Source of the DNA: Schmidtea nova
Lineage: Eukaryota
DNA length: 64,000 nucleotides
Direction: 5' to 3'
NCBI GenBank assembly: GCA_044892505.1
Contig: CM097882.1
Coordinates: forward strand, 438,898,001 to 438,962,000
Shown: positions 1-64,000 of the stretch, piece after piece
How the letters are laid out: each line of letters begins with the position of its first letter
Position numbering within the stretch: the stretch's first letter is position 1
The notes under the pieces: model-generated
What the model was told of the DNA's origin: nothing
The model's input: only the letters and a program-made list of their open reading frames with translations
Database searches by the model: none
Position numbers and translations under genes: made by a program

Positions 1-522
1 AGTCCTCATATTAGTTGGTAAAATTAAAATTTTTTTTAAATCTAAAAAGTATAAATCGAAAATTTTATTGTACTTCATAAAATTCAAATTTTAAAAATTT
101 AACTAAAAAGATTTATAGATAATAAAATTATTGCTTTATTGTAAAATTTTAATTATATATTTATGTAATTTATTAGTTCATAAATTAACTCCCACGATAT
201 TATAAAAAATATAATACATCCATATTTGCAAAGCAATACATCCACACCATTCATTAACACCATCCATACTAATACCACATGCAACAGTTATTTTAATTCA
301 ACACACACACACACTATCCATTTCAATCATTAGGATCTCCTACACTAAAAAATACTATAAACAATACATCCACTCACCAACATATACAACGTGATTTCAT
401 CTAACAGTATCCACTAGTATCGTACATCCAGACAATCCCCACCAGTGTTCATACAATCACATCCATTGTTTATCGCCTATCTCAGTAGCATCATTTACAA
501 CATACAAACACATACGATCACA
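1..522. repeat. Dispersed repeat, copy 1 (family D; runs off window start)
   Basis: Near-identical to 22386-22649 plus 25919-26182, where a hAT element splits the second copy. Confidence 0.85.
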
Positions 523-1343
523 CAGACAGATATCCACAATAGACCTAACATGGTATCTATAACTACGAACTTGCACTTAGAATGACCACATCATCCACAT
601 TCAAACCATCCTTCTAAAATTTAAAGCAAACGCGTTGTCATAAATCACTAAACTTATACTCAAATCTAATCACAAGCACTATTATAAATTTACGAGAGAA
701 AAAGTAAAAAATAAAAAGGGGAAAAATTTATTAAATAACAACTTAAAATGAAATAAGAATAAACTAAATATAATGTACTAACAATAGAGATGGTTTGTTT
801 TAGAAGTTTCTTGTAATTAGATCCAAAAAAAGTATAAATTCCAACAATTATCGATCGTGGGAAATCTTCGGGAACCAATGTGTAGGATCATTTTCCAAGA
901 AAGAAGTACCGAGTTCTCGGTGCTGGAGTCTGAGACAGATTGCTTCATCATTTGAATATTTGGAACGGAGATATATTTCAATGGTGTAATCCAAATTTGC
1001 TAATGATGGTTAAGTCGTATTATGACAAGAGAAAAGAGAAATTTCTTTTTATTCACATAATCATGAAATAGGCAGTTATAGAAAAAATTATTTTGAAAAG
1101 CCACGAAATGACATTGTTGATTGAATTGAAATTCTATCGCCACTTCTATTAACTGCATTTCGAATTCTCTTCAATTTTTCTTTTGCATAAAATTTTCGAA
1201 CAATATATTTCGAGATCTACTATCTTTTGGTGGAAGATCTTCACCCTGGTAATTTCCCTCGACTCGTAAACTTGATAGTGAGGCTTAAGTCCTGAAAATG
1301 TTGTTATATAAACGAAATAGAATAAATTACCAGTGTATTCAGT

Positions 1344-2347
1344 TGTTGGATGACGAGGGAAGACGCATAGAAGCATTCAAAGTCAATAAATATTATCATA
1401 TTGGCAACAATAGATACCGAATAAATATATATCTAGAAAAGTAACCCCCGATCAAATCTCAGCTATCTCAATCTCAATCATTCAAAGTATCAATTGTCCG
1501 TCCCAATCGTTCGAAATCACTTTCAAAAGTAACTCTCTAAAACTCTGATCAATCATTAACTATTGTCTGTCATCAATCAAACTCAAAACCTGTCTAATCC
1601 TTCATTTGTGATCATCAATTAAATCATTGTCTAACAATTTACAACCCTATCTTTGTGATCATCATCTGACTAATTAGTGAATTTTATTTTATCCCCACAA
1701 ACAATCAAAACTGTTATTTTATTAAATTATGAAAAATTTTGTAGTTTAAAACTTTATTTTATTATTAGTTAGATTTTATTATTTTTTATTATTGTAAAAA
1801 ATTTTTTATTTTATTATTAGTTAAAATTTATTATTGTTCATGTGAATGTCGCAAAACAAAATTTATTAAATGTCGTGGCATAAATCGATTTAATTTTCCA
1901 AGTGAAAGGAATTTACTGTAAATAAAACAATTTTAATAAATGTCAGCACAAATTTCAAATTTTCCAGGTGAAAGGAATTTACTGTAAATAAAACAATTTT
2001 AAATGTCAGCACAAATTTCAGTATATAAGGCAATGACAATTTAGTCAAATTGCCATAAAATCAAAGGTAAAATTTTGCGGTTAAATTTTGCTCTCTCAGG
2101 TACAAATCATGTAGAGCTTTTAAAATCGACCGGTTGGTCAAAAACATATAAAATTTAAAACTTGTTGAAGTTAAATTGAAGGTGTGAAAGTATAGAATAT
2201 CTATTTGTACACAATTATCGGTAATAATTTTGTTAATCTTGTTATTAAATAAATCTTATTAACAAACGTTTATTGTCTTAGTTTATTTATATAGGAACCA
2301 CCAACCCCCAGTTGAGATTTCAAATACACATATTTGAGACCTCAACA
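1344..2347 (+). repeat. 5' LTR (1004 bp)
   Basis: Starts TGTTGGATG, ends CTCAACA; no difference from the 3' LTR seen by eye; ~65-bp tandem duplication (1892-2020) just before TATATAA (2022-2028). Confidence 0.97.
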
Positions 2348-2349
2348 TT

Positions 2350-2367
2350 TGGTGCCGTGAACCGGGA
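2350..2367 (+). promoter_or_regulatory. Primer-binding site, tRNA-His type
   Basis: TGGTGCCGTGA 2 nt after the LTR, complementary to the ...UCACGGCACCA 3' end of eukaryotic tRNA-His(GUG). Confidence 0.85.
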
Positions 2368-2597
2368 CAATAAAATATTATAATATCAATCGGGGGATAG
2401 GAATTGCGATCAGAGGGATAGTGTAATATATTTTGGGAAATATATCTATATTTAAATATTAATTGACCAAAATTAAACTGAAATTAAAGATATAAACACA
2501 TAAGGTTAACAATAACAAAATAGGTAGAAAGATTAAGAAAGTCGATATAAAATCACCTGAAATATTGCACAATTTAAGAAAAAAAGTAATCTACAAG

Positions 2598-3798
2598 ATG
2601 AGTAATAACAGTACAAGTAGCAGCAATAGTGGAAATAACAGTAATACAGAAAACACCAACAGTAATCATAATTTTATAAAACATTACCAATAGAATCATA
2701 TAAAGGAGACCCTGAAAAGTTCGACGACTTTTTTGCCGAAATCGCACAATATGCAGAGGCTTGCGGATGGACAACAAATGAATTAAAACAACGAATCCCA
2801 TTATATTTAAAGAGATATGCGTTACAGGTATATAATAATTTAGCATGCAAAGGCATCAATTATAATGAATTAGTAAAAAACCTTAGAAAAGAAATAGTAA
2901 TAGATCGAGATTTGCAAAAAATAAATGTAGAAGTAGATACCAAGGAGCCAGAGAATCAGTAGGTGAATATATATACACGATAACAGAATTAGCAAAAAAG
3001 GCATTTGGTGCAGGAGATCACACTAGTGAATTAATTGAGGATCAGTTTTGGAACAGAATCCAAAAATATTTATACAAAGCATTAATTACAATTGAGTATG
3101 AAGACTTAAATGAGTTAGTTCATAAAGCAAAACGTATTGAAGCAATACAAAGAGATAGATTTAAACCAGAGATAGATGCTGTAGAAATTGAAAGACAACC
3201 TGAGGTAAAGCCTGAGTTGAGAAATAAAGATGATAGCATCCCTTGGGAAAAAATGAAACAATTATATTTGAATTTTGTTAATAATAGACGAAGAGTTAGT
3301 CCAAGTAGAAGCCAATCACCTGAAAAAAGGGGAAGGTTTAACAGTCCAGGAAATAAAAATTTCGATAATAGAAATAATTTTAAAGATAGTTATAAAAGAA
3401 ATAATAATAGAGATAGTTTTAGAGACAATCGTTTTGATAATGATAGAGACAACATAGACACTTTTAGACATAGTCGTTCTAGTTATAACAGAAACAGTTA
3501 CAATGGATACAATAGAAATAATAGAGATAATCGCTTTGAATATAATAGAAGAGATAATAGATATAGAGATAATTCGAGAAATAGACAGGATAGCCCGGTA
3601 AGGCGAAATATGTATAATAATGATGGTAGAGATAAAGTAAATTTTAATGGACAAATAAAATGTTATAATTGCCAGAGGTATGGGCACTTAGCAAAAGTAT
3701 GCAATAAACCACGAGCTGATTCACCAATTGGAGTAAGATTTAAAAATGAGCCTGAGATAAAACAGGTAAATAGTGCTGAGCTTGAGATAAAGAGATAA
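2598..3798 (+). pseudogene. gag: Gag with RN-rich low-complexity region and CCHC zinc knuckle, frameshifted
   Basis: CYNCQRYGHLAKVC at 3661-3702; capsid-like segment FFAEIAQYAEACGW...IPLYLKRYALQVY; several single-base shifts. Confidence 0.85.
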
Positions 3799-4232
3799 AA
3801 TAATTTAAGATAAATAATTTAAGAGAAGAATTAAAAGAATTTAAAATTCAATATGGAAGACTCATTGAGAGAAAACTTGAAATGTCTATAAATGAATTTA
3901 ACACTTTTACAAATGAGGTAGATATTTATAATGATGAGTTAAAAGAAATTAGAGAAGCAGATGAAATATTTCTTACAGAAGAAAATAGACAAAAAGAATT
4001 AATAGAGGAATTTAAAGAGGTATTGTATAAGCAACCATTTGATGACAATGAAACATTATGAGTAAATAATAAAATACAGGTTAATGTGCATGATTTAAAG
4101 AAGCTTAGAAATTTAATACCAATGATGGTAAAGAGACAAAATGTAACGAGAGTATTTGAATTAGAAATAGAAATAAAAGAGATGTTGAAATGTTATGGAG
4201 AATATATAAGAAAAAATGAAAAATTGCATGAA

Positions 4233-4470
4233 ACACTAAATGTAACGATTGAATCAAATGATAATTATTTTTTAGTATTAAACAAAATTTGCATCCTTGC
4301 ACTAAAGTGAGTAAATTAAAACGAATGGCAAGAGCCAAATGGCCAGGAACCATAGGAAAGAGAGATGTAATAAAATTATATTTTAATGGAATAGAACTAT
4401 TGAATGACGAATATTTAATTGACTATGGGATAAACCCAGTAAGTGATAATATTGTGATAGCTAGTATAGA
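4233..4470 (+). CDS. Ubiquitin-like domain without di-Gly, inside the retroelement polyprotein (one frameshift near 4290)
   Basis: TKVSKLKRM...KLYFNGIELLNDEYLIDYGI aligns by eye with ubiquitin TIENVKAKI...[20 protein letters not shown]. Confidence 0.7.
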
Positions 4471-4705
4471 AAAGCAAAGGATAAATGAAATAATGACACC
4501 AGCACCGTCAGTTGAATTGAGTATAAATGAGGAAAATGATTTTGACAGGTTATTCAGAACATGGGATAAATCACCTAGTGAAACAATGAAATCGATAACG
4601 GGGGAAGAAATTATATTTAAACCTATAGATGATAAATATAGTAAACTACAAGAAACAATAGAAAGAATAGCTGACGAAGCAAAAACGAAAGATGCAGAAA
4701 CATCA

Positions 4706-4732
4706 AAGCGAGGTAGAGGAAGACCTCGAAAA
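4706..4732 (+). CDS. AT-hook motif
   Basis: KRGRGRPRK contains the canonical RGRP core with basic flanks. Confidence 0.8.
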
Positions 4733-4839
4733 TCAGAAATTATAGAAAAATCAGAGAATAGAAAGACAGCAGAACGATTAAGAGAGATTGCAAATCAACA
4801 AAGACATGAACAATCAGAGTATCAAGATGATAGTAATGA

Positions 4840-5200
4840 CGTAAACAAAATAAAAGAAGTAATAAAAGCAATGAATATTAAGCTATTTCCAGAAACAAAG
4901 CCAACAGTACTAATTAAAAATATAACTGAAAGGATGATGTTAATTAAAAAGGATACTAAAGAACTAGCCACAGAGGAGGCAAATGAAAAAACAATATTAA
5001 AAATCCTGTTTAATACAGGGATAGATAAAGATAAAATAATAACGGCCAAGGCATACTTGGCCGCAAGATATAAAAAGCTCATAAAGGAAAATCCAAAAGA
5101 GCAATTAGAAAAAGTAGCAACAATGATGTTTAAAAGATTGAAAGTAGAGGCAATACCATGGATAAAAAAGAAAGGAGGATGGAAAGTATTATATGATAAA
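4840..5200 (+). CDS. Bcl-2-like domain
   Basis: BH2-like PWIKKKGGW (W codon at 5159; cf. Bcl-xL PWIQENGGW) about 35 aa after degenerate BH1-like ILFNTGIDKDKII (cf. LFRDGVNWGRIV). Confidence 0.7.
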
Positions 5201-5280
5201 AATACGACGAATAAAGAGAGTGATACAGATGAGGTAATAAAACAATTAATAAAGAAAGCAACAGTAAAACCAAAGACAGA

Positions 5281-7140
5281 GAGTAAATCGATAACCTCCA
5301 TAGTAATAGTCATAATCACTTTGTTATTAGATTTAATCAAGGGGGGGGGCAATGCAATGGTAGCATATGATTGTCAAAATCCAAAGTGGGGACAAAAATA
5401 CTCGCTGTTAGATGTTGAAAATTGCCCTGAAGCAAATCCAACTAAATTAATCATGTCAGAGCCTCAAATATTCCATGTTTATCAAGAATCAGACTTTATT
5501 CATACGGAGGCTAAAGAGTGTATAGTAAAGTACCAGGAGGAAGCATATATATGTCATGCTGGGGCAAGAACAGTGTTAAAACCTACGTGGACACCCGAAG
5601 CAGTAATATTGTCGCCAATAGAGTGTGAAGATGCATTCAAAACAAATAAAGTAAAATATAGCGGTCATAAAGAAATCGAACTAGAAGCAAGGATAGGAGC
5701 AAAAATGAGACAAGATGTAAATGTCGTGGGATGGACATCAAAAGGTGGATATTGTGAAAGAGGGAGAATATACAATATAGGGTGAAAAACTGAGTAATGT
5801 TGTAGTAAGGAGACACTACATGGTAGAACTGAGAAAGTTCAAAGCATCATTCGACAGCAGCTCAAAGAAAATGATGATATACAAATTTTGTACATTAGAA
5901 GAATCTTATTGCGATACAGGAGAATCAATGCTAATATACAAAATAGATAAATACGATTGCCAGTTAACAAAATTAAAATCATTAAAGTTTAGGGAAATCA
6001 AAGGAAAACAGTTCACAGAAGTAGACTCAAAAAGAGTGAGAGATCAAAAAAGGAAAACAACAATTGTACAAGAAAAAGATACACCAACAATATATATGTC
6101 AGAATCTGAAAACGAAGCAATGAGGTTCGTTAGTAAAAGGAAAAGTGTAAAATGTGGTAAGGAAATAATACAAACTAATTATGAAGGGATATACATAAGT
6201 AAAGAAGAAGTCAAAGATGCAAAACAAAAAGTAAATTAATTCGACGTCAAACTTGCATCATATTTCAACAATAAAATCGATTTTTTCTATAATAATCAAC
6301 TAGTACAATTAGATAAAGTATATCAATCAACAATTATGAGCGATTGCAAACTCAACAGAGAAATATTAAGGACAAAAATGGCAGTCGCGGTAACAAACCC
6401 AGATTTAATGGCACCAATAATCTTCTCAGAAGAAGGAACATTTGCAAGGATAGTAGGAGAAGTGATACAGACATTTCAATGTAAACCTGTTAGTGTATCA
6501 TTAGCAACAAACAATCAGTGCACAAAAGAGCTACCAGTAATATATAATGGAGAAAAGGTATACCTTCAACCAATTACTAGAATACTAACAGAAAAAACAT
6601 ATATACCGAGAAAAATAGAAAAATGCACTAACTTATTAGACCCATTATACAAAATAAATGACGAAATGTGGATATCTATGTCAGATAGAAAGGAGGCAAT
6701 GAAACCCCTCAAATTAGAACTCATAAAGTTAGAAAAAAGATTAGAGTTTAAAGAAATCAACGATATGGACAGCAATGGTATATATACAAGAGAAGCTATA
6801 GAAAGTGCAAGAAAACACATGCTATTTCCAAACGAAAAAGAAAGAGTACTGTCAATAATGGTGAACAGAGTTATCGAAGGAAGTTACGGAGGAAATTACA
6901 ACTTTGATGTAAGAGTAGAAAGTAGCATATAAAGTACTATATAGCATATGGGGATATTTTGCAGTCCTTGGAAACATGTTTTCTACAATCTTAGGTATAT
7001 ATTATACGGTTGCATTACTAAAAATGATATGTTCTTCTCTAGTATCACTGAGACAGCTAAAACAAGTATTTGGAAATTCATATAAATTATTAGCATGTTT
7101 GTGCCCATTTATAGCTAAATATCTTAAATCGGCGAAACAC
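5281..7140 (+). pseudogene. env: Envelope glycoprotein, chuvirus/herpes-gB (class III)-like; disrupted by frameshifts and in-frame stops
   Basis: Hydrophobic SITSIVIVIITLLLDLI then AYDC...YSLLDVENC; GEVIQTFQCKPVSV, CTKELPVIY...YLQPITRIL, GIYT...LFPNE; TM WGYFAVLGNMFSTILGIYYTVALLKMI. Confidence 0.85.
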
Positions 7141-7439
7141 GACAAGGAAATACGTTTAATAAAAGTCCAAAGGAATGAAGAAAGGCAATTATTGGTAGAT
7201 GATGAAAACGATGAGGAAATAATTAAAGCACATATATCACATGAAGGAAATGTACCACAACAAGGACTATATGAAAACCAAAGAGAACAACTAAAAGAGC
7301 TACAAGAAAATATAGAAATCAAAATTCCTAGAGAAAACAAGAATTGTCACTGTGAACCTAAAAAGATATATGGTTGTTATAGCTTAGAAGTCGAAACAAT
7401 GGAACGATTAGATGCAGCAAACGAAGCAAGACCAAGACT

Positions 7440-10400
7440 TAAAATAATTATAAACAATATAATCATAAATGCATTAGTAGATACAGGAGCAGCAACATCC
7501 TTAATTAGAGAAGATCAACTGACAGATGATCAAAAAAGAAATATTATGAGCACAACGGATAAAGTAGTATCGCTATCAGCACATTGTATTCCACTAAAGG
7601 GAGACATAGAACTAATAGTCGAAACACTAGAACAGGTAATAAACCACATATTTAAAGTGGTACAAGAATGTTATAGCATATATATATTGGGAATCGATAT
7701 ACTCAACAAGTTAGAAAACTGCATCATAGATTTAACAGATAATACGATAAAGAGAAAAGCAATTAAACATAAATCCAAGTTCACAGAAGTTGTTGCATTA
7801 GAAGCATTTGAATTGGAATATGAATGCGATCATATAATTCCCTTAAAAGTTAACATCAAAAGTGAGGACACTTTTATTTTTGAGCCAGAAACGGCAATTA
7901 TACAAAATCAGAATATAATGCTAACCAATGAATGCGTAATTCCGAGAAAGGGAATAATACCATTGAGAATAGCAAATTATGAAAAAAGTAATGTTAAAAT
8001 ACACAAAGGTACGAAATTGGGAAAATTATTCAAAGGTGAATTAGAGAAAACGTACGAAGTCAGTGAGACAAGCGTGATGAATGATAACGACAAGGGAGTA
8101 GTCGAACCTAGTAAGATAAATAATATAAAATCATATGACAAAGTAAAAATTAATAATAAATACTTAACAATAACACAACAAACACAACTACAAACATTGA
8201 TAGATAAATATAGTGATGTTTTTGCAAAACACGAATTTGATCTAGGAGATACCGATATAATCAAACATGTAATAGATACAGGTAATGCTAGACCAATAAA
8301 ACAAAGACCATACAGCGTACCATATAAGTTAAGAGAGGAAATAAAACGACAAATCAAAGAACTAAACGATGCAGGTGTAATAAAACAGAGTTTTTCACAG
8401 TGGGCATCACCCATTGTACCCGTTAAAAAGAAAGATGGAGAAATAAGAATGTGCATTGACTATCGCAAATTAAATGATGTAACAGTAAAAGACTCATACC
8501 CATTCCCAAAAGCACAAGAGCAATACGATAAACTTAGGGATGCTAAGTATTTTTCAGTCATTGATGCCAATAAAGGGTATATGCAAATTCAAATGGAAGA
8601 AGGAGATGCGGAAAAAACAGCATTTGTTATTGAGGATGGTTTATATGAGTACACACGACTACCTTTTGGGTTAACTAACGCACCAGCTACATTTCAGCGT
8701 TTAATGAACACAATATTAGTAAATGTACAACACTGCGCAGTTTACATGGATGATATACTAATATCATCAAAAACATTTGAGGAACATTTAAAAGATATAA
8801 CAAACGTACTTGAGAGACAAAGAAAAGCAAGGATAAAAATTAAACCAACCAAATGTAAATGGGCAGAACCATCAGCATTATTTTTAGGGCATATAGTTAC
8901 AGTTGAAGGGATAAAACCAAATCCAGAAAAAATAAAAGTTGTAAACAAATTCCCGATACCAAAAACAGTGCAACAAGTACAAGGGTTTTTAGGTTTAACA
9001 AGCTATTACCGTAAATTCATACAAGATTATGCAAAGATAGCATCACCTATAATAGAACTAACAAAAGGAATTAAAACAAAAGGAGAATGCAAAGATGTGT
9101 TAATAGTACAAGAAATTAACAATAAAGTTAACAAGATACAAAAGAAGTGGACAAAGGAACATCAAGAACATCATTCGATAAACTAAAAGAAAGATTGATA
9201 ACAGCACCAGTGTTAAGGTACCCAGATTTCGAAAAACAATTTATAGTAATGACGGATGCCAGCGGGAAAGCCGTAGGAGCAGTCTTAGGTCAAGAGGAAG
9301 AGAAAGGGAAAGATTACGTAATAACATATGCTAGTAAAACATTAAAAGGAGCACAGCTGAGGTATTCAACAATAGAGAAAGAATGTTACGCAATAGAATT
9401 TGCCCTAAAACAATTCAAACCATACATATATGGAACTGAAGTAATAATAAGAACGGACCATAAACCATTAGAAGGCTTATGGAAACATAAGGATACATCA
9501 AGTAGACTACTAAAATGGGCAATGAAAATACAAGATATGCACTTGAAAATTATATATAAACCAGGTAGAATAAACAAAAACGCAGATGCACTGTCAAGAA
9601 TACCAGAATTAGGAGCACTTGAAATATTTGCACTAGTAGCAGAAAAGCCAATCGATATATATGAGTAACAGATGAAAGACCTAGAAATCAGCAAAATAAG
9701 AAATGAAATCAGAAAAGAAAGTAATTCAAAGTATAAAATATCAAAGAGATTAGTAGTAATAGAGGATTTCAGTGGTAAACAATTAATAGTAGTACCTCAA
9801 AAATTAAGACAAATACTTCTATTACAATATCACGATGGAGCATTAGGAGGTCACTTATCATCTAGAAAAACAGCAAGTAGATTATTACAAAAATATTACT
9901 GGAAGAGTTAAAGAAAGATGTTAAGAGATGGTGTAACGCGTGTACAATATGTGCAACAAGAAAAAATACAGGCACAAAAACAAAAGCGCCGTTACACCCT
10001 ATTCCAGCAACAACATCACCAATGGAACTATGTGCAATGGACTTCCTATGTAAATTACCTACTACAATTAATGGGAATAAACATATACTAGTATTTAGTG
10101 ATTATTTTACTAGATGGGCGGAAGCATTCCCAACAAAAGATGAAACAGCAGAAACTGTTGCTAAATTACTCATAGAAAAAATAATTTTTAAGATAGGTAC
10201 ACCTAAAAGATTATTAACAGATAAAGGAACAAATTTTACTAGCGAATTAATAAAAAGGGTAGCTAGCATTTTTAACATGCAAAAGATCAACACAACAGCG
10301 TATCACCCTCAAACTGATGGGCTAGTAGAAAGGTTTAACGGGACATTATTAAGCAGACTAGCGGTCTTTGTAGGCAAAAATCAAAATGATTGGGACGAAT

Positions 10401-10900
10401 ACGTAAGTCAATGCACATACATCCATAATATCACTCCAAATGAAACAACAGGGTATTCACCGTATTACTTAATGTTCTTAAGAGAACTAGCAACACCAAT
10501 AGATACAATTTTTGAACCTCGAGTATCACAATATTTAGACGCACCAGATTATGTCACACTAATGCAGGAAAAACTGCAAGAAGTGTATAAAGTAGCTAAT
10601 TTAAAAGTCAAATTTAGACAAGAACAGTACAAAGCCGACTATGACAAAAATAGTAAACCACATAACTTTAAAGTAGGTGATAAGGTTAGACTTATGTCAC
10701 CACATGTAGGAAAAGGAAAAACAACAAAGTTAGCAAGACCATATAAAGGTCCATACGAAGTAGTAAAAGTAATAAATGAGAATCTACACCTACAAAAGCA
10801 CAAAAATGAGGATCCAATAGTAGTACATGTTAACAGATGCAAGTTAGCAGAGGCAGAGGTCACGATAGATAAACCTCACAAGTATAATCTTAGGTCTCAT
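7440..10900 (+). pseudogene. pol: Pol: aspartic protease, RT, RNase H, integrase
   Basis: LVDTGA (7480), MCIDYRKLN, YMDD (8743), TDAS...YSTIEKECYA, HHCC (9831-9952), D..D..E, GPY and YNLRS; frameshifts near 9170 and 9905, TAA at 9666. Confidence 0.97.
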
Positions 10901-10903
10901 AAC

Positions 10904-11688
10904 AAGCTAATAATATCGGCTATCTTCTTAACAATCATAACAGTTGTTGGTTCAACCAAAACATTAGAATTTGACAAATTATTAATAAAAATATCAACAA
11001 ACGAAGTGAGGGTATTTATCATAAACACGGGAGTAATCGACATATACATGCAAACACCAGATAAAGAAAATCCAAAGATGATAAAAAGAAAAGAGGACAG
11101 TACAACCAAGGAAATCGAAAGAGGAAACTATGTTAACTTCACAAAACTAACACCTAATACAATATACAGAATCTGCATACAGAGAGACACAGATACAACA
11201 ATATGGAGATGCAAGAGAATAAAAACAGAACAGAATAAAAAACAAAGATCCAAGCATAACAAAAACGACGACAATAACACCAGATAGAACAGAAAGCACA
11301 AGAACAAAGACAACGACAACAAACAATATATTAAATATCACTGCACATATAGACAAAATACCAACAAACACTAGAATAACAAAATTCCAAAAACAACAAC
11401 AAAAACAAAAACATATCAAAATAAAACAAGGAAAACCAATAGTTACATAACTTAGAGGAACTACAAGCATTTCAAAAAAGGGATAAAAAGCCACATTGGC
11501 CATATTATGTAATCACAGCATCGATAATAACATTAGCAGTCTTAGCTTTAGTAACTAGCACACAAATATACAAAAAGTACAAATGGAAAAGGCAGCGGTA
11601 TTGGAGCCGACTGGTCAAAGATGTACCAGGACATTTCCATTTTGATAAATACATACCTGGCATATACACAATATCAACACAAGTATGA
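10904..11688 (+). pseudogene. Type I membrane module fused after integrase: signal peptide, FN3-like domain, Thr-rich stalk, TM, tail ending STQV
   Basis: LIISAIFLTIITVVGS is in frame with integrase; FN3 signature FTKLTPNTIYRICI; after frameshifts TKTTTITPDRTESTRTKTTTT, TM YYVITASIITLAVLALVTS, KKYKWKRQR, TGA at 11686-11688. Confidence 0.7.
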
Positions 11689-11809
11689 TGCAAACTGGTC
11701 AATAATATTTATTAAAATTATATATATGTATATCTATATTTTGGTGTATGAGGGAAAACCAGCATTACACTTCAAATTTAAAATTGATTATTTAATTTGT
11801 AGAAAGAAA

Positions 11810-13669
11810 ATGTACAATAGCAATCAACCCGACAGACAATCAAATAGACAATTCAATCAGCACCCAAACAAACAATTCAAACAACACAACCAACCCAATC
11901 GTCAACACCCATACAAACAAAGTCAATCCCACAGTCAATCGTTCGAAAAGTACGATTAAATGTTCAAACAAAACGAGCAACCCGCATCTTATCAAAAATA
12001 CACCTGTTTTATAAACAAACTGGGAAACAGTTTTTATAAAAATAGCCAAAACAAAATCAGTACAGACGGACAACCCATCACCATAAGAAATTTCCCTAAC
12101 CAAGTCTGCACACCCAACGAAACGAAGATAGACATCGAAGAGAGAGAACTGAGCATAATCAAATTTAATGATGCTCGAAGAGTCAAACTCCGAGAACTCA
12201 TTGGGAGTTTCGACCAATATAAAAATGTGGATAAAGCGGTGGTAGAAGGTAAAAAAGTACCTCACCAGTTAACATTCCACATCACAAAAACCGAGGTATC
12301 GATTTGCCAAAACAAAATCCCACTTATGACAACAAGCAATTGCTCGCTCGTAATCAAATTAATCAGAAAAGACAGGAGCATGAGTAACGATTTTAACGAG
12401 TTACTAATACAAATGAATAGCCTACCCTGCGTTATTGCGATAGAAATAATTTATATTCCAACAATGCCAAATCCGTTCAGGCAACTAGAGAGCATTCCAT
12501 CATCTATCAAATTAACAGAAGATCTAATAAAAAGAAGAATCTCATTCACCCAACAAGAACTGTCTATGGAAGAAAGGCATGAATTAATAGTGTTTCTGGA
12601 TATCAAGTTAATAACGGACATCAACGGAAACCAAAGGCCAGTAGAAATCAGCATAAGAGACGATCAGGGCAGTACAATATATGATAAAAAGATAACCCCA
12701 AGATCAATGATCAGAGATTTCAAAATTGAAAGAACCAGAGCAACTAAAGAAAACATTATAGGAAACGAGGATGAATATCAGGCATTAAATGATGTCAGAA
12801 GCATATTATATGGAAAAATAATAATAGGATTCGGAATAATGGATAAACTCAAAACACTGGCAATGAAAATCAATTATGTCATGGGGATCCGAGAGATGGA
12901 AGAAGATCAGTTCATGTGCACATTCGTGAAGAATGTAGAACCGCACAAAATTAAACTATCCAACTTGGCATACCAAGTTGTAAGTCATCATAAACGATGG
13001 TTCAAGGACAAGAGGGTAAACGAATTATTAAGAAGACCAGAACCATTTTCAGGATCAGAAACCACCAAATTGGTCAAAATAATATACATGATAACAGAAA
13101 CCCAATGGGAAGAGGTAATTAAATGGAACCAAAGAAGATTCCAAGAAGAGATGGATCCAAGAAATAGAGCAAACATAGAAAATAAAGGACAATCCAATAA
13201 CGATAACAACTGGGAAAGTGAATCAGAAGGAGAGGAGGAAGAAATTCTACAAACATCTACAGAAGAATCAACAGCTAGTGACGATGACTTTATTTTCATC
13301 AGCGAAACAAGAACAACCAACATGGAAATGAGGGAAACAAAAAGAGAACCAGTCGTACGACAGGAAAAAATGGAGGAATGTGACCTGGATCCAGAAGAGG
13401 AATATTTTTCACTTGAAGAAGAAGTAGAAATGGATCAGATACCGAGTACAAGTTATCAAGAAACCGATATAGGGTCAGAACCCGAGATCGAAATATTGCC
13501 GGAAGAACTCACAACCACAGAAAAGGATACCTGCGTTGGAAAACAATTCAGGAAGGACCTTTTAACATTCAGAAAAGAACAGAGGAAGACAATCATCCAA
13601 GTGAAAGAAAAAGAAATCGAACTCGTCATATCAGATAAAGGTAATGAGGGCATTACCTTGACGGCCTAG
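11810..13669 (+). CDS. Accessory 3' ORF: Q/N-rich N-terminus, REX4/ISG20-like DEDD exonuclease fold with degenerate active site, acidic C-terminus
   Basis: ATG 11810 in frame with 11960 across one TAA (11957-11959); IVFLDIK...EISIRDDQGSTIYDKKITP...ILYGKIIIGFGIMD...IKLSNLA at 12587-13092. Confidence 0.7.
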
Positions 13670-13676
13670 GGAGGTA
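13668..13676 (+). promoter_or_regulatory. Polypurine tract
   Basis: AGGGAGGTA immediately before the 3' LTR. Confidence 0.8.
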
Positions 13677-14680
13677 TGTTGGATGACGAGGGAAGACGCA
13701 TAGAAGCATTCAAAGTCAATAAATATTATCATATTGGCAACAATAGATACCGAATAAATATATATCTAGAAAAGTAACCCCCGATCAAATCTCAGCTATC
13801 TCAATCTCAATCATTCAAAGTATCAATTGTCCGTCCCAATCGTTCGAAATCACTTTCAAAAGTAACTCTCTAAAACTCTGATCAATCATTAACTATTGTC
13901 TGTCATCAATCAAACTCAAAACCTGTCTAATCCTTCATTTGTGATCATCAATTAAATCATTGTCTAACAATTTACAACCCTATCTTTGTGATCATCATCT
14001 GACTAATTAGTGAATTTTATTTTATCCCCACAAACAATCAAAACTGTTATTTTATTAAATTATGAAAAATTTTGTAGTTTAAAACTTTATTTTATTATTA
14101 GTTAGATTTTATTATTTTTTATTATTGTAAAAAATTTTTTATTTTATTATTAGTTAAAATTTATTATTGTTCATGTGAATGTCGCAAAACAAAATTTATT
14201 AAATGTCGTGGCATAAATCGATTTAATTTTCCAAGTGAAAGGAATTTACTGTAAATAAAACAATTTTAATAAATGTCAGCACAAATTTCAAATTTTCCAG
14301 GTGAAAGGAATTTACTGTAAATAAAACAATTTTAAATGTCAGCACAAATTTCAGTATATAAGGCAATGACAATTTAGTCAAATTGCCATAAAATCAAAGG
14401 TAAAATTTTGCGGTTAAATTTTGCTCTCTCAGGTACAAATCATGTAGAGCTTTTAAAATCGACCGGTTGGTCAAAAACATATAAAATTTAAAACTTGTTG
14501 AAGTTAAATTGAAGGTGTGAAAGTATAGAATATCTATTTGTACACAATTATCGGTAATAATTTTGTTAATCTTGTTATTAAATAAATCTTATTAACAAAC
14601 GTTTATTGTCTTAGTTTATTTATATAGGAACCACCAACCCCCAGTTGAGATTTCAAATACACATATTTGAGACCTCAACA
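13677..14680 (+). repeat. 3' LTR (1004 bp)
   Basis: Same length and apparent sequence as 1344-2347. Confidence 0.97.
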
Positions 14681-14972
14681 CAGTTGATTTGAGGGAAATC
14701 TTCTTCCTAAAAATAACATTTAAAATCGATAGTTATAATAAGGAATTTAAATTGTCATAATAGAAATTACCCAATAGGAATTAATGCATCTTGCTTACCC
14801 ATCTATATAGAATTTCTTTCGATCGGGGGAACATGGATATCCTTGACGGGAAGAGGTAGGAATTTTATTCTATAGGTGAGATATAATTTAAGATGCTAAA
14901 TGTTGACAAAAATTTGTAAAAAAATCTTAAAAATTTTTTAATATAAAGTTAGTAACAAATTATGTAATTACT

Positions 14973-15600
14973 TGTTGCCGTTGTCAAGGCCTCGGCAAAT
15001 TTTTGAAAATTCAGAAATTAAAGTTTTAATAAAATTATCATTATAAATATATTTTAAATACAGCAAGTTAGACATTAGGTATAGGGGATAAGTAAAATTT
15101 AGTTAAATTTACTGACACAAAAATATACAAATTTAAAAAGTCTAGAAAATAATAAAGTTTAGTTAAAATTGACAGAAATCAAATACCCCGAATATATGTG
15201 TTGATCAAAGATTATTCAATCTCCGAATTGAGTTTGCGATTATATGCTTAAGTATGAGCTTGCAAATAAAAATAAATGCGCGAAAACCCCTGTGCGTTTT
15301 TATATTGATGGAACTATTTATGTTTTCTTTTAAATTGAAATGAATATCCGTAGTTAAATCGTTGAACAAGGGACGAAAATGGGCATTAAACCTTCTATCG
15401 GTAACACTTGGACCCAGTAGATATTCGGTCAATCATAGTTTTGTATTGACGACGCTCACTGATTGCGAATACCCACCCATTTGTTGCATTACCAACGTTA
15501 CATTGTGACGGGCAACGAGATGGTTAATTCAATATTTTATGTGTTGAATTGTTGATGTGAGCCATAGCAAAGTCAAGGTCATATTGACGATCAACAACCT
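14973..15600 (+). repeat. Degenerate LTR-like relic (family B), internally deleted relative to 27510-29017
   Basis: 14975-15300 matches 27520-27830, and 15345-15600 matches 28775-29011. Confidence 0.7.
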
Positions 15601-15604
15601 ACCA

Positions 15605-16272
15605 GTACGCAAAATTCTGATTTTCGCCATTTTGATGGCGGTATATATATACCTCTTTCTGTGTGATACCTTCATTGATGTATTAAAACAAATTGTTCTA
15701 GAAGGAGTTTCTAATCTTTTCTAAATTAATTCCAACAATCTTCCGTAAAATTAAATTAATAATTTTACATTAAATTTTCATAAAACTTTAAATAATTTAA
15801 ATAAAAAAAAACTTTAAATAACCAAAATTTTACATCTGAATTAAAGTTTATTCTAATTTGATTTAATTTGTTGCATTTTCGATCAAAATTTCTTTCTTTT
15901 ATATTTTACTGCATTTTCAATAGGAAATCGCAATCTTCCTTCTAAAAACATGCTAAATTTCTACAACTGAGGTTTTATGACGTGAATGCGTTCTCCAGGA
16001 GCATATTCAATGTGTTTTCCGCCTTTTCTAGCTATTTAAACGTTCTTCTTTTAACCAATTTTTGTTTTACTTGATGTTTTGGTTTTTTGGGCCTGTATAT
16101 TAGAACTTCGTGCGTTCTCTACTTGTTAGTGCGCTTTGCCCGCTTTAATATTTAGGTGTGTTTTCACTTAACAACTTCGGTTTTACTTGATGTTTTGGTT
16201 AAATTAGAATCTTGCGCGCTCTCTACTTATTGTGTTACCGCTTCATTTAAACAATTTGCAGTTTTGGCCCAA
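15605..16272 (+). repeat. Dispersed repeat (family A), inverted relative to 20205-20850
   Basis: For example GCCATTTTGATGGCGGTATATATA and GAATCTTGCGCGCTCTCTACTTAT recur reverse-complemented at 20.2-20.85 kb. Confidence 0.85.
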
Positions 16273-16511
16273 CATAAATTATGGCTTAAATTTACCTTTG
16301 AAAGATACATAACCTAATCCACTATATAAGAGATGATATATTGAAATAATTTAATTAAAATTATGGCAAAACTTTTAATTTCACTATTTGAGTTTCTTTA
16401 TGTATTCATAAACCATTTTTAATTGATAAATATTTTCTATTTTAATTTATTTTAAATTTACATTTGTTTAAGTACTTGTTTAAATAACATAACTTAATCC
16501 GATGGAAAATT

Positions 16512-17409
16512 ATGGTGGACGCTAATATGAATTATATGACAATAGCTTCCTTAGTCCTGGGAGTTTTATTTTTAACCTGGCGAGATTTAAGTAGTTCCAG
16601 TAATGCCCAAGAAAGTCCTAAAACTATTCCAAAGCCTAAAATGGCGAGTTTTGCTGTACCAACTTTAAAATTCTTATACTGGTTTGTTGTTTTTTTAATA
16701 ACACATAAATCGTTATTGTTGTCTAGTTATTCCTGAGGTTACCGGCGGGTGTTTGAGGAATTTTCACAAATGATTCAGCAACGCTATCCATTGTTACGAA
16801 TCGAAGGTGATAATTATCCTCCACCCCCAATTAGAAAAACATTAGCCTCTTTATTGGGTTCCATAAAATTTATCGTTATTATTGCTGTTGTTATCGGAAT
16901 TAACCCATTTCAACTTTTAAATGTTGAAACTCCGAGAGCATTTCAGTATGCCTATGATAATAAGGTACATTTATTGATATATTATTTATTAAATTAAGAT
17001 TGATAATGTTTAATTTAATATCATTATATTTTTAAATATAAATACACCAGAAATATTAAATTTGAGCATAATATAACCTTTATAAATTAAATTAATATAT
17101 GAAACATTAATTGCATTTTAGATTTATTTTTGCATGATGGTGTTCTTTCTCAGTAATGCAATTGAAAGTCAACTAATATCGACTGGTGCGTTTGAAGTCC
17201 AATATAATGGTAAATTAATTTACTTAGGGATTTTGTTTTTTATTCCTGTTTTAGATTATCCAATTTGGTCTAAGTTAGAAACAGGTCGTGTCCCATCACC
17301 TCAAGAACTCTTTCAAATAATTGAGAATCAAAATTTCGACAAGCAAAAGTCAAATTCTATCCCCTCTATCCAACCCAATCACAATAATTTCGTTAGTAAT
17401 GATTTATAA
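16512..17409 (+). CDS. SELENOT: Selenoprotein T (4 exons: 16512-16681, 16727-16964, 17122-17209, 17255-17409; Sec UGA at 16734-16736)
   Basis: GT-AG introns of 45, 157 and 45 nt give FLYC-YS-U-GYRRVFEEF (CxxU), ...CMMVFFLSNAIE...STGAFEV...PIWSKLETGRVPS; signal peptide; SECIS downstream. Confidence 0.97.
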
Positions 17410-17434
17410 TTTTGCTACAGTTCCAATTGTTCCT

Positions 17435-17501
17435 GGTTGTCCAGTGATAGGCTAGGAGAAAATCTTCAATGGAAGATCTCTCGGCCTGGATGTTATCAGC
17501 C
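17435..17501 (+). ncRNA. SECIS element, type II, GUGA core
   Basis: Helix I GGTTG/CAGCC; GTGA...GA quartet; helix II AGGCTAGGAG/CTCTCGGCCT; unpaired AAA; apical mini-stem ATCTT/AAGAT. Confidence 0.92.
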
Positions 17502-18628
17502 GATAATTCTTGGAACTTATTTTTGCAATGTTTTTAAATATATATATATTATTGTTTTGAATCGATTTCGTTTTTGTTAGACGTTGAAAAGTTTGCATTG
17601 TTGTTACTTGTATGTGTTTTAATTTTGCATATTTAAATTATTTGCAATCACGTGATTGAATCACATTTCCATTTTGATTCAAGCAAATAATGTAATTGCA
17701 ACAATTTTTGTTTCATTTGAATGATTAATTAATTCAACTGTTGCATTTGAAATAACTGGATTGTTTACGGTTAGTATTTTGTGCAATTAATGTATACGGA
17801 ATTTGCTAAATTACTGAACCTGGTTCCTGAGCATATATACATCTGTGATTGTTTTGGGACGTTTATATAAGGAAAACTGTAGAACCTAGCATACTCGCTT
17901 TTAAAATTATTTTGGGGCGCGTGTTGTGTATATGTTGCTTACTTATGTTTATAATCATTAACAAATAAAAATAAAACTTTCAAAAATTATTAAATTATTA
18001 TTTAACAGTAAAAAACAAAACTAGTAATCACTAATTTAATTAAAGATAGTTGAGTTCTAGTGTTAAAATGGTACAATTTTCCTTGGTTTTCCTATCTTTC
18101 AGTTTCTTAATATATTCCCTTCGTTATTGATTATTTAATTTTCCAATCTTTAAATTTTTATTGTCAAATTCCTATAGCAATTGATTTTGAAATATTTAAT
18201 TTAATTAATATTCATTTTTAAAATGCTACGTTCATGTTTCAAGTCCTCAAAAAATACACACTTTAAACTTCATTGAACCTTTTTTCCATTCATAGCTCAA
18301 TAAACAAATAAAAAGGGAGAACCAACATGCGCTCGCGACAAATTCTATAAAATTGAATCTATACAATGATCATTAACTCGAAAATTAATGAGATACTTTC
18401 AAGTAGCATAATAGTGCTCATTAATGTCATCAAAAGTTGATATTTATGGATGCCTCCGATTTCCTGTCATTTGTTGGGCTAACCAATTGACATGAAGGAG
18501 AAAAGAATAGATTAAAAATATAACTAAAAATACAAACAATTAGAATAACGAGGTAAAACCTAAAATAAATAGAAATAAAACTAAGAATATATAAAATTAA
18601 CTAACATTTACAAATAATTACTGAGCAC

Positions 18629-19147
18629 CAGCGCCGTGCTGTAACTTTTGGGGGCCCTGTGCAGAAACTAAAAATTTTTTTTTAATTTGAATTAATTTTT
18701 TATTGATTTTATTTAAAAAAATAATACAAAGCAATTATAAAGTAATTTTTCTAGCTTTTTTGCTGGCAAATTCATTAATTATATCATTGTAATCAATTGC
18801 TCTGGCTGTTGCATTTCCAATCGGCAGTATTGCCAATCCAGGAAGTCTTTCCTGTGACATTGTAGACCGTAGATAATTTTCAATTAATTTTAGTTTTGAA
18901 AACGATCGTTCACAATGAGCAAAGGTAAAATGGGTACTGTTAAAATTATTCGATATATGATACATACATTTGGATCTAATTCTTCCAAACTTCTTTCTAA
19001 AATGTATTCCAAATTCTCCATACTAGTATAATTATCTTCTAAAATATATTTTTGCTAATGGAGAAGTTTTTCCAATGTATTTAATATTTGGGGACCCCTC
19101 AAAAATTGGGGGCCCAGTGCCATTGCACTTGCGATTGTACGGCGCTG
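18629..19147 (-). mobile_element. Non-autonomous hAT element (519 bp)
   Basis: TIRs CAGCGCCGT(G/A)C; 8-bp TSD CTGAGCAC; transposase C-terminal fragment CERSFSKLKLIENYLRSTMSQERL. Confidence 0.93.
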
Positions 19148-19465
19148 CTGAGCACAGAGTGTCCGACGGAGATGAGGAAAATCTACAATAAAATTAGCAT
19201 GAATTATAAAATAAAATATTAGAAATAAAAGTACTTACAATTATGTCATTGAATGGATTCCGAGCCAGCTAACGGAAACTTGAAATATAAATAAAATTTT
19301 TAAGTTAAATAAACAATAAATTACTGTAGAATTAGGCGGTAGACCAATTCTGATTGGTTAATTTGGGAAGCCAAATTAGTATATATACTGAAGCTAAAAT
19401 CAGTAGATCAGCATAAGTTTTAGTACAATGAAACTAAGTTTCATTAAGCGAAATTCTCAAATATC

Positions 19466-20200
19466 CAGGGCCGGCTGTATGTTTTGCGGGGCCTCGGGAA
19501 AATATTATATGAGGGCCTCCTTCCTAAAAAAGAAATGATACATGAACATAATTTTATCAATTCATTTAATGAAATATTTATTTCTTAAATATATACAATA
19601 ATATACATACATAAACAATATTTTTTTTATTCCTATTTCGTACACACTTTACCGCTAATTACTCAATAATATCATCAAAATTTATCTGTTTTGTTACCTC
19701 CTGCTCTATTGACAACATAGCCACCCCCTCTAACCTATCTTGTTGCATGGTTGGTCTTAGATAATTTTGAATTATTTAAGTTCTTTATCTACAGTTCTTT
19801 ATAAATTGAGAATGCTATTACAATACATTGTTTTTTATTTATTTTGTTTGTCCACTTAATTGTGAAAAATGTCCTTTCTTTAAAGCTGAGAATTCAATAG
19901 TGGAATACCAATAGTGATATACCATACCTTATTTTTGTGTGACAAACTGCATATCGATATTTTGAGATTGTGATAGCATCATTCGAAGAAATAAAAGTGA
20001 TTTTATTTGATTGTCGTTTTTGATTTTTCTGTCGGGTAAATCTTCATAACGTTTTCATTTCCCCATAAAATACATTGATGAACAGCCTTTGTGGTGAAAT
20101 CCAGGAGGTTGAGCCGCACCGTCGTGACTATCAGAGTTATGTGGGTCGTGGAAAATAACTAAACTAAATCCAAATGGGTTTTCACCTAATTTATGGTAAT
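19466..20200 (-). mobile_element. Truncated hAT relic
   Basis: One end CAGGGCCGGC; minus-strand NYLRPTMQQDRLEGVAMLSIEQE dimerisation-domain fragment; second TIR not found. Confidence 0.65.
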
Positions 20201-20204
20201 CCAA

Positions 20205-20850
20205 GTGTTGGGCAAAAACTGCAAATTGTTTTAATAAAGCAGTAACCCCATAAGTAGAGAGCGCGCAAGATTCAATTTTAACCCAAACATCCATTAAAAA
20301 CCGAAGCGATTAAGTGAGAAACACCAAAAAGGTGAAGTGGACTCAAGCACATCAACCAGTCGAGAACGCGCTAGCTGTGAATTTGCAAGTCCTTACACTG
20401 AAACCTCAAGAAAAATTAAAAGTCGTCAAAAGAAGAACGTTTGAAAGTTATAATAGGCGGAAAACCCATTGAAAATGAGCATAAAGAACAGAATTGTGTC
20501 ATAAAACTTCAGTGCAGAAAAATTAACAAAATTTTAGAAGAAAATTGTGATTTTATCATAAAATTTCACATTAAAGATAAAAAGAACTAATCTTGAACGA
20601 AATATAGCAAATACAATAAAATTGAATAAAATTTGATTCAAAAATAAAAATCTTTGGATTAAATAAATTATTTATGGTTTAAAAAAATTTTTACATAAAA
20701 ATATGGATTTAATTTTGCGGAAAATTATAAATATTAATTTCGAGAAATTAAAAAGAACATTCTAGAACAATTTGTTTTACTGCATTAGTGAAGGTAGCAC
20801 ACAATCAATGGTATATATACCGCCATCAAAATGGCAAAAAAACAGAATTT
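20205..20850 (-). repeat. Dispersed repeat (family A), second copy
   Basis: Reverse complement matches 15605-16272. Confidence 0.85.
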
Positions 20851-22861
20851 GTGAGAAAATTTTATTTAAAAAACTTTATTTCCTTTTTGGTCGCCGAAGA
20901 GCCATCATTTTAGAAGAATTTGATCATTTCAGAAAAATTAAATCCTATCCGTAGAATTAAATCATTTCAGAAGAATTTATTCATTACAGAAGAAGGCAGA
21001 AGTTAAGAATCCCTCTAAAGAAGACACCACTTGGTCCTTTGATACTACTAAAAGATCCCGCGTCGTGGAATATTAATGTGAGAATTTGTCTTTATTTTTT
21101 GAGTATGGGATCATCAATCGTCAATACCGTTGATCATCTCATGCCCAGTAACTTGGTTATTTTTATATTTACTTGTTTTATTTATTTATTTATTATTTAT
21201 TCATAATTTATTACTAAAATTTATATGAAAATATTAATTTTATATGTTGAATGACTCGTTTGCCTTTATTTTATTCATTATTCTATTAAGATACTGTCAC
21301 AAATCCCCACATTGAACAACAATTTATTTTACATAATATTTATGGCATAATGATAAAAATAATTTTTTTTTCGCTTCCATACCCCCTGACACCTGTTCTG
21401 GCCTTGTGCCGAACGAGTGGAAGTAGCCTGAGCGGATCGCTGGTTCGATTCGTAATCGATCAGTCCATTTTTCCGACTTCAGATGATACGCCCAAACATC
21501 CATGATCACTTTATCCCAACTGGGGAACAGTAGCTTGGCCAAGGGCAAGGTGTTATATTAATGATCTGTAATTTATAGTAGTGTATTTTATCTGAATTAT
21601 ATTTTAACATAATGTGCACTTAAAACCTGATATTGCATAAAAACACTAATGTCAACACATCCAACAATGTCTTTTCCATCATACAAATTATCAGTACAAG
21701 AATATTCAACTCGTTATTCGCCTTCACTCTCACAACAATTGTCATCTTATCCGAAAATACAAGTAGAATAAAAGCCAATATTGAAAAGAGAATCGTTCAA
21801 AATAATGCTCAAAACTGATAAAATAATCACCACGAAACGAAATATGAAGACAAGTATTGATTGATTTGAACTAAACCTCATTAAATGTATGGTTATCTAA
21901 ATAATTTACTCCAGTGAACCTTGGTTTCGGGAGCCTGAAGTTCTCAAGTGAAGTGTCTCGAAAACTTCGCGTGCACTTTGATCGGGAAATTCACTCTTGA
22001 ACGAAACCGAAATTCACCTTACTTGACGTCGAAAACTATTATGAATTAGAGTTGATTTTGAATGATAACCAAACAAAGATACAAAAGCTGAAATCAAAAT
22101 TTTATTATGAAAATTACTTTAGATTAGCAGATTTGAATCTTTGTGAAAAATTACCGATCAAGAATTTTATTATAAAAGCATTTGTATGGCGGTTGATAAA
22201 TTTTAAGTTATTTCTTTATTTTAATATATTTAGAAAAATTTATGAATTAAAATTTTAGTTATTGTGAAAAATGCAAATCTTAATTATAAAACCAGAATTT
22301 ACTTTTTAAGAATTATATCATGGAAAAATTTAAAGTACCAAAATTTTTATTCTTTTTAAAAAAATAATAAAAAATTTATAAATCGAGCCCTCATATTAGT
22401 TGGAAAAATTAAAATTTTTTTTAAATATAAAAAATATAAATCGAAAATTTTATTGTACTTCATAAAATTCAAATTTTAAAAATTTAACTAAAAAGATTTA
22501 TTGATAATAAAATTATTACTTTATTGTAAAAATTTAATTTTATATTTATGTAATTTATTAGTTCATAAATTAACCCCCACGTTATTATAAAAGATATAAT
22601 ACATCCATATTTGCAAAGCAATACATCCACACCATTCATTAACACCATCTAGTGACTGCATTACCGGTAAACGGTAAATCAATTTACCGGTTTTACCGTC
22701 ATTTTTCCTTTACCGAATTACCGGTAAATTTTAGTTTATTTACCGGTAAAACGGTAAATTAATTAACTTTTTTACGAAATTAAAACAATCTAAATTCTAA
22801 ATAACGATATGAATTACAATGTATAGAAAAGCATTTATATAATAGATATTTATATATCTAG

Positions 22862-22984
22862 ATTCTAGAACAAGAAATTGTTATTTTGCGCACGAGCGAA
22901 TTTTTACTATTCGAGGGTTACACCGCGTAGCCGAGAAGAATAATTTCTTTGAGAGCGCAAAATAACAATTTCTTGTTCTAGAAT
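22862..22984. repeat. 30-bp perfect inverted repeat with a ~63-bp spacer (MITE-like)
   Basis: ATTCTAGAACAAGAAATTGTTATTTTGCGC at 22862-22891; its reverse complement at 22955-22984. Confidence 0.85.
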
Positions 22985-23717
22985 TGTATATTAAATTTTT
23001 CCTGACAGAATATTTTTGCTTTCTTTTAAATACGCATACTATGATATTTAAAAAACAAAGAAAACAAAAATTAAATAAATTTGTTTTATGTTTAAACAGG
23101 TTTAATCAATAGAATACCCAAAATATAAAATTTCTATGTATTGTTTTTTTGGTATCGATTTTTTTTAATGTTTTAAGAGAGAGAAATGAAATAGAAATCT
23201 GAAATAAACACAAAAAATTATAAAACGTATTTTTATCTTGCAGAGTAAAAATGAAATCCAATTGGTTTTCGTATTGCCTACCACTACTAAAACGTGTTTC
23301 AAAGAAATTTGCAGTGACACTCATAATTCAAAAATCGTTTGGAAAAAAACGTATCAAAAATATAACCATCTCTTTTATCCTTTTCATGTAATATTTTTTC
23401 TGTTTTGCTACATTTTATTTTCTAAAATGAGTAGTCCATTTGTATGTTCGTTTTAAACTATAAAAAAAGAAGACATTTATTTTTTATGTACCTACTGTTT
23501 GCACTCTTCTAACACGAAAATAAAAAAAGAAACTTTTTCGGAGTGATAAGTTTACAATTACAATTTTGAGGAAATTAATGAGTAAAATAATAATTGTGTA
23601 TTTTTAAATTACTAATCCATTAATCATTAAAATATCACGGTATGTATTTATAATTTGGTATTAAATTTTGTTGAATATTTACTTGATTAAAATCTTTGTT
23701 GTTAGCCCTATTAAACA

Positions 23718-25698
23718 ATGGAAAGCAACAATTTATCTAACTACGAAAACGAAACCAAAAAGACATTATGGGACTTCTTTTTGCGTAAAGGAAACGATGC
23801 CGCGAAATGCAAGAATTGTAATAAAACTTTAAAATCCGTAGGAGGTTCTACCAGTGGACTACACTATCATCTTAGAAGTCAGCATCAAATTAATTTACTA
23901 AAGCGAGATAAACCAGACCCTTCTACGCAATTCTCTCAAAATAAAAGCGACTGCGCTGTGAGCACTTCAAAGGGTGGTATTATGAATTATTTCAGAAACG
24001 TAGTTGATGATACTCTTCCTGCAGTGATTTCTAGGATGGTAGCAAGGGATGGGTTACCTTTTGAAAAGTTTTGTACCTCTTGTGATTTGAGAAAATTATT
24101 AATTGCAAAAGGATATGATGTCCCAAAATCAGCAAATTCAATCAGAAAAATTGTAATGGATTACGGAGAAAAAATTAGGAATGAAGTACGTGGAGAAATT
24201 TCAAATCATAGCAAAAATGGAAGCAAGTTTAGCCTCACGTTTGATGAATGGACATCCATCAAAAACCATCGTTACATGAATGTAAATGTCCATGTTGAAA
24301 AACTGTTTTGGAATTTAGGCTTAACGCGGTTGCAAGGATCGATGCCTGCAGAAAAATGTTGTGAAACTCTGGAAAAAAAACTTCAGGAATTTGGACTAAA
24401 TTTTAATAGCGTCGTAGCGATAACTACAGATGGGGCAGCAGTAATGAAGAAGGTTGGTGTAGTTTTAAATATACATCATCAGCTATGTTATGCGCATGGA
24501 ATCCAGCTCGCGGTGGTTAAAGTTTTTTTACAAAAGAAAAAGTGAAATAATTGAATTAGCAGAAGAACCAAGTAGTTCCATAGAAGATACCGAAGATTAT
24601 TATGATGAAGATGATGATCTTAATGAAAATTTGATTATAGTAGTAACGGATGATCCAATAGTTCAATGTGATATCTCCCATGAAGAATTATTTCCTATTA
24701 TAAACAAAATACGAAGAGTAGTGAAAATATTTCGAAAGTCACCTACTAAAAATGATGACACTCTTCAAAAGCATGTCATCAATGAATTTGGATCTGAAAT
24801 TTCTTTAATATTGGATAGTAAAACCCGATGGAACAGCTTATTAGCTATGCTGGAACGTTTCTTCAAATTAAAATCCGCTGTGAGAAAAAGTTTAATCGAC
24901 TTGAATGTTGATATCAATTTTTCAGAAAATGAATTAAACTTGGTTAATGAAATGATAAATGCATTGGAACCAATAAAATTGGCAGTTGAATCTCTAGGCT
25001 CCTCAGATTTTACATTATTAAGTGCTGATGTAACACTCAAATTTATGCTTGATGAATTATATGAACAGAATACTGTTCTAAGCAGAGAACTTCAACGTGA
25101 ATTAATCCTTCGAATCGAAGAACGTAGAACAAATTACTCAGATGTGCTTCAGTTCTTACAAAATCCTTTAGAATATGAAATATCAAAGGATAACACAAAT
25201 TATGGATTATTTAATAAACTAAATAAAAGCGCAATAGTCAAAACTATTGTTTCAATTATTGAGCGCTTGGTAATAAATATTGATATAAATAATGAAACAG
25301 AAACTGAATCACCTGAAGATGAGACAATAAATTTGTCCGTAACCGTACCACAACAGTTGACAATGAAAGAACGGTTAAAAATCGCCATTCAAAGGAAAAA
25401 TGAAGTTAATTTTGACACTTTGGCTACTTCACCAATTAAAAACAAAAAGAAAATAGAGAATATCATCAAAAAGGAAATGAATTCTATTGCGGAGGAAAAA
25501 CGCCTTGGAACATATTTGGAATTAGCACAAAAATATTTGCATACAATAAAACCAACGAGTGTGGAGTCAGAAAGAGCCTTTTCTGCTACAGGAAAATTGT
25601 GTACGAAGATTAGATCAAATCTTAATGATCAAACAATAGATACAATTTGTATTTTACGTGGATATTTTGGTAAGCAGAAACATTTAGTTGGTACTTGA
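23718..25698 (+). CDS. hAT transposase with BED zinc finger; one +1 frameshift in a T7 run near 24525
   Basis: WDFF..KCKNC..TSGLHYHL..QH; FDEWTS, TTDGA, CYAH, TRWNS, SVESERAFS. Confidence 0.95.
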
Positions 25699-27509
25699 TC
25701 ATATCATGTGTAAAAATATTTTTTACTCTCTTTGTTTAACGAATTGTGAATGTAATATTTTTTATTTAATAATAATATGTAATAACAATGAATTCTAAAA
25801 CATTTAAATTTTCTATTATTTCTATCATTTTACCGGTAAATTACCGGTAAACCGATAAAGTGATGAATTTTTTACCGTTTACCGGTAAATGAAAATTACG
25901 GTAAATTTGAAGTCCCTAACACCATCCATACTAATACCACATGCAACAGTTATTTAAATACAATACACACACACTATCCATTTCAATCATTAGGATCTCC
26001 TACACTAAAAAATACAAAAAACAATACATCCACTCACCAACATACACAACGTGATTTCATCTAACAGTATTCACTAGCATCGTACATCCAGACAACCCCG
26101 TAAGTATTCATACAATCACATCCATTGTCTATCGGCTATCGCAGTAGTATCATTCCCAACATACAAACACATACAATCACATAAAATCATAACAATAGGG
26201 CATTCATTTCAAACGTACGATAAAATATACATACACACACCTCCGAACTTATTTCAATTTACCTCACCGAACCAAAACACGCCCCACATCCATACAAATT
26301 CGATTTTAATTCACTTTGATCAAATTGGTTTTGATATGTACCCATGAGTAACCCAACAAGCTCAACAAAGACCCCTGAGATAATAATTAACCCCTAATAG
26401 TTCCTGAAAAAACCCCGAAACCAAAATTACCTCTCCCAAAATCGACCATCAACGCTACCTAGTGCTTGAAGCATAGTTCAAACCACCCGATAATCATAAT
26501 ATACTAAAAATAGGTAGAAAACCAAAAATTATCATTTAAAGGAGAACATACGTGTATAATATATATTTTATTGTAGTAAATTATATTGTAATCAAAGAAG
26601 AAAATTCAAGAACTTAAACTTTATTTAGCACAAGTAAAATCTCAGACAACAAATCTTCAAATTCGAGTTTCGTTTTTTTCCAATGAGCACTCAATAGAAA
26701 TTCATAGACAATGAAATGTGAGAGCATTGTTACGAGAAAGGCATTATTCGCCTGGAATTTTCTTTCAATGAGAAATGTGAGAGGTCACTATTGATTTGGA
26801 AATTCTTCTTGAAGCATTTAACCTATGAAACTTCATGATATTTTGTTATTGTTATTGAACTTTAGTTAAATTCCATGTAAAGTGAAAACTACTAGGTGAT
26901 AAAATATTTTCTTTTAAAATAGAATTCCATTTCCAAAATAATCAGATTCGATTTTTTATGGAATATTGCAGGTTTTGAAAATGAATCGGATTATTTTTTT
27001 TGGTTTTTTTTGATGCGCTGGCTGCCATGCTGGATAGAGTGGATCCGTGTAAATTGCATTTGGCTCATAACTTGTTTAACAGGTTTCCTGTTTTCTGAAT
27101 ATATCCTTGTTCGATATAGATCACCAAGTTCGTGCTCCTTGTATGGAGAATATTATTTAATTTTCTAAAACGATCAAATGAGATTTACCTAAAAAACCAA
27201 AACGTAAAACTTACGACAAAGTCTTGGAAATTGATTGAATTCCATTCGAAAATAAATCGATAATTGTATGAGTTGGAAATTGAATTCCATACTCAAAATC
27301 CACCAATCACAAGTGATGATTTCTTGCATTCACACCTATATAGCTGTCAGTGATTAAGGATTTTTACCGATACCTTTAACCTGGGCGTTGGAGATCCGAT
27401 ATTTTCTAAATAAAATGAAAATTTGATAGTTAAATAGCACGCAAAAAACACAAACTTTATCTTTAAAAGGGATTTAATAATTGTATGGGAAAGATATAGA
27501 AATTTCGTT

Positions 27510-29017
27510 TGGTTGCTACTCGTCGCCAAGGCCTCGGCAAATTTTTGAAATTTTTGAAATTAAAAATTTTAGCAAAATTTTAGCTATATTTATTTTTGCC
27601 AGATAGACATTAGGTATAGGGGATAAGTAAAATTTAGTTAAATTTACCGACTCAAAAATATACAAATTTAAAAAATCTTGAAAATAATAAAAATTTAGCT
27701 AAAATCAACAGAATTGTATACCCCGAATATATGTGACGATCAAAGATTTTTCGATCCCCGAATTGAGTTGGCGATGGTATACTTGAGTATAAGAATGCAA
27801 ACAAAAATGAATGCGCCAAAACTCCTGTGTTTGAGACAATACTGTGTATAATAGTTGATTGTGAAAAATCAATAAATTTTTATCGATAAAATTATTTCAT
27901 CTTACTAATTTAAAATGAATATCTGTAATTAAATTGTGATGCTAAATGATGGCTTAAATGTGTTTTGAATGTGTGATATTAGATTTCAGAAATGAGCCTT
28001 GAACAAAAATAGGAAAAGATTCACCGGCTAACTTTAAAAAATGCCAGACATAATCGCCGGGTGGATCAGTGCTTCGCCGAGCTGGAGAAGACGAAAGCAT
28101 CAAACTCCGACGCCCTACAAATCATGACCTCAAGGATGGAGAAATTCCGAGCTCGTTGTAGAGAAATGGAGTCGATCTGGTCCGACAAGGAGACCGTCAA
28201 CAAAATAAAGAAGCAAAACCAGTTGCTTCTACAACAGGCTGAGATTGCGCGCATGCCGGGTTACGATGCGAGACCAGGAGCTCTTGACCGAAAAATTAAG
28301 GGTGGATAGTGGCATCATCGCTGCCATATTGCCGAAATCATCGTTTCCACCGCAGGAATTGTTCCCAGTGAGGATCGAGGAAGAAATTTTGACCCCTCCT
28401 GTTTCGGTGAAATCAACACGTCAGAAACCCAGCAAAGGAGTGATGGCTCGACGAAGACGTCGTCAAGAAGCGCGATTCATGGGGCAAATACGCAGAGTCA
28501 TCAGAAGTGATAGACATAACACTATTGTAATTTCTTGAATTGAACAAATAATATTTTATCTTGTAGATAATGTTGTATTTAATATCATATCTTGTAGTTT
28601 ATGTTTTTTTTTGATGACATTAAAGGTTTTTCTTTTGTGTTTGAATGCCTGAAGAGAATAAATTGATAAAAATCGATACTCGTTTTTGTGAAGAGAATCA
28701 ACTGAGGTTCGTTAGTAAATTTAACTCGATATAGCTTATGATTTTTACAAACTTCAGAATCTGAAAGTAAATAGTGCATAGAAGGGACAAAATGGGCATT
28801 AGACCTTCTATCGGTCGCCCTTGGACCCAGGAGATATTCGGTCAATCATAGTCTTGTATTGACGACGCTCACTGATTGCGAATACCCACCCATTTGTTGC
28901 ATTACCAACGTTACATAGTGACGGGCAACAAAATAGTTATTCTAATGTTTTATGTGTTGAGTTGTTGATGAGAGCCATAGCAACGTCAAGGTCATATTGA
29001 CGATCAACAACCCAGCA
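27510..29017 (+). repeat. LTR-like relic (family B) with a coiled-coil ORF remnant (28061-28538)
   Basis: Ends CCAGCA like the solo LTRs; shares the ACCTTCTATCGGT...GGACCC motif; layout (coiled-coil ORF ending in an RRR-rich tail) parallels 30219-30707; no TSD found. Confidence 0.55.
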
Positions 29018-29646
29018 CAAGGATGGTGTTATAATGCACGCACAAGACTTTTTAAGATTCAAAATATATTTATTATACAATGATTAGATATTAAAACAAA
29101 ATACTAAAACGATGATTAACACGATTATTGTTAATCATCATTGACAATATTATGATATCCTTTCATCAACAGCACCCACATCTATGTTTCGATCGATGTC
29201 TCCTACTGCGTCTAATGTCGGATTCGGCTGGTTTTTTCTCTTGCGTAAGTTGTGTGTCTTTGACTTCCTGGATCTGCCGGCGATCTGAGATTTGGTTATT
29301 GCTAACCAATGTCACATTGTCGTTCTGACTCTCGATAGTGATGTATGAAGTGTTGTTGCTCTTAGTCATGATAAATTCGTCCTCTTTTGGTTCCACGTCC
29401 TCACTGGCTTTGTACCAGATGTCCTGGCCTTGTTGAAATTTAGACATTATCGGAGCTCTAGGCTGTCGCCCGAAAATAATCTCTGCGGGTGATTTCCTCT
29501 TCGATGTCGATGAAATTCTGTGGTGGAATAGGATTTTCTTTAGGAAGGTATTGAAATCACAATGTGTCAGAAGCTCGTTCCATCCTTTGAGAGCTTTCTT
29601 GACAGTTTGTACAGCCCTTTCTGTCGATCCGTTTGATCTAGGGAAG

Positions 29647-31178
29647 TGTTGGGCCAGGCAAATCAACAAGAATCTGAAAGAAAAGTGAAATCAATAAATA
29701 ACATAAAAATAACAACCAAATAAAATTACTAAGCATGCAGCAATATGCAGTAGAAGCCGAAAGCACTGAAACATAAATCAAAATAGATAATAACAATAGA
29801 AACTCACCCATGCGAAATATCGATAGCTCAAAATCTGACAAGGCGTAGGCAGATATCACCGAAAGTCTACAAGAAAACAAATATTAACAAAAAATTTACG
29901 GATGATTGAACAACAACTTACCGAATTAGGTATATAGTCGATTATAGTCGATATAGTCGATTTCCTCTAAATAACTGAAGCATTGTCATAATGGATTACC
30001 TGTGTTTCATAGTTAATAAAGAAATGTTTTATCGATTGTGTTATTACTTGAATACATGTGGTAATAATGGGTGATGTCATCAGATTGATAAGGGATCCTT
30101 AGGGTAGAACCCAGATACCGATGATTGATAACGATGATAGTACATAAGGGGGGAATTGAGCGAGATGTGTGGAACCATGGAGGCAGAGAACATACTAATC
30201 CACCCACTTTTCATTTAGATGTATGCAGTAAAGAATCGTGACTACCGGGAAGAGGCAAGGGAATCTCGGAAGCGAGCCAAGGCCCTCGAAGGTCGGCTAA
30301 GACAGTTGGATACCGAGTTTCAGCTAATAAAGACGACTTGGTTCGATCCGGAACGAGTAAAAAGCATCCAACAAGCCAGATACCAGGCTGAAAGAGCAGC
30401 AGAAGAACAGGCGCGAGAAACAGCAGCGGTCAAGTTAGAGCTGAGCAACTACTTGTGGGCCTCTACTAAAGATTTCATTGAGCAACAGTTGAGACCGCTT
30501 ATCCGAACTAGTACCTTCGATCGATGGGTGCAGACTACTAGCGTCTCCATGGGCGTGCAAACTGATATGAACTTAAACCTGAGTTCAGACTCTCCGGAAA
30601 ACATTCAGAAATCAGAAGGATCTAAGCGTACCAAAAGAAGGAATCGACTGGGTGCTAAAAGGCGTCGAGAAAGAAGGGCTTATGCAGAACGAATTGGATC
30701 GAAGTAGATCTTTTGAGTGAATTAACGGAAAATCAACTGCTGGCCGTCATTAATTCTACTGTGTTGTTGAATTAAATAAATGTATTATAGTTAAAGTGTA
30801 TCTTTAGGAATGAATGTGGAATGAATGAGGATTTAAATAAACGAATGATTGAGTATATCTAAATCATTAATGCCAAAGGACATGAGGAATCTAAATCAAC
30901 CCTAGACATAATGAATTTAAATGAATGTGAGGGGACCGGAGAAAAACCACGCAAACCTTCTATCGGTAGTGGCGGACCCGTGAATAAATAAGGGAATAGT
31001 AGCCACAAGGTTGCTCACCTGCCTTATCATTTCACAACGTTGATACAGTTCCAACATGATGAGTAGTTAGGGATACATCATGGGTATCAGCGGGGAAAAC
31101 GTTTTATGTTGGCGGGATCACCCTAACCAATAATATCAAGCATGATCTCTGTTGAAACATCCGACCATCAAACCAGCA
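29647..31178 (+). mobile_element. Solo LTR (1532 bp) containing an ORF
   Basis: TGTTGG...CCAGCA ends; 4-bp TSD GAAG; removal restores integrase KSPAY-FPRSNGSTERAV. Confidence 0.88.
30219..30707 (+). CDS. Coiled-coil protein with basic C-terminus, inside the solo LTR
   Basis: 162-aa ORF, homologous to 47497-48096 (LKTTWF.PE.VK.IQQ.RY, RETAAVKLELSNYL, KRRNRLGAKRRRERRAYAE). Confidence 0.7.
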   Translation: MYAVKNRDYREEARESRKRAKALEGRLRQLDTEFQLIKTTWFDPERVKSIQQARYQAERAAEEQARETAAVKLELSNYLWASTKDFIEQQLRPLIRTSTFDRWVQTTSVSMGVQTDMNLNLSSDSPENIQKSEGSKRTKRRNRLGAKRRRERRAYAERIGSK

Positions 31179-34100
31179 GAAGTATGCTGGCGATTTTAGC
31201 TTCATTGCTCCTTGGCTGTTGATCCACGCGTTTAGCTCATGCGAAGTGAATTCCTGGGCATTATCCAAGACGAGGCATTCCGGGACTCCGAACCTGGTGA
31301 AAACAGTTCGTAAACACGTGATCACTGACTTCCTCGTTTTATCGGATGTCTTGAAGGCTTCAATCCATCCCGAACCAGCCTCTACAATAATGAGCACGTC
31401 GCCCACCTCTTTGATGTGGGCCCAATCCATATGTACTCTTTGGAATGGTTTTGCTTCTGGCCATTTGTGAATGCTCTTCTCTGGGCGAGGATGTAGTTTC
31501 TTGCAAATTGCGCATAACCTAATGAAGTTGTCGATGCATTTCTTCATTAGTTTTGGTGGAATAAATAGACGTGACCCGTGGTAAAGCAGTCCATCTTCAA
31601 TTGTTAGTCTGTCTGATATTTTCTTGAATGGCATTTATGATTGTGAGCATTTCGACCAATTGCCTTTCTTGATGCGACGCATGATATCTCTGGCCAACTC
31701 GTTTAGCGATGTTTCCAATCTGACCTCTGAGGCATTTAATAAGCCCTCGCTAAACTGGACCGTGAAAACACTCAATGTGTTCTTGGTTTTGATTTCCTCG
31801 TTTGCTTCCTTTTCATCGATGAATTTTAGTCTTGATAGCGCATCTGCATGCGGGATCTGCTTTCCCATAACATAGTACATTTCATAATCGTACTCCATCA
31901 ACAGCATGGCCCACCTTGAGATTCGATTGGATGTTCACCTTGGAATCGGTGATTCGCTACCGAATAGGGATTAGAGTGGTTGGTGGTCTGTATTCACCTT
32001 GAATTTCCTCCCTAATAAGAAGTGTTGTAGTCTAGATATAGACCATACTATGGCTAAAGCCTCTCTCTCTATGTTAGAGTAATTTCTTTCGGCATCCGAA
32101 AGTTTTCTGGAAATGTAGATCACAGGATGGCCATCTTGGGTTAGGACAGTTGCTACGGTCGTCAATGTAGCTTCCTTTTCGAGGCTGTAAGGTTGCACAA
32201 CTGGATACGTTGAAATTTCTTGTTTTGTTGCTTTGAACTGGTTCGAGCATTCCTTGTTCCAATCGAACTTTACACCTTTTTTTCTCAATTCATTGATTAC
32301 TCTTGTTTTGTCTGAAAAATTTGGAATTAACCTACCAAAGTTATTAATTAACCCGATGAAAGATTCTAATTCCTCCTTGCATGTTGGTTCTTTTATATTG
32401 TTTATTTTGCTGACGAGACTTTTATCAGGTGTGATACACTTTGACGATATTTCGAAACCCAAGAAGGAAACACTATCGGTAAGTTCAATAGTCTTTGCTT
32501 GGTTGATTGTAACTTTTTTCTCTTTAACGCGCAATTTTACCGTTTGCAGTCTTTTCCTTAGTGATTCTTCATTCTCGGCATATATCAGTACGTCGTCTTG
32601 GTAGATTAGTATTCCTTTGATATTTTTAAGTATTTGCTCCATTGTCCTTTGAAAGATTGCAGAGGCGTTCCTCATACCCATATGTAATCTATTTACATAA
32701 AACATACCTTTTGTCGTATTTATGCACGATATCTCTTTTGCTTCATCGTCTAATTCTATCTGCCAATATGCCGATGTGAGATCGAGCTTTGCAAATTTGT
32801 TGGAATTCTTTAGTTTTGAGAAAATTGTTTCGACGTTCGAAATGGGGTATGCATCGGTCTTTATCTTTTTATTGATATGCACTTTGAAGTCAACGCATAA
32901 TCTGAGGTCGCCATAGCTCTTTTTTACCCAAACCACGGGCGAAGAATTCAGTACGGGTTTGGTGCACGGAGAGATTACTCTTAATCGCTGTAACCTTATT
33001 AGTTCATCATTAACCTTATTTTCTAAAGCTAATGGTATTGGCCTAGCCTTACAGAACATGGGCTTCACATCGTCGATTAAATCCATAGAGGCTTTTATAC
33101 CTTTGATTGCTGGTAACACTTGAGATTCTGTTGTCTTCGTGAGTTGACACTGTAAGATTCCGTGTCGTGTCTGCTGCAGTATATCCACTCCTATTAGTCC
33201 GAAGTCCTTCATAGATTGAATGACTGTGATTGTTACCGGAAGCACTTGCTTTTCCCATTCCACAGTTGTCAGAAACGAGCCGTAGCATTGCATGATATGC
33301 CCATCGTAGGCTTCAAGCTTTCTTCTTGTCTTGTCAAGATTCGGTCTTCCCATGTCTTCCCACATCTTGGATGATATGATTGATACAGATGCCTGGTATC
33401 TTTTTGCATTTTCACTATCGTTGTACCTAGGAGGACAGGGTTAATGTCACTTGTAATATTATTTGAAGTGAACTGGTTGATGTATTGCGTGTCACTTTCA
33501 TCGGCTGACGATGTCTGATCTGCGAATGTTCCGTGTATCGACTTTGTCGAAGATCTGCAAGCTTTCGCAAAATGATTCATTCTGTCGCAATTCGTACACT
33601 TCTTTCCATATGCCGGGCATTTCTTTGGCTCGTGTATTCCGTCACAGTAATGACACCTTTCATTTCCTTTCTCTTCGAATTTCCTTGATGTTCCAAGGTT
33701 TGATCTTTTTTTTTAGTGAAATTGATTTCATCGGTCGTTGAGGTAATTCTAGGTTTTGTTCCATGCTGGAGGGATATGAACGTCGATATCTCCTCATATG
33801 TTTGCATTTGTGCGAGGATCTCGTTGCATGTCTGAATCCCAACACTCATTTGCAGCAAAATATTTTCCTTAGCATTGATGTCAGATATTCCTGATATCAA
33901 TGCCATGAGGAGCATATTCTCGCTGGGGTCAGTTGAGTCCTTCAATTTCTTGAAGTCACAATATATAGCAGCCTTCTTAAGTCTGATATAGAAATCTGCT
34001 AATTTCTCTTTCGGTTCCTGTCTTAGCTGATAAAATCTTGCTCTCTCAGCTATTACAACTTTGCTTTTCGGCTGTGTGTGGTTTAATAGCATGGCTTTGA

Positions 34101-34308
34101 TCTCGCTGAACGTCATCTCCTCTAGCAATTTGGGAGAAGCCATATCTTGGATTTTCGTGAGTGCCTTCAGTCCACATACAGATATGAAGTTGTCCATGAC
34201 TTGTCTTGATTTGTCACTGTCGACCCACTTATTGGCTCGACTCATCGCACCGAAAGCGGTTAACCATATTTCGACATTGATGTTGTAATCTAGGGTCAAT
34301 TCTTCCAA

Positions 34309-34319
34309 TCGTGACGCCA
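34309..34319 (-). promoter_or_regulatory. PBS, tRNA-Ser(CGA)-like, overlapping the gag ATG
   Basis: TGGCGTCACGA 1 nt after the LTR; A+TGG forms ATG GCG TCA CGA (MASR). Confidence 0.75.
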
Positions 34320-34646
34320 TTGTTATAATGCACGCACAAGACTTTTTAAGATTCAAATTATATTTATTATACAATGATTAGATATTAAAACAAAATATTA
34401 AAACGATGATTACCACGATTATTGTTAATCATCATTGAAAAAATTATGATGGATGGGGAAGGAAAGGTTTGCACATAGGGTATGTTTTCAACACAGGATA
34501 CATTTGCAATATATGATATTTTTTCAACGTATGATAATTTTCAACAGACGATAATTTTCCAATATACGATAGTCTTTCGACATGCAATTGCTCTCAATGT
34601 TCAATATCTTATACACGATAGTTTGTCACAGAACAAAGTCAACCAC

Positions 34647-35223
34647 AGTAGTAGGATGTGAGCCATCAGATATAGGTCAAGACCCCCCTAGAAATTTTTT
34701 ATCTAGGACAATTTAAGGGCACTTTAAGGCCAAAAAGTAGGTCGATTTAAGGTCTCGATGAGCACAAATTAAATAGATCAAAAAATTTTAAGGTGAATTT
34801 TAAGTTAAATTATGTAGGCCAAATATAATTTTCAAAATTTTTCTATGTCAGAATTAATTAGGTCAATTTCAGATCATGATGAGGACAAATTAAGTAGGTC
34901 AATAATAATTTTCGAAATTTTTCTAAGTCCGAATTAAGTAGGTCATTCTAAGAATACTTTAAGGTCAACAACGTAGGTAAAATATAATTTTCAAAATTTT
35001 TCTATGTCAGAAATAAGTAGGTCAAATATAATAATTTTCTATGTCAGAATTAAGTAGCACAAAAAAAAAACTTGAAAATTTTTTCTAAGTCAGAATTAAC
35101 TATTAATGGACATAAAATTTTGTGACTCATATGGCATTGTAAGAGCAAGTTTAATAAATCCACTGCAATCAAGCTGCAAGATTAAAAAAGAGAGTAATTT
35201 GATTTTAAGAGTAATTTGATGTT

Positions 35224-35263
<40 letters not shown>

Positions 35264-35693
35264 TTTTAAAACTTTGATAATAACATTTAAAATTAACACT
35301 GGTCTATAAATCGAAACTATAATAAAAATTTGTACAAGAAAAAACTAAATTTGATAATTTTAAAATTATTTATGTAAATCACGCACTGTCAATTCTCCAA
35401 ATTAGAGTTATAACATCTTTTGTATCTACTTTATAACCTTGAATTATTTATTAACCTTGAATTACTTATTTTTCTATGTTAGAAATAAGTAGGTCAAATA
35501 TAATAATTTTCTATGTCAGAATTAAGTAGCTCAAAAAAAAAACTTGAAAATTTTTTCTAAGTCAGAATTAACTATTAATGGACATAAAATTTTGTGACTC
35601 ATATGGCATTGTAAGAGGAAGTTTAATAAATCCACTGCAATCAAGCTGCAAGATTAAAAAAGAGAGTAATTTGATTTTAAGAGTAATTTGATT

Positions 35694-35780
<87 letters not shown>

Positions 35781-35960
35781 TTTTAAAACTTTGATAATAA
35801 CATTTAAAATTAACACTGGTCTATAAATCGAAACTATAATAAAAATTTGTACAAGAAAAAACTAAATTTGATAATTTTAAAATTATTTATGTAAATCACG
35901 CACTGTCAATTCTCCAAATTAGAGTTATAACATCTTTTGTATCTACTTTATAACCTTGAA
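34647..35960 (+). repeat. Family C repeat: tandem ~20-25-nt GTCAGAATTAAGTAGGTC units, ~470-bp internal duplication and (AAT)n tracts
   Basis: 35040-35460 repeats at 35510-35960; inverted homolog at 62100-62780. Confidence 0.85.
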
Positions 35961-37281
35961 TTATTATATTAATGAACCAGTGTTCTTGATCCTTTTATTC
36001 GATTGATTGGAACTATAGTGCCTCCGTCATTTATATCTTTATATTGTAATTTATTAAATATATACATATATATATATATATTAAATTAATAATATACTTA
36101 AAAAATAACAAACAACCAGGAGTTGTTTAAAAAACCAAATAAAACCAGCAGAATTTAAAATTACAGAAAGAAAAATGCACTTGCAGCATTTCAAAGTAGA
36201 AGAAAATCAAGCACTTTAAGAAAATGTATTGAGATATAAATTTGCAACCTGCTACTGTTGTAGCACTACAAAAACTCAGAAGTTTCCCCACGGATACTAA
36301 AAAGAACAAGCAATGTTACTTAAAAATAAATATTCTATTAGTGTTTATTTTGTATTTTATCTTTTATCCAATTAAGACAAATACAGAACGGGGTACAGAA
36401 ATTCAGAGCCCCACAGGAACGCATCATGAAAACGAGTTTTTCTGTTGTTGATGTAAATTGTTTCTTGCAACTTTAATTTTTATTGATTTTCAATAAAACT
36501 TTATTTAGTGCAACATCTTCTTTAGATATTTTTGCAGCTAAGCTGTCATACAATGAATTTGTTAATTTTATCTGATATATAATCTAAAAAGTATTTCTTC
36601 TACCAAGAAATACATATTTTAGTCATAATACATTTGGACTGGTTTGACTTCTGTCTTGATTTTTCTTTTAATTTCTTCTTTCTTGTTTTCTTCCTCATTG
36701 ATTGGGTTGTTAAACATTTTATCGTAAGTAGGAAAATTTGCTTTGTGTGAATGCATTTTAATAGTTGTGACATTATCTAAAAAATTGGCTTTGTATTTAT
36801 AGTCACGAGTTTATGTCTTTGTCCAATGAAAATGACACATTCAAATTGTGTATGTTATGCATGTGTGTATGTCTTTGTTACATGTTTTATTGCATGTGTA
36901 TCTTTGTCACATGTTATATATAATTGATGCACGTGTGTGTATCTTTATGTAGTTAAATGTTTTAGTTAATGTCTTTATTTAAAAGGTTTATGTATTTATT
37001 TAATGTTTATGTCTTTATTTATATGTCAAATTATTTAAAAATTATTTTAATAAAACCTCCATATTAATAAAAAACATATTACTATTTAAAATAAAAAAAA
37101 CTAAATACTGAACTTTAATAAAAACTTATAAACAAACTAAAATATGAACGATAATACATTTATTAAATGAAAACTACAAATGGTAAATGCAAATGTTAAC
37201 ATATAGAAACATAAATAATATTAACAATAACAATAAATATATTTTCAATATATTGTTGCGGTGATGATTGATTGTAATTTG

Positions 37282-37749
37282 TCATCTCACGATTGCAGTC
37301 ATCGTAATCTGGAAGATCATCGGGAATCTTGCGATGACATTCGTCACAATCGGGTGATTCTGGCGATTCGTCGCATTGTGATGGAACCGGCAATCAGCGG
37401 ATTCATCGCAATCCGGAGTACAATTAGGCCATCTTTTAGGTTCTTCACCATTTTCTTCTTCTTTTTTAGCGTATTCTAACTCGAATTTCTTCAGTTCCGT
37501 TCGCAAAATCCATATACGGAACCTCTCAATTCGGTCAGTACAATGCCCTCATTGATAGACACACAGGATGTTCTTGGCCATGAAAGGGATCTCAACTTTC
37601 AGATTTGCGAGGTGGTCCAGATATATTTGGTTGACGTCTATTCCCGTAATACACTGGATCTTATACGAAAATAGTTCGGGTGCTGTGTAAGTCAGCTGAG
37701 TCATCAAATTGGGGAATATTTCATCCAGTTTGTTGAATAAAACAGCCAT
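37282..37749 (-). pseudogene. Unknown intronless ORF with one in-frame TGA (37549-37551)
   Basis: Track ORFs 37549-37749 and 37282-37506 are in the same frame; no family recognised. Confidence 0.4.
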
Positions 37750-38013
37750 CAGCTTTTCAAAAAAATAAAAATTATAAAAAATGCTAACTAATAATTTTTA
37801 ATTTACCATATTTTACATTTTTTGATGTGAGACACATTGTAGATATAAATTATGACAAAATTTTTATGGCATATACATACGACAGTAACACACAAAATGA
37901 GAAAATAATACACACATAACCAATCAGATTTGAGTACACATAATATGTCTTTATTTAATAATTACATACAGAGCCAATCAGAATCGTGCATTACTATTGT
38001 AGGTTTATTGCAA

Positions 38014-38520
38014 TCATGAGTCACACGATAATAAGAAATTTTTATTCTCAATAATTGATTTTATATCGATAATAATACTATCAACTATATTATAATAATC
38101 CCTAGTTTTTAACCCTAATATAACTACTTTACCGCTTGAAAATATATTAACACACATTGGATTATATTTTATAGATCTTAAAGTTGGAAATATTTTTGAC
38201 TCGAAAACAGATTCCGTTAATTTAAATAAATCATTTAAATTACAACTAAATCCCAAGTCTGCCGTTACAGTAATTGATTGTATTTTAAAATCATAAATCT
38301 TTACTTTTTCATCACTAATAAATTTCTTGCATCCCATAATTCTAAATCTACCAGTCTTAAAATATATTATCGGATATTTACCACTTCTATCAATAAGTTT
38401 ATGTGGTTTCCCTTTTGGGAAGTTCATGTGAGATACATCAATTTTACCCTTATAATTTATGTTGCTAATTATTATGATAGGTAATGCTTTTTGTAGGTTA
38501 TTATAAACAGTTGTTATTTT
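38014..38520 (-). CDS. Divergent intronless core-only TBP-like protein
   Basis: Two TBP half-repeats: ISNINYKGKID...IIYFKTGRFRIMGCK and FKIQSITVTADL...FESKIFPTL...VNIFSSGKVVILGLK (cf. YEPELFPGL...LIFVSGKVVLTGAK). Confidence 0.78.
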   Translation of the reverse strand, partial: KITTVYNNLQKALPIIIISNINYKGKIDVSHMNFPKGKPHKLIDRSGKYPIIYFKTGRFRIMGCKKFISDEKVKIYDFKIQSITVTADLGFSCNLNDLFKLTESVFESKIFPTLRSIKYNPMCVNIFSSGKVVILGLKTRDYYNIVDSIIIDIKSIIENKNFLLSCDS

Positions 38521-39530
38521 TGTTTATATTGATATAGACGGGATATTTATGTAGAGGTATGCTATGGTAAATTGCCAATTGTTATGTGTAATTATAATTT
38601 TATATTCTATTATGTTTATCAGGAAGTCTGTTGAGTCACCAGTAAAAGTGTATCGGGACAGCCGGGGTGCTTGTTGTGTTTTATTTGTGTGTGCATGTGT
38701 GCTTGTGTGTGTAATTATAATATTTACAAATAACAAATAGAAAAATTAGTACAAATACTTTTATTCCAACAAACAGTTAAAAAAATCACAAATGAATTTC
38801 TACTCATGTATATTAGGATTATGCATAAAATTCTTTTTTTTCCATGCTTTATATAAGGTTGCTTTCTATATATATGTGTGTGCCACAAAATTACAAATCA
38901 ATTTTTTAGTGCTTTTCTCTCAACCGATTCACTTCAAATTTTGCACACTTGCTCACTTCCGGTGACAATACATGGAAATTGATAAATTTGACCAAAAAAA
39001 GTTAATTAAGTTAACTAAATAACAATTTGAATTTCCCCATACATTTAACAATGGACGAGAGGTAAATGTGTTGGTGTCTTCAGAGAAATTTTGCGTGTAA
39101 ATGTAATATAAATTGCAAAAAAAAATTTCTCAGCCAAGTGGAGTTCTGCTCGCATAAAGCATGGATTTGAAAAAAGAATTTTTTTTTGATTTACTAGTTT
39201 ACTTCTTTAATTTCAGATGGTTTTTTAGGTTGTTTCTTCTGTAAGTTATTCCAACCTTTTCTATAGTTATTTTTTTTAAATTTAAGTTTTAAATTCCTTG
39301 ATTTGTTATTTACTAGAATCTTTAAAATATAGGATCTTATAAAATCTTCTTTTCATTTTTGTCAGTCCTTTGATAATAAATTTATATATTTTGTGTTTGA
39401 TTATTTATTTTTAAATTCCTATAATAATTAGTTTACTATATGAATTTATTTGGTATTTAACCGAATTCAAAATAAAAAATAATAATAACAATAATAACAA
39501 AAATAAAAAATGGGGGTGACCATTCATAAC

Positions 39531-42500
39531 ATAACTTCCCCCTTTAAAACCGGAGGTTACACTATTTACAACATAAAAATAAAACTGATCTATACATATT
39601 TCATCTGATGTCTTGTGTTGTAAGTATGTGTTCTGTGTGTTAAAACCAATTATAAAAATATAAAAATATACAATGATCATATGTTTGCGTGCTGTTTTTG
39701 ATAGCGTGTCTTGTTGCTGTGTTATTTGAAACAATCAATGTATTGTTTTTTCTGATATGATTGACGTGTTCTTGTTGGGAGGTTGTATGGCTTTATTATT
39801 AGTTTGTTTTTGTGTTGTTTGATTGTTATATTGTTAGGGTTTTAATCTGCGAATGTTATTTCTGATTTTCTTGTTATTTATTCATAGTGTGCCCACGTTT
39901 TTATTCAGATCGATTAATTTGTATATTTTGACTCGAAACCGCTGGTTTTTATATTAGCACTGTCTCATCAATTAGGTTTGTTTTATAGGGTCTTCAAGTT
40001 TTTTCCTATGTTTTCAACATTTTCTATTAGGTTTGGGAAATTTGTTGAATGCCCGAAAGTTAATTGGCTTGGGCTTTTGTTGTTTGTTGATGAAGGATTA
40101 TTTCTTAGTCCGATTAAAATTTCTGGGAGTTTTCCTAACCAGTTTCTGTCGTTGGCTTTGGTTCTGATCGCTTGTTTGAAAGATCTGTGTTGTCTTTCTA
40201 CTTTGCCATTTGATTGTGGGTTGTATGCTGTTGTTCTGATTTTTTATTTTATATTTTGAGCAAAGTCCTTTGAATAAATCTGATTCGAATTGTTTGCCTT
40301 GATCACTGATGATCATTTTTGGACATCCATCTCTTGAAAACCAGTTTAGTTCGATGTTATCGCCGACTGTCTTTGCTGTAATTTCTTTGATTAGTTTTGC
40401 TTCGAACCAGTTTGTTTTACGGTCAATCATTGTTAAAAGGTATTTGTAGTTGTCATTGGGTGGAAGTGCTCCTACTAAATCCACGTGGACTGTATCAACT
40501 GGTTCGGATGTTCGGAATTTTAATTTTTCTGTTTTGAATCTTTTTGTCAGTTTGTTTTTTTGGCAGCTTAAACATGAGTTGACAAATTCTTTGATGTCTT
40601 TCCTCATGTTTGGCCATATGACTTTTGTGTGCATGAGTTCGTATGTGACTTTTGTTCCTGGGTGGTATATGTTGTGGAACTGTTAAATAAGTTCGTTTCT
40701 GTGATTATCGGGTACTATTAGAATTTTTTGCTTTCGTTGGATATATCCTACCAGATTCCGTCAATCTCATTTAAAACTGATGATTTGAGTTTTGGGAAGG
40801 TTTTTATTGTTGTTTCTTGTTTGTTTTTCATGATTTCTTGGTTCACTATCGGGATCATACTTATTGCGTTTGTTTCTGTTTCGATTCGTGAAAGGGTGTC
40901 GGCGCAAATGTTTGCTGCGCCTGCTATGTATTTTATTTTACCATCGAATTGTGAAATGTAGTTAAGTTGTCTTATTTGCCTTGGTGATGGCAATTTCATG
41001 TTGATTGCGTTCGTCAGTGGTTTATGGTCTGTATACACTTCAAATTCTTTTCTTTCTAAGAGGTATTGAAAGTGTTTTATTGTGTCGTTTACAGCCAGCA
41101 ATTCCCTGTCGAAAGTGGAATATCGCATTTGGTGTGCTTTAAGTTTTTTTGTGAAAAATGCAATGGGTCTTTTTCCGTTATGCTTTTCTTGGTATATTGT
41201 GCCTCACATTGCTGTTCCAGAGCAATCAGTGTAGAGGATATATGTTAGGTTTGGATCGGGGTAGTTTAGTAGACTTGTGTTTGATAGATTTGCTTTTGCT
41301 TTTTCAAAAACACTTTTTAGTTGTTTGTTCCAGTTGATTTTAACGTTTCTTTTATTTTTTAAAAATCGTTTAGTGGTGCGAGTATCTCGCTGCACTTTGG
41401 AATGTGTTTGTGATAAAAGTTTATCATTCCCATATAACGTCTTAATTCTCTTGTTGTTTTGGGGAGTGGGAATACTTTGATGGCCTTTATTTTGTCGTCT
41501 AGAGGTGTTGTTAGATTTTCGTTAAGGATATGCCCCAAAAACTTGAATTCGTGTTTTAAGAATTCGCATTTCTTTATATTGATTTTGAGATCATGGTTGT
41601 TGAGGGTGTTTAGAACTTCCTTGATGTCCTGTATATGTTCGATTTTGTTTGTTGATGCGATTAGGATGTCGTCTAAATACGCTACCGTATTCCTGTGGTT
41701 TCTCAGGATTTGGTCCATGAACATTTGAAAAGTAGCGGCTTCGATTTTTTAAACCGAAAGGAATTCGGTTGTATTCATATAGCCCGATCGGCGTTATTAT
41801 TGCTGTCTTTTTGATGTCTTCTTCACGCATGGGAATTTGGTGGTATGCTTTTTGTAGGTCAATTTTACTGAAATAATTTGGGTTATGTATCCTGTTGATA
41901 ATGTCGTTGATTATAGGTATGGGGTATTTGTCGGGTATTGTGATATTGTTCAAAGTTCTATAATCTCCGCATGCTCTCCATTCGCCATTTGCTTTTTCTT
42001 TTAACATCAGCCCAGATGACCAGTTTGAATTGGAATGTTGAATGATTCTGTTTTCCAGTAAATCGTCGAAAATTTCTTTAATTATTGTGAGTTTTTTGTT
42101 GTCTAGTTGTCTTACTTTGGCGTGGATTGGGCTACCGATTTTTATGACGGCGTGTTCCGTAATGCATTTGTTTGTGGTTTCTATTGATAGTTTATCTGTG
42201 ATTGTAGGGTAGTTTTTTAGTAAGTCTTTGATTTCTTTTGGTATAGGATTGTCTGTGTTTGTTTTTTCGCATTTTGGTTGTATTTTGATTGTGTTTGCGG
42301 TTATTACTCCGATGTCACAATTTGTTAGAATTTTTAAGTTTTTGTAGTTAGGTGTGTCGTTTGGGTATTTTTCTGTTTCGAAATTATCTTGTTAATTTTT
42401 TTTATTTCGGCAGTCTACCAGCAAGTTGTATTTCGTTAGGAAGTCGGCTCCTAAAATTGCTTGTTTCACATCAGCGATGATAAATTCCCAATTGTAGTTT

Positions 42501-43800
42501 GTTTTGTTTATGTTAATGGTTAATTGTTGTTTGCCGTAAGTTTTAATGTTTGTGCCATTTGCTGCACATAGGTTGTAGTTTCCTTATTTTAAGGATTGAA
42601 ATAAGTAACTTGGTAACAAACTAACTATTGAATCGGAATCAACAAGAAAATTTATATTTTTGCTTTGCACCGTGAATGTTTCGTAGTCGCCAAATATCGG
42701 TGCTGTTATTGGAGACTTTAATTGTTTTCCGGATTTTTGTCGTGGAAAGTACAAGGTGTGTTGCACTTGAAAGCTTTTTCCTCAAATCTGTTATGAAAAT
42801 GACACCAATTTTCATTTTGTATGTAGTTGTTGTTTGGGTTATTGTAACGGTTAAAGTTTAGTTTTTGTTCTGTGCAATTGTTTTGATTGTTTTTTTTTGA
42901 GCTGGTTTTTTTTCGTTACTCTCGCTTGTACCTCTTCTAAATCGTTCCGGAGGTTCTTGTTTTCTGTTATGACCTCGTTGACTTTCTTTATTAAAGAGTT
43001 CAGTAGAAGGTTAGTATCGTTGTAAGGGTTGTCTCGTTCTTGGCGGTTTTCTTGCTTATTTTCCCACGGGGGCTGTTTTCGGTATGTTTTGCAAACTGTT
43101 GGGAATATTTCGTCATTTATTTTGTCCGCGATATCGGCTACTTTGTCGAGGCCTGTGCAGTCGTTTGTGGTTAAGATGCGCCTTATTTCTTGTGGCATTG
43201 CCCTCAAAAATAGGTCTTTCACGAAATCATTTTGACGAGCACTTGTTATTTTGGGTTGTAAAAATTCTAATTTGCTCTTTAGATTTCGCAGAAATTCACT
43301 TGGTTTGTCATTTCCAAGCTGTATATCTTTTAAGCAAGACTCCAATACTTCCCTCCTGTTCACCTTATATCTATTTAATAAGGTTGTATATAGTAAATTA
43401 AATGGGTCGTCACTTTTCGCTATTTCGTCAATTCAGTCTGCAATTTCATTTAAAATATGGCTAGGTAGGGCAGCTATTTTGTGGGAGCATAAACGTTTTG
43501 TAGATTTGATTCCAGACAGTGTCAAAGTTAGTTTTGAGAATTCTAACCATTTTTGGGGTGTGCCGTTCTCATCTGTAAAGTAATTTGAAATCTTTGTCTT
43601 GGAGTTTTTTATTGAATTTATGGTGTGATGGTTTTCAGGGGTGTAATAATAGTTGGTGTTCTATTGTTGAGTGGGTGTGGTTTCGTTGTTGTGTGTTTGG
43701 GGATTATTGGTTAGGTTTTGTTGGTTCGATGCCATTTGTCTTTATGTATAGTGTTGTTTTATTTGTTTGTTGTGAAAAAAATGAGAGTCGTTAAAAGATA
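39531..43800 (-). mobile_element. Decayed Ty3/Gypsy element; LTR pair not resolved
   Basis: Gag (MASNQQ ~43730; LGNDKPSEFLR), RT (GDYRTLN, AYLDDIL), RNase H (YSTFDRELLA), integrase (VHVDLVG, SDQGKQF); minus-strand PPT GGGGGAAG before TGTTATG at 39531. Confidence 0.92.
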
Positions 43801-44639
43801 TGGTCTACTGTGTTCGACCAACAGAGACGGTAGTCTTTATACCTCTTTAGTAGGTATGCTAAAAGATTTCCCGTTTGAAAAACATAAAAAAATTTCGCGA
43901 AAATGTATCGCTGTTTTTATTTCTGACACCAGTTATTATGTGTAGTTATTATTGGTTAGTATTATTTAATTAGTAAATTGCTGTGTAAAATGAAATTATT
44001 GAAGGGCCCAAAAGAGTCTCCCAGAACTTATTGTGGGGACAATTGGGGTGCTGGTTTTGTTTGTGGGTGAATGTATGCGGGTATGTAAGTAAACAGATTT
44101 TGTGTTTGTGAATTAACAATTAAATCAACGATAAATAGATTAAAACTTTTATTAACCAAAATATTTTATAAACACTACTCACGTAAATTTACGAATAATG
44201 TTGATCTTTTTTAGAAAGTTCGATTTTGAAATGTACAATTTGTGTTCTTTATTCTCCGGATGGTAAGATAAGGTAGCTTGAAATTTCTTTTCTTTGAAGG
44301 TTCCAGTATTTTCTGTACTCGGAATTTTTTATTAGTTATGTATTTTACTTCTGATTAGGTTCTAGGATAATTTGAGTTCTATTATAATTCTATTTCTTTA
44401 GTTAGTTTTGTTTTCACTGGTAGTTATTTCCAATCTTTGTTATTTTCAACTTCTTTAAATCTTTCCATAGTAATTTCGGTTAACTTTTTTAATATTTCCT
44501 TGGATATTTCTTTTGGCTTGTTTTCACTTGAAATAATTTGTTTGATATTGTTTATTGATTTTTTTAATTTATGATTTGGCTTACTATAGTAATTTACTAT
44601 AGCAAGCCAAATTCAAATTTATAATTTGAAATTTGATAA

Positions 44640-44926
44640 TGAAATAAACCCATACATAAAAAATAAAAATTAACAACAAAAGGAGGAAAATAAATTACAG
44701 GGGAAAATCAAGCATACGAATCGTGAACATTACATATGCCTTTGATACATTTGGATATTATTATCCCAATTTATTAGTTAGTAAATTGCAAACTATGGGT
44801 AAACCGATTGTATATAATAGAATTGTATATAATTCATTCTCAACTACTTGTGGTCAACATTGCCTTGCATGGTTAAAATCTATGTTACAAACAATTAAGT
44901 TTAATAAATTTTATTATAAAATATGA
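44640..44926 (+). pseudogene. Adenain-like (Polinton/adenovirus-type) cysteine protease remnant
   Basis: YAFDTFG...YN...STTCGQHCLAWL resembles the FDSFG and CGxYC/HC motifs; catalytic His segment not recognisable. Confidence 0.62.
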
Positions 44927-45167
44927 CTTGTTATTTTATTGTTATTTACGGTTATAATGATATTGGAGGAACAATTATTAAAGAATTATGTATTATGAAT
45001 GTTAATAATATTTTTAAACCAAAGTATTATATATACAATGATTTACCTTTCTGGGCGGGTATTGGAGTACTTGATCGATTGGAATAGTATGAAGGACAAA
45101 ATTACTTTTACCCAACGTGTATTATGAATGATATTGAAGATACTAGTGCCATTTTCTATGTCACTGA

Positions 45168-48100
45168 TGTTGGGCCAAGCAAATCAAAAGAGACCTAAAA
45201 TAAAAATAAAATAAATACAAATAAATAACGAAAAATAACTAAGCATAAAACCACATAGTCGGCACTTCAGCAAGGGTGCAACAAAGTCTGAAAGGGTGAA
45301 CAATAGATTAAAGAAAAATGTAGACAATAAAAACTCACGCATGCGGAACATCAAGAAATAACATAATAGCACCAGCTACTCAGAAATTGACAGCGAGTAG
45401 GCAGATCATCCAATAATTTACAAAATAAAGCAAATTGATTAAATAAAAGTCACAGCTGAATAAACCTAAAACTCACTGAATTAAACAAGCACAGGCAGGT
45501 ATTATAAGAAAATGATCGGAATAAACGCATGCAGACTATAATCTGATTGACTGGCTGTCAACACAAATTACTATAAATACGTACAGCAGCAAAATTCAGT
45601 GCAGTCAGTCAATTTTTACCAAGAGTCATTTCTACTGTGAGACATTTTTACCTGGTGACGATCTTGAAAGAAATCTTGTACCGAAGCGAATTGTAAACCT
45701 ATTGGAAATAAAGGTGTGTAAGTGTTCATTGTTATTATCATTTAGTATAAACCCTCATGATTTAAAATCAATAAGTTGTCCCGAAGGTCATCTGATCTGA
45801 CGGGATCTCGGGCCTCTCAGCGCAACACATTCTCATGTGAGGGCTGATGCGGCGAGTAAATAGGTGTATTAAATCAGTATGGGAGGGGTGCACATAGTCA
45901 TCATGCTATGACAACGTTGCCATCGAAATCCAACCACATAGTCATCAGGATCTAATGCAAGCGCTGTGCGAGCTAGACAACCCGTCGGTGTGCTCCAAAG
46001 GATTATAGGCACATACGAGCATCATCGAACAATAGCTTTCCTGAGTCGATACCTTAGGAGCGGTTATACATGCATCTAGCGAGTAAATTTAACAAAATCA
46101 CAGCTATAAACATAAATGATAGTAGCTATAGAAGCAAGTCGAATATACAGCTAAATGAAACATGGCGGAGGTGAGAAAGAGCGCATGAACCCGATAATTT
46201 CTGTAGGTTTGAATCGTACCGTAGGAGATCGACCATTGACTAAACTACACCAAAACAAATATCCATTCGTTCATGAGCATAAATGCCCCGCGAGGAGCAC
46301 TCGACATGCACATTTATTTAGTATCAAGTGTGATGTTTAGAATAACGTTGATCAAGTAGTGAGTGATGAACTAAAATTAAATGAATGCATTGGTATGATG
46401 ATGTCGATCAGCTGGTGAGTGCTGAACTACAATGAAATAAACGCAGCAATACAATATGATGTAGGTGAAATGATATGAACCAAATTCATAGTAAGCCAAG
46501 TCGTGTGGGTATTACAATGAATGAAATAAAATAAAAAAACAATATATCAGTGTTTTATTGAAAGGAACAAAGGAACCAGAATGGACAAACTGAGAGTAAG
46601 CAAATATTTAATAAATGGAACGATGCAGGAATGTGTTCACATGATGAGGATGATACGAATGCAGATGAAATGCGATGAATGAATATGATGACCGAAATAC
46701 CGAACAACTCTAATAACCGTCGTTTAGGCGATGTCAGCAAAGAGATCCAGCGAGAGGCGATGCCATCCCGCAAAGATGATGTTAAACAATTCTAATTCAA
46801 TTCCCAAAAGGATCAGAGACTCTGCCGAACGCCACCTGCGAGCATGGAGGCGAAACCATGTCGATGCCGATATACGATCGATGGCGTTCCCCTACCGTTT
46901 TAGAATCAGATGGGAGGGAGATCCGTCGTGGCCAGTATCAGATAACAACAAGGCTAAAGCACTATTAAAGTGGTTCCTTCAATTCAATGACGATCAAGCC
47001 GTACCCCGGTGGATCTTAACATTCCTACCTATATCTAGCCAGGAGCTGCGACAGATGGGGTATGTGCTATTGGAGTGACCCAGGTTTATTCGCACGGGAG
47101 AGTTGCGGCCATATACGAATGCTCCCGAAAATCGGAATATGGACCAGAACGAGTGGCGTACAGGAGTCCGAATGTGGGAAATATTCATCTTCCAGGACCG
47201 ATTGTGCTGGAACCCATGCCCCGAACATTGCCAGGAAGACGGCAAGGGAAGACTGGACCGAGAATGTGATCAAGATCTGGCCGAGTTTTAAAGGATAGAC
47301 AACAGTTTGTGATTAATTGTGATGTGATCCAGTGTTGAAAAATAAATGTATTTATCATTCTCCTTGTGTTCGAATGCCTGAGATATGTATGTGTTGTGAA
47401 AAGGATGGTTGGGTTGTGAATGTAAAATAAAAGGGGGTTAAATGAATTACAAATAAAACAGTCATGAGAAGGAGAAAGAAGGGCAGGCGGAAATGATTGC
47501 CAGACCATCTATTAAACCACCCAAATTTTTTCTATATGAATTCTGCCGCGTACCACGAACACATGGAGGAGAAGAGACTGCTGCGAAAGCGGGTTAAAGT
47601 CCTTGAAAGCCATAAAAGGAAACAGGACTCCGAACTGGCACAATTAAAGACAACGTGGTTTCAGCCGGAGTGGGTCAAGGTAATTCAGCAGTCCAGATAT
47701 CGGGCGTAAAGGGCGTTAGAAAATCAAGCGCGCGAAACGGCAGCTGTTAAGTTGGAACTTAGTAATTATTTACGAGCCTCTACGAAGGATTTTGTCGAGC
47801 AGCAGCTGAAGCCGCTCATACGCACGAGCACGTTTAATCGTTGGATCGAATCCACTAGCGTCTCAAACGGAACGCAAACGGATATAAGTACTAACCTGAT
47901 TTTGGAAAATCCGGAGAAGATTCACCAAACAGAGAGATCGAAGCTCACAAAGAGACGAAACCGTCTGGGTGCCAAGAGACGTAGAGAAAGGAGAGCTTAT
48001 GCTGAGAAATTAGGAATCGAAGTAGATTTCCTAAGCGGCCTGACAGAGAGACAATTGTTAGTTATCATGAATCCGGAAGTGTTGTTAAATGAATAAATGT

Positions 48101-48493
48101 TTTATGTGCAAATCATGGTTTTATGAATGAATGCGGAATGTATGGGAATTTAAATAAATGAGTGAGTGAATAAACCCAATTCATTGAAAAGCCAAAGGAT
48201 ATAATAAAATCAACCCTAGACGTATCGGAGTTAACTCAATGAATGGGGACCCGAATAAAACCACACAGACCTTCTATCGGTAGTGGTGGACCCGTGAATA
48301 AATAAGGGAATAGTAACCGCGAGGTTGCTCACCTGCCTTATCATTTCACAACGTTGATACAGTTCCAACATGATGAGTAGTTAGAGACACATCATGGGTA
48401 TCAGCAGGGGAAGCGTGTTTATCTTGGCGAGATTACCCTGACGTTTAACATCTAATATAATCTCTGTTGAAAGATCAGACCAGCACACCAGCA
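45168..48493 (+). mobile_element. Very large solo LTR-like element (3326 bp) with internal ORFs
   Basis: TGTTGG...CCAGCA ends; TSD CTGA; both ends homologous to 29647-31178; TATAAATA at 45572 with TCAGT about 24 nt downstream; ORFs 46731-47078 and 47497-48096. Confidence 0.85.
47497..48096 (+). pseudogene. Coiled-coil ORF homologous to 30219-30707, one in-frame TAA (47707-47709)
   Basis: Direct peptide similarity along its length. Confidence 0.75.
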
Positions 48494-48760
48494 CTGATAT
48501 CGATAAACTACAAGTGTTGAAGAAATATTTCCCGAAATTGACATTAATTAAATATAATTTTAAAGAAATTGAAGATGTTCCAGATAATATTTCATGTCCC
48601 TATAAAGATCATAATATATTTGAAATTCACCCACAAGCTATGATGGCAATTCGAAATCTTGATGCCTGTTTCCTGCGGGGCAAACAAATGCATTTACGTA
48701 TATCAAAAACAAATGTCATCCAATTAGCAATGGAGGAGGCGAACCACGCAAATACCACAA

Positions 48761-48778
48761 TGATGTCAGTAGTAGGAT
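48761..48778 (+). promoter_or_regulatory. Degenerate PBS, tRNA-Leu type, overlapping an in-frame ATG (48760)
   Basis: TGATGTCAGTAGTAGGAT matches the tRNA-Leu(CAA) PBS TGGTGTCAGAAGTGGGAT at 15 of 18 positions. Confidence 0.65.
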
Positions 48779-48930
48779 CTGATTTATATTATCTATTTAT
48801 ATTAAAAAAATTTTATATTTATATTTATTTAAGAATAATTATCACCACATTTCCCCCTTCCCCTTTGCGTGTCCTTTCACCACCTCCTTCTCCGTTACTG
48901 AAAGAGCCTCATTATTTTCCTGTCCCCACC

Positions 48931-49158
48931 AAGGCTACAATACTAATGCGAGACTTCTCACGCAACTTATCTTGCACATTTCCAATTTCTCTAACCTTTC
49001 ACGATTTAAAACGCTTCATTTACTCCATTTGGCACTTGAAATTAAACACCTTCTATTTCTCACACATAGGTTTCAGCGTAGCCAACGATGGAGGACCATT
49101 AGCCAAGGTATTACCGCCGGGAGGAGTTATCCACGTGACATTAAGATTACGTGGAGGT
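48931..49158 (+). CDS. Ubiquitin-like domain ending LRLRGG, in frame with Gag (Met at 49159)
   Basis: TILMRDFS...TFHDLKRFI...YFSHIG...VIHVTLRLRGG|MNE; about 75 aa, ubiquitin-like spacing. Confidence 0.8.
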
Positions 49159-50036
49159 ATGAATGAGATTAATCCCACCACCACCTTACCACCTCTATCA
49201 CCTGATGTCCAAAATCCTCACATTTCCATTTCATCGGCAGGCAGTACGAGTATCAACACCTCTACAACCCCCAACATCTTCACACCATTTTTAGATGTAA
49301 ACGGATCACCTAACGCGTGGTTATTTATTCTCGAACGATCCTTCCACGCCAGAAACATCGTGACTTCACAGCAAAAGTTCGAGCACCTTGTCTCGTCTCT
49401 CCCCACGAACTCCTTTCTAAACTCGCGCATCTCTTACCAAACCTTTTTGCAGAAGTTGATCCTTTTACTTCCCTCAAAAATGCCAGAATCAATAACTTCA
49501 GGGAACCAAAAGCAGAAATATTTTGTAAATATTTCAAGACTCAACACCTAGGTTCCCAACGACCATCCGAATTCCTGAGACAGACCATAGACAACCTAGA
49601 ATCGCTACAGCAAGGCATCACTCAAGACGATGCCATTCTTCGTCGTTTTTTTCTTTCCGCCTTGCCTCAACAAACACAAGCCAGCTTAGTGGTTTCCAAT
49701 ATTACTTCGCTTGCCGATATCGCCAATATGGCTGATAAAATAGCCAAGATTTCTCCAAATACAGGTTTCTGCAACCAAATTTCAGTAACAACACCCACGA
49801 AAACTCAAAATTCTACGAATCATTCTTTTACTCCTCTTATATTGGCAATCAAAAGTCTCACTAGAAAAGTTCAGAAGCTTGAGGCAAGACCCACATCAAC
49901 GGACCGAAAGCGACCGAGATCACACGTAATAAAGGTCCATGGATTTGTTGTTATCATCAGAGGTTTGGAGTTTCCGCACACAGTTGCCAGATCGGGCGTA
50001 ATTACAGAAATCAGAAGGCTGATTGCAAACAGATAG
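49159..50036 (+). pseudogene. gag: Gag (one C-run frameshift near 49405)
   Basis: SPNAWLFILERSFHARNI...KFEHLVSSLP, LGSQRPSEFLR, RRFFLSALP; same Gag type as 42851-43730. Confidence 0.85.
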
Positions 50037-53000
50037 ACTTCTGCATATACCACAGCAAGTTCAATAAAATAGCCAGACGCTGTCTTGAAGGTTGCAGGTT
50101 CTTTCAAACTTTTCAAGAACTCAATGACAACAAGCAATAAAAAAACTAGTACTGCCATCGTTTCATGCGGCTGAAGTAGATGGTCATCTCAATTCATCTT
50201 TTTCCTCTCCTTTTTTATTTCCTTTTTTCCTTTATCACATTCATTACTTAACTATTCACAGAATACGATGACCTGTCTGGTGGATACAGGTTCGAGCATT
50301 TCTCTCTTACTTCTCAAATGTACAGTGACACAAAGCAACACACGATTCCGCTTGAAAGCAGCTAACGGAGCTTTTATGAGCACGCGTGGAACCACCGAAG
50401 TACAGTTCATCATAGGCAACATCAACAAAACCTTCGTTTGAATTTTCAGCATCGCTGACGTACCATATCCAATTCTGGGCATCCATTTTTTTGAAAATAA
50501 TCATATCATCATCATTTGCAACAAGCGCTCTCTATCCGTCATCGATCCCAATATTAATTCCACGTCTTTAAATGACGCTTCTAATCAAAATGCTGAATGC
50601 AATACATTCTCTATCGATCTATTCTCGAACTTTGTTGACAAATTCAGCACTAATAGAATTTTCGATGATAACTTCACTCCTACAACAGGATCTTTAGACC
50701 AAAGGTTCTATTATCAAATCATTACTCTGAATTCACCGCCTCTCAGAGAGAGAGAGAGAGTGCGCCCGATCTTTGGAGAAAAATTGACATTTCTGAAGAC
50801 AGAATATGATAATTTGTTATAAGCAGGAGTGATCCAAAGATTTTCTTCACCTTGGGCCTCTCCGATCCATTTCGTCCTTAAGAAAGACGGTTCTTTCAGG
50901 ATATGTGGCGACTACCGTCGTTTAAATACCGTCACACAGCACGACTCATATTCAATGCCTCTTATAAAGGATTCGTTAGCCAAACTCACAGGTAACAAAA
51001 TATTCTCCACGATCGATCTGGCGAAGGCATACCACCAAGGCATACCACAGCTGTCATCACTCCTATAGGTCTCTTCGAATTCCTGCGAATGCTTTTTGGT
51101 TTACGGAACGCTGCATAAACATTCCAGCGACACACCGATCACATATTATCCGGACTAGATTATGTAGTAGCCTACGTCGATGACATCTTAGTCGCATAAC
51201 CTGATGCCGAAACACATAAACAGCATCTATCTAAACTCATTAAAATCTTAGAGTAACATCAACTCAAGATAAATCGTTCCAAATGTCAATTCTTTTAATA
51301 AAGTGTAAAATTTCTGGGACACACCTTATCCGCCGATGGAATAGCTCCACAAACTGAACGTTTAAATTCCATTAGACATTTTTCTAAACCGGAAACTGTC
51401 ACGCAGCTTCGCAGATTTTTTGGCGTAGTCAATTATTGCCACAGTTTCATACCTAAGATATCTGATATACTTGCTCCTTTGACTTCGCTCAGTTCGGGAT
51501 TAAAGCTATCTATTATAAAATGGACAGAGAAATCTAACGCTGCGTTCATCTAAGCTAAAAAAGCACTTGAATCAATTCAGACTTTGGCTTATCCAAAGTA
51601 TTCTCTACGTTTCAGTCTGACAACAGATGCGTCCGACGTCGCAGTTGGTGCTGTGTTAACACAGGTACAAGATGGTATAGTTCGACCTCTTGAATTCTTT
51701 TCTAAGAAGTTAACCGAAACTCAAACCAAATACTCCGCGTTCGATCGGGAACTTTTAGCCATATTTCTGTTGATTAGACATTTCAAACATTTGCTGGAAG
51801 GTAGATCCACTACAGTTTACACTGATCACAAGCCGTTTGTTCATTTAACCACTATGAAGAATCCCTCTCCCAGGCAGTTACGTCAAATTTCTTTCATCAC
51901 CTAGTTTACCAGTGACATCAGAGACATAGCGGGTAAAGAGAACATTTTAGCTGATTTTCTCTCACGTAGTGCCAAAGCTTTCTCCTTGGAACCCTTGTAA
52001 ATAAAGCAACCGAAGCTGATCTACAATATTTTCAGAACCATAAATCAAACGTGGACGGCATTGATTTTGACTCCTCACTTTCGGGAACTCTTAGACCTAT
52101 TATTGGATCCGAGCTTCGAAAACAGGCATTCCGTGCAGTTCAAGACTTACATCATCCTAGCTCGACTGCCACTTATCAGCTGCTAAAAAACCAAGTCATT
52201 TGGCTCTTTATGAGACGAGATACTAAAACATGGGTTAGTCAGTGGTTGAAATGCCAATCAAACAAAATTACTCGACACGTTAAACCACTGCACATGCACT
52301 TTCTAACAGGCAATCGATTTGATGTCGTTTACATTGATCTTGTCGGTCCTTTGCCAATAGACAATGGTTTTTCGTATCTTTTAACAATGATAGACAGGAA
52401 GACAAGATGGTGTGAAGCTGTTCCTCTACGTTCTGTCTCAGCAAATATAGTCGCTGAATCTTTCATTTCAGAATGAGTTTCACCATATGGCATTCCCAGA
52501 TAATTTATTAGCGACAGAAGAGCGCAATTCGAATCGCAGCTCTTTACCTCTTTATTGGAACAGCTTGGCATCAAACGACTGCGTTCGACTGCATATTATC
52601 CGCAGACGAACGGCCTCATTGAGAGATTTCACCGGACACTCAAGCAGTCACTACTTATACTTTCTCTTAACTATCGCTGGGCAAAAGCTTTGACTTTTGT
52701 GTTATTGGGTTGGAGAAACACACCATCCAAGACAACCGAATCGTCTCCAGCTGAATTACTCTTCGGTACAAACACTATAGTTCTCAACGAGCTCATCGAC
52801 CTCGGTGAACAACCAAAGATCGAAGAACTCAATACTGCCAGACGTCATTTCCTTGAAATTGATAGCAATCCAATGTTTTCGCTAGCAAACGCCGAAAAAC
52901 CTTTTATATCGAAATCTCTATCTTCTTCTAAACACGTATGGATTCGTGCTATCACCAATTCTATCCTTCTCCTGTCGTGCTTACTGAAAATACTTGTTTG

Positions 53001-53386
53001 CACGAGGCAGATATACTTTCTACGGATATAACCAATTGGCCTTCTAGTTCTGATGGCAAGAACACAACTAGTAGCCCGGAAACAATCGGTTCACCGGCTA
53101 GCAACGAAACTTCTAGACCACTTTCAATTTTGAAAGATTCTCCCATGGCTCATTCTAAGACTGCTTCTACTACAATCAATCCATGGGTTCACGAACGCCG
53201 TATAGGAGATAATCCTAACGCTCCAGCTAGACTGCATCGAATATTGTAAAGATAATTATTTATCTTTTCGATCCATCTCTTATTTTTTACTTTTTCTTTC
53301 ATTCTTCCCCTCTTGTTTCTCATGTCGCCGCACTCGCGTTTTCTTCACCCCATGTTACTGCTCCGCAGCTTTCGTTGGGGGCTAAT

Positions 53387-54047
53387 GTGGTGATATAATT
53401 AATATATAAATAAATATAATATTTATATTAAATATAAATTAAATATATATTAAGAGTATATTGAATATATATTTTATTATATAAAAAAGAAATTGTATAA
53501 AAAACTATAAAGATAAAAAAACGCTTGTTTTAATTTTGTGGTATTTTAAAATATACGTTTTACATTGTTGAATTTACTTATATAAATAATTCTGTGTTAA
53601 ACTATGAATATATCTGACTTTAAACTTTTCATTAAATGGAGCACTGCTGATGTTCACGCTATCGATCTATCATTAACAGATTACACTAATTATAGTGGAA
53701 AATATTCAAAAATAATTCCCCAGTCTGCTAGTCGTTATCAAACAAAACAATTTAGAAAAGCACAATGTCCAATTGTTGGGCGATTAATGTGCTCTCTAAT
53801 GTTGCACGGTCGAAATAACGAGGAAAGGATCAAAGCAAACAATATCATGATGGTTAACTCAAATGTTACAATTACGTTTAACAAAAAGAATATGGCTTTG
53901 GTGCTGTTTGCAATTCACCCACAAGTTATGACGGCAATTCGAAATATTGATGCCTATTTCCTGCGGGGCAAACAAATGCATTTACGTATATCAAAAACAA
54001 ATGTCATCCAATTAGCAATGGAGGAGGCGAACCACACAAATACCACA
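53387..54047 (+). repeat. Putative 3' LTR (661 bp) carrying host mRNA fragments
   Basis: Begins TGTGGT after the PPT and ends ACCACA; last 136 bp duplicated in front of the PBS. Confidence 0.65.
53604..54047 (+). pseudogene. Intronless in-frame chimera of RPS5 (uS7) N-terminal fragment and PTB/hnRNP-I RRM3 fragment
   Basis: KLFIKWS..DV...SLTDY...RYQTKQFRKAQCPIVGRL...HGRNN (RPS5) then VTITFNKKNMALV...QVMTAIRNIDAYFLRGKQMHLRISK..IQL (cf. PTBP VKILFNKKENALV...QAQLAMSHLNG..LHGK..RITLSK). Confidence 0.85.
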
Positions 54048-54504
54048 CACTTCATGTGTTATATTGACACACATACTAGTATTATAAATACTTGTGTGCT
54101 ATATTCATAAAGAAATACATGTGTGCGTATATTTCCCTAACCTAAAGCGGTTTTGAAAGTTGGTTAATAACCATTGAAATATTTTAGTTATATACACTAT
54201 CTGTTCATTTTTCGTCACTTAAACAACCATTTTTACTATTCAATTAACCCAAATGTTGCCACCGTCCTTTTAAAAGAACGCTCCTTATATATTTTTTTAT
54301 TTTGCATACGCTAGTTATTTAGAGATATCTATAATAAGAATGTGTTTAGCACATCACAATTACAAGTCTTGACCAGTTAACTTCTTTGTTTATTCTTGAT
54401 TTTGTATACACTGCGGTATTTAGTTCTATGATAGTGCAAGAAGTGACAACATGGCTAAAATAGTTTTGGCAACATCTGGGTTAAATTAAAATCTTTTAAT
54501 CAAT

Positions 54505-54910
54505 ATGATCAATAACATTCAAAATATTAATAAAATGAATATCGCCTCCTTGAGTAATTTTATTTTTATTTTAATATATCATTTTAATATTATTTTTATT
54601 TTCAGCAGTCTCAAATAGTTCCAAGTTTAAGTATGAAACCCCAGCGAATATTGTTTTAGGGCAAAATGGTATTTTATTATTATTATTACAATATATTTTT
54701 TCATTATATATTTCTTTAGAAACTAGGATGGTTAATTCTAATTTATTAAAATTGATTGATCATAAACAATGTGGACGAATTTTTCTCACTGATATTGATG
54801 AGGAATCGACTAATGGTAAGTTATTGTTTTATATTTAATATGTTTTTATATATTTTAATTTAGAAATTGTATATAATAAACATGTAGGATCATTAAAGAC
54901 AACAATTTAG
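54505..54910 (+). CDS. Small spliced gene or gene fragment (exons 54505-54553, 54606-54668, 54720-54815, 54864-54910; 84 aa), weak cadherin-like motif
   Basis: Three GT-AG introns of 52, 51 and 48 nt, all phase 1, keep one frame open; GRIFLTDIDEESTNEIVY resembles the cadherin A.D.D...N..I.Y motif. Confidence 0.5.
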
Positions 54911-55888
54911 ACGAATTCAACAATTTTATCAACTATATATTCAAAAAATGTTAATCCAAAAATTCATAAGGAAAAAGGATCAGATGAAATCCATGTAACA
55001 GAGCATATTTTAATGCATACTGAAATAAAAAAATGAATCGCTAAAATTTAAGTATTTTTAAATTGTTTACATTTTTCATGAAAATTTAAATAATAATAAT
55101 AATAATAATAAAAGTGTATCATAATTATATATACATCTGGTTGCACCCACTTTGTATAAATATTTAAAAAATAATTTAAATAAATATTAAATAACCACGG
55201 GGCTTGATTGGTGTGAGAAAGTGTGGGGCGAGCCTAAGCCGTTGGGTGGTCTTGTCGAAATATGTGTAAATCTTATATGCTTTAATGTAAATTGCTTTCT
55301 GGATGTTGCAATCTTGTCGAGAGAGGGCTTGTCTGCCGAGAGGTAATTTCTCATGAATCGTCGCGAAATTCTCATGTGGTGATACCAGAACTACCGTGGA
55401 AATCTTCCATGATTATAGAAAAGAGTTTTCAAAAATGGTGGTAAATGTTTATCAATTTTCGAAATCGATACACGACTTTGAGACAGATCTGAGCATCCTA
55501 ATTGATAATTTAAATGGAAGTAACAATAATATAAATTTCAAAAATTTTATTCTAAAAGTGGAAGATATTATTCGCTATTTTTTTGCAATTGAAATCTTTA
55601 AAAATAATTTTTATTTACAATTTAAATTTTTAAAAATTATGTTTGGTTTTAGAATTTTAATTTATTTTAGGGTAAATGAAAAAAGTTAAAAGATTTTTTG
55701 GTAATATAAAAATTATGTAATTTAATGAGTTGTTTAAATAATATTAGCAAATGTTTTGGTTTTTTTAAAATTTGATTTGTAATTTTTGATAGTTAAAATG
55801 GTTTGTAATGAGATGCTTTTTTAAAATAAAATTTCCTTCGGCTGAAATTGATTTTGAATTATTAAAAATGTGCGATGTTCGTGCTCGC

Positions 55889-58800
55889 TGTGGTTTCTAC
55901 AAAGATAAGAAATCACGCTTTATTTTGAAATTATATTAAACTCAAATTTCTGCATATTCAAACAAATCTTTACATCTCCTCGTGATTTTCGTCTTCGTTC
56001 TCGTTAAAACTGGTTTTAAAATCATCAAAATATCGAGGTCTTCTGGTCCTGCCTCTATGTACATTTCGGCACAATGAGTCGAGTATTGGATTGTCAACGC
56101 CTGTTAGTCCTTCATCGTTGTTATCCACCGACACTTCGTTGACAGTCGGTCGTATGCCGGAATAGTGGCGCGGTATCCTGTTGATTTCAAAGTTGGTCGA
56201 TGAATTTACCTTCGTTACACTCCCCTCACCCCATGTCGATGCGCATTTTGCATTTGGTGGTTTAACGTAAACTGCATCCCCAACTTAGAACGAAGTGTAC
56301 TGTGTCTTCTCTTCTATATTACGTGCGCCAACTCTTTTCCACCAATATTAAAACACGGATGGGGATGGCGGCGTTCCGCATTTGTCATTAGGTGCTAGGT
56401 TGTACCAGTATACCATGTCCAATACTCCCTTGTTAATTCTGTCTGCCATGCGTTTAATAGTACGATGGTTCCGTTCTATTATACCGTTTCCTGAAGGCCG
56501 ATAAGCACATCGAAACACACATTTTACACCCCATTTGTGGCACAGTGCTTTCATTTGTGTTGACTGAAATGACGTTGCATTGTCGATCACCAGTTCATCG
56601 AGGGAACTTCGTTCTCTGAAGATCTGTTCAAGGTTCCGTGTAATAGTCTCCCGATATTCACTTCTTATTTCTCTCCATAGAGCAAAACGACTCGGTCCAC
56701 AGTCAATCACAGTCAAATAAAGCTTACTTAGATAGTGTGTAACATCCTTAGCCAGTCTCTTCCATGTCTCCTTAACGCTCAACTCTCCATGCTCCCATTT
56801 AACAGGCGCCGGATCGATAGATTGACACTACACATTCACCGATTATTACTTTTACATCCTCAAGCGTAACGTCCGGACAAAGTTGCTTTGCAAAATACAA
56901 TGTCTTCTTGGCTCCAAAATGATGCTGTCTGTGACTTTCTCGTAACAGTTCGCTCATAACAGCAACGGTGCTTACAGTTGGTTCATCACACGATTTAACC
57001 CAAGTCAGCCATTTGTTACTAACTCTTGTGAGTACATCTGCTCTGTTTTTATCTGTCGGAACAAACTCAACCGAGATCGTTAAGTCATAACTCTTTCGTA
57101 ATTCACAGATAATCTGCAGACGTCTTCGTACTAGCATTTCAGCAATTCCATGAATTTGGATTCTAGCAGTGACAGTTAAAACTGAATCTATCCAACTCCT
57201 AACGGTAGCGAAATCTGTTATTACAACTAAGTTGCTTCTTTCCCAGCTGATGGCTAAGTAAATTCCCTTTATCACCGCATCCACATCTGCAAGTTTTTTA
57301 TGAGCAAAATCGTTTTTCTTCCTCATCTATGACACATCTTCGACGATTTTACCTGATATTTCTAACACAACTCCTAATGCCAGATTACTTGCATCGCACT
57401 AGACAATTGTAGATCCTTCTTTATTTACGTGCCACTCACCAGACACCGGATCACTTTCTTTCACACGATACATCATTTTGTTGACCATTCTTAACGCAAT
57501 CTTTCCAATCTTGTCATCCCACTTACTTCCAGCACTGTGTCGTTTTATATAGCTACTCGCTACTCTCAACCATCCAGCAACTGTATAGTGCCCAACGAGT
57601 TGACCACAGAGTGAAAATAACTCCCTCTTTGACATGTCTGTAAACGCGCTGTCTGGCAAAATGTTTCCACGGTGCCACGTACGACCATTAATACTTGTTT
57701 GAAGCTGGAGACCTAGCACATTTGCATTATCAAACTTTTCCGATGGCTTTGTAATTAGCCCGTATGTTGCTAAATGGCTTATTACTTCATTGACGTTTAT
57801 TCTTGACTGGTCGACAATAATATCATCAATATAACTGTCTGTTGCTTTCCTGGTGTCTTCTCTTAAACTTAATACCTTCCGTACTATTGTTGACATTACT
57901 TTTTGGAGCCACATTTAAACCAAAACCGAGTCTTGTTAGAAATTATCCGTTCACTTTGAAACTAACCATTTGATGCTCCCATAGGTCTTTTTCAACATGG
58001 ATCTGAAGATAAGCATTTTAAGATCAATTAATATAACCTGTTCACCCATCATTAGCCATCGCCTTAATGATTCGCAACATACGTCACTTTGTCTAGTATG
58101 ACTAATAACATATTTATTTAGTTCCCGAAAATCCATTACCGGGTGAACTTTTCCTTTGTTTATTTGCTCTACTGCTAAAAACAGAATTATTCCATACGCG
58201 ACGTCTTTCGTTGGAATTATCCATCTTTCTTGAATTCACCGTTCAACCTCCGTGTCAAACTTGATCTGTAGCCCTGGATCGATTTTGTAATTTGAAATTC
58301 TTTTCAATAGAACAACTGGTTCTGCTTTCTATTTCCACTTCACGGTCCACTTGCCGTCACTGAATGCTGCCGAAAAATCACCATCTTCAATTCGCACATT
58401 CTCATTTGACTGATCCAACCTCTCCACGCTAGATACATCTACAATACTTGAAAAAGATACACCAGTCTTGTCAATTTTAAGACCACCCAGCATCCCTATT
58501 ACGTCCATTTCTAAAATCATATCAACATTTAGCGGTAGATTCATCAACAAGACACAATCAACACTCAATAATTTACCACCAACAATCAGTTGATCGTTCA
58601 CATCATGCATACACTTGACTAGTGATCCATCCACAGTCATGATACTCCAATTCCGTATAAATAGTTTCTTCGCAATTCTGACTGACACGACTGATTTGGA
58701 ACATCCCGAGTCGATCAATGCTTTCACGGACTCCCCATTGATCATGACAGAAATAAACTGCAGCGCCATTATGTTCGTGCTGGAGTAGACACTGGCGCAT

Positions 58801-59517
58801 GCGTTACTCCTTTTCCGTTTCCCTACTCTGAATTTTTGGTGCACTCCTTTGCAATGTGGCCCTCCTCTTCACACCGCCAACACTTCTTTCCTTGTTTCTT
58901 AAAGCAACGTTCTTCTAAATGGTCATTCTTTTCGCAATATAAACATTTCTTTTGCTTTTCATGTTTTCCCACAACAGCCGAATAAAGTTCCATAGTGTCG
59001 CAGTTTACTAAAACACAGGACTGTTTCAAAACACCAACAAGAGACATCTACTGAATCTTGGCATTGGATCGTAACTGTTGTGACGTCGCTGTTGGCAAAC
59101 CCATAATCAATGGGCTTTTAATTAAAATCTCATTATCTATCTTGGCCAATGATGCTAAGTTTTTGAGATCATTCAAATATACATGGACTGGCTCATTGCA
59201 CCACTTTAGTTCACGGAATCAGTCATATGCTTGGAACATATCTATGGAATAGACATCGATTAGGGCATGTTCAATCTTCAATGCGTTGTCCTTGTCTTCC
59301 GCACTCAAATGCTGATATACTGCGAAAGCTAGTCCATCTAGCTTCACTTTCTGAATCCACTGTTGAACGTCCCCTTCTCCTCTGAAAATAGGTGTCATAT
59401 TGTCCATATCAAATTATTGCCGCGATAGCTTGTGGTTTCTACAAAGACAAGAAAATCACGCTTTATTTTAAAATTATATTAAACTAAAATTTCTGCATAT
59501 TCAAACAAATCTTTACA
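55889..59517 (-). mobile_element. Compact decayed Ty3/Gypsy element with ~86-bp LTRs
   Basis: Direct repeats 55889-55974 and 59431-59517 (TG...CA); PPT AGGAGA on minus strand; two CCHC knuckles, IDSG protease, YIDD RT, RNase H, integrase; no TSD. Confidence 0.92.
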
Positions 59518-60796
59518 CTATCGCTAACTTAAGGTGTCATTTAAATTTATCTCATGTTGCTCAAAATGGTATTGATGTTGAATATGATGAAATTTTAAAT
59601 GTGTTGAAAACCAAGCTTCAAAATCCAAAAGTTGGATTAGCTCAATTTTGGAGTAATGGAAAAATGTTCGTAATTGGATGTGATACAATTGAGAATACAA
59701 AGCAAGGTTGTAAAATTCTTGCAAGATGAATTAAAAAATCAGATTACGATGCTAAATTCGAAAACTTTCAAATAGTAAATGTTCTGACCAGACTTCAAAT
59801 ACCTTTTAGACTTCATATTCGTTAAATTGGTTTAATCGATAACTTAAATTCAGTCGACATGTTTGAAGAAAACGAGTTTGGAATGGCTACAAATCTGGAT
59901 AAAGATAAAACGAAATGCGTCGCAGATTATAAACGCAATGTGTTTGAGCTTCTTCATGAAATGAAAAATGATTTAATATCAGCTGAGAAAACCAACATCA
60001 TATTAAAGATCTAATTATTACATATTGTAGTTTTATTAATAACCTAATATTTGTTGACGTTAGAAATATCATATTTATAAAAATTTGAAATTAAACATGT
60101 ATCCCAATAAATAATTTATATTAAAATTAATTATTTTAAATAATATATTAATTAATAATATTTTAAATACTTTTTGATAATATTAATAAAAAATATATAT
60201 AATCACGCAGTAGTAAAAATACTATTTTCCGTTAATTTTATCGATTGTTAGTAACAATATTTACCTCAATCTCACTGTTTATTTTATAAAACTTTAATAA
60301 TAGTACGAATATCTCACAATGAAAAACCAAGATAGTTATAATTAGTTAATAAAAACATTTATATTTTAATCATTTATATTAATAATAAGTTATTTTAAAT
60401 ATTTGGCGACTTATTATAGTAAATAGGTTACTATAATGATTCTTCAAATAATAGGAATAATTTATATGATTTTATATCAATTTTTATATAATTATTATCG
60501 TATATTATTCTAAATTTGCTTTGTATATTCAGGCTCTTTATATCCAAATTATTGTCACTCATCGATCAAACACGGCGTTCAATGTCATAAACTTATGACA
60601 ATTTATTATCGTTATAAGTTGGAATTGTCTTCTATATTTGATCTAAATGCGAGAATTTCTAACCCATCTCCACAAACCATCTTTCACAATTTTTTAAATC
60701 TAAAAAATTGTTTTTCAACTTAATCATGAGACTTCGAACATCTCTTATTCGAAAAAATTTGTTACCATTGACTGAACTAAGTCATCAACTCTTTTA

Positions 60797-60798
<2 letters not shown>

Positions 60799-60874
<76 letters not shown>

Positions 60875-60880
60875 TATAAT
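60799..60880. repeat. (AAT)n microsatellite
   Basis: Direct reading; similar tracts near 35226, 35696 and 62105. Confidence 0.95.
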
Positions 60881-60914
60881 AATTAAAAACAAACGCCAAT
60901 CCAAATATATATTC

Positions 60915-60957
60915 TGCACAATATATTTCGAGAACTTAATTCTCTTCATCAGGTGCA
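60915..60957 (-). ncRNA. Minimal type I hammerhead ribozyme (Penelope-type)
   Basis: Minus strand: TGCAC-CTGATGA-A-GAGAA(TTAAG)TTCTC-GAAA-TATA-TT-GTGCA; stems I and II pair perfectly, short palindromic stem III. Confidence 0.8.
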
Positions 60958-61229
60958 ACTCAATCTTCCATTCAAATATAAATCAAATAAAATGATTTAT
61001 CAAACAAATCAATAATAATTTTTAAAATAAAATGCATTTTATAAATTTTATAAAATAGTCAAAAAATTTATAACAATTAAAATTTTTTTAATTTAAATAA
61101 ATTAATCTTAAAAATATAATATTCTCTTTTTTATAAAAATATATTTTTTTAAGAATATTTATAAATATTTTCATATTTACAAACAACAGAATGATTGAAA
61201 ACAAAATCTATAATCCCTAATTGAAAATG

Positions 61230-61930
61230 CTCTAATACTCGAGTACAGAAAAGACGCCAGTCTTCTCCAAAGTATGTCGCATTTCACCCATGACATTTGA
61301 AATATTAAACGAGTATAGAACATAAATCAAAAGAAAAAAATAAACATCGTCAACAATCACATCAGTTAATTTACTCAAATCGCAAAAAATGAGGCAAACA
61401 CACGCACTCAAAACTCTCACTTATATATTCACAAACATTGATATGACTGAAAACAAGGCTAAATCCCATTAATTGACTATGCTCTGAAACTCGAATACAG
61501 AGAAGACGGACAGTCTTTTCCAATGTATGTGGCATTTCCCCCATGACATTTGAAAAAATAAACGATAACAGAACAAAGAGCAATACAGAAAACTTAGAAT
61601 CACCAACAATCACACCAATTAATTCATAAATAATAGAATAAGAGAAATAATCAACACGAATGTAATAATCAACCTCGCCATTCAATCGAAATACTAATTT
61701 GGCAATATAAAACTACACATTTAGAATTATAAAAATTATCTATCAATCTACACATTAGTAATCCAATCAGAGGCAATACATAGACTAGGTGGTTACGCCT
61801 TTCAATCTTCAATTCTAGAACGTCAATCCAAATTCTTTGATCAACGAATCGAACATCTTCAATCTCTTTATTTAAAAACTTTTTCCTACGAACAACTGAA
61901 GGATAATTATTTTTCTTCAATACATAACAC
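61230..61930 (-). mobile_element. Penelope-like element relic: GIY-YIG endonuclease fragment, tandemly duplicated
   Basis: VYFFKCHG.NATYIGK then (frameshift) TVRLLCIRVSEH; ~240-bp duplication; same strand as the hammerhead. Confidence 0.72.
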
Positions 61931-62099
61931 CAAATATTTCTTATTTTTAAAGTTTTTTATTGTTTGTTTTATATAGGAACCTGTGTAAATATTAAATGTT
62001 TTATATAGGGACCAGTGGCATTTTTTCATACCATAATTGTTTGGGATTAATTGATTACTTTATAAGTTAAAAAATTTTATAAGTTTTTATAATTGTTAT

Positions 62100-62101
62100 A
62101 G

Positions 62102-62135
<34 letters not shown>

Positions 62136-62780
62136 TTTATTATTTATATTATTTTTATAATCAAATTACTCTTTACTTACCTCTGTTAATCTTGCAGCTT
62201 GATTGCATTACCTTTATTAAACTTGCACTTACAATGCCATGTGAGTCACAAAGTGTTGTGTCACTTAATATTTAATTCTGACTTAGAAAAAAATTTCAAG
62301 TTTTTTATATCTGAGCTACTTAATTCTGACATAAAATTATTATATTTGACATGCATAATTCTAACTTAGAAAAATTTTCAAGTTTTTTATATTTGACCTA
62401 CTTATTTCTGACAGAAAAAATTTAAAATTATATTTGATCTACTTTGTTGACCTTAAAGTATCCTTAATTCTGACTTAGAACAATTTTGAAAATTATTATT
62501 AACCTAATTAATTCTGACAGAAATATTCAAAAATTATTATTGACCTACTTAATTTGTCCTCATTGTGACCCGATAACAATATTGACCTACCTTTTTTGTC
62601 CTTAAAGTGTCATTTAACCATAAATTTGACATTAAATCGACTTTGGCCTACTTTTTGACCTAAAAGGGTTATTAAGCGAAAATTTTGACCTTAAAGTGTC
62701 CTTAAATTGACTTACATAAAATTTTTTTTCTAGTGGGGTGTCTTAACCTATATCTGATGGGCTCACGTCCTACTACTACT
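62100..62780 (-). repeat. Family C repeat, inverted copy
   Basis: Reverse complement of the 34647-35250 region, including the terminal GTAGTAGGA(T/C)GTGAGCC...ATCAGATATAGG. Confidence 0.85.
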
Positions 62781-63254
62781 TATGTTTTAGTGTTTATTTT
62801 TGCTGTCTCAATTTCATTTCCCCGGATTAAACTGATTTTAAAAGGAGCCTTTCGGACCATCGGTCAACAATTTCCAATGCGTGGAAGAAACCAAACTGAA
62901 GAGTCGGAACGAGTTTTCAAATCATAATCTTATTTAACTATATAGGTCGGCTAGGGTAAAATAAAATTAAGGAGGAATAGGCGGGACAATATTCAGATAT
63001 TGTAGGGAATAAATAGGCGTAGATGTTAAAGATCATAAAGTGATGTTATATAAAGTTGGGAGTTGATAAATTTAAGAAGACTTTTTAAGTAAAGAGTAAT
63101 TATGACCATAAGACGTTCTATCGGAATCAAGAACCCAAAAGAGAGAATTGTAATGAGGAGTATTTTTGGCAGCAAAGTTCATCTGTTAATTGAATTCTCG
63201 CTTCACTGTATACATTACCTATACAGATTACCAGAGAATAAGTATGGGTACACG

Positions 63255-63859
63255 CAGGGGTGTGTTGCCAAAGTCTCGCTAATAAAAAACAAACAATTTT
63301 ATATTTTAATTATATTGAAATAAGATTATACATATAATGCACTAATCATACATTTTTATAAACTGTATAACAGCGGAAAATGAAGTAGGCATATGAAGTC
63401 CTCATTAATGCATTAATATAAGCTTCATATACCTAATTCATTTCCCGAAAACTTCTTCTCGACCCTTTTTTCACTCTCGTCTCCGTTGTTTGTCTTTGAT
63501 TTTCATTTATCCACGACTTTACCATCGGTGTTGCATCGAAATCATTGACTGGCTTTCCCAATAAATTTATGGGCAATAGATCTGCAATGTGATCTATTGT
63601 TAAGCTAGCTCTTAATTTTGTTACAATTGTATTCATCAAACTATATATTATATTATTCACACTTTATTTTAAAATAAATTTATTGTTTTTCAGTAAATGA
63701 CAATAAATTTTTTTATATCTAACGAAAAATAAAGTCAACAATGAAGTGTGCATTAATTTTAACAATGCAATAAAACTGAATTTGGTATTAATTTCATTAA
63801 CATTTATCAGACACATATCGGGAAGGGACGGATCAAAAATCCGGCTCAATCACCCCCTG
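63255..63859 (-). mobile_element. Non-autonomous hAT element (605 bp)
   Basis: TIRs CAGGGG(G)TG; 8-bp TSD GGTACACG; C-terminal fragment TKLRASLTIDHIADLLPINLLG...FDATPMVKSW. Confidence 0.9.
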
Positions 63860-64000
63860 GGTACACGAGTGAGAGAGTTTTAACATTTTCATGACGGTGT
63901 TGATTACAGTAATCCCTAGTAAAAAAATTTTAATAACCCACATACCAACATTAGCAAGCTTGGTAATAGTCTCTTGCTTCTTTTAAAAGTATAATTTGAT

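What the first reader, a model, noticed from the sequence alone, without database searches (positions are those of the whole stretch)
2598..13669. Virus-like Gypsy element with cargo on both sides of Pol: Gag-Ubl-AThook-Bcl2-Env-PR-RT-RH-IN-FN3-TM plus a pseudo-exonuclease ORF
Seen: one LTR-bounded, TSD-flanked unit holds, in order, the Gag knuckle, a ubiquitin-like fold, an AT-hook, a Bcl-2-like domain, a class III-type glycoprotein, Pol, a second membrane protein and an exonuclease-like ORF. Known: env-bearing Metaviridae are normally gag-pol-env with env as a separate 3' ORF, and carry few accessory genes. Inference: this is an enveloped retroelement with large-DNA-virus-style host-manipulation modules (apoptosis, ubiquitin, surface receptor, RNA decay). 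The alternating hydrophobic segments give a self-consistent topology, cytosol-lumen-cytosol-lumen-cytosol, as in flavivirus or alphavirus polyproteins. I do not know of this combination being described.
Basis: partly seen in the sequence, partly recalled or inferred. Interest (0 to 1): 0.96.

Follow-up and report, generated by a model that had tools for sequence, protein, structure and literature searches.

The report
Env-bearing Gypsy element with Bcl-2-like cargo
This is a very recently inserted but coding-broken copy of a giant virus-like LTR retroelement whose single polyprotein carries, besides Gag and Pol, a negative-strand-RNA-virus-type fusion glycoprotein, a Bcl-2-like domain, a ubiquitin-like domain and an AT-hook, followed by a degenerate ISG20-like exonuclease gene. 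Relatives in other assemblies share these modules, and I found no description of the accessory set for retroelements.

Summary
Window 1344-14680 is a 13,337-bp Ty3/gypsy-type LTR element with 1004-bp LTRs that are 100% identical, TG..CA ends and a 4-bp target duplication.

The order gag(CCHC) – Ubl-like – AT-hook – Bcl-2-like – TM – G (Pfam PF24664, E 1e-38) – PR – RT – RNase H – IN – TM–X–TM, plus a separate 569-aa 3' ORF, is real.

The modules are lineage features, not local insertions. Seven contigs from four other assemblies share subsets in the same order. Several encode them as uninterrupted polyproteins of 2296-3243 aa.

- **Bcl-2-like:** family profile against PDB gives E 7e-6; all top fold hits are Bcl-xL or Bcl-2.
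- **3' ORF:** homologous to ISG20/RNase_T exonucleases, but its catalytic residues are replaced.
- **Ubl:** supported weakly.
- **FN3:** not confirmed.

This copy is broken: 8 frame changes and 4 in-frame stops from gag to IN, and more after IN. It is not one ORF.

Env between gag and pol is already published for nematodes, bryozoans and flatworms. I found no description of the accessory set. Functions are inferred only. Verdict: a new variant of a known kind; interest 0.7.

The parts
1340..1343 (+). Target-site duplication, left copy (CAGT)
   Evidence: Same 4 bases directly flank both LTRs.
1344..2347 (+). 5' LTR, 1004 bp, TGTTG...CAACA
   Evidence: 100% identical to 13677-14680.
2350..2367 (+). 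Primer-binding-like site starting TGG, 2 nt after the LTR
   Evidence: Read from the sequence. The tRNA was not identified: the window has no tRNA gene.
2598..11959 (+). Polyprotein coding region from gag to the post-IN membrane module. Broken in this copy: 8 frame changes and 4 in-frame stops from the gag ATG to the IN core, and at least 2 more breaks after IN.
   Evidence: Break counts. Natural relatives encode the same order as uninterrupted ORFs of 2296-3243 aa. Collinear tblastn of those relatives covers 2684-10903.
2598..3702 (+). gag, from the ATG through the capsid-like part and a disordered Arg/Asn-rich stretch to the CCHC knuckle at 3661-3702. Broken by 2 frame changes.
   Evidence: zf-CCHC E 1.4e-4. 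Translations. Homology to the gag part of P0124 and P0126.
4236..4480 (+). Ubiquitin-like domain with no C-terminal Gly-Gly. One frame change lies inside it.
   Evidence: Pfam ubiquitin E 0.061 and Rad60-SLD E 0.066 on the window piece. Relative L002: ubiquitin E 0.0034. A profile of three natural copies hits only ubiquitin, ISG15 and NEDD8 in PDB.
4709..4732 (+). AT-hook (RGRGRPRK)
   Evidence: Translation. The same [RK]GRP[RK] motif sits at the matching place in P0124, L002 and P0126. Pfam AT_hook in L002.
4736..5200 (+). Bcl-2-like helical domain (BH1-like at 5006, BH2-like at 5156-5182)
   Evidence: Pfam Bcl-2 E 9.6e-6 at 26.5 bits, below the 31.4 cut-off. Family profile against PDB: 123 hits, best E 7.4e-6; the 60 listed are all Bcl-xL/Bcl-2-type. 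AF2 model with pLDDT 60; the Foldseek top 50 are all Bcl-xL, Bcl-2 or poxvirus Bcl-2. Viral library top hits are viral Bcl-2 homologues.
5291..5347 (+). Hydrophobic segment 1: tail anchor of the Bcl-2-like domain and, by position, the signal or anchor for G
   Evidence: Kyte-Doolittle 2.1. Conserved in 8 relatives. It lies in the same uninterrupted stretch as the Bcl-2-like domain and the start of G.
5351..7227 (+). Fusion glycoprotein G of the Monjiviricetes type, with its own TM at 6976-7044. Broken by 2 frame changes and 1 in-frame stop.
   Evidence: PF24664 matches cover profile positions 20-158, 337-509 and 551-638 of 653, with E 8e-11, 1e-38 and 3e-8. Collinear with uninterrupted G of P0125, P0129 and P0130. 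TM.
7423..10861 (+). Pol, broken by 2 frame changes and 2 in-frame stops. Domains: PR 7423-7716, RT 8422-8898, RNase H 9165-9536, IN zinc domain 9792-9905, IN core 10028-10309.
   Evidence: Pfam RVP, RVT_1, RT_RNaseH, Integrase_H2C2 and rve. tblastn of complete Pol proteins gives outer bounds 7471-10861. The G tail, PR and RT lie in one uninterrupted stretch.
10907..11956 (+). Post-integrase membrane module: TM 10907-10963, a domain with a faint fn3 hint at 11123-11182, a second TM 11690-11746, and a short tail. Broken at least twice.
   Evidence: TM segments. fn3 E 0.12 only. No PDB match. TM, then 236-332 aa, then TM after IN recurs in P0130, P0132, P0166 and the L003 Pol. No sequence similarity to those relatives.
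11960..13669 (+). 3' ORF, 569 aa, open from ATG to stop: an ISG20/RNase_T-type (DEDDh) exonuclease homologue with replaced catalytic residues, plus an acidic C-terminal part
   Evidence: PDB ISG20 E 0.016 alone. Family profile: ISG20L2 E 1.8e-4, ISG20 E 5.9e-4. BLASTP E 3e-9 to the L001 ORF, which matches Pfam RNase_T at E 3.3e-10. Motif comparison. Homologues P0121 and P0122.
13668..13674 (+). Short purine tract (AGGGAGG) ending 2 nt before the 3' LTR
   Evidence: Read from the sequence.
13677..14680 (+). 3' LTR
14681..14684 (+). Target-site duplication, right copy (CAGT)

Best explanation
Window 1344-14680 is one copy of a lineage of giant, env-bearing Ty3/gypsy-type retroelements.

**Shown.** The element has LTRs, a target duplication, and gag and Pol in gypsy order. 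A G glycoprotein of the negative-strand-RNA-virus type sits between gag and PR. Ubl-like, AT-hook and Bcl-2-like modules lie between gag and G. A membrane module follows IN. A separate 3' ORF derives from an ISG20/RNase_T-type exonuclease. In natural relatives everything from gag to the post-IN module is one uninterrupted polyprotein.

**Inferred mechanism.**
- The genomic RNA is translated into one polyprotein that is threaded through the ER membrane by four hydrophobic segments. Gag, Ubl, AT-hook and Bcl-2-like would lie in the cytosol, the G ectodomain in the lumen, PR-RT-RH-IN in the cytosol, the post-IN domain in the lumen, and the tail in the cytosol.
- Signal peptidase would cut after the first segment. 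This would leave the Bcl-2-like domain as a tail-anchored protein and free the N-terminus of G.
- The element's protease would cut the cytosolic junctions.
- Pol would reach assembly sites tethered to the tail of G rather than as a Gag-Pol fusion.
- The Bcl-2-like domain would keep the producing cell alive.
- The Ubl fused behind gag would recruit budding or sorting machinery.
- The AT-hook would bind AT-rich DNA.
- The catalytically dead exonuclease homologue would act as an RNA-binding or decoy protein.

**This copy.** It cannot make the polyprotein, with at least 14 breaks. Because its LTRs are identical, the breaks either predate insertion (a defective template copied with proteins supplied by other copies) or are partly assembly errors.
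For: **Element structure:**

**Domain order in the window:**

**Direct fusions within uninterrupted stretches of this copy:**
- Bcl-2-like, TM and the start of G.
- G tail, PR and RT.
- IN core, TM and the extra domain.

**Lineage character:**
- An exhaustive search found 50 relatives.
- P0124, P0125, P0127, P0129, P0137, P0144 and P0169 join a Bcl-2-like part to G.
- P0126, P0130, P0132 and P0166 are uninterrupted polyproteins of 2296-3243 aa with G-PR-RT-RH-IN plus 600-1150 aa.
- The loci come from four assemblies.
- L002 has Ubl and an AT-hook upstream of Bcl-2-like and G.
- L001, L003 and L006 carry the exonuclease-like ORF.
- The window's RT clusters with the G-bearing relatives in a neighbour-joining tree of 99 RTs, without bootstrap.

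**Module identities:** Bcl-2; exonuclease; Ubl; AT-hook.

**Topology in relatives:**

**Break counts:**

**Age argument (inference):** four nonsense changes acquired in place would imply about 1% substitution. That rate would give roughly 20 differences between the LTRs; none is seen.
Against: - No expression, processing or particle data exist; every function is inferred from homology.
- The Bcl-2 Pfam score is below the curated cut-off (26.5 against 31.4 bits). Foldseek E-values are 0.1-0.6 on a model with pLDDT 60.
- Ubl support is weak, with single-domain E-values of 0.01-0.2.
- The post-IN domain has no confirmed fold and no sequence similarity to relatives.
- The class III fold of G rests on Pfam family membership and was not modelled here.
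- No relative contig holds both LTRs, so the full layout from LTR to LTR is seen only in this broken copy.
- The host species is unknown.
- The cargo is not uniform: P0132 and P0166 showed no detectable Bcl-2-like part.
Confidence: 0.8

Rival explanations
1. The frame changes and stops are mostly assembly errors (indels at homopolymers in a long-read assembly of an AT-rich genome). On this reading the real copy is an open, possibly active element.
For: The LTRs are identical over 1004 bp although the coding region has at least 14 breaks. Frame changes outnumber in-frame stops 8 to 4. Three of 7 shift zones hold a homopolymer of 6 or more, against 0.8 expected. Systematic homopolymer errors would be repeated in both LTRs and so would not break their identity (inference).
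Against: Four in-frame stops are not the usual long-read error. The 1.7-kb 3' ORF is fully open. Defective copies mobilised by proteins from other copies are common among LTR elements (general knowledge). No read data are at hand.
Confidence: 0.3
2. The accessory modules are passengers without function: captured host fragments carried along neutrally.
For: The exonuclease homologue has lost its catalytic residues in five of six members. Cargo differs between relatives: ankyrin repeats occur in L002 and L006, and no Bcl-2-like part was found in P0132 or P0166. The post-IN domain evolves too fast for sequence matching.
Against: Bcl-2-like BH1/BH2-type positions, the tail anchor, the AT-hook and the Ubl pattern persist at 20-35% identity across contigs from different assemblies, in the same order and in frame with essential genes. 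The dead exonuclease ORF stays open and 41-50% identical in P0121 and P0122.
Confidence: 0.15
3. The region is a mosaic. On this reading an endogenous fragment of a negative-strand RNA virus and host genes (Bcl-2, ubiquitin, ISG20-like) lie nested by chance or mis-assembly inside an ordinary Gypsy element.
For: Endogenous mononegavirus G fragments are common in invertebrate genomes (general knowledge). The window is dense with transposons.
Against: The modules are fused in frame within uninterrupted stretches of this copy. The same order recurs in seven independent contigs, several as one ORF of up to 3243 aa. One target duplication and one LTR pair bound the whole.
Confidence: 0.03

Closest known systems
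GAG-ENV-POL Ty3/gypsy 'errantiviruses' with class III ENV of Nematoda, Bryozoa and Platyhelminthes (Chary & Hayashi, eLife 2026, PMC13524379)
   Same: A Ty3/gypsy backbone with a class III-type envelope gene placed between gag and pol, found with multiple recent copies in invertebrate genomes.
   Different: That paper annotates GAG, ENV and POL only. The words Bcl and accessory do not occur in it. Its ENV is labelled HSV/gB-type, whereas the window's matches Pfam PF24664 (G of Monjiviricetes). The Ubl, AT-hook, Bcl-2-like, post-IN membrane module and exonuclease-like ORF are not described there. I could not test whether this lineage is among their elements, because the supplements are not held.
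Nematode endogenous retroviruses with a captured RNA-virus glycoprotein (Sacco et al., J Gen Virol 2022; cited in PMC13524379; not in the library)
   Same: By its title and the citing text, a metavirus that captured an RNA-virus glycoprotein and carries env before pol. From my memory of the abstract, which I could not verify, gag-env-pro-pol is one continuous ORF and the glycoprotein resembles those of Nyamiviridae/Chuviridae. That would match the architecture seen here.
   Different: The host of the window is unknown. I recall no Bcl-2-like, Ubl or ISG20-like modules being reported there, and I could not read the paper to check.
Juno and Vesta LTR retrotransposons of bdelloid rotifers with a DEDDy exonuclease ORF3 (Rodriguez, Kenefick & Arkhipova 2017, PMC5408684)
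   Same: LTR retroelements that carry an extra 3' ORF of the DEDD exonuclease superfamily. Cargo is modular and varies between families.
   Different: Those are RNase D-like DEDDy enzymes with catalytic residues largely kept. The window's ORF is of the DEDDh ISG20/RNase_T type and has lost its catalytic residues.
Viral Bcl-2 homologues of large DNA viruses and adintoviruses
   Same: A virus-like element encodes a Bcl-2-fold protein with a C-terminal anchor. Foldseek top hits in the viral library are adintovirus Bcl2, herpesvirus BALF1, poxvirus and ASFV Bcl-2 homologues.
   Different: Those are separate genes of DNA viruses. Here the domain is part of a retroelement polyprotein, and its anchor sits directly before the envelope protein. 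The E-values are weak (0.24 and above), so no specific kinship is shown.
Membrane-threaded polyproteins of flaviviruses and alphaviruses
   Same: The analogy covers only the alternation of cytosolic and luminal parts, set by internal hydrophobic segments.
   Different: There is no homology. Processing here is unobserved.

Membership tests
Ty3/gypsy (Metaviridae) LTR retroelement | Paired LTRs with TG..CA ends and a short target-site duplication | tested here: met
   1004-bp identical LTRs, TGTTG..CAACA ends, 4-bp CAGT duplication.
Ty3/gypsy (Metaviridae) LTR retroelement | Pol order PR-RT-RNase H-IN, with integrase after RT | tested here: met
   Pfam domains in that order. Collinear with complete Ty3/gypsy Pol proteins.
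Ty3/gypsy (Metaviridae) LTR retroelement | Gag with a CCHC zinc knuckle; primer-binding site and polypurine tract next to the LTRs | tested here: met
   zf-CCHC E 1.4e-4. TGG-starting site and purine tract. The priming tRNA was not identified.
Env-bearing GAG-ENV-POL gypsy elements | A viral fusion glycoprotein encoded between gag and pol | tested here: met
   PF24664 at 5351-7227, between the knuckle (3661-3702) and PR (7423).
Env-bearing GAG-ENV-POL gypsy elements | Open reading frames for gag, env and pol | tested here: not met
   This copy has 8 frame changes and 4 in-frame stops from gag to IN. Natural relatives meet the feature.
Class III viral fusion proteins | The class III fold (elongated trimer with internal fusion loops) | not tested
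   Only Pfam membership in a family of Monjiviricetes G proteins. No sequence match to a solved G.
Bcl-2 family | Sequence match to the BH1-BH2 region | tested here: inconclusive
   Pfam PF00452 E 9.6e-6 but 26.5 bits, below the 31.4 cut-off. Family profile against PDB E 7.4e-6, Bcl-xL/Bcl-2 only. A relative alone gives E 0.01.
Bcl-2 family | Helical bundle fold with a C-terminal membrane anchor | tested here: met
   All-helical AF2 model with pLDDT 60. The Foldseek top 50 are all of the Bcl-2 family, with probability up to 0.99, TM-score 0.45-0.55 and E 0.13-0.6. A hydrophobic segment follows at 5291-5347. Confidence is moderate.
Bcl-2 family | Regulation of apoptosis through BH3-groove binding | not testable with these tools
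   No functional data.
DEDDh exonucleases (RNase_T / ISG20 type) | Homology to the exonuclease domain | tested here: met
   Profile against PDB: ISG20L2 E 1.8e-4 and ISG20 E 5.9e-4. BLASTP E 3e-9 to the L001 ORF, which passes Pfam RNase_T at 41.2 bits against a cut-off of 24.
DEDDh exonucleases (RNase_T / ISG20 type) | Catalytic Asp-Glu-Asp-His-Asp residues in motifs I-III | tested here: not met
   In the alignment of six natural members only the L001 ORF keeps them. The window has D-x-K in motif I, Gly in place of the motif II Asp, and Phe and Thr in place of the motif III His and Asp. It is therefore a homologue but not a working member.
Ubiquitin-like (beta-grasp) domains | Sequence match over the whole domain | tested here: inconclusive
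   Window piece E 0.06. L002 E 0.0034. A three-member profile hits only ubiquitin, ISG15 and NEDD8: polyubiquitin 2.6e-5, single domains 0.014-0.2. No Gly-Gly end.
AT-hook | Arg-Gly-Arg-Pro core flanked by basic residues | tested here: met
   RGRGRPRK at 4709-4732, conserved in three relatives.
Fibronectin type III domain | Sequence or fold match | tested here: inconclusive
   fn3 E 0.12 over 20 residues. No PDB match. No alignable relatives.

The most novel reading that the evidence does not exclude
This would be a widespread invertebrate lineage of enveloped retroelements that has assembled an accessory repertoire otherwise known from large DNA viruses and complex retroviruses. The repertoire comprises a tail-anchored Bcl-2 homologue whose anchor doubles as the signal for the envelope protein, a ubiquitin-like domain fused behind Gag, an AT-hook, a second membrane protein behind integrase, and a pseudo-enzyme derived from an antiviral-type ISG20 exonuclease. 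All but the last are translated as one membrane-threaded polyprotein in which Pol is tethered to Env rather than to Gag. It would be the first retroelement-encoded Bcl-2 homologue.
Probability: 0.45. Interest if true: 0.85.

Novelty: new variant of a known kind. Interest (0 to 1): 0.7.

Why it matters
Retroelements are usually thought to carry few accessory genes. Here a whole lineage keeps a cell-death regulator homologue, a ubiquitin-like domain, a DNA-binding hook and a dead copy of an antiviral-type nuclease in frame with its structural and replication genes.

If these modules work as their homology suggests, invertebrate env-bearing Gypsy elements manipulate their hosts much as large DNA viruses do. 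The Env-Pol fusion would also be a different way of delivering Pol to particles than the Gag-Pol route of retroviruses.

The finding also flags a practical point. Such contigs sit mis-filed in metagenome bins; one relative is deposited as a Flavobacteriaceae contig.

Tried and rejected
- **Word-index protein search with the Ubl-to-G stretch:** no hit. The exhaustive search was needed.
- **Search with the RT stretch:** only ordinary Pol proteins at 36-50% identity, none listed with G.
- **Viral-contig scan with a G piece:** nothing.
- **Exact look-ups of eleven window ORFs to find the source genome:** none on record. The host remains unknown.
- **AF2 of the 3' ORF with 3 sequences:** pLDDT 32, unusable and not fold-searched.
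- **Pfam on gag capsid pieces, the middle of G and small ORFs:** no hits.
- **FN3 tests:** inconclusive.
- **tRNA scan and Rfam scan of the window:** nothing.
- **Bacterial promoter scan of the LTR:** uninformative.
- **Other copies in the window:** none.
- **LTR pairs in relative contigs:** none.
- **Literature:** a search for the nematode paper misfired on the word start 'nerv'. That paper is not held.
- **Mosaic or nested-insertion reading:** considered and rejected (see rivals).

1. After, in my reasoning, I recalled primer-binding-site and tRNA letters from memory, including those of a known retrovirus. The tRNA is left unnamed.
2. Around, in my reasoning, I went through the breaks together with ORF coordinates. 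No such list is in the notes, the script output or this report.

Full report
**1. The element**

A direct repeat search found one pair of repeats flanking the finding. Extending it base by base gives two 1004-bp LTRs, 1344-2347 and 13677-14680. They have no difference at all, and similarity drops to background outside them.

The LTRs begin TGTTG and end CAACA. The four bases CAGT stand directly outside both ends, forming a target-site duplication. A TGG-starting primer-binding-like site begins two bases after the 5' LTR. A short purine tract ends two bases before the 3' LTR.

The element is therefore 13,337 bp. Its coding strand is strongly A-rich (AT skew about +0.3), in a host background of 25-30% G+C. 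The window has no N. None of the fetched contigs looked human.

**2. What is encoded, in order**

Pfam scans of the open stretches of the + strand gave the following, from 5' to 3'.

- **Gag.** A CCHC zinc knuckle. A capsid-like part precedes the knuckle.
- **Bcl-2.** A match below Pfam's cut-off.
- **Glycoprotein.** A strong match to PF24664, the fusion glycoprotein family of Monjiviricetes. E-values are 8e-11, 1e-38 and 3e-8 over profile positions 20-158, 337-509 and 551-638 of 653.
- **Pol.** RVP, RVT_1, RT_RNaseH, Integrase_H2C2 and rve.
- **3' ORF.** A 569-aa ORF with no Pfam match.
- **AT-hook.** RGRGRPRK is plain in the translation.

Three fusions are seen directly inside uninterrupted stretches of this copy:

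- the Bcl-2-like part, a hydrophobic segment and the first 150 residues of G;
- the transmembrane tail of G, PR and RT;
- the IN core, a hydrophobic segment and about 110 further residues.

**3. The modules belong to a lineage**

The word-index search found nothing for the Ubl-to-G stretch. The exhaustive HMMER search found 50 relatives.

- **Bcl-2-like joined to G.** Seven relatives join the Bcl-2-like part, the anchor and G: P0124, P0125, P0127, P0129, P0137, P0144 and P0169.
- **Uninterrupted polyproteins.** Four relatives are uninterrupted polyproteins of 2296-3243 aa. P0130, P0132 and P0166 hold G, PR, RT, RNase H, IN and 600-1150 further residues. P0126 holds a CCHC knuckle, G and PR copies.
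- **Source assemblies.** The contigs come from four assemblies: ERZ25039515, ERZ893782, ERZ5540424 and GCA_003506685.1, the last filed as a Flavobacteriaceae bin. JGI data add more.
- **Different hosts.** The contigs have 32-44% G+C. The three contigs compared at that point (L001-L003) share only 63-72% nucleotide identity with the window, in the best-conserved parts. They therefore come from other hosts.
- **Ubl and AT-hook.** In L002 the ORF upstream of Bcl-2-like and G carries a ubiquitin match (E 0.0034) and an AT-hook. The AT-hook recurs in P0124, L002 and P0126.
- **Exonuclease-like ORF.** L001, L003 and L006 carry one. In L001 it lies just after the polyprotein and passes Pfam RNase_T (E 3.3e-10).
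- **RT tree.** In a neighbour-joining tree of 99 RT pieces, the window groups with four G-bearing relatives. The tree has no bootstrap and is indicative only.

Cargo is not uniform. L002 and L006 have ankyrin repeats and several PR copies. P0132 and P0166 show no detectable Bcl-2-like part.

**4. Module identities**

*Bcl-2-like.*
- The window alone gives Pfam E 9.6e-6 at 26.5 bits, against a cut-off of 31.4. Against PDB it gives Bcl-xL at E 0.3.
- A profile of the window plus eight natural relatives gives 123 PDB hits, best E 7.4e-6; the 60 listed are all Bcl-xL, Bcl-2 or Bcl-2-homologue chains.
- A relative on its own also finds Bcl-xL, at E 0.01.
- The AF2 model has mean pLDDT 60 and 70-76 over the core. 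It is all-helical.
- Its 50 best Foldseek matches in PDB are all Bcl-xL, Bcl-2 or a poxvirus Bcl-2 homologue. Probabilities reach 0.99 but E-values are 0.13-0.6.
- In the viral library the best matches are viral Bcl-2 homologues.

I take the fold and homology as supported and the function as open.

*Ubl.*
- The evidence is weak in the window (E 0.06).
- A three-member profile hits only ubiquitin, ISG15 and NEDD8.
- There is no Gly-Gly end.

*3' ORF.*
- ISG20 scores E 0.016 with the single sequence. With a three-member profile, ISG20L2 scores 1.8e-4 and ISG20 5.9e-4.
- BLASTP to the L001 ORF gives E 3e-9.
- In an alignment of six natural members, only L001 keeps the DEDDh catalytic residues. 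The window, P0121, P0122, L003 and L006 have replaced them.

*Post-IN module.*
- The fn3 hint is insignificant (E 0.12).
- PDB gives nothing.
- Relatives cannot be aligned to it.
- The pattern of TM, then 236-332 residues, then TM behind IN recurs in four uninterrupted relatives. It matches the two hydrophobic segments of the window at 10907-10963 and 11690-11746.

**5. State of this copy**

From the gag ATG to the IN core there are 8 frame changes and 4 in-frame stops:

| Region | Frame changes | In-frame stops |
|---|---|---|
| gag | 2 | 0 |
| Stretch from the knuckle into the Ubl | 2 | 1 |
| G | 2 | 1 |
| Pol | 2 | 2 |

The post-IN part is broken at least twice more. The 3' ORF is open.

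Breaks of this number cannot have arisen in place while 2 x 1004 bp of LTR stayed identical. This is an inference. There are two possible causes:
- The copy was made from an already defective template.
- Some breaks are assembly errors. Three of seven shift zones hold a homopolymer of 6 or more, against 0.8 expected.

I cannot decide between these without reads.

**6. How it most likely works**

The mechanism is inferred. One polyprotein is threaded through the ER membrane by four hydrophobic segments. Signal peptidase frees G and leaves a tail-anchored Bcl-2-like protein. PR cuts the cytosolic junctions. Pol travels tethered to the tail of G.

The accessory parts are read by homology:
- The Bcl-2-like part supports cell survival.
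- The Ubl supports sorting or budding.
- The AT-hook binds AT-rich DNA.
- The dead nuclease supports RNA binding or acts as a decoy.

It is borne out by uninterrupted relatives.

**7. What is known**

Env between gag and pol, of class III type, is published for Ty3/gypsy elements of nematodes, bryozoans and flatworms (PMC13524379). That paper cites Sacco et al. 2022 for nematodes, which the library does not hold.

DEDD exonuclease ORF3s are published for rotifer LTR elements, but of the DEDDy type (PMC5408684).

The two retroelement papers I checked for these terms do not mention a Bcl-2-like or ubiquitin-like domain, and the errantivirus paper does not contain 'Bcl'. Three further searches found none.

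This is therefore a new variant of a known kind. The caveat is that the library is incomplete.

**8. Slips**

Around I went through the breaks with coordinates. I stopped both times. None of it was used, noted or printed, and nothing was deleted.

Noticed in passing
window 11957-11962: The stop that ends the polyprotein frame is followed at once, in the same frame, by the ATG of the 3' ORF. In relatives the two ORFs are 49-224 nt apart. How the 3' ORF is expressed is unknown.
   Followed up: partly
window 23718-25698 (+): hAT-type DNA transposon: zf-BED, DUF659 and hAT dimerisation domain, split over two overlapping ORFs.
   Followed up: no
window 29027-34450 (-): A second, ordinary Gypsy element of about 5.4 kb with LTR pieces 96% identical, and with gag, RT and RNase H ORFs. 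It is older than the element under study.
   Followed up: partly
window 48619-54047 (+): A third LTR-bounded unit (repeats 96% identical) with DUF7041 and RT/IN similarity.
   Followed up: no
window 40098-43363 (-): Gypsy RT/IN remnants in a stretch with strong negative AT skew.
   Followed up: no
window 56799-57914 (-) and L003 17240-18434 (-): ORFs with DUF7047 and RVT_3. The same pair of Pfam families lies next to the relative element in L003, from another host.
   Followed up: no
window 34996-35965: Tandem copies of a unit of about 500 bp, 98-100% identical.
   Followed up: no
L002 13210-14964; L006 12777-14612: Relatives carry ankyrin repeats (Ank_2, E about 1e-9) and two or three protease-like domains between G and RT, so cargo differs within the lineage.
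   Followed up: partly
L005 (GCA_003506685.1, DNYW01000170.1): A 9-kb contig that is almost wholly a 2627-aa retroelement polyprotein is deposited as part of a Flavobacteriaceae metagenome bin. It is most likely a mis-binned eukaryotic contig.
   Followed up: no
P0121, P0122 (UniParc UPI00061083E2, UPI00060EC02B): The two closest homologues of the 3' ORF are chimeric gene models. One is fused to an acetyl-CoA carboxylase N-terminus and the other to a long unrelated tail. This points to element copies beside or inside host genes in another annotated genome.
   Followed up: partly
L006 1-2340: Here an exonuclease-like ORF lies upstream of a gag of the same family. This suggests two adjacent elements or another gene order.
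   Followed up: no

Follow-up and report, generated by a model that had tools for sequence, protein, structure and literature searches.

We observed that an enveloped Gypsy element of Schmidtea nova (1344-14680 of the window, by which we mean the whole stretch of 64,000 nucleotides analysed) encodes, in one long frame between Gag and Env, what we interpret as a cassette: a four-helix domain (X), a ubiquitin-like domain (Ubl), a linker, a Bcl-2-like domain and a hydrophobic anchor. The domain order and the folds are evident, the Ubl evolves under purifying selection, and the arrangement is conserved over four families. We hypothesize that the cassette may well be cargo: anchored to the membrane on its cytosolic side, it would dampen cell-death or ubiquitin signalling of the host in particle-making cells. 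The initial annotation had reported the Ubl and the AT-hook, which lies in the linker; both are real, but the adjoining Bcl-2-like domain, signal anchor and Env had been overlooked.

Structure of the element and its copies

The element is flanked by a 4-bp target duplication, CAGT, and its Pfam matches follow the order zinc knuckle, Bcl-2-like, Monjiviricetes fusion glycoprotein, protease, RT, RNase H and integrase (Table 1). Compared to an unbroken copy, the window copy has frame-changing indels at nine sites between 2590 and 10800; that near 4267 lies inside the Ubl. The presence of nine such indels in an element with identical LTRs may reflect either trans copying of a defective template or errors in the assembly.

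Table 1 Position of the features found in the window
Feature	Position	Strand	Evidence or remark
LTR element (Gypsy)	1344-14680	+	13.3 kb
5' LTR, TG...CA	1344..2347	+	1,004 bp, 100% identical to 13677-14680
Gag with Arg/Asn-rich stretch and one CCHC zinc knuckle (3661-3702)	2598..3810	+	zf-CCHC E 2.2e-4; broken in window copy
Four-helix domain X	3975..4229	+	model helices 2-18, 24-37, 41-57, 61-80; alignments
Ubiquitin-like beta-grasp domain, no di-Gly	4230..4474	+	profile, model, structure matches; split across frames near 4267 in window copy
AT-hook motif KRGRGRPRK in acidic/basic linker	4706..4732	+	RGRP core with flanking basic residues
Bcl-2-like domain (BH1-BH2 region; BH1 NWGR replaced by DKDK)	4838..5200	+	Pfam Bcl-2 E 7.2e-6 in window copy, below cut-off
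Hydrophobic segment, predicted Env signal anchor	5288..5356	+	hydropathy 2.1
Env, Monjiviricetes/gB-type fusion glycoprotein with C-terminal TM	5357..7230	+	PF24664 E 1.2e-43; broken in window copy
Pol: aspartic protease, RT, RNase H, integrase	7423..10843	+	Pfam RVP, RVT_1, RT_RNaseH, rve; broken in window copy
Putative second membrane protein past integrase, two hydrophobic segments	10898..11560	+	hydropathy; weak fn3 match E 0.067
ORF2; appears to contain degenerate DEDD-type exonuclease region	11555..13669	+	sister family C ORF2 vs ISG20L2 E 8e-8
3' LTR	13677..14680	+	1,004 bp, 100% identical to 5' LTR
hAT transposase with BED finger, two frames	23715-25698		Pfam
Further broken Gypsy-type elements	30900-34400, 40000-43500, 55900-58900	-	Pfam
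Separate Ubl ending LRLRGG, directly ahead of Gag of second Gypsy lineage	48925..49158	+	profile, locus comparison

A genome search for further copies of this family, which we call family A, covered 113 scored out of 3,805 candidates, all 90-100% identical, and 29 of the 113 have a single open frame of at least 3,050 aa. The uninterrupted order is Gag, zinc knuckle, X, Ubl, AT-hook, Bcl-2-like domain, signal anchor, class III-type Env and PR-RT-RH-IN. LTR pairs of 10 copies show 0-11 differences per about 1,150 bases and we therefore consider that family A has been active recently.

Beyond the integrase, the predicted second membrane protein continues the integrase frame and its length varies among families (also L040:800-2053). 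The ORF2 of sister family C (L040:2450-3898) resembles ISG20-type DEDDh exonucleases (E 8e-8), while the exonuclease motifs look degenerate by eye in families A and B.

Sister families and distant relatives

Searches of the genome with Bcl-2 and Env revealed the sister families B (2,992 aa), C (3,401 aa) and D (3,393 aa). Their RT is 83% (B) and 52-54% (C and D) identical to that of family A, within an overall range of 50-84%. All four families carry the Ubl, with X directly preceding every Ubl examined; C and D have two Ubl, each behind its own X, and four zinc knuckles. X-Ubl as a tandem unit is seen in families C and D (L039:3270-4292, L041:3270-4292) and in protein P0005.

The domain order of family A is repeated in B, C and D and in the distant proteins P0001-P0003 and P0005 (26-30% identity). 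An exhaustive protein search gave 5 matches; P0004 was dropped as a relative because its match corresponds to the zinc knuckle only. Word-index protein searches and a scan of metagenome contigs found no relatives.

The ubiquitin-like domain

The motifs LYFNG (4376-4390) and LIDYGI (4415-4432) lie in the same frame as KRGRGRPRK (4706-4732), with about 95 aa between the Ubl motifs and the hook. In the window copy, the break near 4267 puts the first Ubl strand (from 4230) into a different frame. At 18 of the 23 family A loci checked the Ubl is in one frame; at the other 5 it is split across frames. None of 10 Ubls carries GG within 40 aa past the core, which confirms the ubiquitin signature without di-Gly described in the initial annotation.

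In the ubiquitin-clan HMM search proposed there, single sequences score weakly, their best Pfam matches being below cut-off (Rad60-SLD PF11976 E 0.012, ubiquitin PF00240 E 0.018). A profile of 9 Ubls finds ubiquitin-fold chains for all of the best 60 of 317 matches, and matches the ISG15 C-domain as a single domain with E 7.4e-5. An alignment-based model of X plus Ubl (11 sequences, pLDDT 91) consists of four helices followed by a beta-grasp; it matches ISG15, SUMO and ubiquitin chains with Foldseek TM of 0.80-0.85 by target, and ubiquitin-fold structures with VIA Z 11.3 (rmsd 2.7, 78 aligned). An alignment-free model (pLDDT 57) gave no clear structural match and no beta-grasp match. Like the ISG15 C-domain, SUMO-like Nip45, Get5 and the Rad23 UBL, the element Ubl is modelled as a beta-grasp (Z 10-11); it differs from these integral ubiquitin-like domains in its low identity (15-22%, nearest family tied), its variable Ile44 position and the lack of di-Gly.

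The dN/dS of the Ubl is 0.17-0.20 within family A, 0.40 for A versus B and 0.24 for C versus D, and is significantly below 1 in the four comparisons tested (4/4; Fisher p 6e-5, 9e-4, 3e-3 and 1e-5). The linker beside the Ubl is likewise under purifying selection, and dN/dS therefore does not single out the Ubl. Taken together, the profile and the model support a beta-grasp fold, which is conserved across copies and predicted to be non-conjugatable. At the position equivalent to ubiquitin Ile44, families A and B have Tyr and families C and D have Lys or Arg. Given this variability, the proteasome-type binding that the initial annotation had also proposed is doubtful.

Domain X

No significant family match was found for X in profile searches. 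We considered a likeness of X to LEDGF-IBD or TFIIS-N; profile comparisons gave this candidate no statistical support, with an hhalign probability of 0.4% and a score that 20 of 2,000 shuffles reached, as did about 6 of 947 decoys. The structure-match lists of the X-Ubl model, in which X was modelled jointly with the Ubl, were filled by Ubl matches. It is conceivable, if far-fetched, that X has a remote version of the integrase-binding (TFIIS-N-like) fold. Freed together with the Ubl and the AT-hook, it would then bring the integrase of the element to chromatin, and the Bcl-2-like part would remain membrane-bound. If true, the element would encode its own LEDGF-like chromatin tether. The genome also holds a host-type LEDGF/HDGF-related integrase-binding domain at L184:1477-1695 (PF11467, 29.8 bits).

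The AT-hook

The Pfam AT_hook profile scores the motif at E 0.02 and 15.1 bits, below the 17.4 cut-off. The hook is unlikely to have arisen by chance: shuffling the linker produced it in 12 of 20,000 trials, and shuffling the whole ORF in 16 of 3,000. We consider the motif named in the initial annotation to be confirmed. Its RGRP core is retained at 24 of 24 family A loci, most of which were chosen by similarity to a query containing the hook. A hook-like motif is also present 85 and 63 aa past the Ubl in P0001 and P0003 (26-27% identity), two proteins found with a hook-containing query, so that its presence there is partly selected. The linker of families B, C and D has no hook. This distribution suggests an old motif that was lost more than once, or one that was gained more than once. 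The 15 codons around the hook show zero amino-acid changes among three subfamilies (p 0.067).

We looked at the AT content of the right-hand flanks at 0-200 nt and found 0.683 for family A (n=17), 0.740 for B (n=18) and 0.770 for D (n=16), in small samples for which the family A flanks come from one subfamily's LTR and one tandem locus and duplicate flanks were dropped. The difference runs opposite to AT-targeting (p 0.002); the p-value is 0.09 for the first 50 nt (0-50) and 0.075 for the first 1000 (0-1000). Another flank test counted both flanks per insertion and its p-values are accordingly overstated. Family A flanks are thus no richer in AT than those of the hook-less families B and D, and we rejected targeting of AT-rich insertion sites by the hook as unsupported.

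The element hook shares with the HMGA/LEDGF-type AT-hook an RGRP core flanked by basic residues. Unlike that type it is present in a single copy, is patchy across lineages and comes with no sign of AT-rich insertion sites. It may be an optional basic patch for nucleic-acid binding or nuclear import rather than a guide to insertion sites.

The Bcl-2-like domain, signal anchor and Env

A profile of the Bcl-2-like domain matches Bcl-xL over BH1-BH2 with E 4.4e-7, and several copies other than the window copy pass the Pfam Bcl-2 cut-off. BH2 WxxxxGGW is retained in all six element segments, across long distances, and BH1 NWGR is replaced in all six. In a tree of 73 columns the six element segments split from eight host-type segments with branch support 97/97; L034 and L036-L038 were left out, and 'host-type' was inferred from short open frames. 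Within family A the dN/dS of the Bcl-2 part is not significant (p 0.26), and between families dS is saturated. In Bcl-xL the NWGR glycine is needed for BH3 binding. Because the six segments have all lost NWGR and with it this glycine, a classical anti-apoptotic action is uncertain.

All four families have a hydrophobic segment ahead of the Env start, with small residues before MVAYDC. Env of an unbroken copy matches PF24664 with E 3.4e-89. The presence of a Bcl-2-like domain, a signal anchor and Env past the hook makes the cassette Burro-like.

A second ubiquitin-like domain in the window

In a second Gypsy lineage (window 48925-49551, L179-L182) an RGG-ending Ubl is fused directly ahead of Gag. 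Its GG is retained at 14 of 20 close loci and at 4 of 4 related-family loci with long open frames, and its profile matches ISG15 and ubiquitin. The RT of this element is 72-74% identical to the related family, which itself is 36-38% identical to families A-D. Profile-profile comparison of the two Ubls detects no similarity (probability 0.46%), an absence that cannot by itself prove separateness. Together with the different position and the di-Gly at 49 kb, these results agree with the independence of the two Ubls that had been proposed, and separate origins are likely on the basis of sequence. Ubiquitin insertions in pestiviruses are released by host deubiquitinase; by analogy, a host deubiquitinase could plausibly release Gag from the 49-kb fusion. 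The LTRs of this element (48619-48759, 53601-54110) contain a stretch that, when translated, resembles both a ribosomal-protein-like fragment and an RRM-like one (RRM_5 E 0.0025).

Role of the cassette

Signal peptidase would cut ahead of the Env start (xAYDC), which would leave the cassette in the cytosol, tail-anchored by the Env signal sequence in the manner of a cellular Bcl-2 protein, and the element protease may release it from Gag. We infer this cytosolic, tail-anchored state because the hydrophobic segment and the small residues precede the Env start in four families. The Ubl would then be a docking surface and no modifier, probably acting by a route other than the Ile44 patch. The Bcl-2 match, limited to BH1-BH2, speaks against a cargo role, as does the assignment of the anti-apoptotic activity of Burro1 to a BIR-RING that family A lacks.

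Alternatively, the cassette may be a structural Env leader or matrix equivalent that links the capsid to the membrane and Env in budding, the captured folds serving as scaffolds. Leader peptides of foamy-virus Env provide an analogy. Several features are consistent with such a leader: the cassette shares one frame with the Gag that precedes it and the Env signal anchor that follows; neither BH1 NWGR nor a constant Ile44 patch has been preserved; and in families C and D, X and Ubl have been duplicated jointly. We regard this main rival as possible but rather unlikely: the six element segments all retain BH2 WxxxxGGW across long distances, and Burro relatives accumulate several apoptosis and ubiquitin domains at the same place (PMC6431247).

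The model of the initial annotation, with the AT-hook as a tether of the pre-integration complex on AT-rich DNA and the Ubl as a recruiter of proteasome receptors or adaptors, appears improbable. It would account for the conservation of the hook at the 24 family A loci, for its occurrence at the same place in P0001 and P0003 (found with the hook-containing query) and for the unchanged codons around it in three subfamilies. Three sister families are nevertheless successful without a hook, the right flanks of family A are the lower in AT, the hook lies about 150 aa upstream of the predicted membrane anchor, and the Ile44 position is not conserved. Highly improbable in our view is that the domains are passengers from host transcripts, retained merely since they must fold inside the polyprotein. 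Weak single-sequence scores, degenerate functional motifs and a cassette that changes faster than RT or Env would fit this explanation; the same order is however kept across families at 50% RT identity and in distant proteins, and dN/dS is well below 1.

A cargo acting on cell-death or ubiquitin signalling is the reading that we favour. The four families, which differ in the presence of the hook and in the copy number of X-Ubl, constitute natural controls, and the small domains of the compact element lend themselves more readily to testing than the domains of an element of 30 kb.

Comparison with known systems

In the planarian Burro1/GYPSM1 a Ubi2/SUMO-like domain (PF11976) and BCL-2, followed by a mononegavirus-like env, lie in frame between gag and pol, and Burro relatives gather several apoptosis and ubiquitin domains between gag and env; that study proposes interference with apoptosis and ubiquitination (PMC6431247). 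Burro1 BIR-RING is reported, second-hand, to protect stem cells (PMC13465017), and control of BURRO1 by PIWI is described in PMC8532177. Flatworm gag-env-pol elements have been catalogued (PMC13524379).

Family A has the LTRs and the gB/Monjiviricetes-type (HSV/gB-type) Env between gag and pol of gag-env-pol errantiviruses. The gag-env-pol order is common to Smed_errantivirus_3, which is similar in size, with a listed span of 14.5 kb, and has an Env stretch close, by eye, to that of family A; likewise by eye, the Env of families C and D match Smed_errantivirus_1 and 2 (PMC13524379). The words 'ubiquitin', 'Bcl' and 'Burro' are absent from the main text available for that catalogue, which thus does not describe the cassette.

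When we searched the genome for a giant Burro by its BIR, scoring at least 150 matches out of 1,295 candidates, we arrived at another kind of repeat. This BIR repeat comprises an ORF with a SUMO-like domain, an aspartic protease and ankyrins, a TRAF-like ORF (RING, zf-TRAF, MATH) and a BIR-RING ORF, and no RT was found in two regions examined. Its domain set is that of the Burro cargo, but in separate genes. The BIR repeat is high-copy and is located at L150:4383 to L151:5814 (G000:C1 near 119.25 Mb) and also at L155-L156.

With Burro1/GYPSM1 and Burro2-4 family A shares a single polyprotein, Gag with zinc knuckle(s), Ubl, BCL-2-like domain and an in-frame env before pol, and the SUMO-like PF11976 of Burro is also the best Pfam match of the element Ubl (PMC6431247). 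The Burro-type combination of Ubl, BCL-2 and env in frame between gag and pol is therefore present, without the giant size or BIR/MATH/ankyrin: family A measures 13.3 kb and about 3,070 aa compared to more than 30 kb and 4,873 aa for Burro as described in PMC6431247, and by Pfam it has no BIR, MATH/TRAF, RING, ankyrin or dUTPase. The term AT-hook has 0 occurrences in the text of PMC6431247. Our literature search found nothing on the hook or the cassette beyond that paper, and primary Burro descriptions may already annotate the hook or compact families.

The Ubl, Bcl-2-like and Env core of Burro thus also exists in compact, recently active families that carry none of the giant's other cargo, and for this reason the core may be the older part of the lineage. 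The layout is that of a compact member of the published Burro kind, and the principle of host death and ubiquitin domains in a Gypsy polyprotein is already in print. Within the literature examined, what is added to this layout is a compact form lacking BIR and MATH, X-Ubl as a unit that is repeated, the hook and the degenerate BH1.

Follow-up and report, generated by a model that had tools for sequence, protein, structure and literature searches.

How is an envelope protein made, and what does it hold together, when its gene lies between gag and pol and its transmembrane (TM) segment runs in frame into the protease? The question is raised by a locus in Schmidtea nova, which we analyzed within a 64,000-nt stretch of the genome (the window; GCA_044892505.1, contig CM097882.1), and for which a preliminary description had proposed that Pol is made tethered to Env at the membrane.

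A decayed member of a Ty3/gypsy family with recent amplification

Positions 1344-14680 of the window are a decayed 13.3-kb Ty3/gypsy LTR element, with direct LTRs and a target-site duplication at its ends:

1340-1343 and 14681-14684: target-site duplication CAGT, flanking the 5′ and 3′ LTRs
1344..2347, + strand: 5′ LTR, TG...CA, 1004 nt, identical to the 3′ LTR
2350..2367, + strand: primer-binding-site-like stretch that begins with TGG, 2 nt past the 5′ LTR
13662..13676, + strand: purine-rich tract before the 3′ LTR
13677..14680, + strand: 3′ LTR, followed by CAGT

The TGG-starting site and the purine tract lie where the primer site and polypurine tract of a Ty3/gypsy element are expected, and one exact pattern search found no tRNA end matching the former. 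Pfam analysis of a sister copy gave the Ty3/gypsy Pol order of protease, reverse transcriptase, RNase H and integrase (PR-RT-RH-IN). Peptidase_A17 and DUF1758/1759 are domains specific to BEL/Pao elements, and since they were absent from the same Pfam scan, membership in BEL/Pao was rejected.

The window element is a broken copy of a family that has multiplied recently. Among 20 sister copies, 15 have LTR pairs, which are 97.5-100% identical, most copies are ∼97-99% identical across the long frame described below, and element size ranges from 13.3 to 14.0 kb. Frameshifts and stops interrupt Gag in the window copy, and Env, RT-RNase H, the integrase zinc finger, the stalk and ORF2 are broken too.

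Env and protease share one frame across the family

The preliminary description had reported an Env TM in frame with the protease, which bears on the following features of the window copy:

5288..5356, + strand: TM1, internal Env signal peptide by hydropathy, predicted to be cut by signal peptidase immediately ahead of MVAYDC
5357..6932, + strand: Env ectodomain, class III (chuvirus G / herpes gB-like)
6949..7050, + strand: Env membrane-proximal helix and TM2
7051..7422, + strand: Env cytoplasmic tail or linker, in frame with the protease
7423..7716, + strand: aspartic protease, LVDTGA at 7474-7491 (RVP E 1e-7)
8422..8898, + strand: reverse transcriptase core with YMDD (RVT_1 E 2.5e-35)
9225..9536, + strand: RNase H, frameshifted from RT in the window copy (RT_RNaseH E 1.7e-36)
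9790..10900, + strand: integrase, core 10016-10309 (rve E 1.7e-10), zinc finger broken in the window copy

The window frame 6919-9186 is indeed open for 755 aa, beginning KVAYKVLYSIWGYFAVLGNMFSTILGIYY and running through LVDTGA into RT, and Pfam places Monjiviricetes_fusion (PF24664) at residues 5-103 of this piece (E 1.9e-12), RVP at 169-266 and RVT_1 at 502-660. The opening of the frame at 6919 is not a real gene start, being preceded by a short deletion whose junction is unique in the genome. The PR-RT spacer measures ∼125 aa, and no Pfam dUTPase match was found there.

Sister copies in the same genome carry one 3,038-aa frame that extends from Gag through a membrane module beyond integrase, in the order Gag, Bcl-2-like domain, internal signal peptide, Env, TM, PR-RT-RH-IN and signal-beta-sandwich-stalk-TM. 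In one such copy, Pfam returned zf-CCHC, Bcl-2, PF24664 (5-638/653, E 2.2e-88), RVP, RVT_1, RNase H and integrase, bearing out the proposed gag-env-pol order. The stop-to-stop frame spans 3073-3082 aa in 6 of 20 full copies, and of 75 scored Env matches, 26 belong to frames of at least 3054 aa without a stop. We aligned 39 copies (41 minus one truncated and one rearranged), which lean young because the best-scoring matches were taken. In these the whole aligned frame is open in 16, the stretch from the CCHC knuckle to Env in 32 and that from TM2 to PR in 37, the two exceptions being different single-copy frameshifts. A stop between the Env TM and the protease of intact copies was looked for and not found, and no widespread stop or frameshift separates Gag, Env and Pol across the alignment. 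Of 19 other loci, 18 likewise have ectodomain, TM and protease in one frame.

The genome contains two further families, with 38-39% Env identity, in which a single frame of 3393-3401 aa keeps this domain order and carries four hydrophobic segments at matching borders. Among 20 database relatives scanned, 11 have a protease after Env, whereas P0009 and P0017 stop soon after the Env TM without one and may be truncated records or real exceptions. The heavy damage to the window copy would be expected if the Env-protease fusion were an accident of decay or assembly and functional elements had separate env and pol frames; the open junction in the aligned copies, the two further families and the 11 database proteins refute this reading, to which we give practically no chance. 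The Env-protease fusion in this element family is not a product of chance.

The envelope has a gB-like fold and is under purifying selection

Three lesions interrupt the window ectodomain: a frameshift near 5755-5785, a stop at 6237-6239, and the short deletion near 6908-6920. The ectodomain lies in three pieces (4265-5785, 5781-6239 and 6240-6932), the last of which matches PF24664 at E 1.2e-43. The predicted Env model reached a pLDDT of 89.7, includes a 48-residue helix (297-344) and gave 116 PDB matches at E ≤ 0.001, the best of which, down to E 5.9e-14, and all 37 of those listed, are herpes gB. The best viral matches are chu-like glycoproteins (E 1.8e-36). As modeled, Env folds like postfusion herpes gB, in the class III fold of gB, G and GP64 with its long central helix and conserved disulfides, in accordance with the chuvirus/gB ectodomain first suggested. 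The precedent cited for it, chuvirus-like glycoproteins captured by BEL/Pao elements, holds for the glycoprotein family but not for the element, which is Ty3/gypsy with no BEL/Pao domains found.

There are 14 cysteines in each of 14 ectodomains, and 10 are nearly invariant in 112 sequences. In 16 of 17 element proteins, a signal-like segment with a small residue at −1 lies at the same position ahead of Env, and in 78 stand-alone glycoproteins the AYDC motif comes after an N-terminal leader. A second semi-hydrophobic helix comes after TM2. The window-family ectodomain has no N-glycosylation sequons, compared with 1-4 in 13 relatives and a median of 4 among stand-alone glycoproteins, and no furin site was found in this Env.

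Purifying selection on Env is as strong as on RT: variants common to at least three copies are 17 synonymous and 2 nonsynonymous in Env and 66 and 7 in RT, a ratio of 0.03 in each case.

Further modules precede Env and follow integrase

Upstream of Env, the frame contains the following:

2598..3798, + strand: Gag, with a capsid-like region, an RS/RD-rich stretch and one CCHC knuckle (3655-3705); broken here
4709..4732, + strand: AT-hook-like motif RGRGRPRK in the Gag-Env linker
4985..5182, + strand: Bcl-2-like domain (BH1/BH2-like region), followed by hydrophobic TM1

Gag was recognized through zf-CCHC (E 2.2e-4 in the window copy), Retrotrans_gag reaching only E 0.28 in a sister copy. The RGRGRPRK motif resembles an AT-hook, and a GRP[KR] motif lies ahead of Env in 4 of 14 element polyproteins. 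PF00452 (Bcl-2) matched at E 5.7e-5 in the window copy and at 7.9e-7, just under the cut-off, in a sister copy, and a seven-sequence profile of the domain matches Bcl-xL at E 6e-6. Shared variants in the Bcl-2-like domain are 1 synonymous and 4 nonsynonymous.

Downstream of integrase, a second membrane module closes the long frame and overlaps a further ORF:

10904..10954, + strand: TM3, a second internal signal-like hydrophobic segment directly after integrase
10955..11230, + strand: beta-sandwich domain, likely FN3/Ig-like
11231..11688, + strand: Thr-rich stalk, TM4 (11503-11571) and a basic tail at which the long frame ends; interrupted by a frameshift in the window copy
11555..13669, + strand: ORF2, 847 aa in a sister copy, stop-split in the window copy, overlapping the end of the long frame

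An arrangement of signal through TM in this place is seen in all six polyproteins that reach past integrase, with 2-8 sequons in the five that were counted. The modules are barely alike between families (best E 0.009), a five-sequence cross-family alignment was poor, and a search of 589 candidates of 1649-5249 aa returned no homologs at E ≤ 10. The beta-sandwich is likely FN3/Ig-like, with FN3 itself a weak assignment, judging from models: an Atlas feature match to fn3 (0.88) served as a lead only, and a low-confidence model with seven strands (pLDDT 56), which is near single-sequence because its three-row input alignment was probably scattered, compares with FN3/Ig folds in VIA at Z 7-8 and rmsd 2.5-3.7 over 73-89 residues. 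Most VIA rows are FN3 and the top two are other Ig-like folds. No Pfam, PDB-sequence or Foldseek match to the domain was found at E ≤ 0.001. Selection is weak here, with ratios of 0.39 in the beta-sandwich and 0.88 in the stalk.

A Pfam scan of ORF2 gave nothing useful. Its Atlas match is RNase_T (0.94), and it is 26-27% identical to the ORF2 of two sister families, one of which matches ISG20L2 at E 5.8e-7. These similarities suggest a DEDDh/ISG20-like exonuclease fold whose catalytic motifs are degenerate in the window family.

A proposed four-pass polyprotein

In unbroken copies, Gag, the class III Env, Pol and the second membrane module are probably made as a single polyprotein with four predicted passes through the ER membrane. 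The analysis shows one frame with the domain order given above, a gB-like fold for Env together with purifying selection on it, and four hydrophobic segments at the domain borders; the topology was predicted from simple hydropathy, and the odd number of passes around TM2 was inferred because Pol must be cytosolic.

In the proposed arrangement, Gag and the Bcl-2-like domain would be cytosolic and TM1 would act as the Env signal peptide. A signal-peptidase cut before MVAYDC would leave TM1 as the C-terminal anchor of the Gag/Bcl-2-like piece. The disulfide-rich Env would be lumenal, with TM2 bringing the chain back to the cytosol, where PR-RT-RH-IN would form a loop tethered to the membrane at both ends. 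TM3 would then serve as a second signal, sending the FN3/Ig-like domain and its glycosylated stalk to the lumen, and TM4 would hold the post-integrase product in the membrane in type I orientation, where it could be the attachment partner of the fusogen. Protease concentrated at the membrane would free Gag and the enzymes, both Gag and Pol staying tethered until then. Gag would thus have its anchor at the C-terminus, opposite to the situation in retroviral matrix, and for that reason cores would likely assemble after release and then be enveloped. The joined frame of the Env TM and Pol, from which tethering was proposed at the outset, is confirmed, but the proposal was incomplete, as Gag is also in frame and a second membrane module lies past integrase. 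Since Gag would itself be tethered by the Env signal peptide, translation would give Gag:Env:Pol at 1:1:1 and not only Env:Pol. Splicing or selective degradation could alter particle stoichiometry.

The single frame could be real and the tethered 1:1:1 polyprotein still be minor or transient, if splicing, internal initiation or selective degradation provides an excess of Gag. Single-frame gag-pol is common among Ty3/gypsy elements, single-frame elements such as Tf1 reach Gag excess by degrading Pol products, and capsids require far more Gag than Pol molecules. One copy has 12 slippery-type heptamers in −1-compatible phase, as such sites are expected anyway in AT-rich DNA, and GT..AG joints (0 among 8 listed, from four runs of contigs of unrecorded kind) are uninformative on splicing. 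On the other side, no stop or frameshift between Gag, Env and Pol is common to many copies, and the two other families retain the same single frame; we regard a Gag excess of this kind as a genuine but minority possibility. It is also conceivable, though we think it unlikely, that Env and the C-terminal module serve as membrane scaffolds, or in passage by vesicles or from cell to cell within the animal, and not in free infectious particles. Env lies inside the frame, where a stop would cost Pol, so that openness alone is forced, and the missing sequons and furin site fit such a role, as does the Discussion of PMC13524379, which treats the transmission of gB-type elements as unknown. However, the selection ratio of 0.03, the 14 invariant cysteines and the complete gB-like fold exceed what mere frame keeping asks for, and none of the 39 aligned copies has an in-frame deletion in Env.

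The four-pass polyprotein could, by analogy, make these elements endogenous enveloped viruses with a flavivirus-like, signal-peptidase-driven polyprotein, and with a two-component entry machinery in which a class III fusogen precedes Pol and an undescribed FN3/Ig-like attachment protein occupies the place of env in other retroelements, after integrase. The Env signal peptide would also tail-anchor a Bcl-2-like protein by which the producing cell survives. We offer this wider picture tentatively and consider it more doubtful than the topology itself. The compact, high-copy family makes the assembly testable in its host, as it predicts signal-peptidase termini, a fixed topology and a C-terminally anchored Gag.

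Comparison with known systems

In Flaviviridae, the capsid protein carries at its C-terminus the signal peptide for the envelope protein that comes next, signal peptidase cuts between them, and the enzymes follow in the cytosol. The resemblance to this polyprotein strategy (see also PMC5402940, PMC7601889) is one of working, with no homology claimed, and the window family differs in being an integrating LTR element with a class III fusogen.

The surprise is limited by the fact that the main gag-env-pol arrangement is already in print for flatworm elements (PMC6431247, PMC13524379). GAG-ENV-POL errantiviruses of the HSV/gB type are known in Platyhelminthes, Bryozoa and Nematoda (Chary and Hayashi, PMC13524379), and like them the window family is multicopy and has a Ty3/gypsy Pol, env between gag and pol and a gB-type ectodomain bounded by signal and TM. 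The nearest is Smed_errantivirus_3, in which a 246-residue Env segment matches the window family at ∼175/246 positions, ∼71% when counted by eye (PMC13524379). The main text of that paper does not describe the one-frame topology, the post-integrase module or ORF2, and in the literature searched we found neither the alternating four-pass topology nor the post-integrase FN3/Ig-like type I membrane protein. PMC13524379 treats as open how the envelopes of gB-type retroelements function in the absence of herpes gD/gH/gL, and the post-integrase type I membrane protein, conserved in position, would be a specific candidate for the attachment partner they lack.

The giant Burro/GYPSM1 elements of planarians have an in-frame env between BCL2 and PR (Arkhipova and Yushenova, PMC6431247), as the window family has between its Bcl-2-like motif and PR. 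Burro exceeds 30 kb, with an ORF of 4,873-5,140 aa, compared with 13.3-14 kb and 3,038 aa here, and it carries BIR, RING, MATH and ankyrin domains (PMC6431247), for which scans of 2,999 residues and of the N-terminal 405 residues of the window family gave no match at E ≤ 0.5. A dUTPase-like domain lies between PR and RT in Burro, and in the window family the ∼125-aa spacer at that place had no Pfam dUTPase match. Membership in the giant Burro group was rejected on both size and these domains. The text of PMC6431247 makes no mention of a post-integrase membrane protein for Burro.

Non-canonical nematode ERVs are metaviruses with a captured RNA-virus glycoprotein before pol (Sacco et al. 2022, as cited in PMC13524379); they share that position with the window family, and their description may already include a single frame together with its processing. 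BEL/Pao elements with a chuvirus glycoprotein (Dezordi et al. 2020, as cited in PMC13524379) have the same PF24664 family as the window Env in a different retroelement superfamily. Finally, bdelloid LTR elements carry a DEDDy exonuclease, ORF3, downstream of pol (PMC5408684), and the window family likewise has an additional ORF of putative exonuclease fold in that place. The bdelloid ORF3 is RNase D-like and replaces env (PMC5408684), whereas the window ORF2, ISG20-like and of the DEDDh type, is present in addition to env.

Organization of the element

The element at 1344–14680 on the plus strand is a ∼13.3-kb Ty3/gypsy LTR copy of a family whose proteins are laid out in a 3,038-aa frame.

Features of the window copy and of the 3,038-aa frame
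1344–2347 and 13677–14680 (+): LTRs, 1004 nt, identical, CAGT duplicated on both flanks
Frame, N-terminal part: Gag with one CCHC knuckle, RGRGRPRK-motif linker, Bcl-2-like domain, internal Env signal (TM1)
Frame, Env: Monjiviricetes_fusion glycoprotein (PF24664), positions 5–638 of 653, E 2.2e-88, then Env anchor (TM2) and tail
Frame, Pol: protease (PR), spacer, reverse transcriptase (RT), RNase H, integrase, in that order
Frame, post-integrase: signal-like segment (TM3), beta-rich domain, Thr-rich stalk, last transmembrane segment (TM4), basic tail

The Bcl-2-like domain scores 30 bits in Pfam, slightly below the 31.4-bit cut-off, and a profile built from seven such element domains matches Bcl-xL (E 6e-6). 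Downstream, ORF2 (∼850 aa) overlaps the 3,038-aa frame at its end and shows exonuclease-like features in an Atlas feature search.

The window copy itself is decayed, carrying ∼12 frameshifting indels and several stops in a 39-copy alignment. Its 755-aa open frame at 6919–9186 runs from KVAYKVLYSIWGYFAVLGNMFSTILGIYY through LVDTGA into RT; in this piece Pfam recognizes the C-terminal portion of the fusion glycoprotein followed by the protease and RT, and it places the Env ectodomain in upstream pieces. The deletion that gives the apparent start at 6919, the sole lesion checked for recurrence, occurs once in the genome by junction search. Despite the identical LTRs, the coding region matches the reference copy at 93% identity, a combination that would fit helper elements having copied a dead template in trans, LTR gene conversion or assembly collapse. 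Each LTR contains a 45-nt unit at 66-nt spacing (1892–2002 and 14225–14335). The element is flanked by dispersed repeats that belong to other families (1–522 with 22386–26181; 14979–15604 with 27521–29017), and marked strand-composition skews at 40001–45000 and 56001–59000 possibly reflect minus-strand elements.

Sister copies and relatives

A DNA search of the S. nova genome gave 428 candidates, 40 of which were scored; these surveyed copies lean young, since they were chosen as best-scoring matches. Ectodomain, TM and protease share a single frame at 18 of 19 other loci, and among 20 copies read whole, six have one stop-to-stop frame of 3073–3082 aa from Gag to beyond integrase and 15 have LTR pairs (97.5–100% identity). 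In a protein search of the same genome, 75 matches were scored, and 26 of these lie in stop-free frames of at least 3054 aa. We aligned 39 of 41 copies, leaving out one truncated and one rearranged. The preliminary description had placed the Env TM in frame with the protease, and this anatomy holds: TM-to-PR is open in 37/39 copies, ectodomain-to-PR in 34/39, knuckle-to-Env in 32/39 and integrase-to-last-TM in 35/39. The complete aligned frame is uninterrupted in 16/39, and disabling breaks lie at scattered sites, mostly in single copies.

Two further families in this genome (five loci, L103–L112) have single frames of 3393–3401 aa with the same domain order, and are 38–39% (Env) and 51–53% (RT) identical to the window family. 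They carry four CCHC knuckles, a Bcl-2-like domain and a longer, 325-aa post-integrase lumenal module. Their ORF2, 26–27% identical to that of the window family, has an apparently intact DEDDh motif, and in one of the two matches ISG20L2 (E 5.8e-7).

We also scanned 20 database proteins, picked from the best 150 of 1148 matches mainly for length or sequence beyond Env. Env is followed by protease in 11; the other nine are cut within or just past Env, or differently laid out, and P0009 and P0017 stop shortly beyond the Env TM. Two to four tandem protease-like DTG domains follow the Env tail in P0004, P0005, P0006, P0008, P0011 and P0015, and P0004 has an additional one beyond integrase. The Bcl-2-like domain ahead of the Env signal is optional among relatives (P0008, P0009, P0017 and P0019 versus P0004–P0007 and P0010); where it is present, its GGW motif lies 51–81 residues upstream of the Env start in the six relatives measured.

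Fold and constraint of Env

The proposed gB-type identity of Env was borne out by modeling. A model built from 112 sequences reached pLDDT 89.7, all 37 listed PDB matches were herpesvirus gB (best E 5.9e-14, TM-score ∼0.44), and the top viral-library matches were chu-like glycoproteins (E 1.8e-36); on this modeled fold, Env is a class III fusion protein. All 14 Env ectodomains counted have 14 cysteines, and none of the 14 has a furin motif.

Selection was gauged from variant sites common to at least three of the 39 aligned copies; such shared variants reflect few subfamilies, and the events are not independent. The synonymous/nonsynonymous counts are 17/2 in Env and 66/7 in RT, an equal ratio of 0.03, and 4/1 in the Env tail, 5/8 in the beta-sandwich, 3/10 in the stalk and 1/4 in the Bcl-2-like domain.

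Earlier descriptions and predicted topology

The novelty claimed for the Env-within-frame layout did not survive comparison with the literature: the feature is real, and the layout is already known. In planarian Burro, env lies between BCL2 and PR, which PMC6431247 describes as the first case of an env placed in frame between gag and pol, and PMC13524379 reports GAG-ENV-POL gB-type elements from Nematoda, Bryozoa and Platyhelminthes, with nine flatworm elements in its list. One of its Env segments, that of Smed_errantivirus_3, is ∼71% identical to the window family, as counted by eye. Neither the main text of either paper nor literature searches yielded a four-pass topology or a post-integrase module; the figures, Sacco 2022, the 2026 Burro1 paper and the Burro-naming paper may cover both. 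The main interest lies in this second membrane protein, apparently undescribed, and in a testable topology.

A hydrophobic segment past integrase and another near the end occur in all six polyproteins reaching beyond integrase (the window family, the two sister families, P0004, P0007 and, least clearly, P0018), and the modules of different families are barely alignable. The beta-rich domain is likely FN3, a reading kept at that strength because its basis is an Atlas lead for fn3 (0.88) and a pLDDT-56 model with Z 7–8 to FN3 and other Ig-like folds.

The four hydrophobic segments alternate exactly with necessarily cytosolic domains (Gag, Pol) and domains that look lumenal (Env, the glycosylated stalk). 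In 17 element proteins Env begins at AYDC behind a hydrophobic stretch, and the predicted −1 residue is small in 16 of them; the same motif lies at residue 11–65 (median 24), directly behind an N-terminal leader, in 78 stand-alone glycoproteins. Against a lumenal glycoprotein stands the sequon count over the Env of the window family, which is zero. The simplest reading of the alternation, and one that we consider probable, is a single polyprotein threaded through the ER, with parts released by signal peptidase and the element protease. Signal peptidase would liberate Env and the C-terminal module, the element's own protease would liberate Gag and the enzymes, and TM1 would stay behind as the tail anchor of the Bcl-2-like piece. 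The ∼1:1 Env:Pol stoichiometry proposed in the preliminary description, extended to equal Gag, Env and Pol synthesis, would hold only for an unspliced RNA. Flavivirus polyproteins are threaded through the ER and processed by signal peptidase and a viral protease, and by analogy the element would share with them this scheme of release.

Follow-up and report, generated by a model that had tools for sequence, protein, structure and literature searches.

A putative FN3 membrane protein module behind the integrase of a defective env-bearing Ty3/gypsy element in Schmidtea nova

Organization of the element and condition of the copy

We analyzed a 64,000-nucleotide stretch of the Schmidtea nova genome (contig CM097882.1, positions 438,898,001 to 438,962,000), referred to below as the window, in which all element features described here lie on the forward strand. 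A Ty3/gypsy LTR element of 13.3 kb spans positions 1344-14680 and comprises, in this order, gag, a Bcl-2-like domain, a gB/class III env and the protease, reverse transcriptase, RNase H and integrase domains (PR-RT-RH-IN), with the segment under study, an FN3 module, behind the integrase. The 5' LTR (1344-2347, 1004 bp, TG...CA) is 100% identical to the 3' LTR (13677-14680), and the flanking sequence holds the target-site duplication CAGT at 1340-1343 and again right after the 3' LTR. A TGG... stretch directly 3' of the 5' LTR (2350-2367) is a putative primer-binding site. The gag region (2599-3798) is in pieces and contains a CCHC knuckle at about 3655-3705 (zf-CCHC, E 2e-4, above the cut-off). 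Directly before the env signal lies the Bcl-2-like domain (4985-5182; Pfam Bcl-2, E 1.1e-5, 26.3 bits, below the cut-off of 31.4). Region 5291-7044 encodes an internal signal-like stretch, the gB/class III-type env ectodomain, which is in pieces, and the env TM; the signal-like stretch and TM were assigned by hydropathy and the env domain by its Pfam matches to Monjiviricetes_fusion (E 1.2e-43 and 1.9e-12), and this env also matches the env of two relatives introduced below, P0013 and P0017. Protease, reverse transcriptase, RNase H and integrase with its GPY/SH3 end, likewise in pieces, were located at 7423-10843 by Pfam and by tblastn with P0013, P0017, P0154 and P0151 as queries, PR-RT being in frame with the env C-terminus (ORF 6919-9186). 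The TG...CA LTR pair with its target-site duplication, the PR-RT-RH-IN order and the zinc-knuckle gag assign the element to Ty3/gypsy (Metaviridae).

Counted from the ORF list, the copy carries 14 breaks (10 frame shifts and four in-frame stops), although one of these may simply mark where gag naturally ends; with P0013 and P0017 as queries, tblastn placed frame changes inside env and pol as well. The element is a defective member of the GAG-ENV-POL errantiviruses with a gB-type env, its env lying between gag and pol and its ORFs being no longer intact. The identity of the LTRs despite the 14 interior breaks would fit either a recent mobilization of a defective copy in trans or assembly errors, and A-runs of at least five number eight in 11221-11490. 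Neither a second copy of the element nor any tRNA gene was found within the 64-kb window.

The segment behind the integrase

As the original prediction had it, the integrase reads through its usual tail end, YNLRS (10883-10897), for which a similar Y-x-L/F-R motif is present in nine of 11 FN3-bearing relatives. ORF 9881-11287 (stop codon at 11285-11287) contains the integrase core and the GPY/SH3 end and then continues in the same frame through the three residues HNK into LIISAIFLTIITVVGS at 10907-10954, a putative internal signal-peptide-like stretch (11-residue hydropathy 3.02). This is followed by a 93-residue domain of predicted FN3 fold (10955-11233) with one N-glycosylation sequon, which includes LTPNTIYRICI (11147-11179), again in the integrase frame.

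The Thr-rich stalk, the TM, the basic stop-transfer KKYKWKR and the terminal STQV that had been predicted to follow were all found in place in two other frames. The stalk (11223-11450) has 17 Thr among 66 residues, with 53% S/T/P in its best 30 residues. The third frame (11443-11688) encodes the TM (11506-11562; 19-residue hydropathy 1.96), KKYKWKR (11572-11592) and a cytoplasmic tail (11593-11688, stop codon at 11686-11688) with the class I PDZ-type end STQV. The chain is interrupted by two frame breaks, near 11230-11290 and 11390-11500, and we infer the join across them from relatives with the whole module in a single ORF rather than from a copy of the window's own element family. These two breaks are in keeping with the rest of the copy, since env and pol are also broken, and this broken copy is unable to make the FN3 protein whole. 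When the bases of 11230-11750 were shuffled, such a TM arose in three of 2000 shuffles and a TM together with an S/T-x-V/I/L end in none of 2000; for 11230-11460, an open frame of 66 codons appeared in 488 of 5000 shuffles and equal S/T/P richness in none of 5000.

Predicted fold of the ectodomain

Folded alone with AlphaFold, the window domain gave a model of seven strands with a pLDDT of 66.9. Its best Foldseek rows were nearly all FN3, with a best E value of 1.5e-3 that falls short of E 0.001, and FN3 entries made up almost all of the 50 rows returned by VIA-align (Z 9.1, rmsd 2.8 over 78 residues). Atlas assigned fn3 at 0.87, which is a lead only, and the Pfam fn3 score of 13.7 bits (E 0.074) missed the gathering cut-off of 25. 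The FN3-type domain that had been proposed after the integrase from its F strand is borne out by the predicted seven-strand sandwich and by the top Foldseek and VIA matches. Cytokine and growth-factor receptors are among the structural matches, and a viral structure library returned phage tail and giant-virus FN3 proteins with 6-14% identity, a likeness in fold only. For one relative, P0007, whose ectodomain was modelled with two relatives, the prediction consists of two seven-strand domains in tandem plus a linker helix (pLDDT 85.6) and matches fibronectin (Foldseek E 2.9e-7; Atlas 0.90); this ectodomain models as two FN3 domains.

Relatives carrying the module

The set of relatives comprised 262 proteins, namely the best 150 of 22611 and the best 120 of 407 with eight common to both. 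FN3-like repeats behind the integrase in a single ORF were found in 11 of these (P0003, P0006, P0007, P0013, P0017 and P0151-P0156), one to three repeats per element with an identity of 10-27% among elements. Ten of the 11 extend to a TM followed by 24-115 residues of tail, whereas P0152 ends early, and nine have a signal-like stretch with a hydropathy of at least 2.0, P0153 and P0155 being below this threshold. Only P0013 and P0017 combine env, pol and the FN3 module in one ORF, the other ORFs starting within or just before pol; the single-ORF state is that of the ORFs as given. An extra protease-like domain sits between integrase and FN3 module in P0003, P0013 and P0151. The repeat profile had no match in the other 251 of the 262 proteins and found two repeats outside its training set (P0156 residues 70-146, iE 2.5e-5; P0153 residues 642-705, iE 7e-4). 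Among the relatives' repeats themselves none of 1000 shuffles scored as high, a comparison that is partly circular, since a motif had served to pick the repeats.

The integrase tree had 49 rows, one for the window and 48 for members of the 262-protein set, of which 34 were the best with long matches and 14 were chosen in addition. All 12 FN3 rows, i.e. the 11 relatives and the window, fall inside one 18-row clade with a support of 100/98, within which the window has a long branch and no firm place. Termination at YNLRS, named beforehand as the case against the module, did not occur in 11 of the 17 other rows of this clade. Six of the 18 rows are without FN3; five of them end without signal or TM, which may reflect truncation or loss, and P0012 has a signal and TM with a different ectodomain.

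Several further observations concern the polyproteins of these relatives. Extra aspartic-protease-like domains after the integrase occur in P0002, P0003, P0008, P0013 and P0151, and ankyrin repeats in P0003. P0156 has an apparent second module of signal, FN3 and TM in its N-terminal part (residues 45-200), before the protease, which suggests that duplicating the module or shifting it to another place in the polyprotein is possible. Hydrophobic signal/TM-like segments after the integrase are also present in P0012, P0055, P0024 and P0084, around ectodomains without a match to the FN3 profile, and the slot behind the integrase may take other cargo too. P0152 is labelled as a bacterial MAG at its source, yet encodes a gypsy pol of this clade and is probably animal DNA in the bin.

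The PDZ-type C-terminus

With T-Q-V before the stop codon, the C-terminus of the module in the window fits the class I PDZ-binding motif, defined as S/T-x-hydrophobic at the C-terminus (PMC4810129). The motif had been called from the window alone, and the relatives, examined later, are therefore a fair test. A T-x-V/L/I end is present in seven of the 10 full-length modules versus six of the 252 other proteins (Fisher p 1.2e-8), so that the end class called in the window recurs among its relatives at the sequence level. With sister rows counted once, a class I end occurs in four of seven lineages (p 1e-5 to 4e-5), compared with 15 of 535 internal triplets; it is missing in P0154, P0013 and P0017. 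Tails with the class I end differ in length and are mostly without mutual similarity. Because the end is kept on such dissimilar tails, it looks to be under selection, possibly after a single origin, all carriers belonging to one clade. HTLV-1 Env binds DLG1 through a class I motif, which helps cells to fuse at virological synapses, and interference with junctions or with survival signalling is a frequent effect of viral PDZ motifs (PMC4810129).

Origin of the module

The original prediction had seen in this segment a captured fragment of a cell-surface receptor whose host donor could be found. This part was not supported: no host donor turned up in searches that depend on shared words or whose top rows were taken up by integrase matches, and that included no flatworm proteome. 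The 10-27% repeat identity and the variation in repeat number from one to three argue that the FN3 module is an old resident rather than a fresh capture. Likewise, the suggested descent from an LRR-FN3 receptor was rejected, as the signal runs straight into FN3 and the Pfam scans of the window ORF and the relatives contained no leucine-rich repeats ahead of it. With the post-integrase part as query, none of two candidates at 73-235 aa and none of 64 at 820-2340 aa qualified (236-819 aa lay outside this search), and the FN3 part had no local match among the best 150 of the representatives search, which integrase matches filled. Searching the PDB by sequence gave no match for the window FN3 domain and two fibronectin monobodies (E 1 and 1.7) for the relatives' profile, while bacterial and archaeal genomes yielded 317 pattern matches, none of which was confirmed.

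The similarity of the window FN3 domain to those of the relatives is weak. It scored 7.0 bits against their profile, a value reached by 16 of 2000 shuffles (10 of 1000 in a further run), with the F strand alone aligned, and it was not the top match among the 1013 ORFs of the window. The hhalign probability was 7.7%, pairwise searches gave nothing, and BLASTP with P0152 was not significant. The cysteine pair of most relatives' repeats is absent from the window domain, which has a different pair near its end. A single old capture with fast divergence is possible, as are several captures into the same slot, the latter because of the weak profile match and the missing cysteine pair.

Comparison with known elements

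GAG-ENV-POL elements with a gB-type env have been described from flatworms, nematodes and bryozoans (PMC13524379). Among these, Smed_errantivirus_3 resembles the window element in its gypsy pol and in a gB-type env between gag and pol, and a hand count over one env stretch gave 99 of 126 identical residues between the two, while nematode env rows in the same part of the supplement look unrelated to the window by eye; this likeness by itself points to a planarian as the probable host. The listed locus of Smed_errantivirus_3 is 14.5 kb long, close in size to the 13.3 kb of the window element, and has three intact copies (PMC13524379), whereas the window copy is broken. The pol C-terminus was examined for chromodomains in that study, and the terms fibronectin, exonuclease and Bcl-2 have 0 occurrences in its main text (PMC13524379).

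In the giant planarian elements Burro/GYPSM1, as in the window element, a BCL2-like motif precedes an env that lies in frame between gag and pol, and a mononegavirus-like fusion protein and accessory domains within one polyprotein are likewise common to both (PMC6431247). Ankyrin repeats, which belong to the Burro cargo, are found in relative P0003. Unlike Burro, which exceeds 30 kb (PMC6431247), the window element measures 13.3 kb and is without BIR, MATH, ankyrin and dUTPase domains by Pfam; judged by sequence it is Burro-like, not Burro. An FN3-TM module is not mentioned for Burro in the excerpts of PMC6431247. The bdelloid Vesta/Juno elements are similar in having extra ORFs after pol that encode small TM proteins and DEDD-type exonucleases, but these are separate ORF3s with DEDDy/RNase D enzymes (PMC5408684), whereas the TM protein of the window lies in the integrase frame and its exonuclease hint is ISG20-like. 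The term fibronectin has 0 occurrences in the main texts of PMC5408684, PMC6431247 and PMC6338049.

A membrane protein other than env is also known from the Drosophila MDG1 group, in which sORF2 has been tied to soma-to-germline transfer at cell contacts (PMC11952523). sORF2 is short and fusogen-like and replaces env, in contrast to the window protein with its predicted folded FN3 domain, its position in the integrase frame and a full env beside it; an sORF2/FAST-like fusogen was ruled out on these three grounds. Two viral type I glycoproteins, HTLV-1 Env and rabies G, also have a PDZ motif at their cytoplasmic end, that of HTLV-1 Env being of class I (PMC4810129); in both it resides on the fusogen itself and not, as in the window element, on a separate FN3 protein. 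Hookworm Atlas virus offers a parallel in the two glycoproteins that end its single Gag-Pol-Env polyprotein and divide attachment and fusion between them; unlike the window element it is a belpaovirus with phlebovirus-derived class II GN/GC, and FN3 is mentioned there for the topology of GC domain III alone (PMC9094657). The class of element is thus already known, while an FN3-TM protein behind the integrase, or elsewhere in an LTR element, was not found described in the literature covered; the original description of Burro, its supplements, Repbase, figures and subscription journals may annotate such a module.

Proposed function and alternative explanations

The segment is best explained as the last polyprotein module of a GAG-ENV-POL errantivirus-type element, a small type I membrane glycoprotein that is old and clade-wide. 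The original prediction anticipated a second surface protein, and one that combines an FN3 fold with an S/T-rich stalk, a TM and a PDZ-type end of class I is supported; we regard the module as very probably real and selected. In an intact relative, translation would run on through the integrase into the FN3 module, where the hydrophobic stretch would open a second ER translocation event, as a similar stretch before env (5291-5347) must, so that by this topology the polyprotein would cross the membrane again behind the integrase. Signal peptidase would free the FN3 N-terminus in the lumen. Either the protease of the element itself or an intramembrane protease of the host would release the integrase, and transfer would halt at the TM and its basic residues, leaving FN3 and stalk luminal. 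The product would carry between one and three FN3 domains above a glycosylated stalk; through its tail it could bind host PDZ scaffolds and so be placed at one membrane domain or at junctions.

By analogy, the protein may serve as an adhesion or attachment partner of the class III fusogen, focusing budding or direct transfer at contacts between expressing and target cells, a role to which we give about an even chance. Several class III fusogens work without a partner, which counts against it. In planarians, expression of gypsy elements is found mostly in differentiated tissues, outside the stem cells (PMC8532177), and would thus supply a reason for directed transfer. A fuller version, for now tentative, is a two-part entry system that this invertebrate retroelement lineage would have built out of a single polyprotein, in which a virus-derived class III fusogen and a host-derived FN3 attachment protein act together, the PDZ-type tail aiming particles at junctions and elements from differentiated cells infecting stem cells.

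We favour the attachment partner over three other readings. The protein could instead manipulate the host as an accessory, i.e. a receptor decoy or PDZ-scaffold competitor in the membrane of the expressing cell that acts on signalling, polarity or survival and has no direct part in entry. The Bcl-2-like and exonuclease-like regions, as other host-type regulators of the element, speak for this possible but less probable role, as do the receptors among the structural matches of the window FN3 domain, the apoptosis and ubiquitin domains of Burro elements (PMC6431247) and the common disturbance of junctions and survival signalling by viral PDZ motifs (PMC4810129). A fixed ligand trap, in turn, fits poorly with repeats that are only 10-27% identical and vary in number, similarity to any single receptor is absent, and synthesis one-for-one with env and pol would rather suit a structural protein. 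Since env and FN3 module have the polyprotein and the secretory route in common, the module might also regulate env, either by occupying the entry receptor (superinfection exclusion) or by restraining or chaperoning the fusogen and thereby sparing the producer cell from fusion. We consider this unlikely, as it poorly explains the kept PDZ-type end and retroviral interference is usually the work of env itself.

The reading in which the segment is a functionless passenger, captured recently by chance from the host or stitched together from frames in A/C-rich DNA, is largely refuted and by far the least probable. It would account for the two breaks in this copy, for the ease with which a 66-codon frame arises (488 of 5000 shuffles) and for the weak homology to the relatives, but it is opposed by the same architecture in ten single ORFs across the clade and by the 0 of 2000 shuffles with both TM and PDZ-type end, and breaks are just as frequent in env and pol as in the tail.

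In the usual picture, env-bearing gypsy elements consist of gag, pol and one fusogen, to which a conserved second surface protein with a host-type adhesion fold and a polarity-targeting tail would add. What this protein binds would show which cell is the target and where exit takes place, and in an animal propagated by adult stem cells this bears on how tissue-expressed transposons return to the stem-cell genome. Movement between cells outside Drosophila is still open for gypsy elements (PMC13524379).

The 3' ORF and the remainder of the window

A separate ORF follows on the forward strand at 11810-13669, with a Q/N-rich start, a putative ISG20-like exonuclease-fold region and an acidic end; it carries one in-frame stop (11957-11959). 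Searches against the PDB gave weak matches to ISG20 (E 0.016) and ISG20L2 (E 0.068), Pfam provided no support, and no match was present among the 150 related proteins (best 150 of 22611). Exonucleases of this fold are expected to read D-x-E at the first motif. Because D-I-K stands in its place here, the product may be an inactive RNA-binding fold. ORF 11555-11959 also contains a hydrophobic stretch, at about 11690-11750, which we discounted as part of the AT-rich spacer that separates the STQV stop from the ATG at 11810.

Other transposon remains lie at 23715-25698, 31971-34377, 40098-43432, 48442-50036, 52504-53031 and 56348-58868 and include a BED-finger hAT transposase, several gypsy-type gag/pol pieces and ORFs with DUF7041 and DUF7047. 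The stretches 34799-35965, 60790-60880 and 62055-62430 hold AAT microsatellites together with a family of 80-bp repeats that is in part inverted in one of two regions relative to the other.

Follow-up and report, generated by a model that had tools for sequence, protein, structure and literature searches.

Host mRNA fragments in the LTRs of Gypsy-type elements of Schmidtea nova and their reading frame into a ubiquitin-like domain and Gag

The capture of host mRNAs by LTR elements has been described as LTR-mediated retroposition, and this work also cites the Bs1 element of maize (Tan et al. 2016, PMC5131818). Like the retrocopies presented in the sections of that paper considered here, the elements of this study contain partial spliced mRNAs, several genes can contribute to one chimera, there is microsimilarity at the switch points, further rounds of capture are seen and the frame of the parent protein is often kept (PMC5131818). 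Introns were lost from the RPS5, PTB and SAM50-like sequences, and microsimilarity was found for the SAM50-like piece (11 nt) and at locus L033 (5 nt). In the retrocopies, an internal part of the ORFs is replaced and the product is non-autonomous, as far as these sections go (PMC5131818). In our elements, by contrast, the host sequence (cargo) is present in each of the two LTRs, the elements retain gag and pol with no internal ORF replaced, and the frame of the cargo is tied to that of Gag across the PBS.

Other systems share single aspects of this architecture. In yeast Ty1, the PBS also lies within the GAG reading frame; however, in the portion of the literature on Ty1 consulted, the start region is the element's own and fixed, with neither host cargo nor Ubl-GG (PMC4974528). 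In BVDV CP Rit, captured ubiquitin acts as a processing signal that is cut by host UCHs, and the cytopathic strains CP Rit and Osloss resemble our elements in that host sequence plus ubiquitin precedes a viral protein, which is there released with its exact N-terminus; according to the excerpts used, BVDV is an RNA virus with one-off insertions, and the cleavage is known (PMC8310069). Here, a heritable, diverged ubiquitin-like domain (Ubl) is fixed in a retrotransposon clade, the part that is exchanged sits further 5', within the LTR, and the cleavage is predicted. The ORF3 captures of rotifers differ from the present element in size or position in the passages seen (PMC5408684), and LTR/Gypsy elements are mentioned only in bulk in those of a further paper (PMC11410931). 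The giant Gypsy element Burro likewise has extra domains including a Ubi2/SUMO-like one, but in the part of its description available it is larger than 30 kb, with Gag at the N-terminus and the Ubl deep within a polyprotein of 4,900 aa (PMC6431247). Our elements comprise 6.2-6.3 kb with Ubl-GG before Gag, and have neither the giant size nor the multi-domain ORF1. Finally, the Cassandra TRIMs contain 5S rRNA in the LTR and thus also a cellular RNA sequence that is fixed inside an LTR; Cassandra, however, is non-coding and non-autonomous and has one conserved RNA as opposed to the exchangeable coding leader found here. Our literature search, which covered the main text of freely accessible papers, returned no account of LTRs whose cargo is exchangeable, in frame and followed by a Ubl-GG joint. 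The architecture is real and general beyond the locus at which it was noticed, and it was not encountered in the papers covered.

Host mRNA sequences in the LTR

The locus is part of a stretch of 64,000 nucleotides (contig CM097882.1, positions 438,898,001 to 438,962,000 of assembly GCA_044892505.1; referred to as the window, with positions counted from its first letter). It contains a decayed Gypsy-type LTR retrotransposon at 48619-54047, an element of ~6.2 kb (Table 1), with RT, RH and IN recognised in pol. A previous sequence-only reading had set the LTR at 53387-54047; a complete LTR is indeed found behind the polypurine tract, and its TGTGGT starts one base earlier. Similarly, the 136-bp repeat reported at 48624-48759 in front of the PBS is present and longer, with 6 mismatches to the 3' LTR over 141 bp, while the missing 521 bp of the 5' LTR have no other occurrence within the window. 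The PBS, which we take to match tRNA-Leu, translates in frame in the window family, as MVSEVG in most copies. The left-end frame had been read as open into Ubl-Gag, and it is open from 48442 to 49551 across PBS, leader, Ubl and early gag; soon after, gag loses the frame. Before position 48619, this ORF runs through unrelated DNA adjoining another repeat, and the window copy therefore lacks an RPS5 start at its 5' end. This other repeat, of 1.9 kb (46570-48493), is 82-87% identical to three other copies and has 2,822 candidates; no feature was assigned to the sequence between it and the 5' LTR remnant (48494-48618).

Table 1. Parts of the retrotransposon and of its captured sequences in the window.
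Feature	Position	Strand	Remarks
5' LTR remnant (last 141 bp)	48619..48759	+	end of PTB piece and 12-bp element end
Spacer and PBS	48760..48778	+	1-base spacer, PBS at 48761, presumably tRNA-Leu type; in frame
Leader	48779..48927	+	in frame, AT-rich; hydrophobic, then Pro-rich
Ubl, beta-grasp	48928..49158	+	LRLRGG at its end; AF2 model, Foldseek, GG conservation
gag, broken	49159..50140	+	DUF7041 capsid-type domain, Cys/His-rich end
pol	50175..53249	+	order PR-RT-RH-IN; interrupted by stops and frameshifts
Polypurine tract region	53366..53385	+	almost letter-for-letter the same in sister family
3' LTR, complete, 662 bp	53386..54047	+	TGTGGT...ACCACA
Likely RPS5 5'UTR	53546..53603	+	captured, just 5' of host RPS5 start codon
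RPS5 codons 1-82, spliced	53604..53848	+	host ATG retained, intron 1 gone (join ~53678)
Deletion site and RPS5/PTB junction	53849..53875	+	place of the subfamily's 54-bp in-frame deletion, then junction
PTB RRM3 fragment	53876..54035	+
Element's own LTR end	54036..54047	+	integrase end, non-host

In the 3' LTR, RPS5 and PTB are joined by a single frame (ORF 53601-54110). Both identities are supported by matches in the PDB (uS7, E=2e-25; PTB RRM3, E=3e-4) and by the host genes: the RPS5 piece is identical to the host RPS5 gene (L133) at 215 of 245 nt (88%), compared to 185 of 245 nt (76%) for an RPS5 paralogue, and starts ~58 nt 5' of the host ATG, whereas 136 of 160 nt of the PTB piece are identical to the host PTB gene (L129). 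Thus, the intronless in-frame fusion of RPS5 to PTB RRM3 that had been read from the sequence is confirmed; the PTB piece had been drawn up to ACCACA at the LTR end, where the last 12 bp are the element's own. The two introns of the donor RPS5 gene (45 and 153 nt) are both missing from the LTRs, the PTB cargo likewise has no introns relative to the host gene, and exon joins of both genes are crossed. The cargo was captured from spliced host mRNA.

A genome search with the window LTR resulted in 583 candidates, and all 40 that were scored were near full length with 91-100% identity. The family comprises hundreds of LTRs in solo and paired copies. Solo LTRs with exact 5-bp TSDs were present at 9 of 30 loci, and other loci adjoin a PBS or polypurine tract. 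Among 20 elements that were retrieved, five have both LTRs in full, four of them with matching TSDs; these elements are 6,218-6,302 bp long and their twin LTRs are 95.1-96.7% identical. TG...CA LTRs, short TSDs, PBS and polypurine tract are those of Ty3/Gypsy elements. We therefore regard it as virtually certain that captured host mRNA sits inside a true LTR. Two objections raised by the sequence-only reading itself did not hold: family LTRs devoid of the fragments are contradicted by the 40 full-length hits and by the observation that 29 of 30 loci with a word from RPS5 exon 3 run on into PTB (the one exception being the host gene), and a local duplication as the origin of the 136-bp repeat by the TSDs and twin LTRs. 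In the LTRs of this family, C-to-T and G-to-A changes are ~1.7-1.9 times commoner at CpG than elsewhere.

The cargo seems to have been assembled in steps. At three loci, PTB without RPS5 spans several exon joins, including the first exon of PTB at two of them; one of the three has the same LTR start, and one the same PBS, leader and Ubl downstream. The long RPS5-PTB subfamily spans both RPS5 intron sites, and the window subfamily is 54 bp shorter, in frame. This nesting of LTR types points to the order PTB, then RPS5 over PTB, then the in-frame deletion, and the older PTB-only LTRs suggest serial capture. An RPS5-only LTR as an intermediate was not found among 30 of 79 exact matches examined, and the RPS5/PTB junction is imprecise as to microhomology. 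The PTB-only LTR L132 has an internal deletion that is out of frame. At L033 (G000:C3:18889093), the RPS5 piece is longer and more host-like and has its own in-frame junction at the 5-nt microhomology; this mRNA thus appears to have been captured there a second time. A splice acceptor 5' of the RPS5 ATG was considered as a retained functional signal and rejected, as it is not kept among subfamilies.

The Ubl-GG joint and a model for the start of Gag

The window Ubl was not recognised in sequence searches of Pfam and the PDB, a word-based search for homologues returned none, and single-sequence structure prediction gave a poor model. The AF2 model, in contrast to the latter, is a beta-grasp with a pLDDT of 87-94 over the domain that matched ISG15, ubiquitin and SUMO in Foldseek (E~1e-6). 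Using HMMER, we found 56 relatives. The two glycines that close the domain and are immediately followed by Gag are invariant in all 20 aligned sequences, at a mean column identity of 19%; the alignment consists of two local families and 18 relatives chosen as long enough upstream. Of the 50 proteins in which a Gag motif was scored, 30 are too short to reach GG. Pfam ubiquitin was above the cut-off in 3 of 19 relatives, and near-authentic ubiquitin is present at the Ubl position in P0033 and P0044. The remote relatives are gene-caller proteins known apart from any DNA context. Upstream of their Ubl-GG-Gag, there is a piece of H2A in P0023, of 5'-nucleotidase in P0003, of an LRRC47-like sequence in P0009 and of Hsp90 in P0013. 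In P0023 and P0013, cargo and Ubl are separated by a PBS-like peptide; in P0009 such a peptide precedes the cargo, so not all such cargo is inside an LTR. Judged from these alignments, the Ubl-GG joint is a feature of the clade.

A protein search with Ubl-Gag identified the second local family, with 33-35% identity. This sister family is 78% identical to the window family in RT/RH/IN and 46-79% across the pol domains, has the same pol order (PR, RT, RH, IN), polypurine tract, LTR start and PBS type, and carries RMRGG before Gag. At 20 loci, partly picked for long frames, most twin LTRs are 97-100% identical: the sister family is younger, and the RPS5-PTB LTR of the window is an older, now decayed instance of the same architecture.

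Host ubiquitin hydrolases release an exact N-terminus from fusions of ubiquitin with ribosomal proteins, and fold, conservation and selection support a similar removal of the leader at GG, which would likely be carried out by a host protease of the deubiquitinase type. It is tempting to propose the following scheme. During minus-strand strong-stop synthesis, RT would copy the last 12-25 bases of U5, jump, where there is microhomology, to a host mRNA packaged along with the element's own RNA, copy toward the 5' end of this mRNA and rejoin the element near its AATAAA; with this point of return, both new LTRs would hold the host 5'UTR, the ATG and N-terminal codons. Later switches would shorten or replace the cargo. 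If the element transcript begins upstream in the LTR, the cargo ATG would open the Gag frame, and the cargo thus likely provides the Gag start codon in frame with PBS, leader, Ubl-GG and Gag. Captures out of frame would yield little Gag and few progeny. Since Ubl-GG would free the Gag N-terminus from dependence on upstream sequence, the identity of the cargo should hardly matter. The cargo is exchangeable, and which amino acids it encodes probably makes no difference. A gain in camouflage or translation from the host 5'UTR would be compatible with this. That the scheme holds in full, i. e. that an exchangeable spliced host piece in the LTR starts Gag and a host protease trims at GG, is in our judgement probable. 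The broader picture is one to which we lean only slightly: a widespread Gypsy clade with a DNA-level analogue of cap-snatching, in which the element's own U5, 5'UTR and start codon are repeatedly swapped for 5' ends of host mRNAs, any in-frame cargo is rendered harmless by the Ubl release joint, the RNA face is ever changing, and hundreds of host-gene fragments are scattered in the genome, promoter-adjacent and in both orientations.

An alternative that would spare the cleavage is that the frame is kept for the survival of the RNA: a cargo ATG out of frame would create an upstream ORF and lead to decay, and Ubl-GG would be used otherwise (as degron, decoy or for host conjugation), with the Gag leader kept or lost to the element's own protease. 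It predicts the same in-phase pattern and the same indifference to cargo, Ubl domains also have roles other than cleavage, and the two local families agree in only 23% of the Ubl surface. However, the position of GG exactly at the domain end before Gag in all 20 aligned sequences is the geometry of cleaved Ubl fusions, and the near-authentic ubiquitin in some relatives also argues against this idea, which we consider unlikely.

Frame and exchange of the cargo

On the frame of the cargo, the younger sister family is decisive. Sampling with DNA patterns blind to cargo gave 54 leader matches (51 distinct ones analysed) and 127 LTR starts, of which 100 were covered. Among the 107 sister LTRs, eight were shortened or had lost the start and could not be scored; in 97 of the other 99, the cargo start is in phase with Gag, and 93 have an ATG and no stop. 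Two LTRs are frameshifted, and L315 has lost the start. Since the twin LTRs of one element were counted separately, only cargo types can be taken as independent. There are nine types: PP2A-A (29 LTRs, E=1e-52), SAM50-like (nine), the unnamed MNEV (32), MDVD (20) and MDSS (five), and, in a single LTR each, MCM8 (an internal part of the gene, not the 5' end), a presumably Aurora-like kinase, a FERM protein and the unnamed MWFR. All nine are in phase with PBS, leader, Ubl-GG and Gag, and six further length variants all differ by multiples of three and are in phase. The host frame is independently known for five cargoes (PP2A-A, MCM8, kinase, FERM and SAM50-like); host genes were located for RPS5, PTB and the SAM50-like cargo, and four of the nine sister cargoes have no host-gene match. 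In the SAM50-like cargo, the 37 nt before the ATG are identical to the host gene, an intron of 79 nt is gone, the second exon is 100% identical, and the 11-nt microhomology lies at the 3' junction. Moreover, in six of the nine types (L217, L215, L277, L224, L265 and L278), the shared LTR sequence stops ~10-25 nt past GGCG...AATAAA, consistent with rejoining at the 3' end of the element.

Could the cargo be an untranslated passenger of U5, with the PBS-overlapping ATG (MVSEV) as the start of Gag and the frame match due to chance and a codon-phase bias of microhomology? The codon at the LTR/PBS border is an in-frame ATG in 35 of 36 copies of the window family, the amino acids of the cargo are weakly or not constrained, and the chance of a same-phase microhomology, 0.40-0.46 per junction, exceeds one third. 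Yet even at 0.46 each, nine in-phase types have a probability of ~0.001, or ~0.02 if only the five whose host frame is known are counted; the six length variants are in phase as well. Moreover, L256 and L278 of the sister family, like P0013, P0014 and P0023, have a codon other than ATG at this border and are still read through. We consider a silent passenger quite unlikely and selection on the reading frame highly probable.

The sequence-only reading had envisaged one ORF from the RPS5 ATG. The sister family backs such an ORF strongly; for the window family, its traces are the modal lengths, and none of 25 5' copies is open from ATG to GG. The RPS5 part is present in 112 of 119 non-redundant LTR ends, and the distance from the ATG to the PTB end has modes of 432 nt (25 LTR ends) and 486 nt (24) and is divisible by three in 59 of the 112. 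The modal segment lengths from the LTR end to GG all keep the frame (17/29, 15/30 and 19/30), and there is no stop among the differences from the host that are common to at least 30% of copies. Taken by itself, this frame evidence is suggestive only. A programmed frameshift at a T-run in early gag was rejected; the run differs in length among copies, which fits slippage.

The strength of selection differs between the parts. In the sister family, the shared variants of the Ubl (1N/8S, omega ~0.05, p=2e-4) show strong purifying selection like that on pol (omega 0.09-0.13), with 0.32-0.34 for gag and 0.54 for the leader; no clear constraint was seen on the cargo. Selection in the window family was judged by polarised and within-family counts; a comparison of copies with the host gene (ratios 0.23-0.39) was set aside because it counts in synonymous change of the host lineage. 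The ratio for shared versus rare variants is 0.17 for gag (p=0.003) and, with the host parts taken together, 0.27-0.43 (p=0.02-0.07); no amino acid constraint was detected in the leader (1.02, 8 sites) and Ubl (0.96, 12 sites). One CGA codon of this Ubl is changed in 9 of 35 copies. Changes in the element lineage are near neutral for RPS5 (14N/4S), and the PTB part has some synonymous excess (8N/8S; shared variants 3N/5S, p=0.03). This excess and the amplification of some cargoes to 29-32 LTRs, with others single, would fit cargo selected for its own activity (e. g. dominant-negative PP2A-A, RRM or kinase pieces freed at GG) or because it makes the 5' end of the RNA look like host 'self', but the cargoes are unrelated, cut mid-domain and repeatedly shortened or overwritten, and the RPS5 part is near neutral, making this very unlikely.

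If host-derived starts and Ubl release are true, these elements are expressed in a way that is new for LTR elements, with a host-borrowed start codon and a self-cleaning N-terminus. They would provide a dated natural series of template switches that marks the points of RT exit and re-entry in the first strand transfer and the mRNAs packaged. They would also show cleanly how selection can act on the frame and spare the sequence, and would offer a reason, open to testing, why mobile elements contain ubiquitin-like domains. Annotation, read mapping and RNAi design have to reckon with hundreds of such LTRs posing as retrocopies of RPS5, PTB, PP2A-A and others, and small RNAs directed at essential host genes could arise from them.

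Several minor observations may be added. In the 5' copies of L230, L262, L266 and L267, the PBS has a longer tRNA-like form, directly followed by a stop, which may be copied primer tRNA. A hydrophobic stretch lies between PBS and Ubl in both families (window 48779-48850; L217 leader), in unrelated sequences, and is possibly a membrane anchor. Elsewhere in the window, a stretch of 42 nt (55238-55280) resembles, as we presume, a flatworm spliced-leader sequence and had no Rfam match; Rfam and ARAGORN scans of the window gave no matches. A further decayed LTR element (rve, DUF7047) occupies 55970-58235 on the minus strand. In the sister family, the upstream and downstream LTRs of one element differ in cargo in L216 and L226, and L216 in addition has a tandem of two cargoes separated by a PBS-like peptide. 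Finally, G000:C3:1972648-1984356 and C3:136379132-136390739 are tandem arrays of three sister elements each, at a spacing of 5.8 kb.
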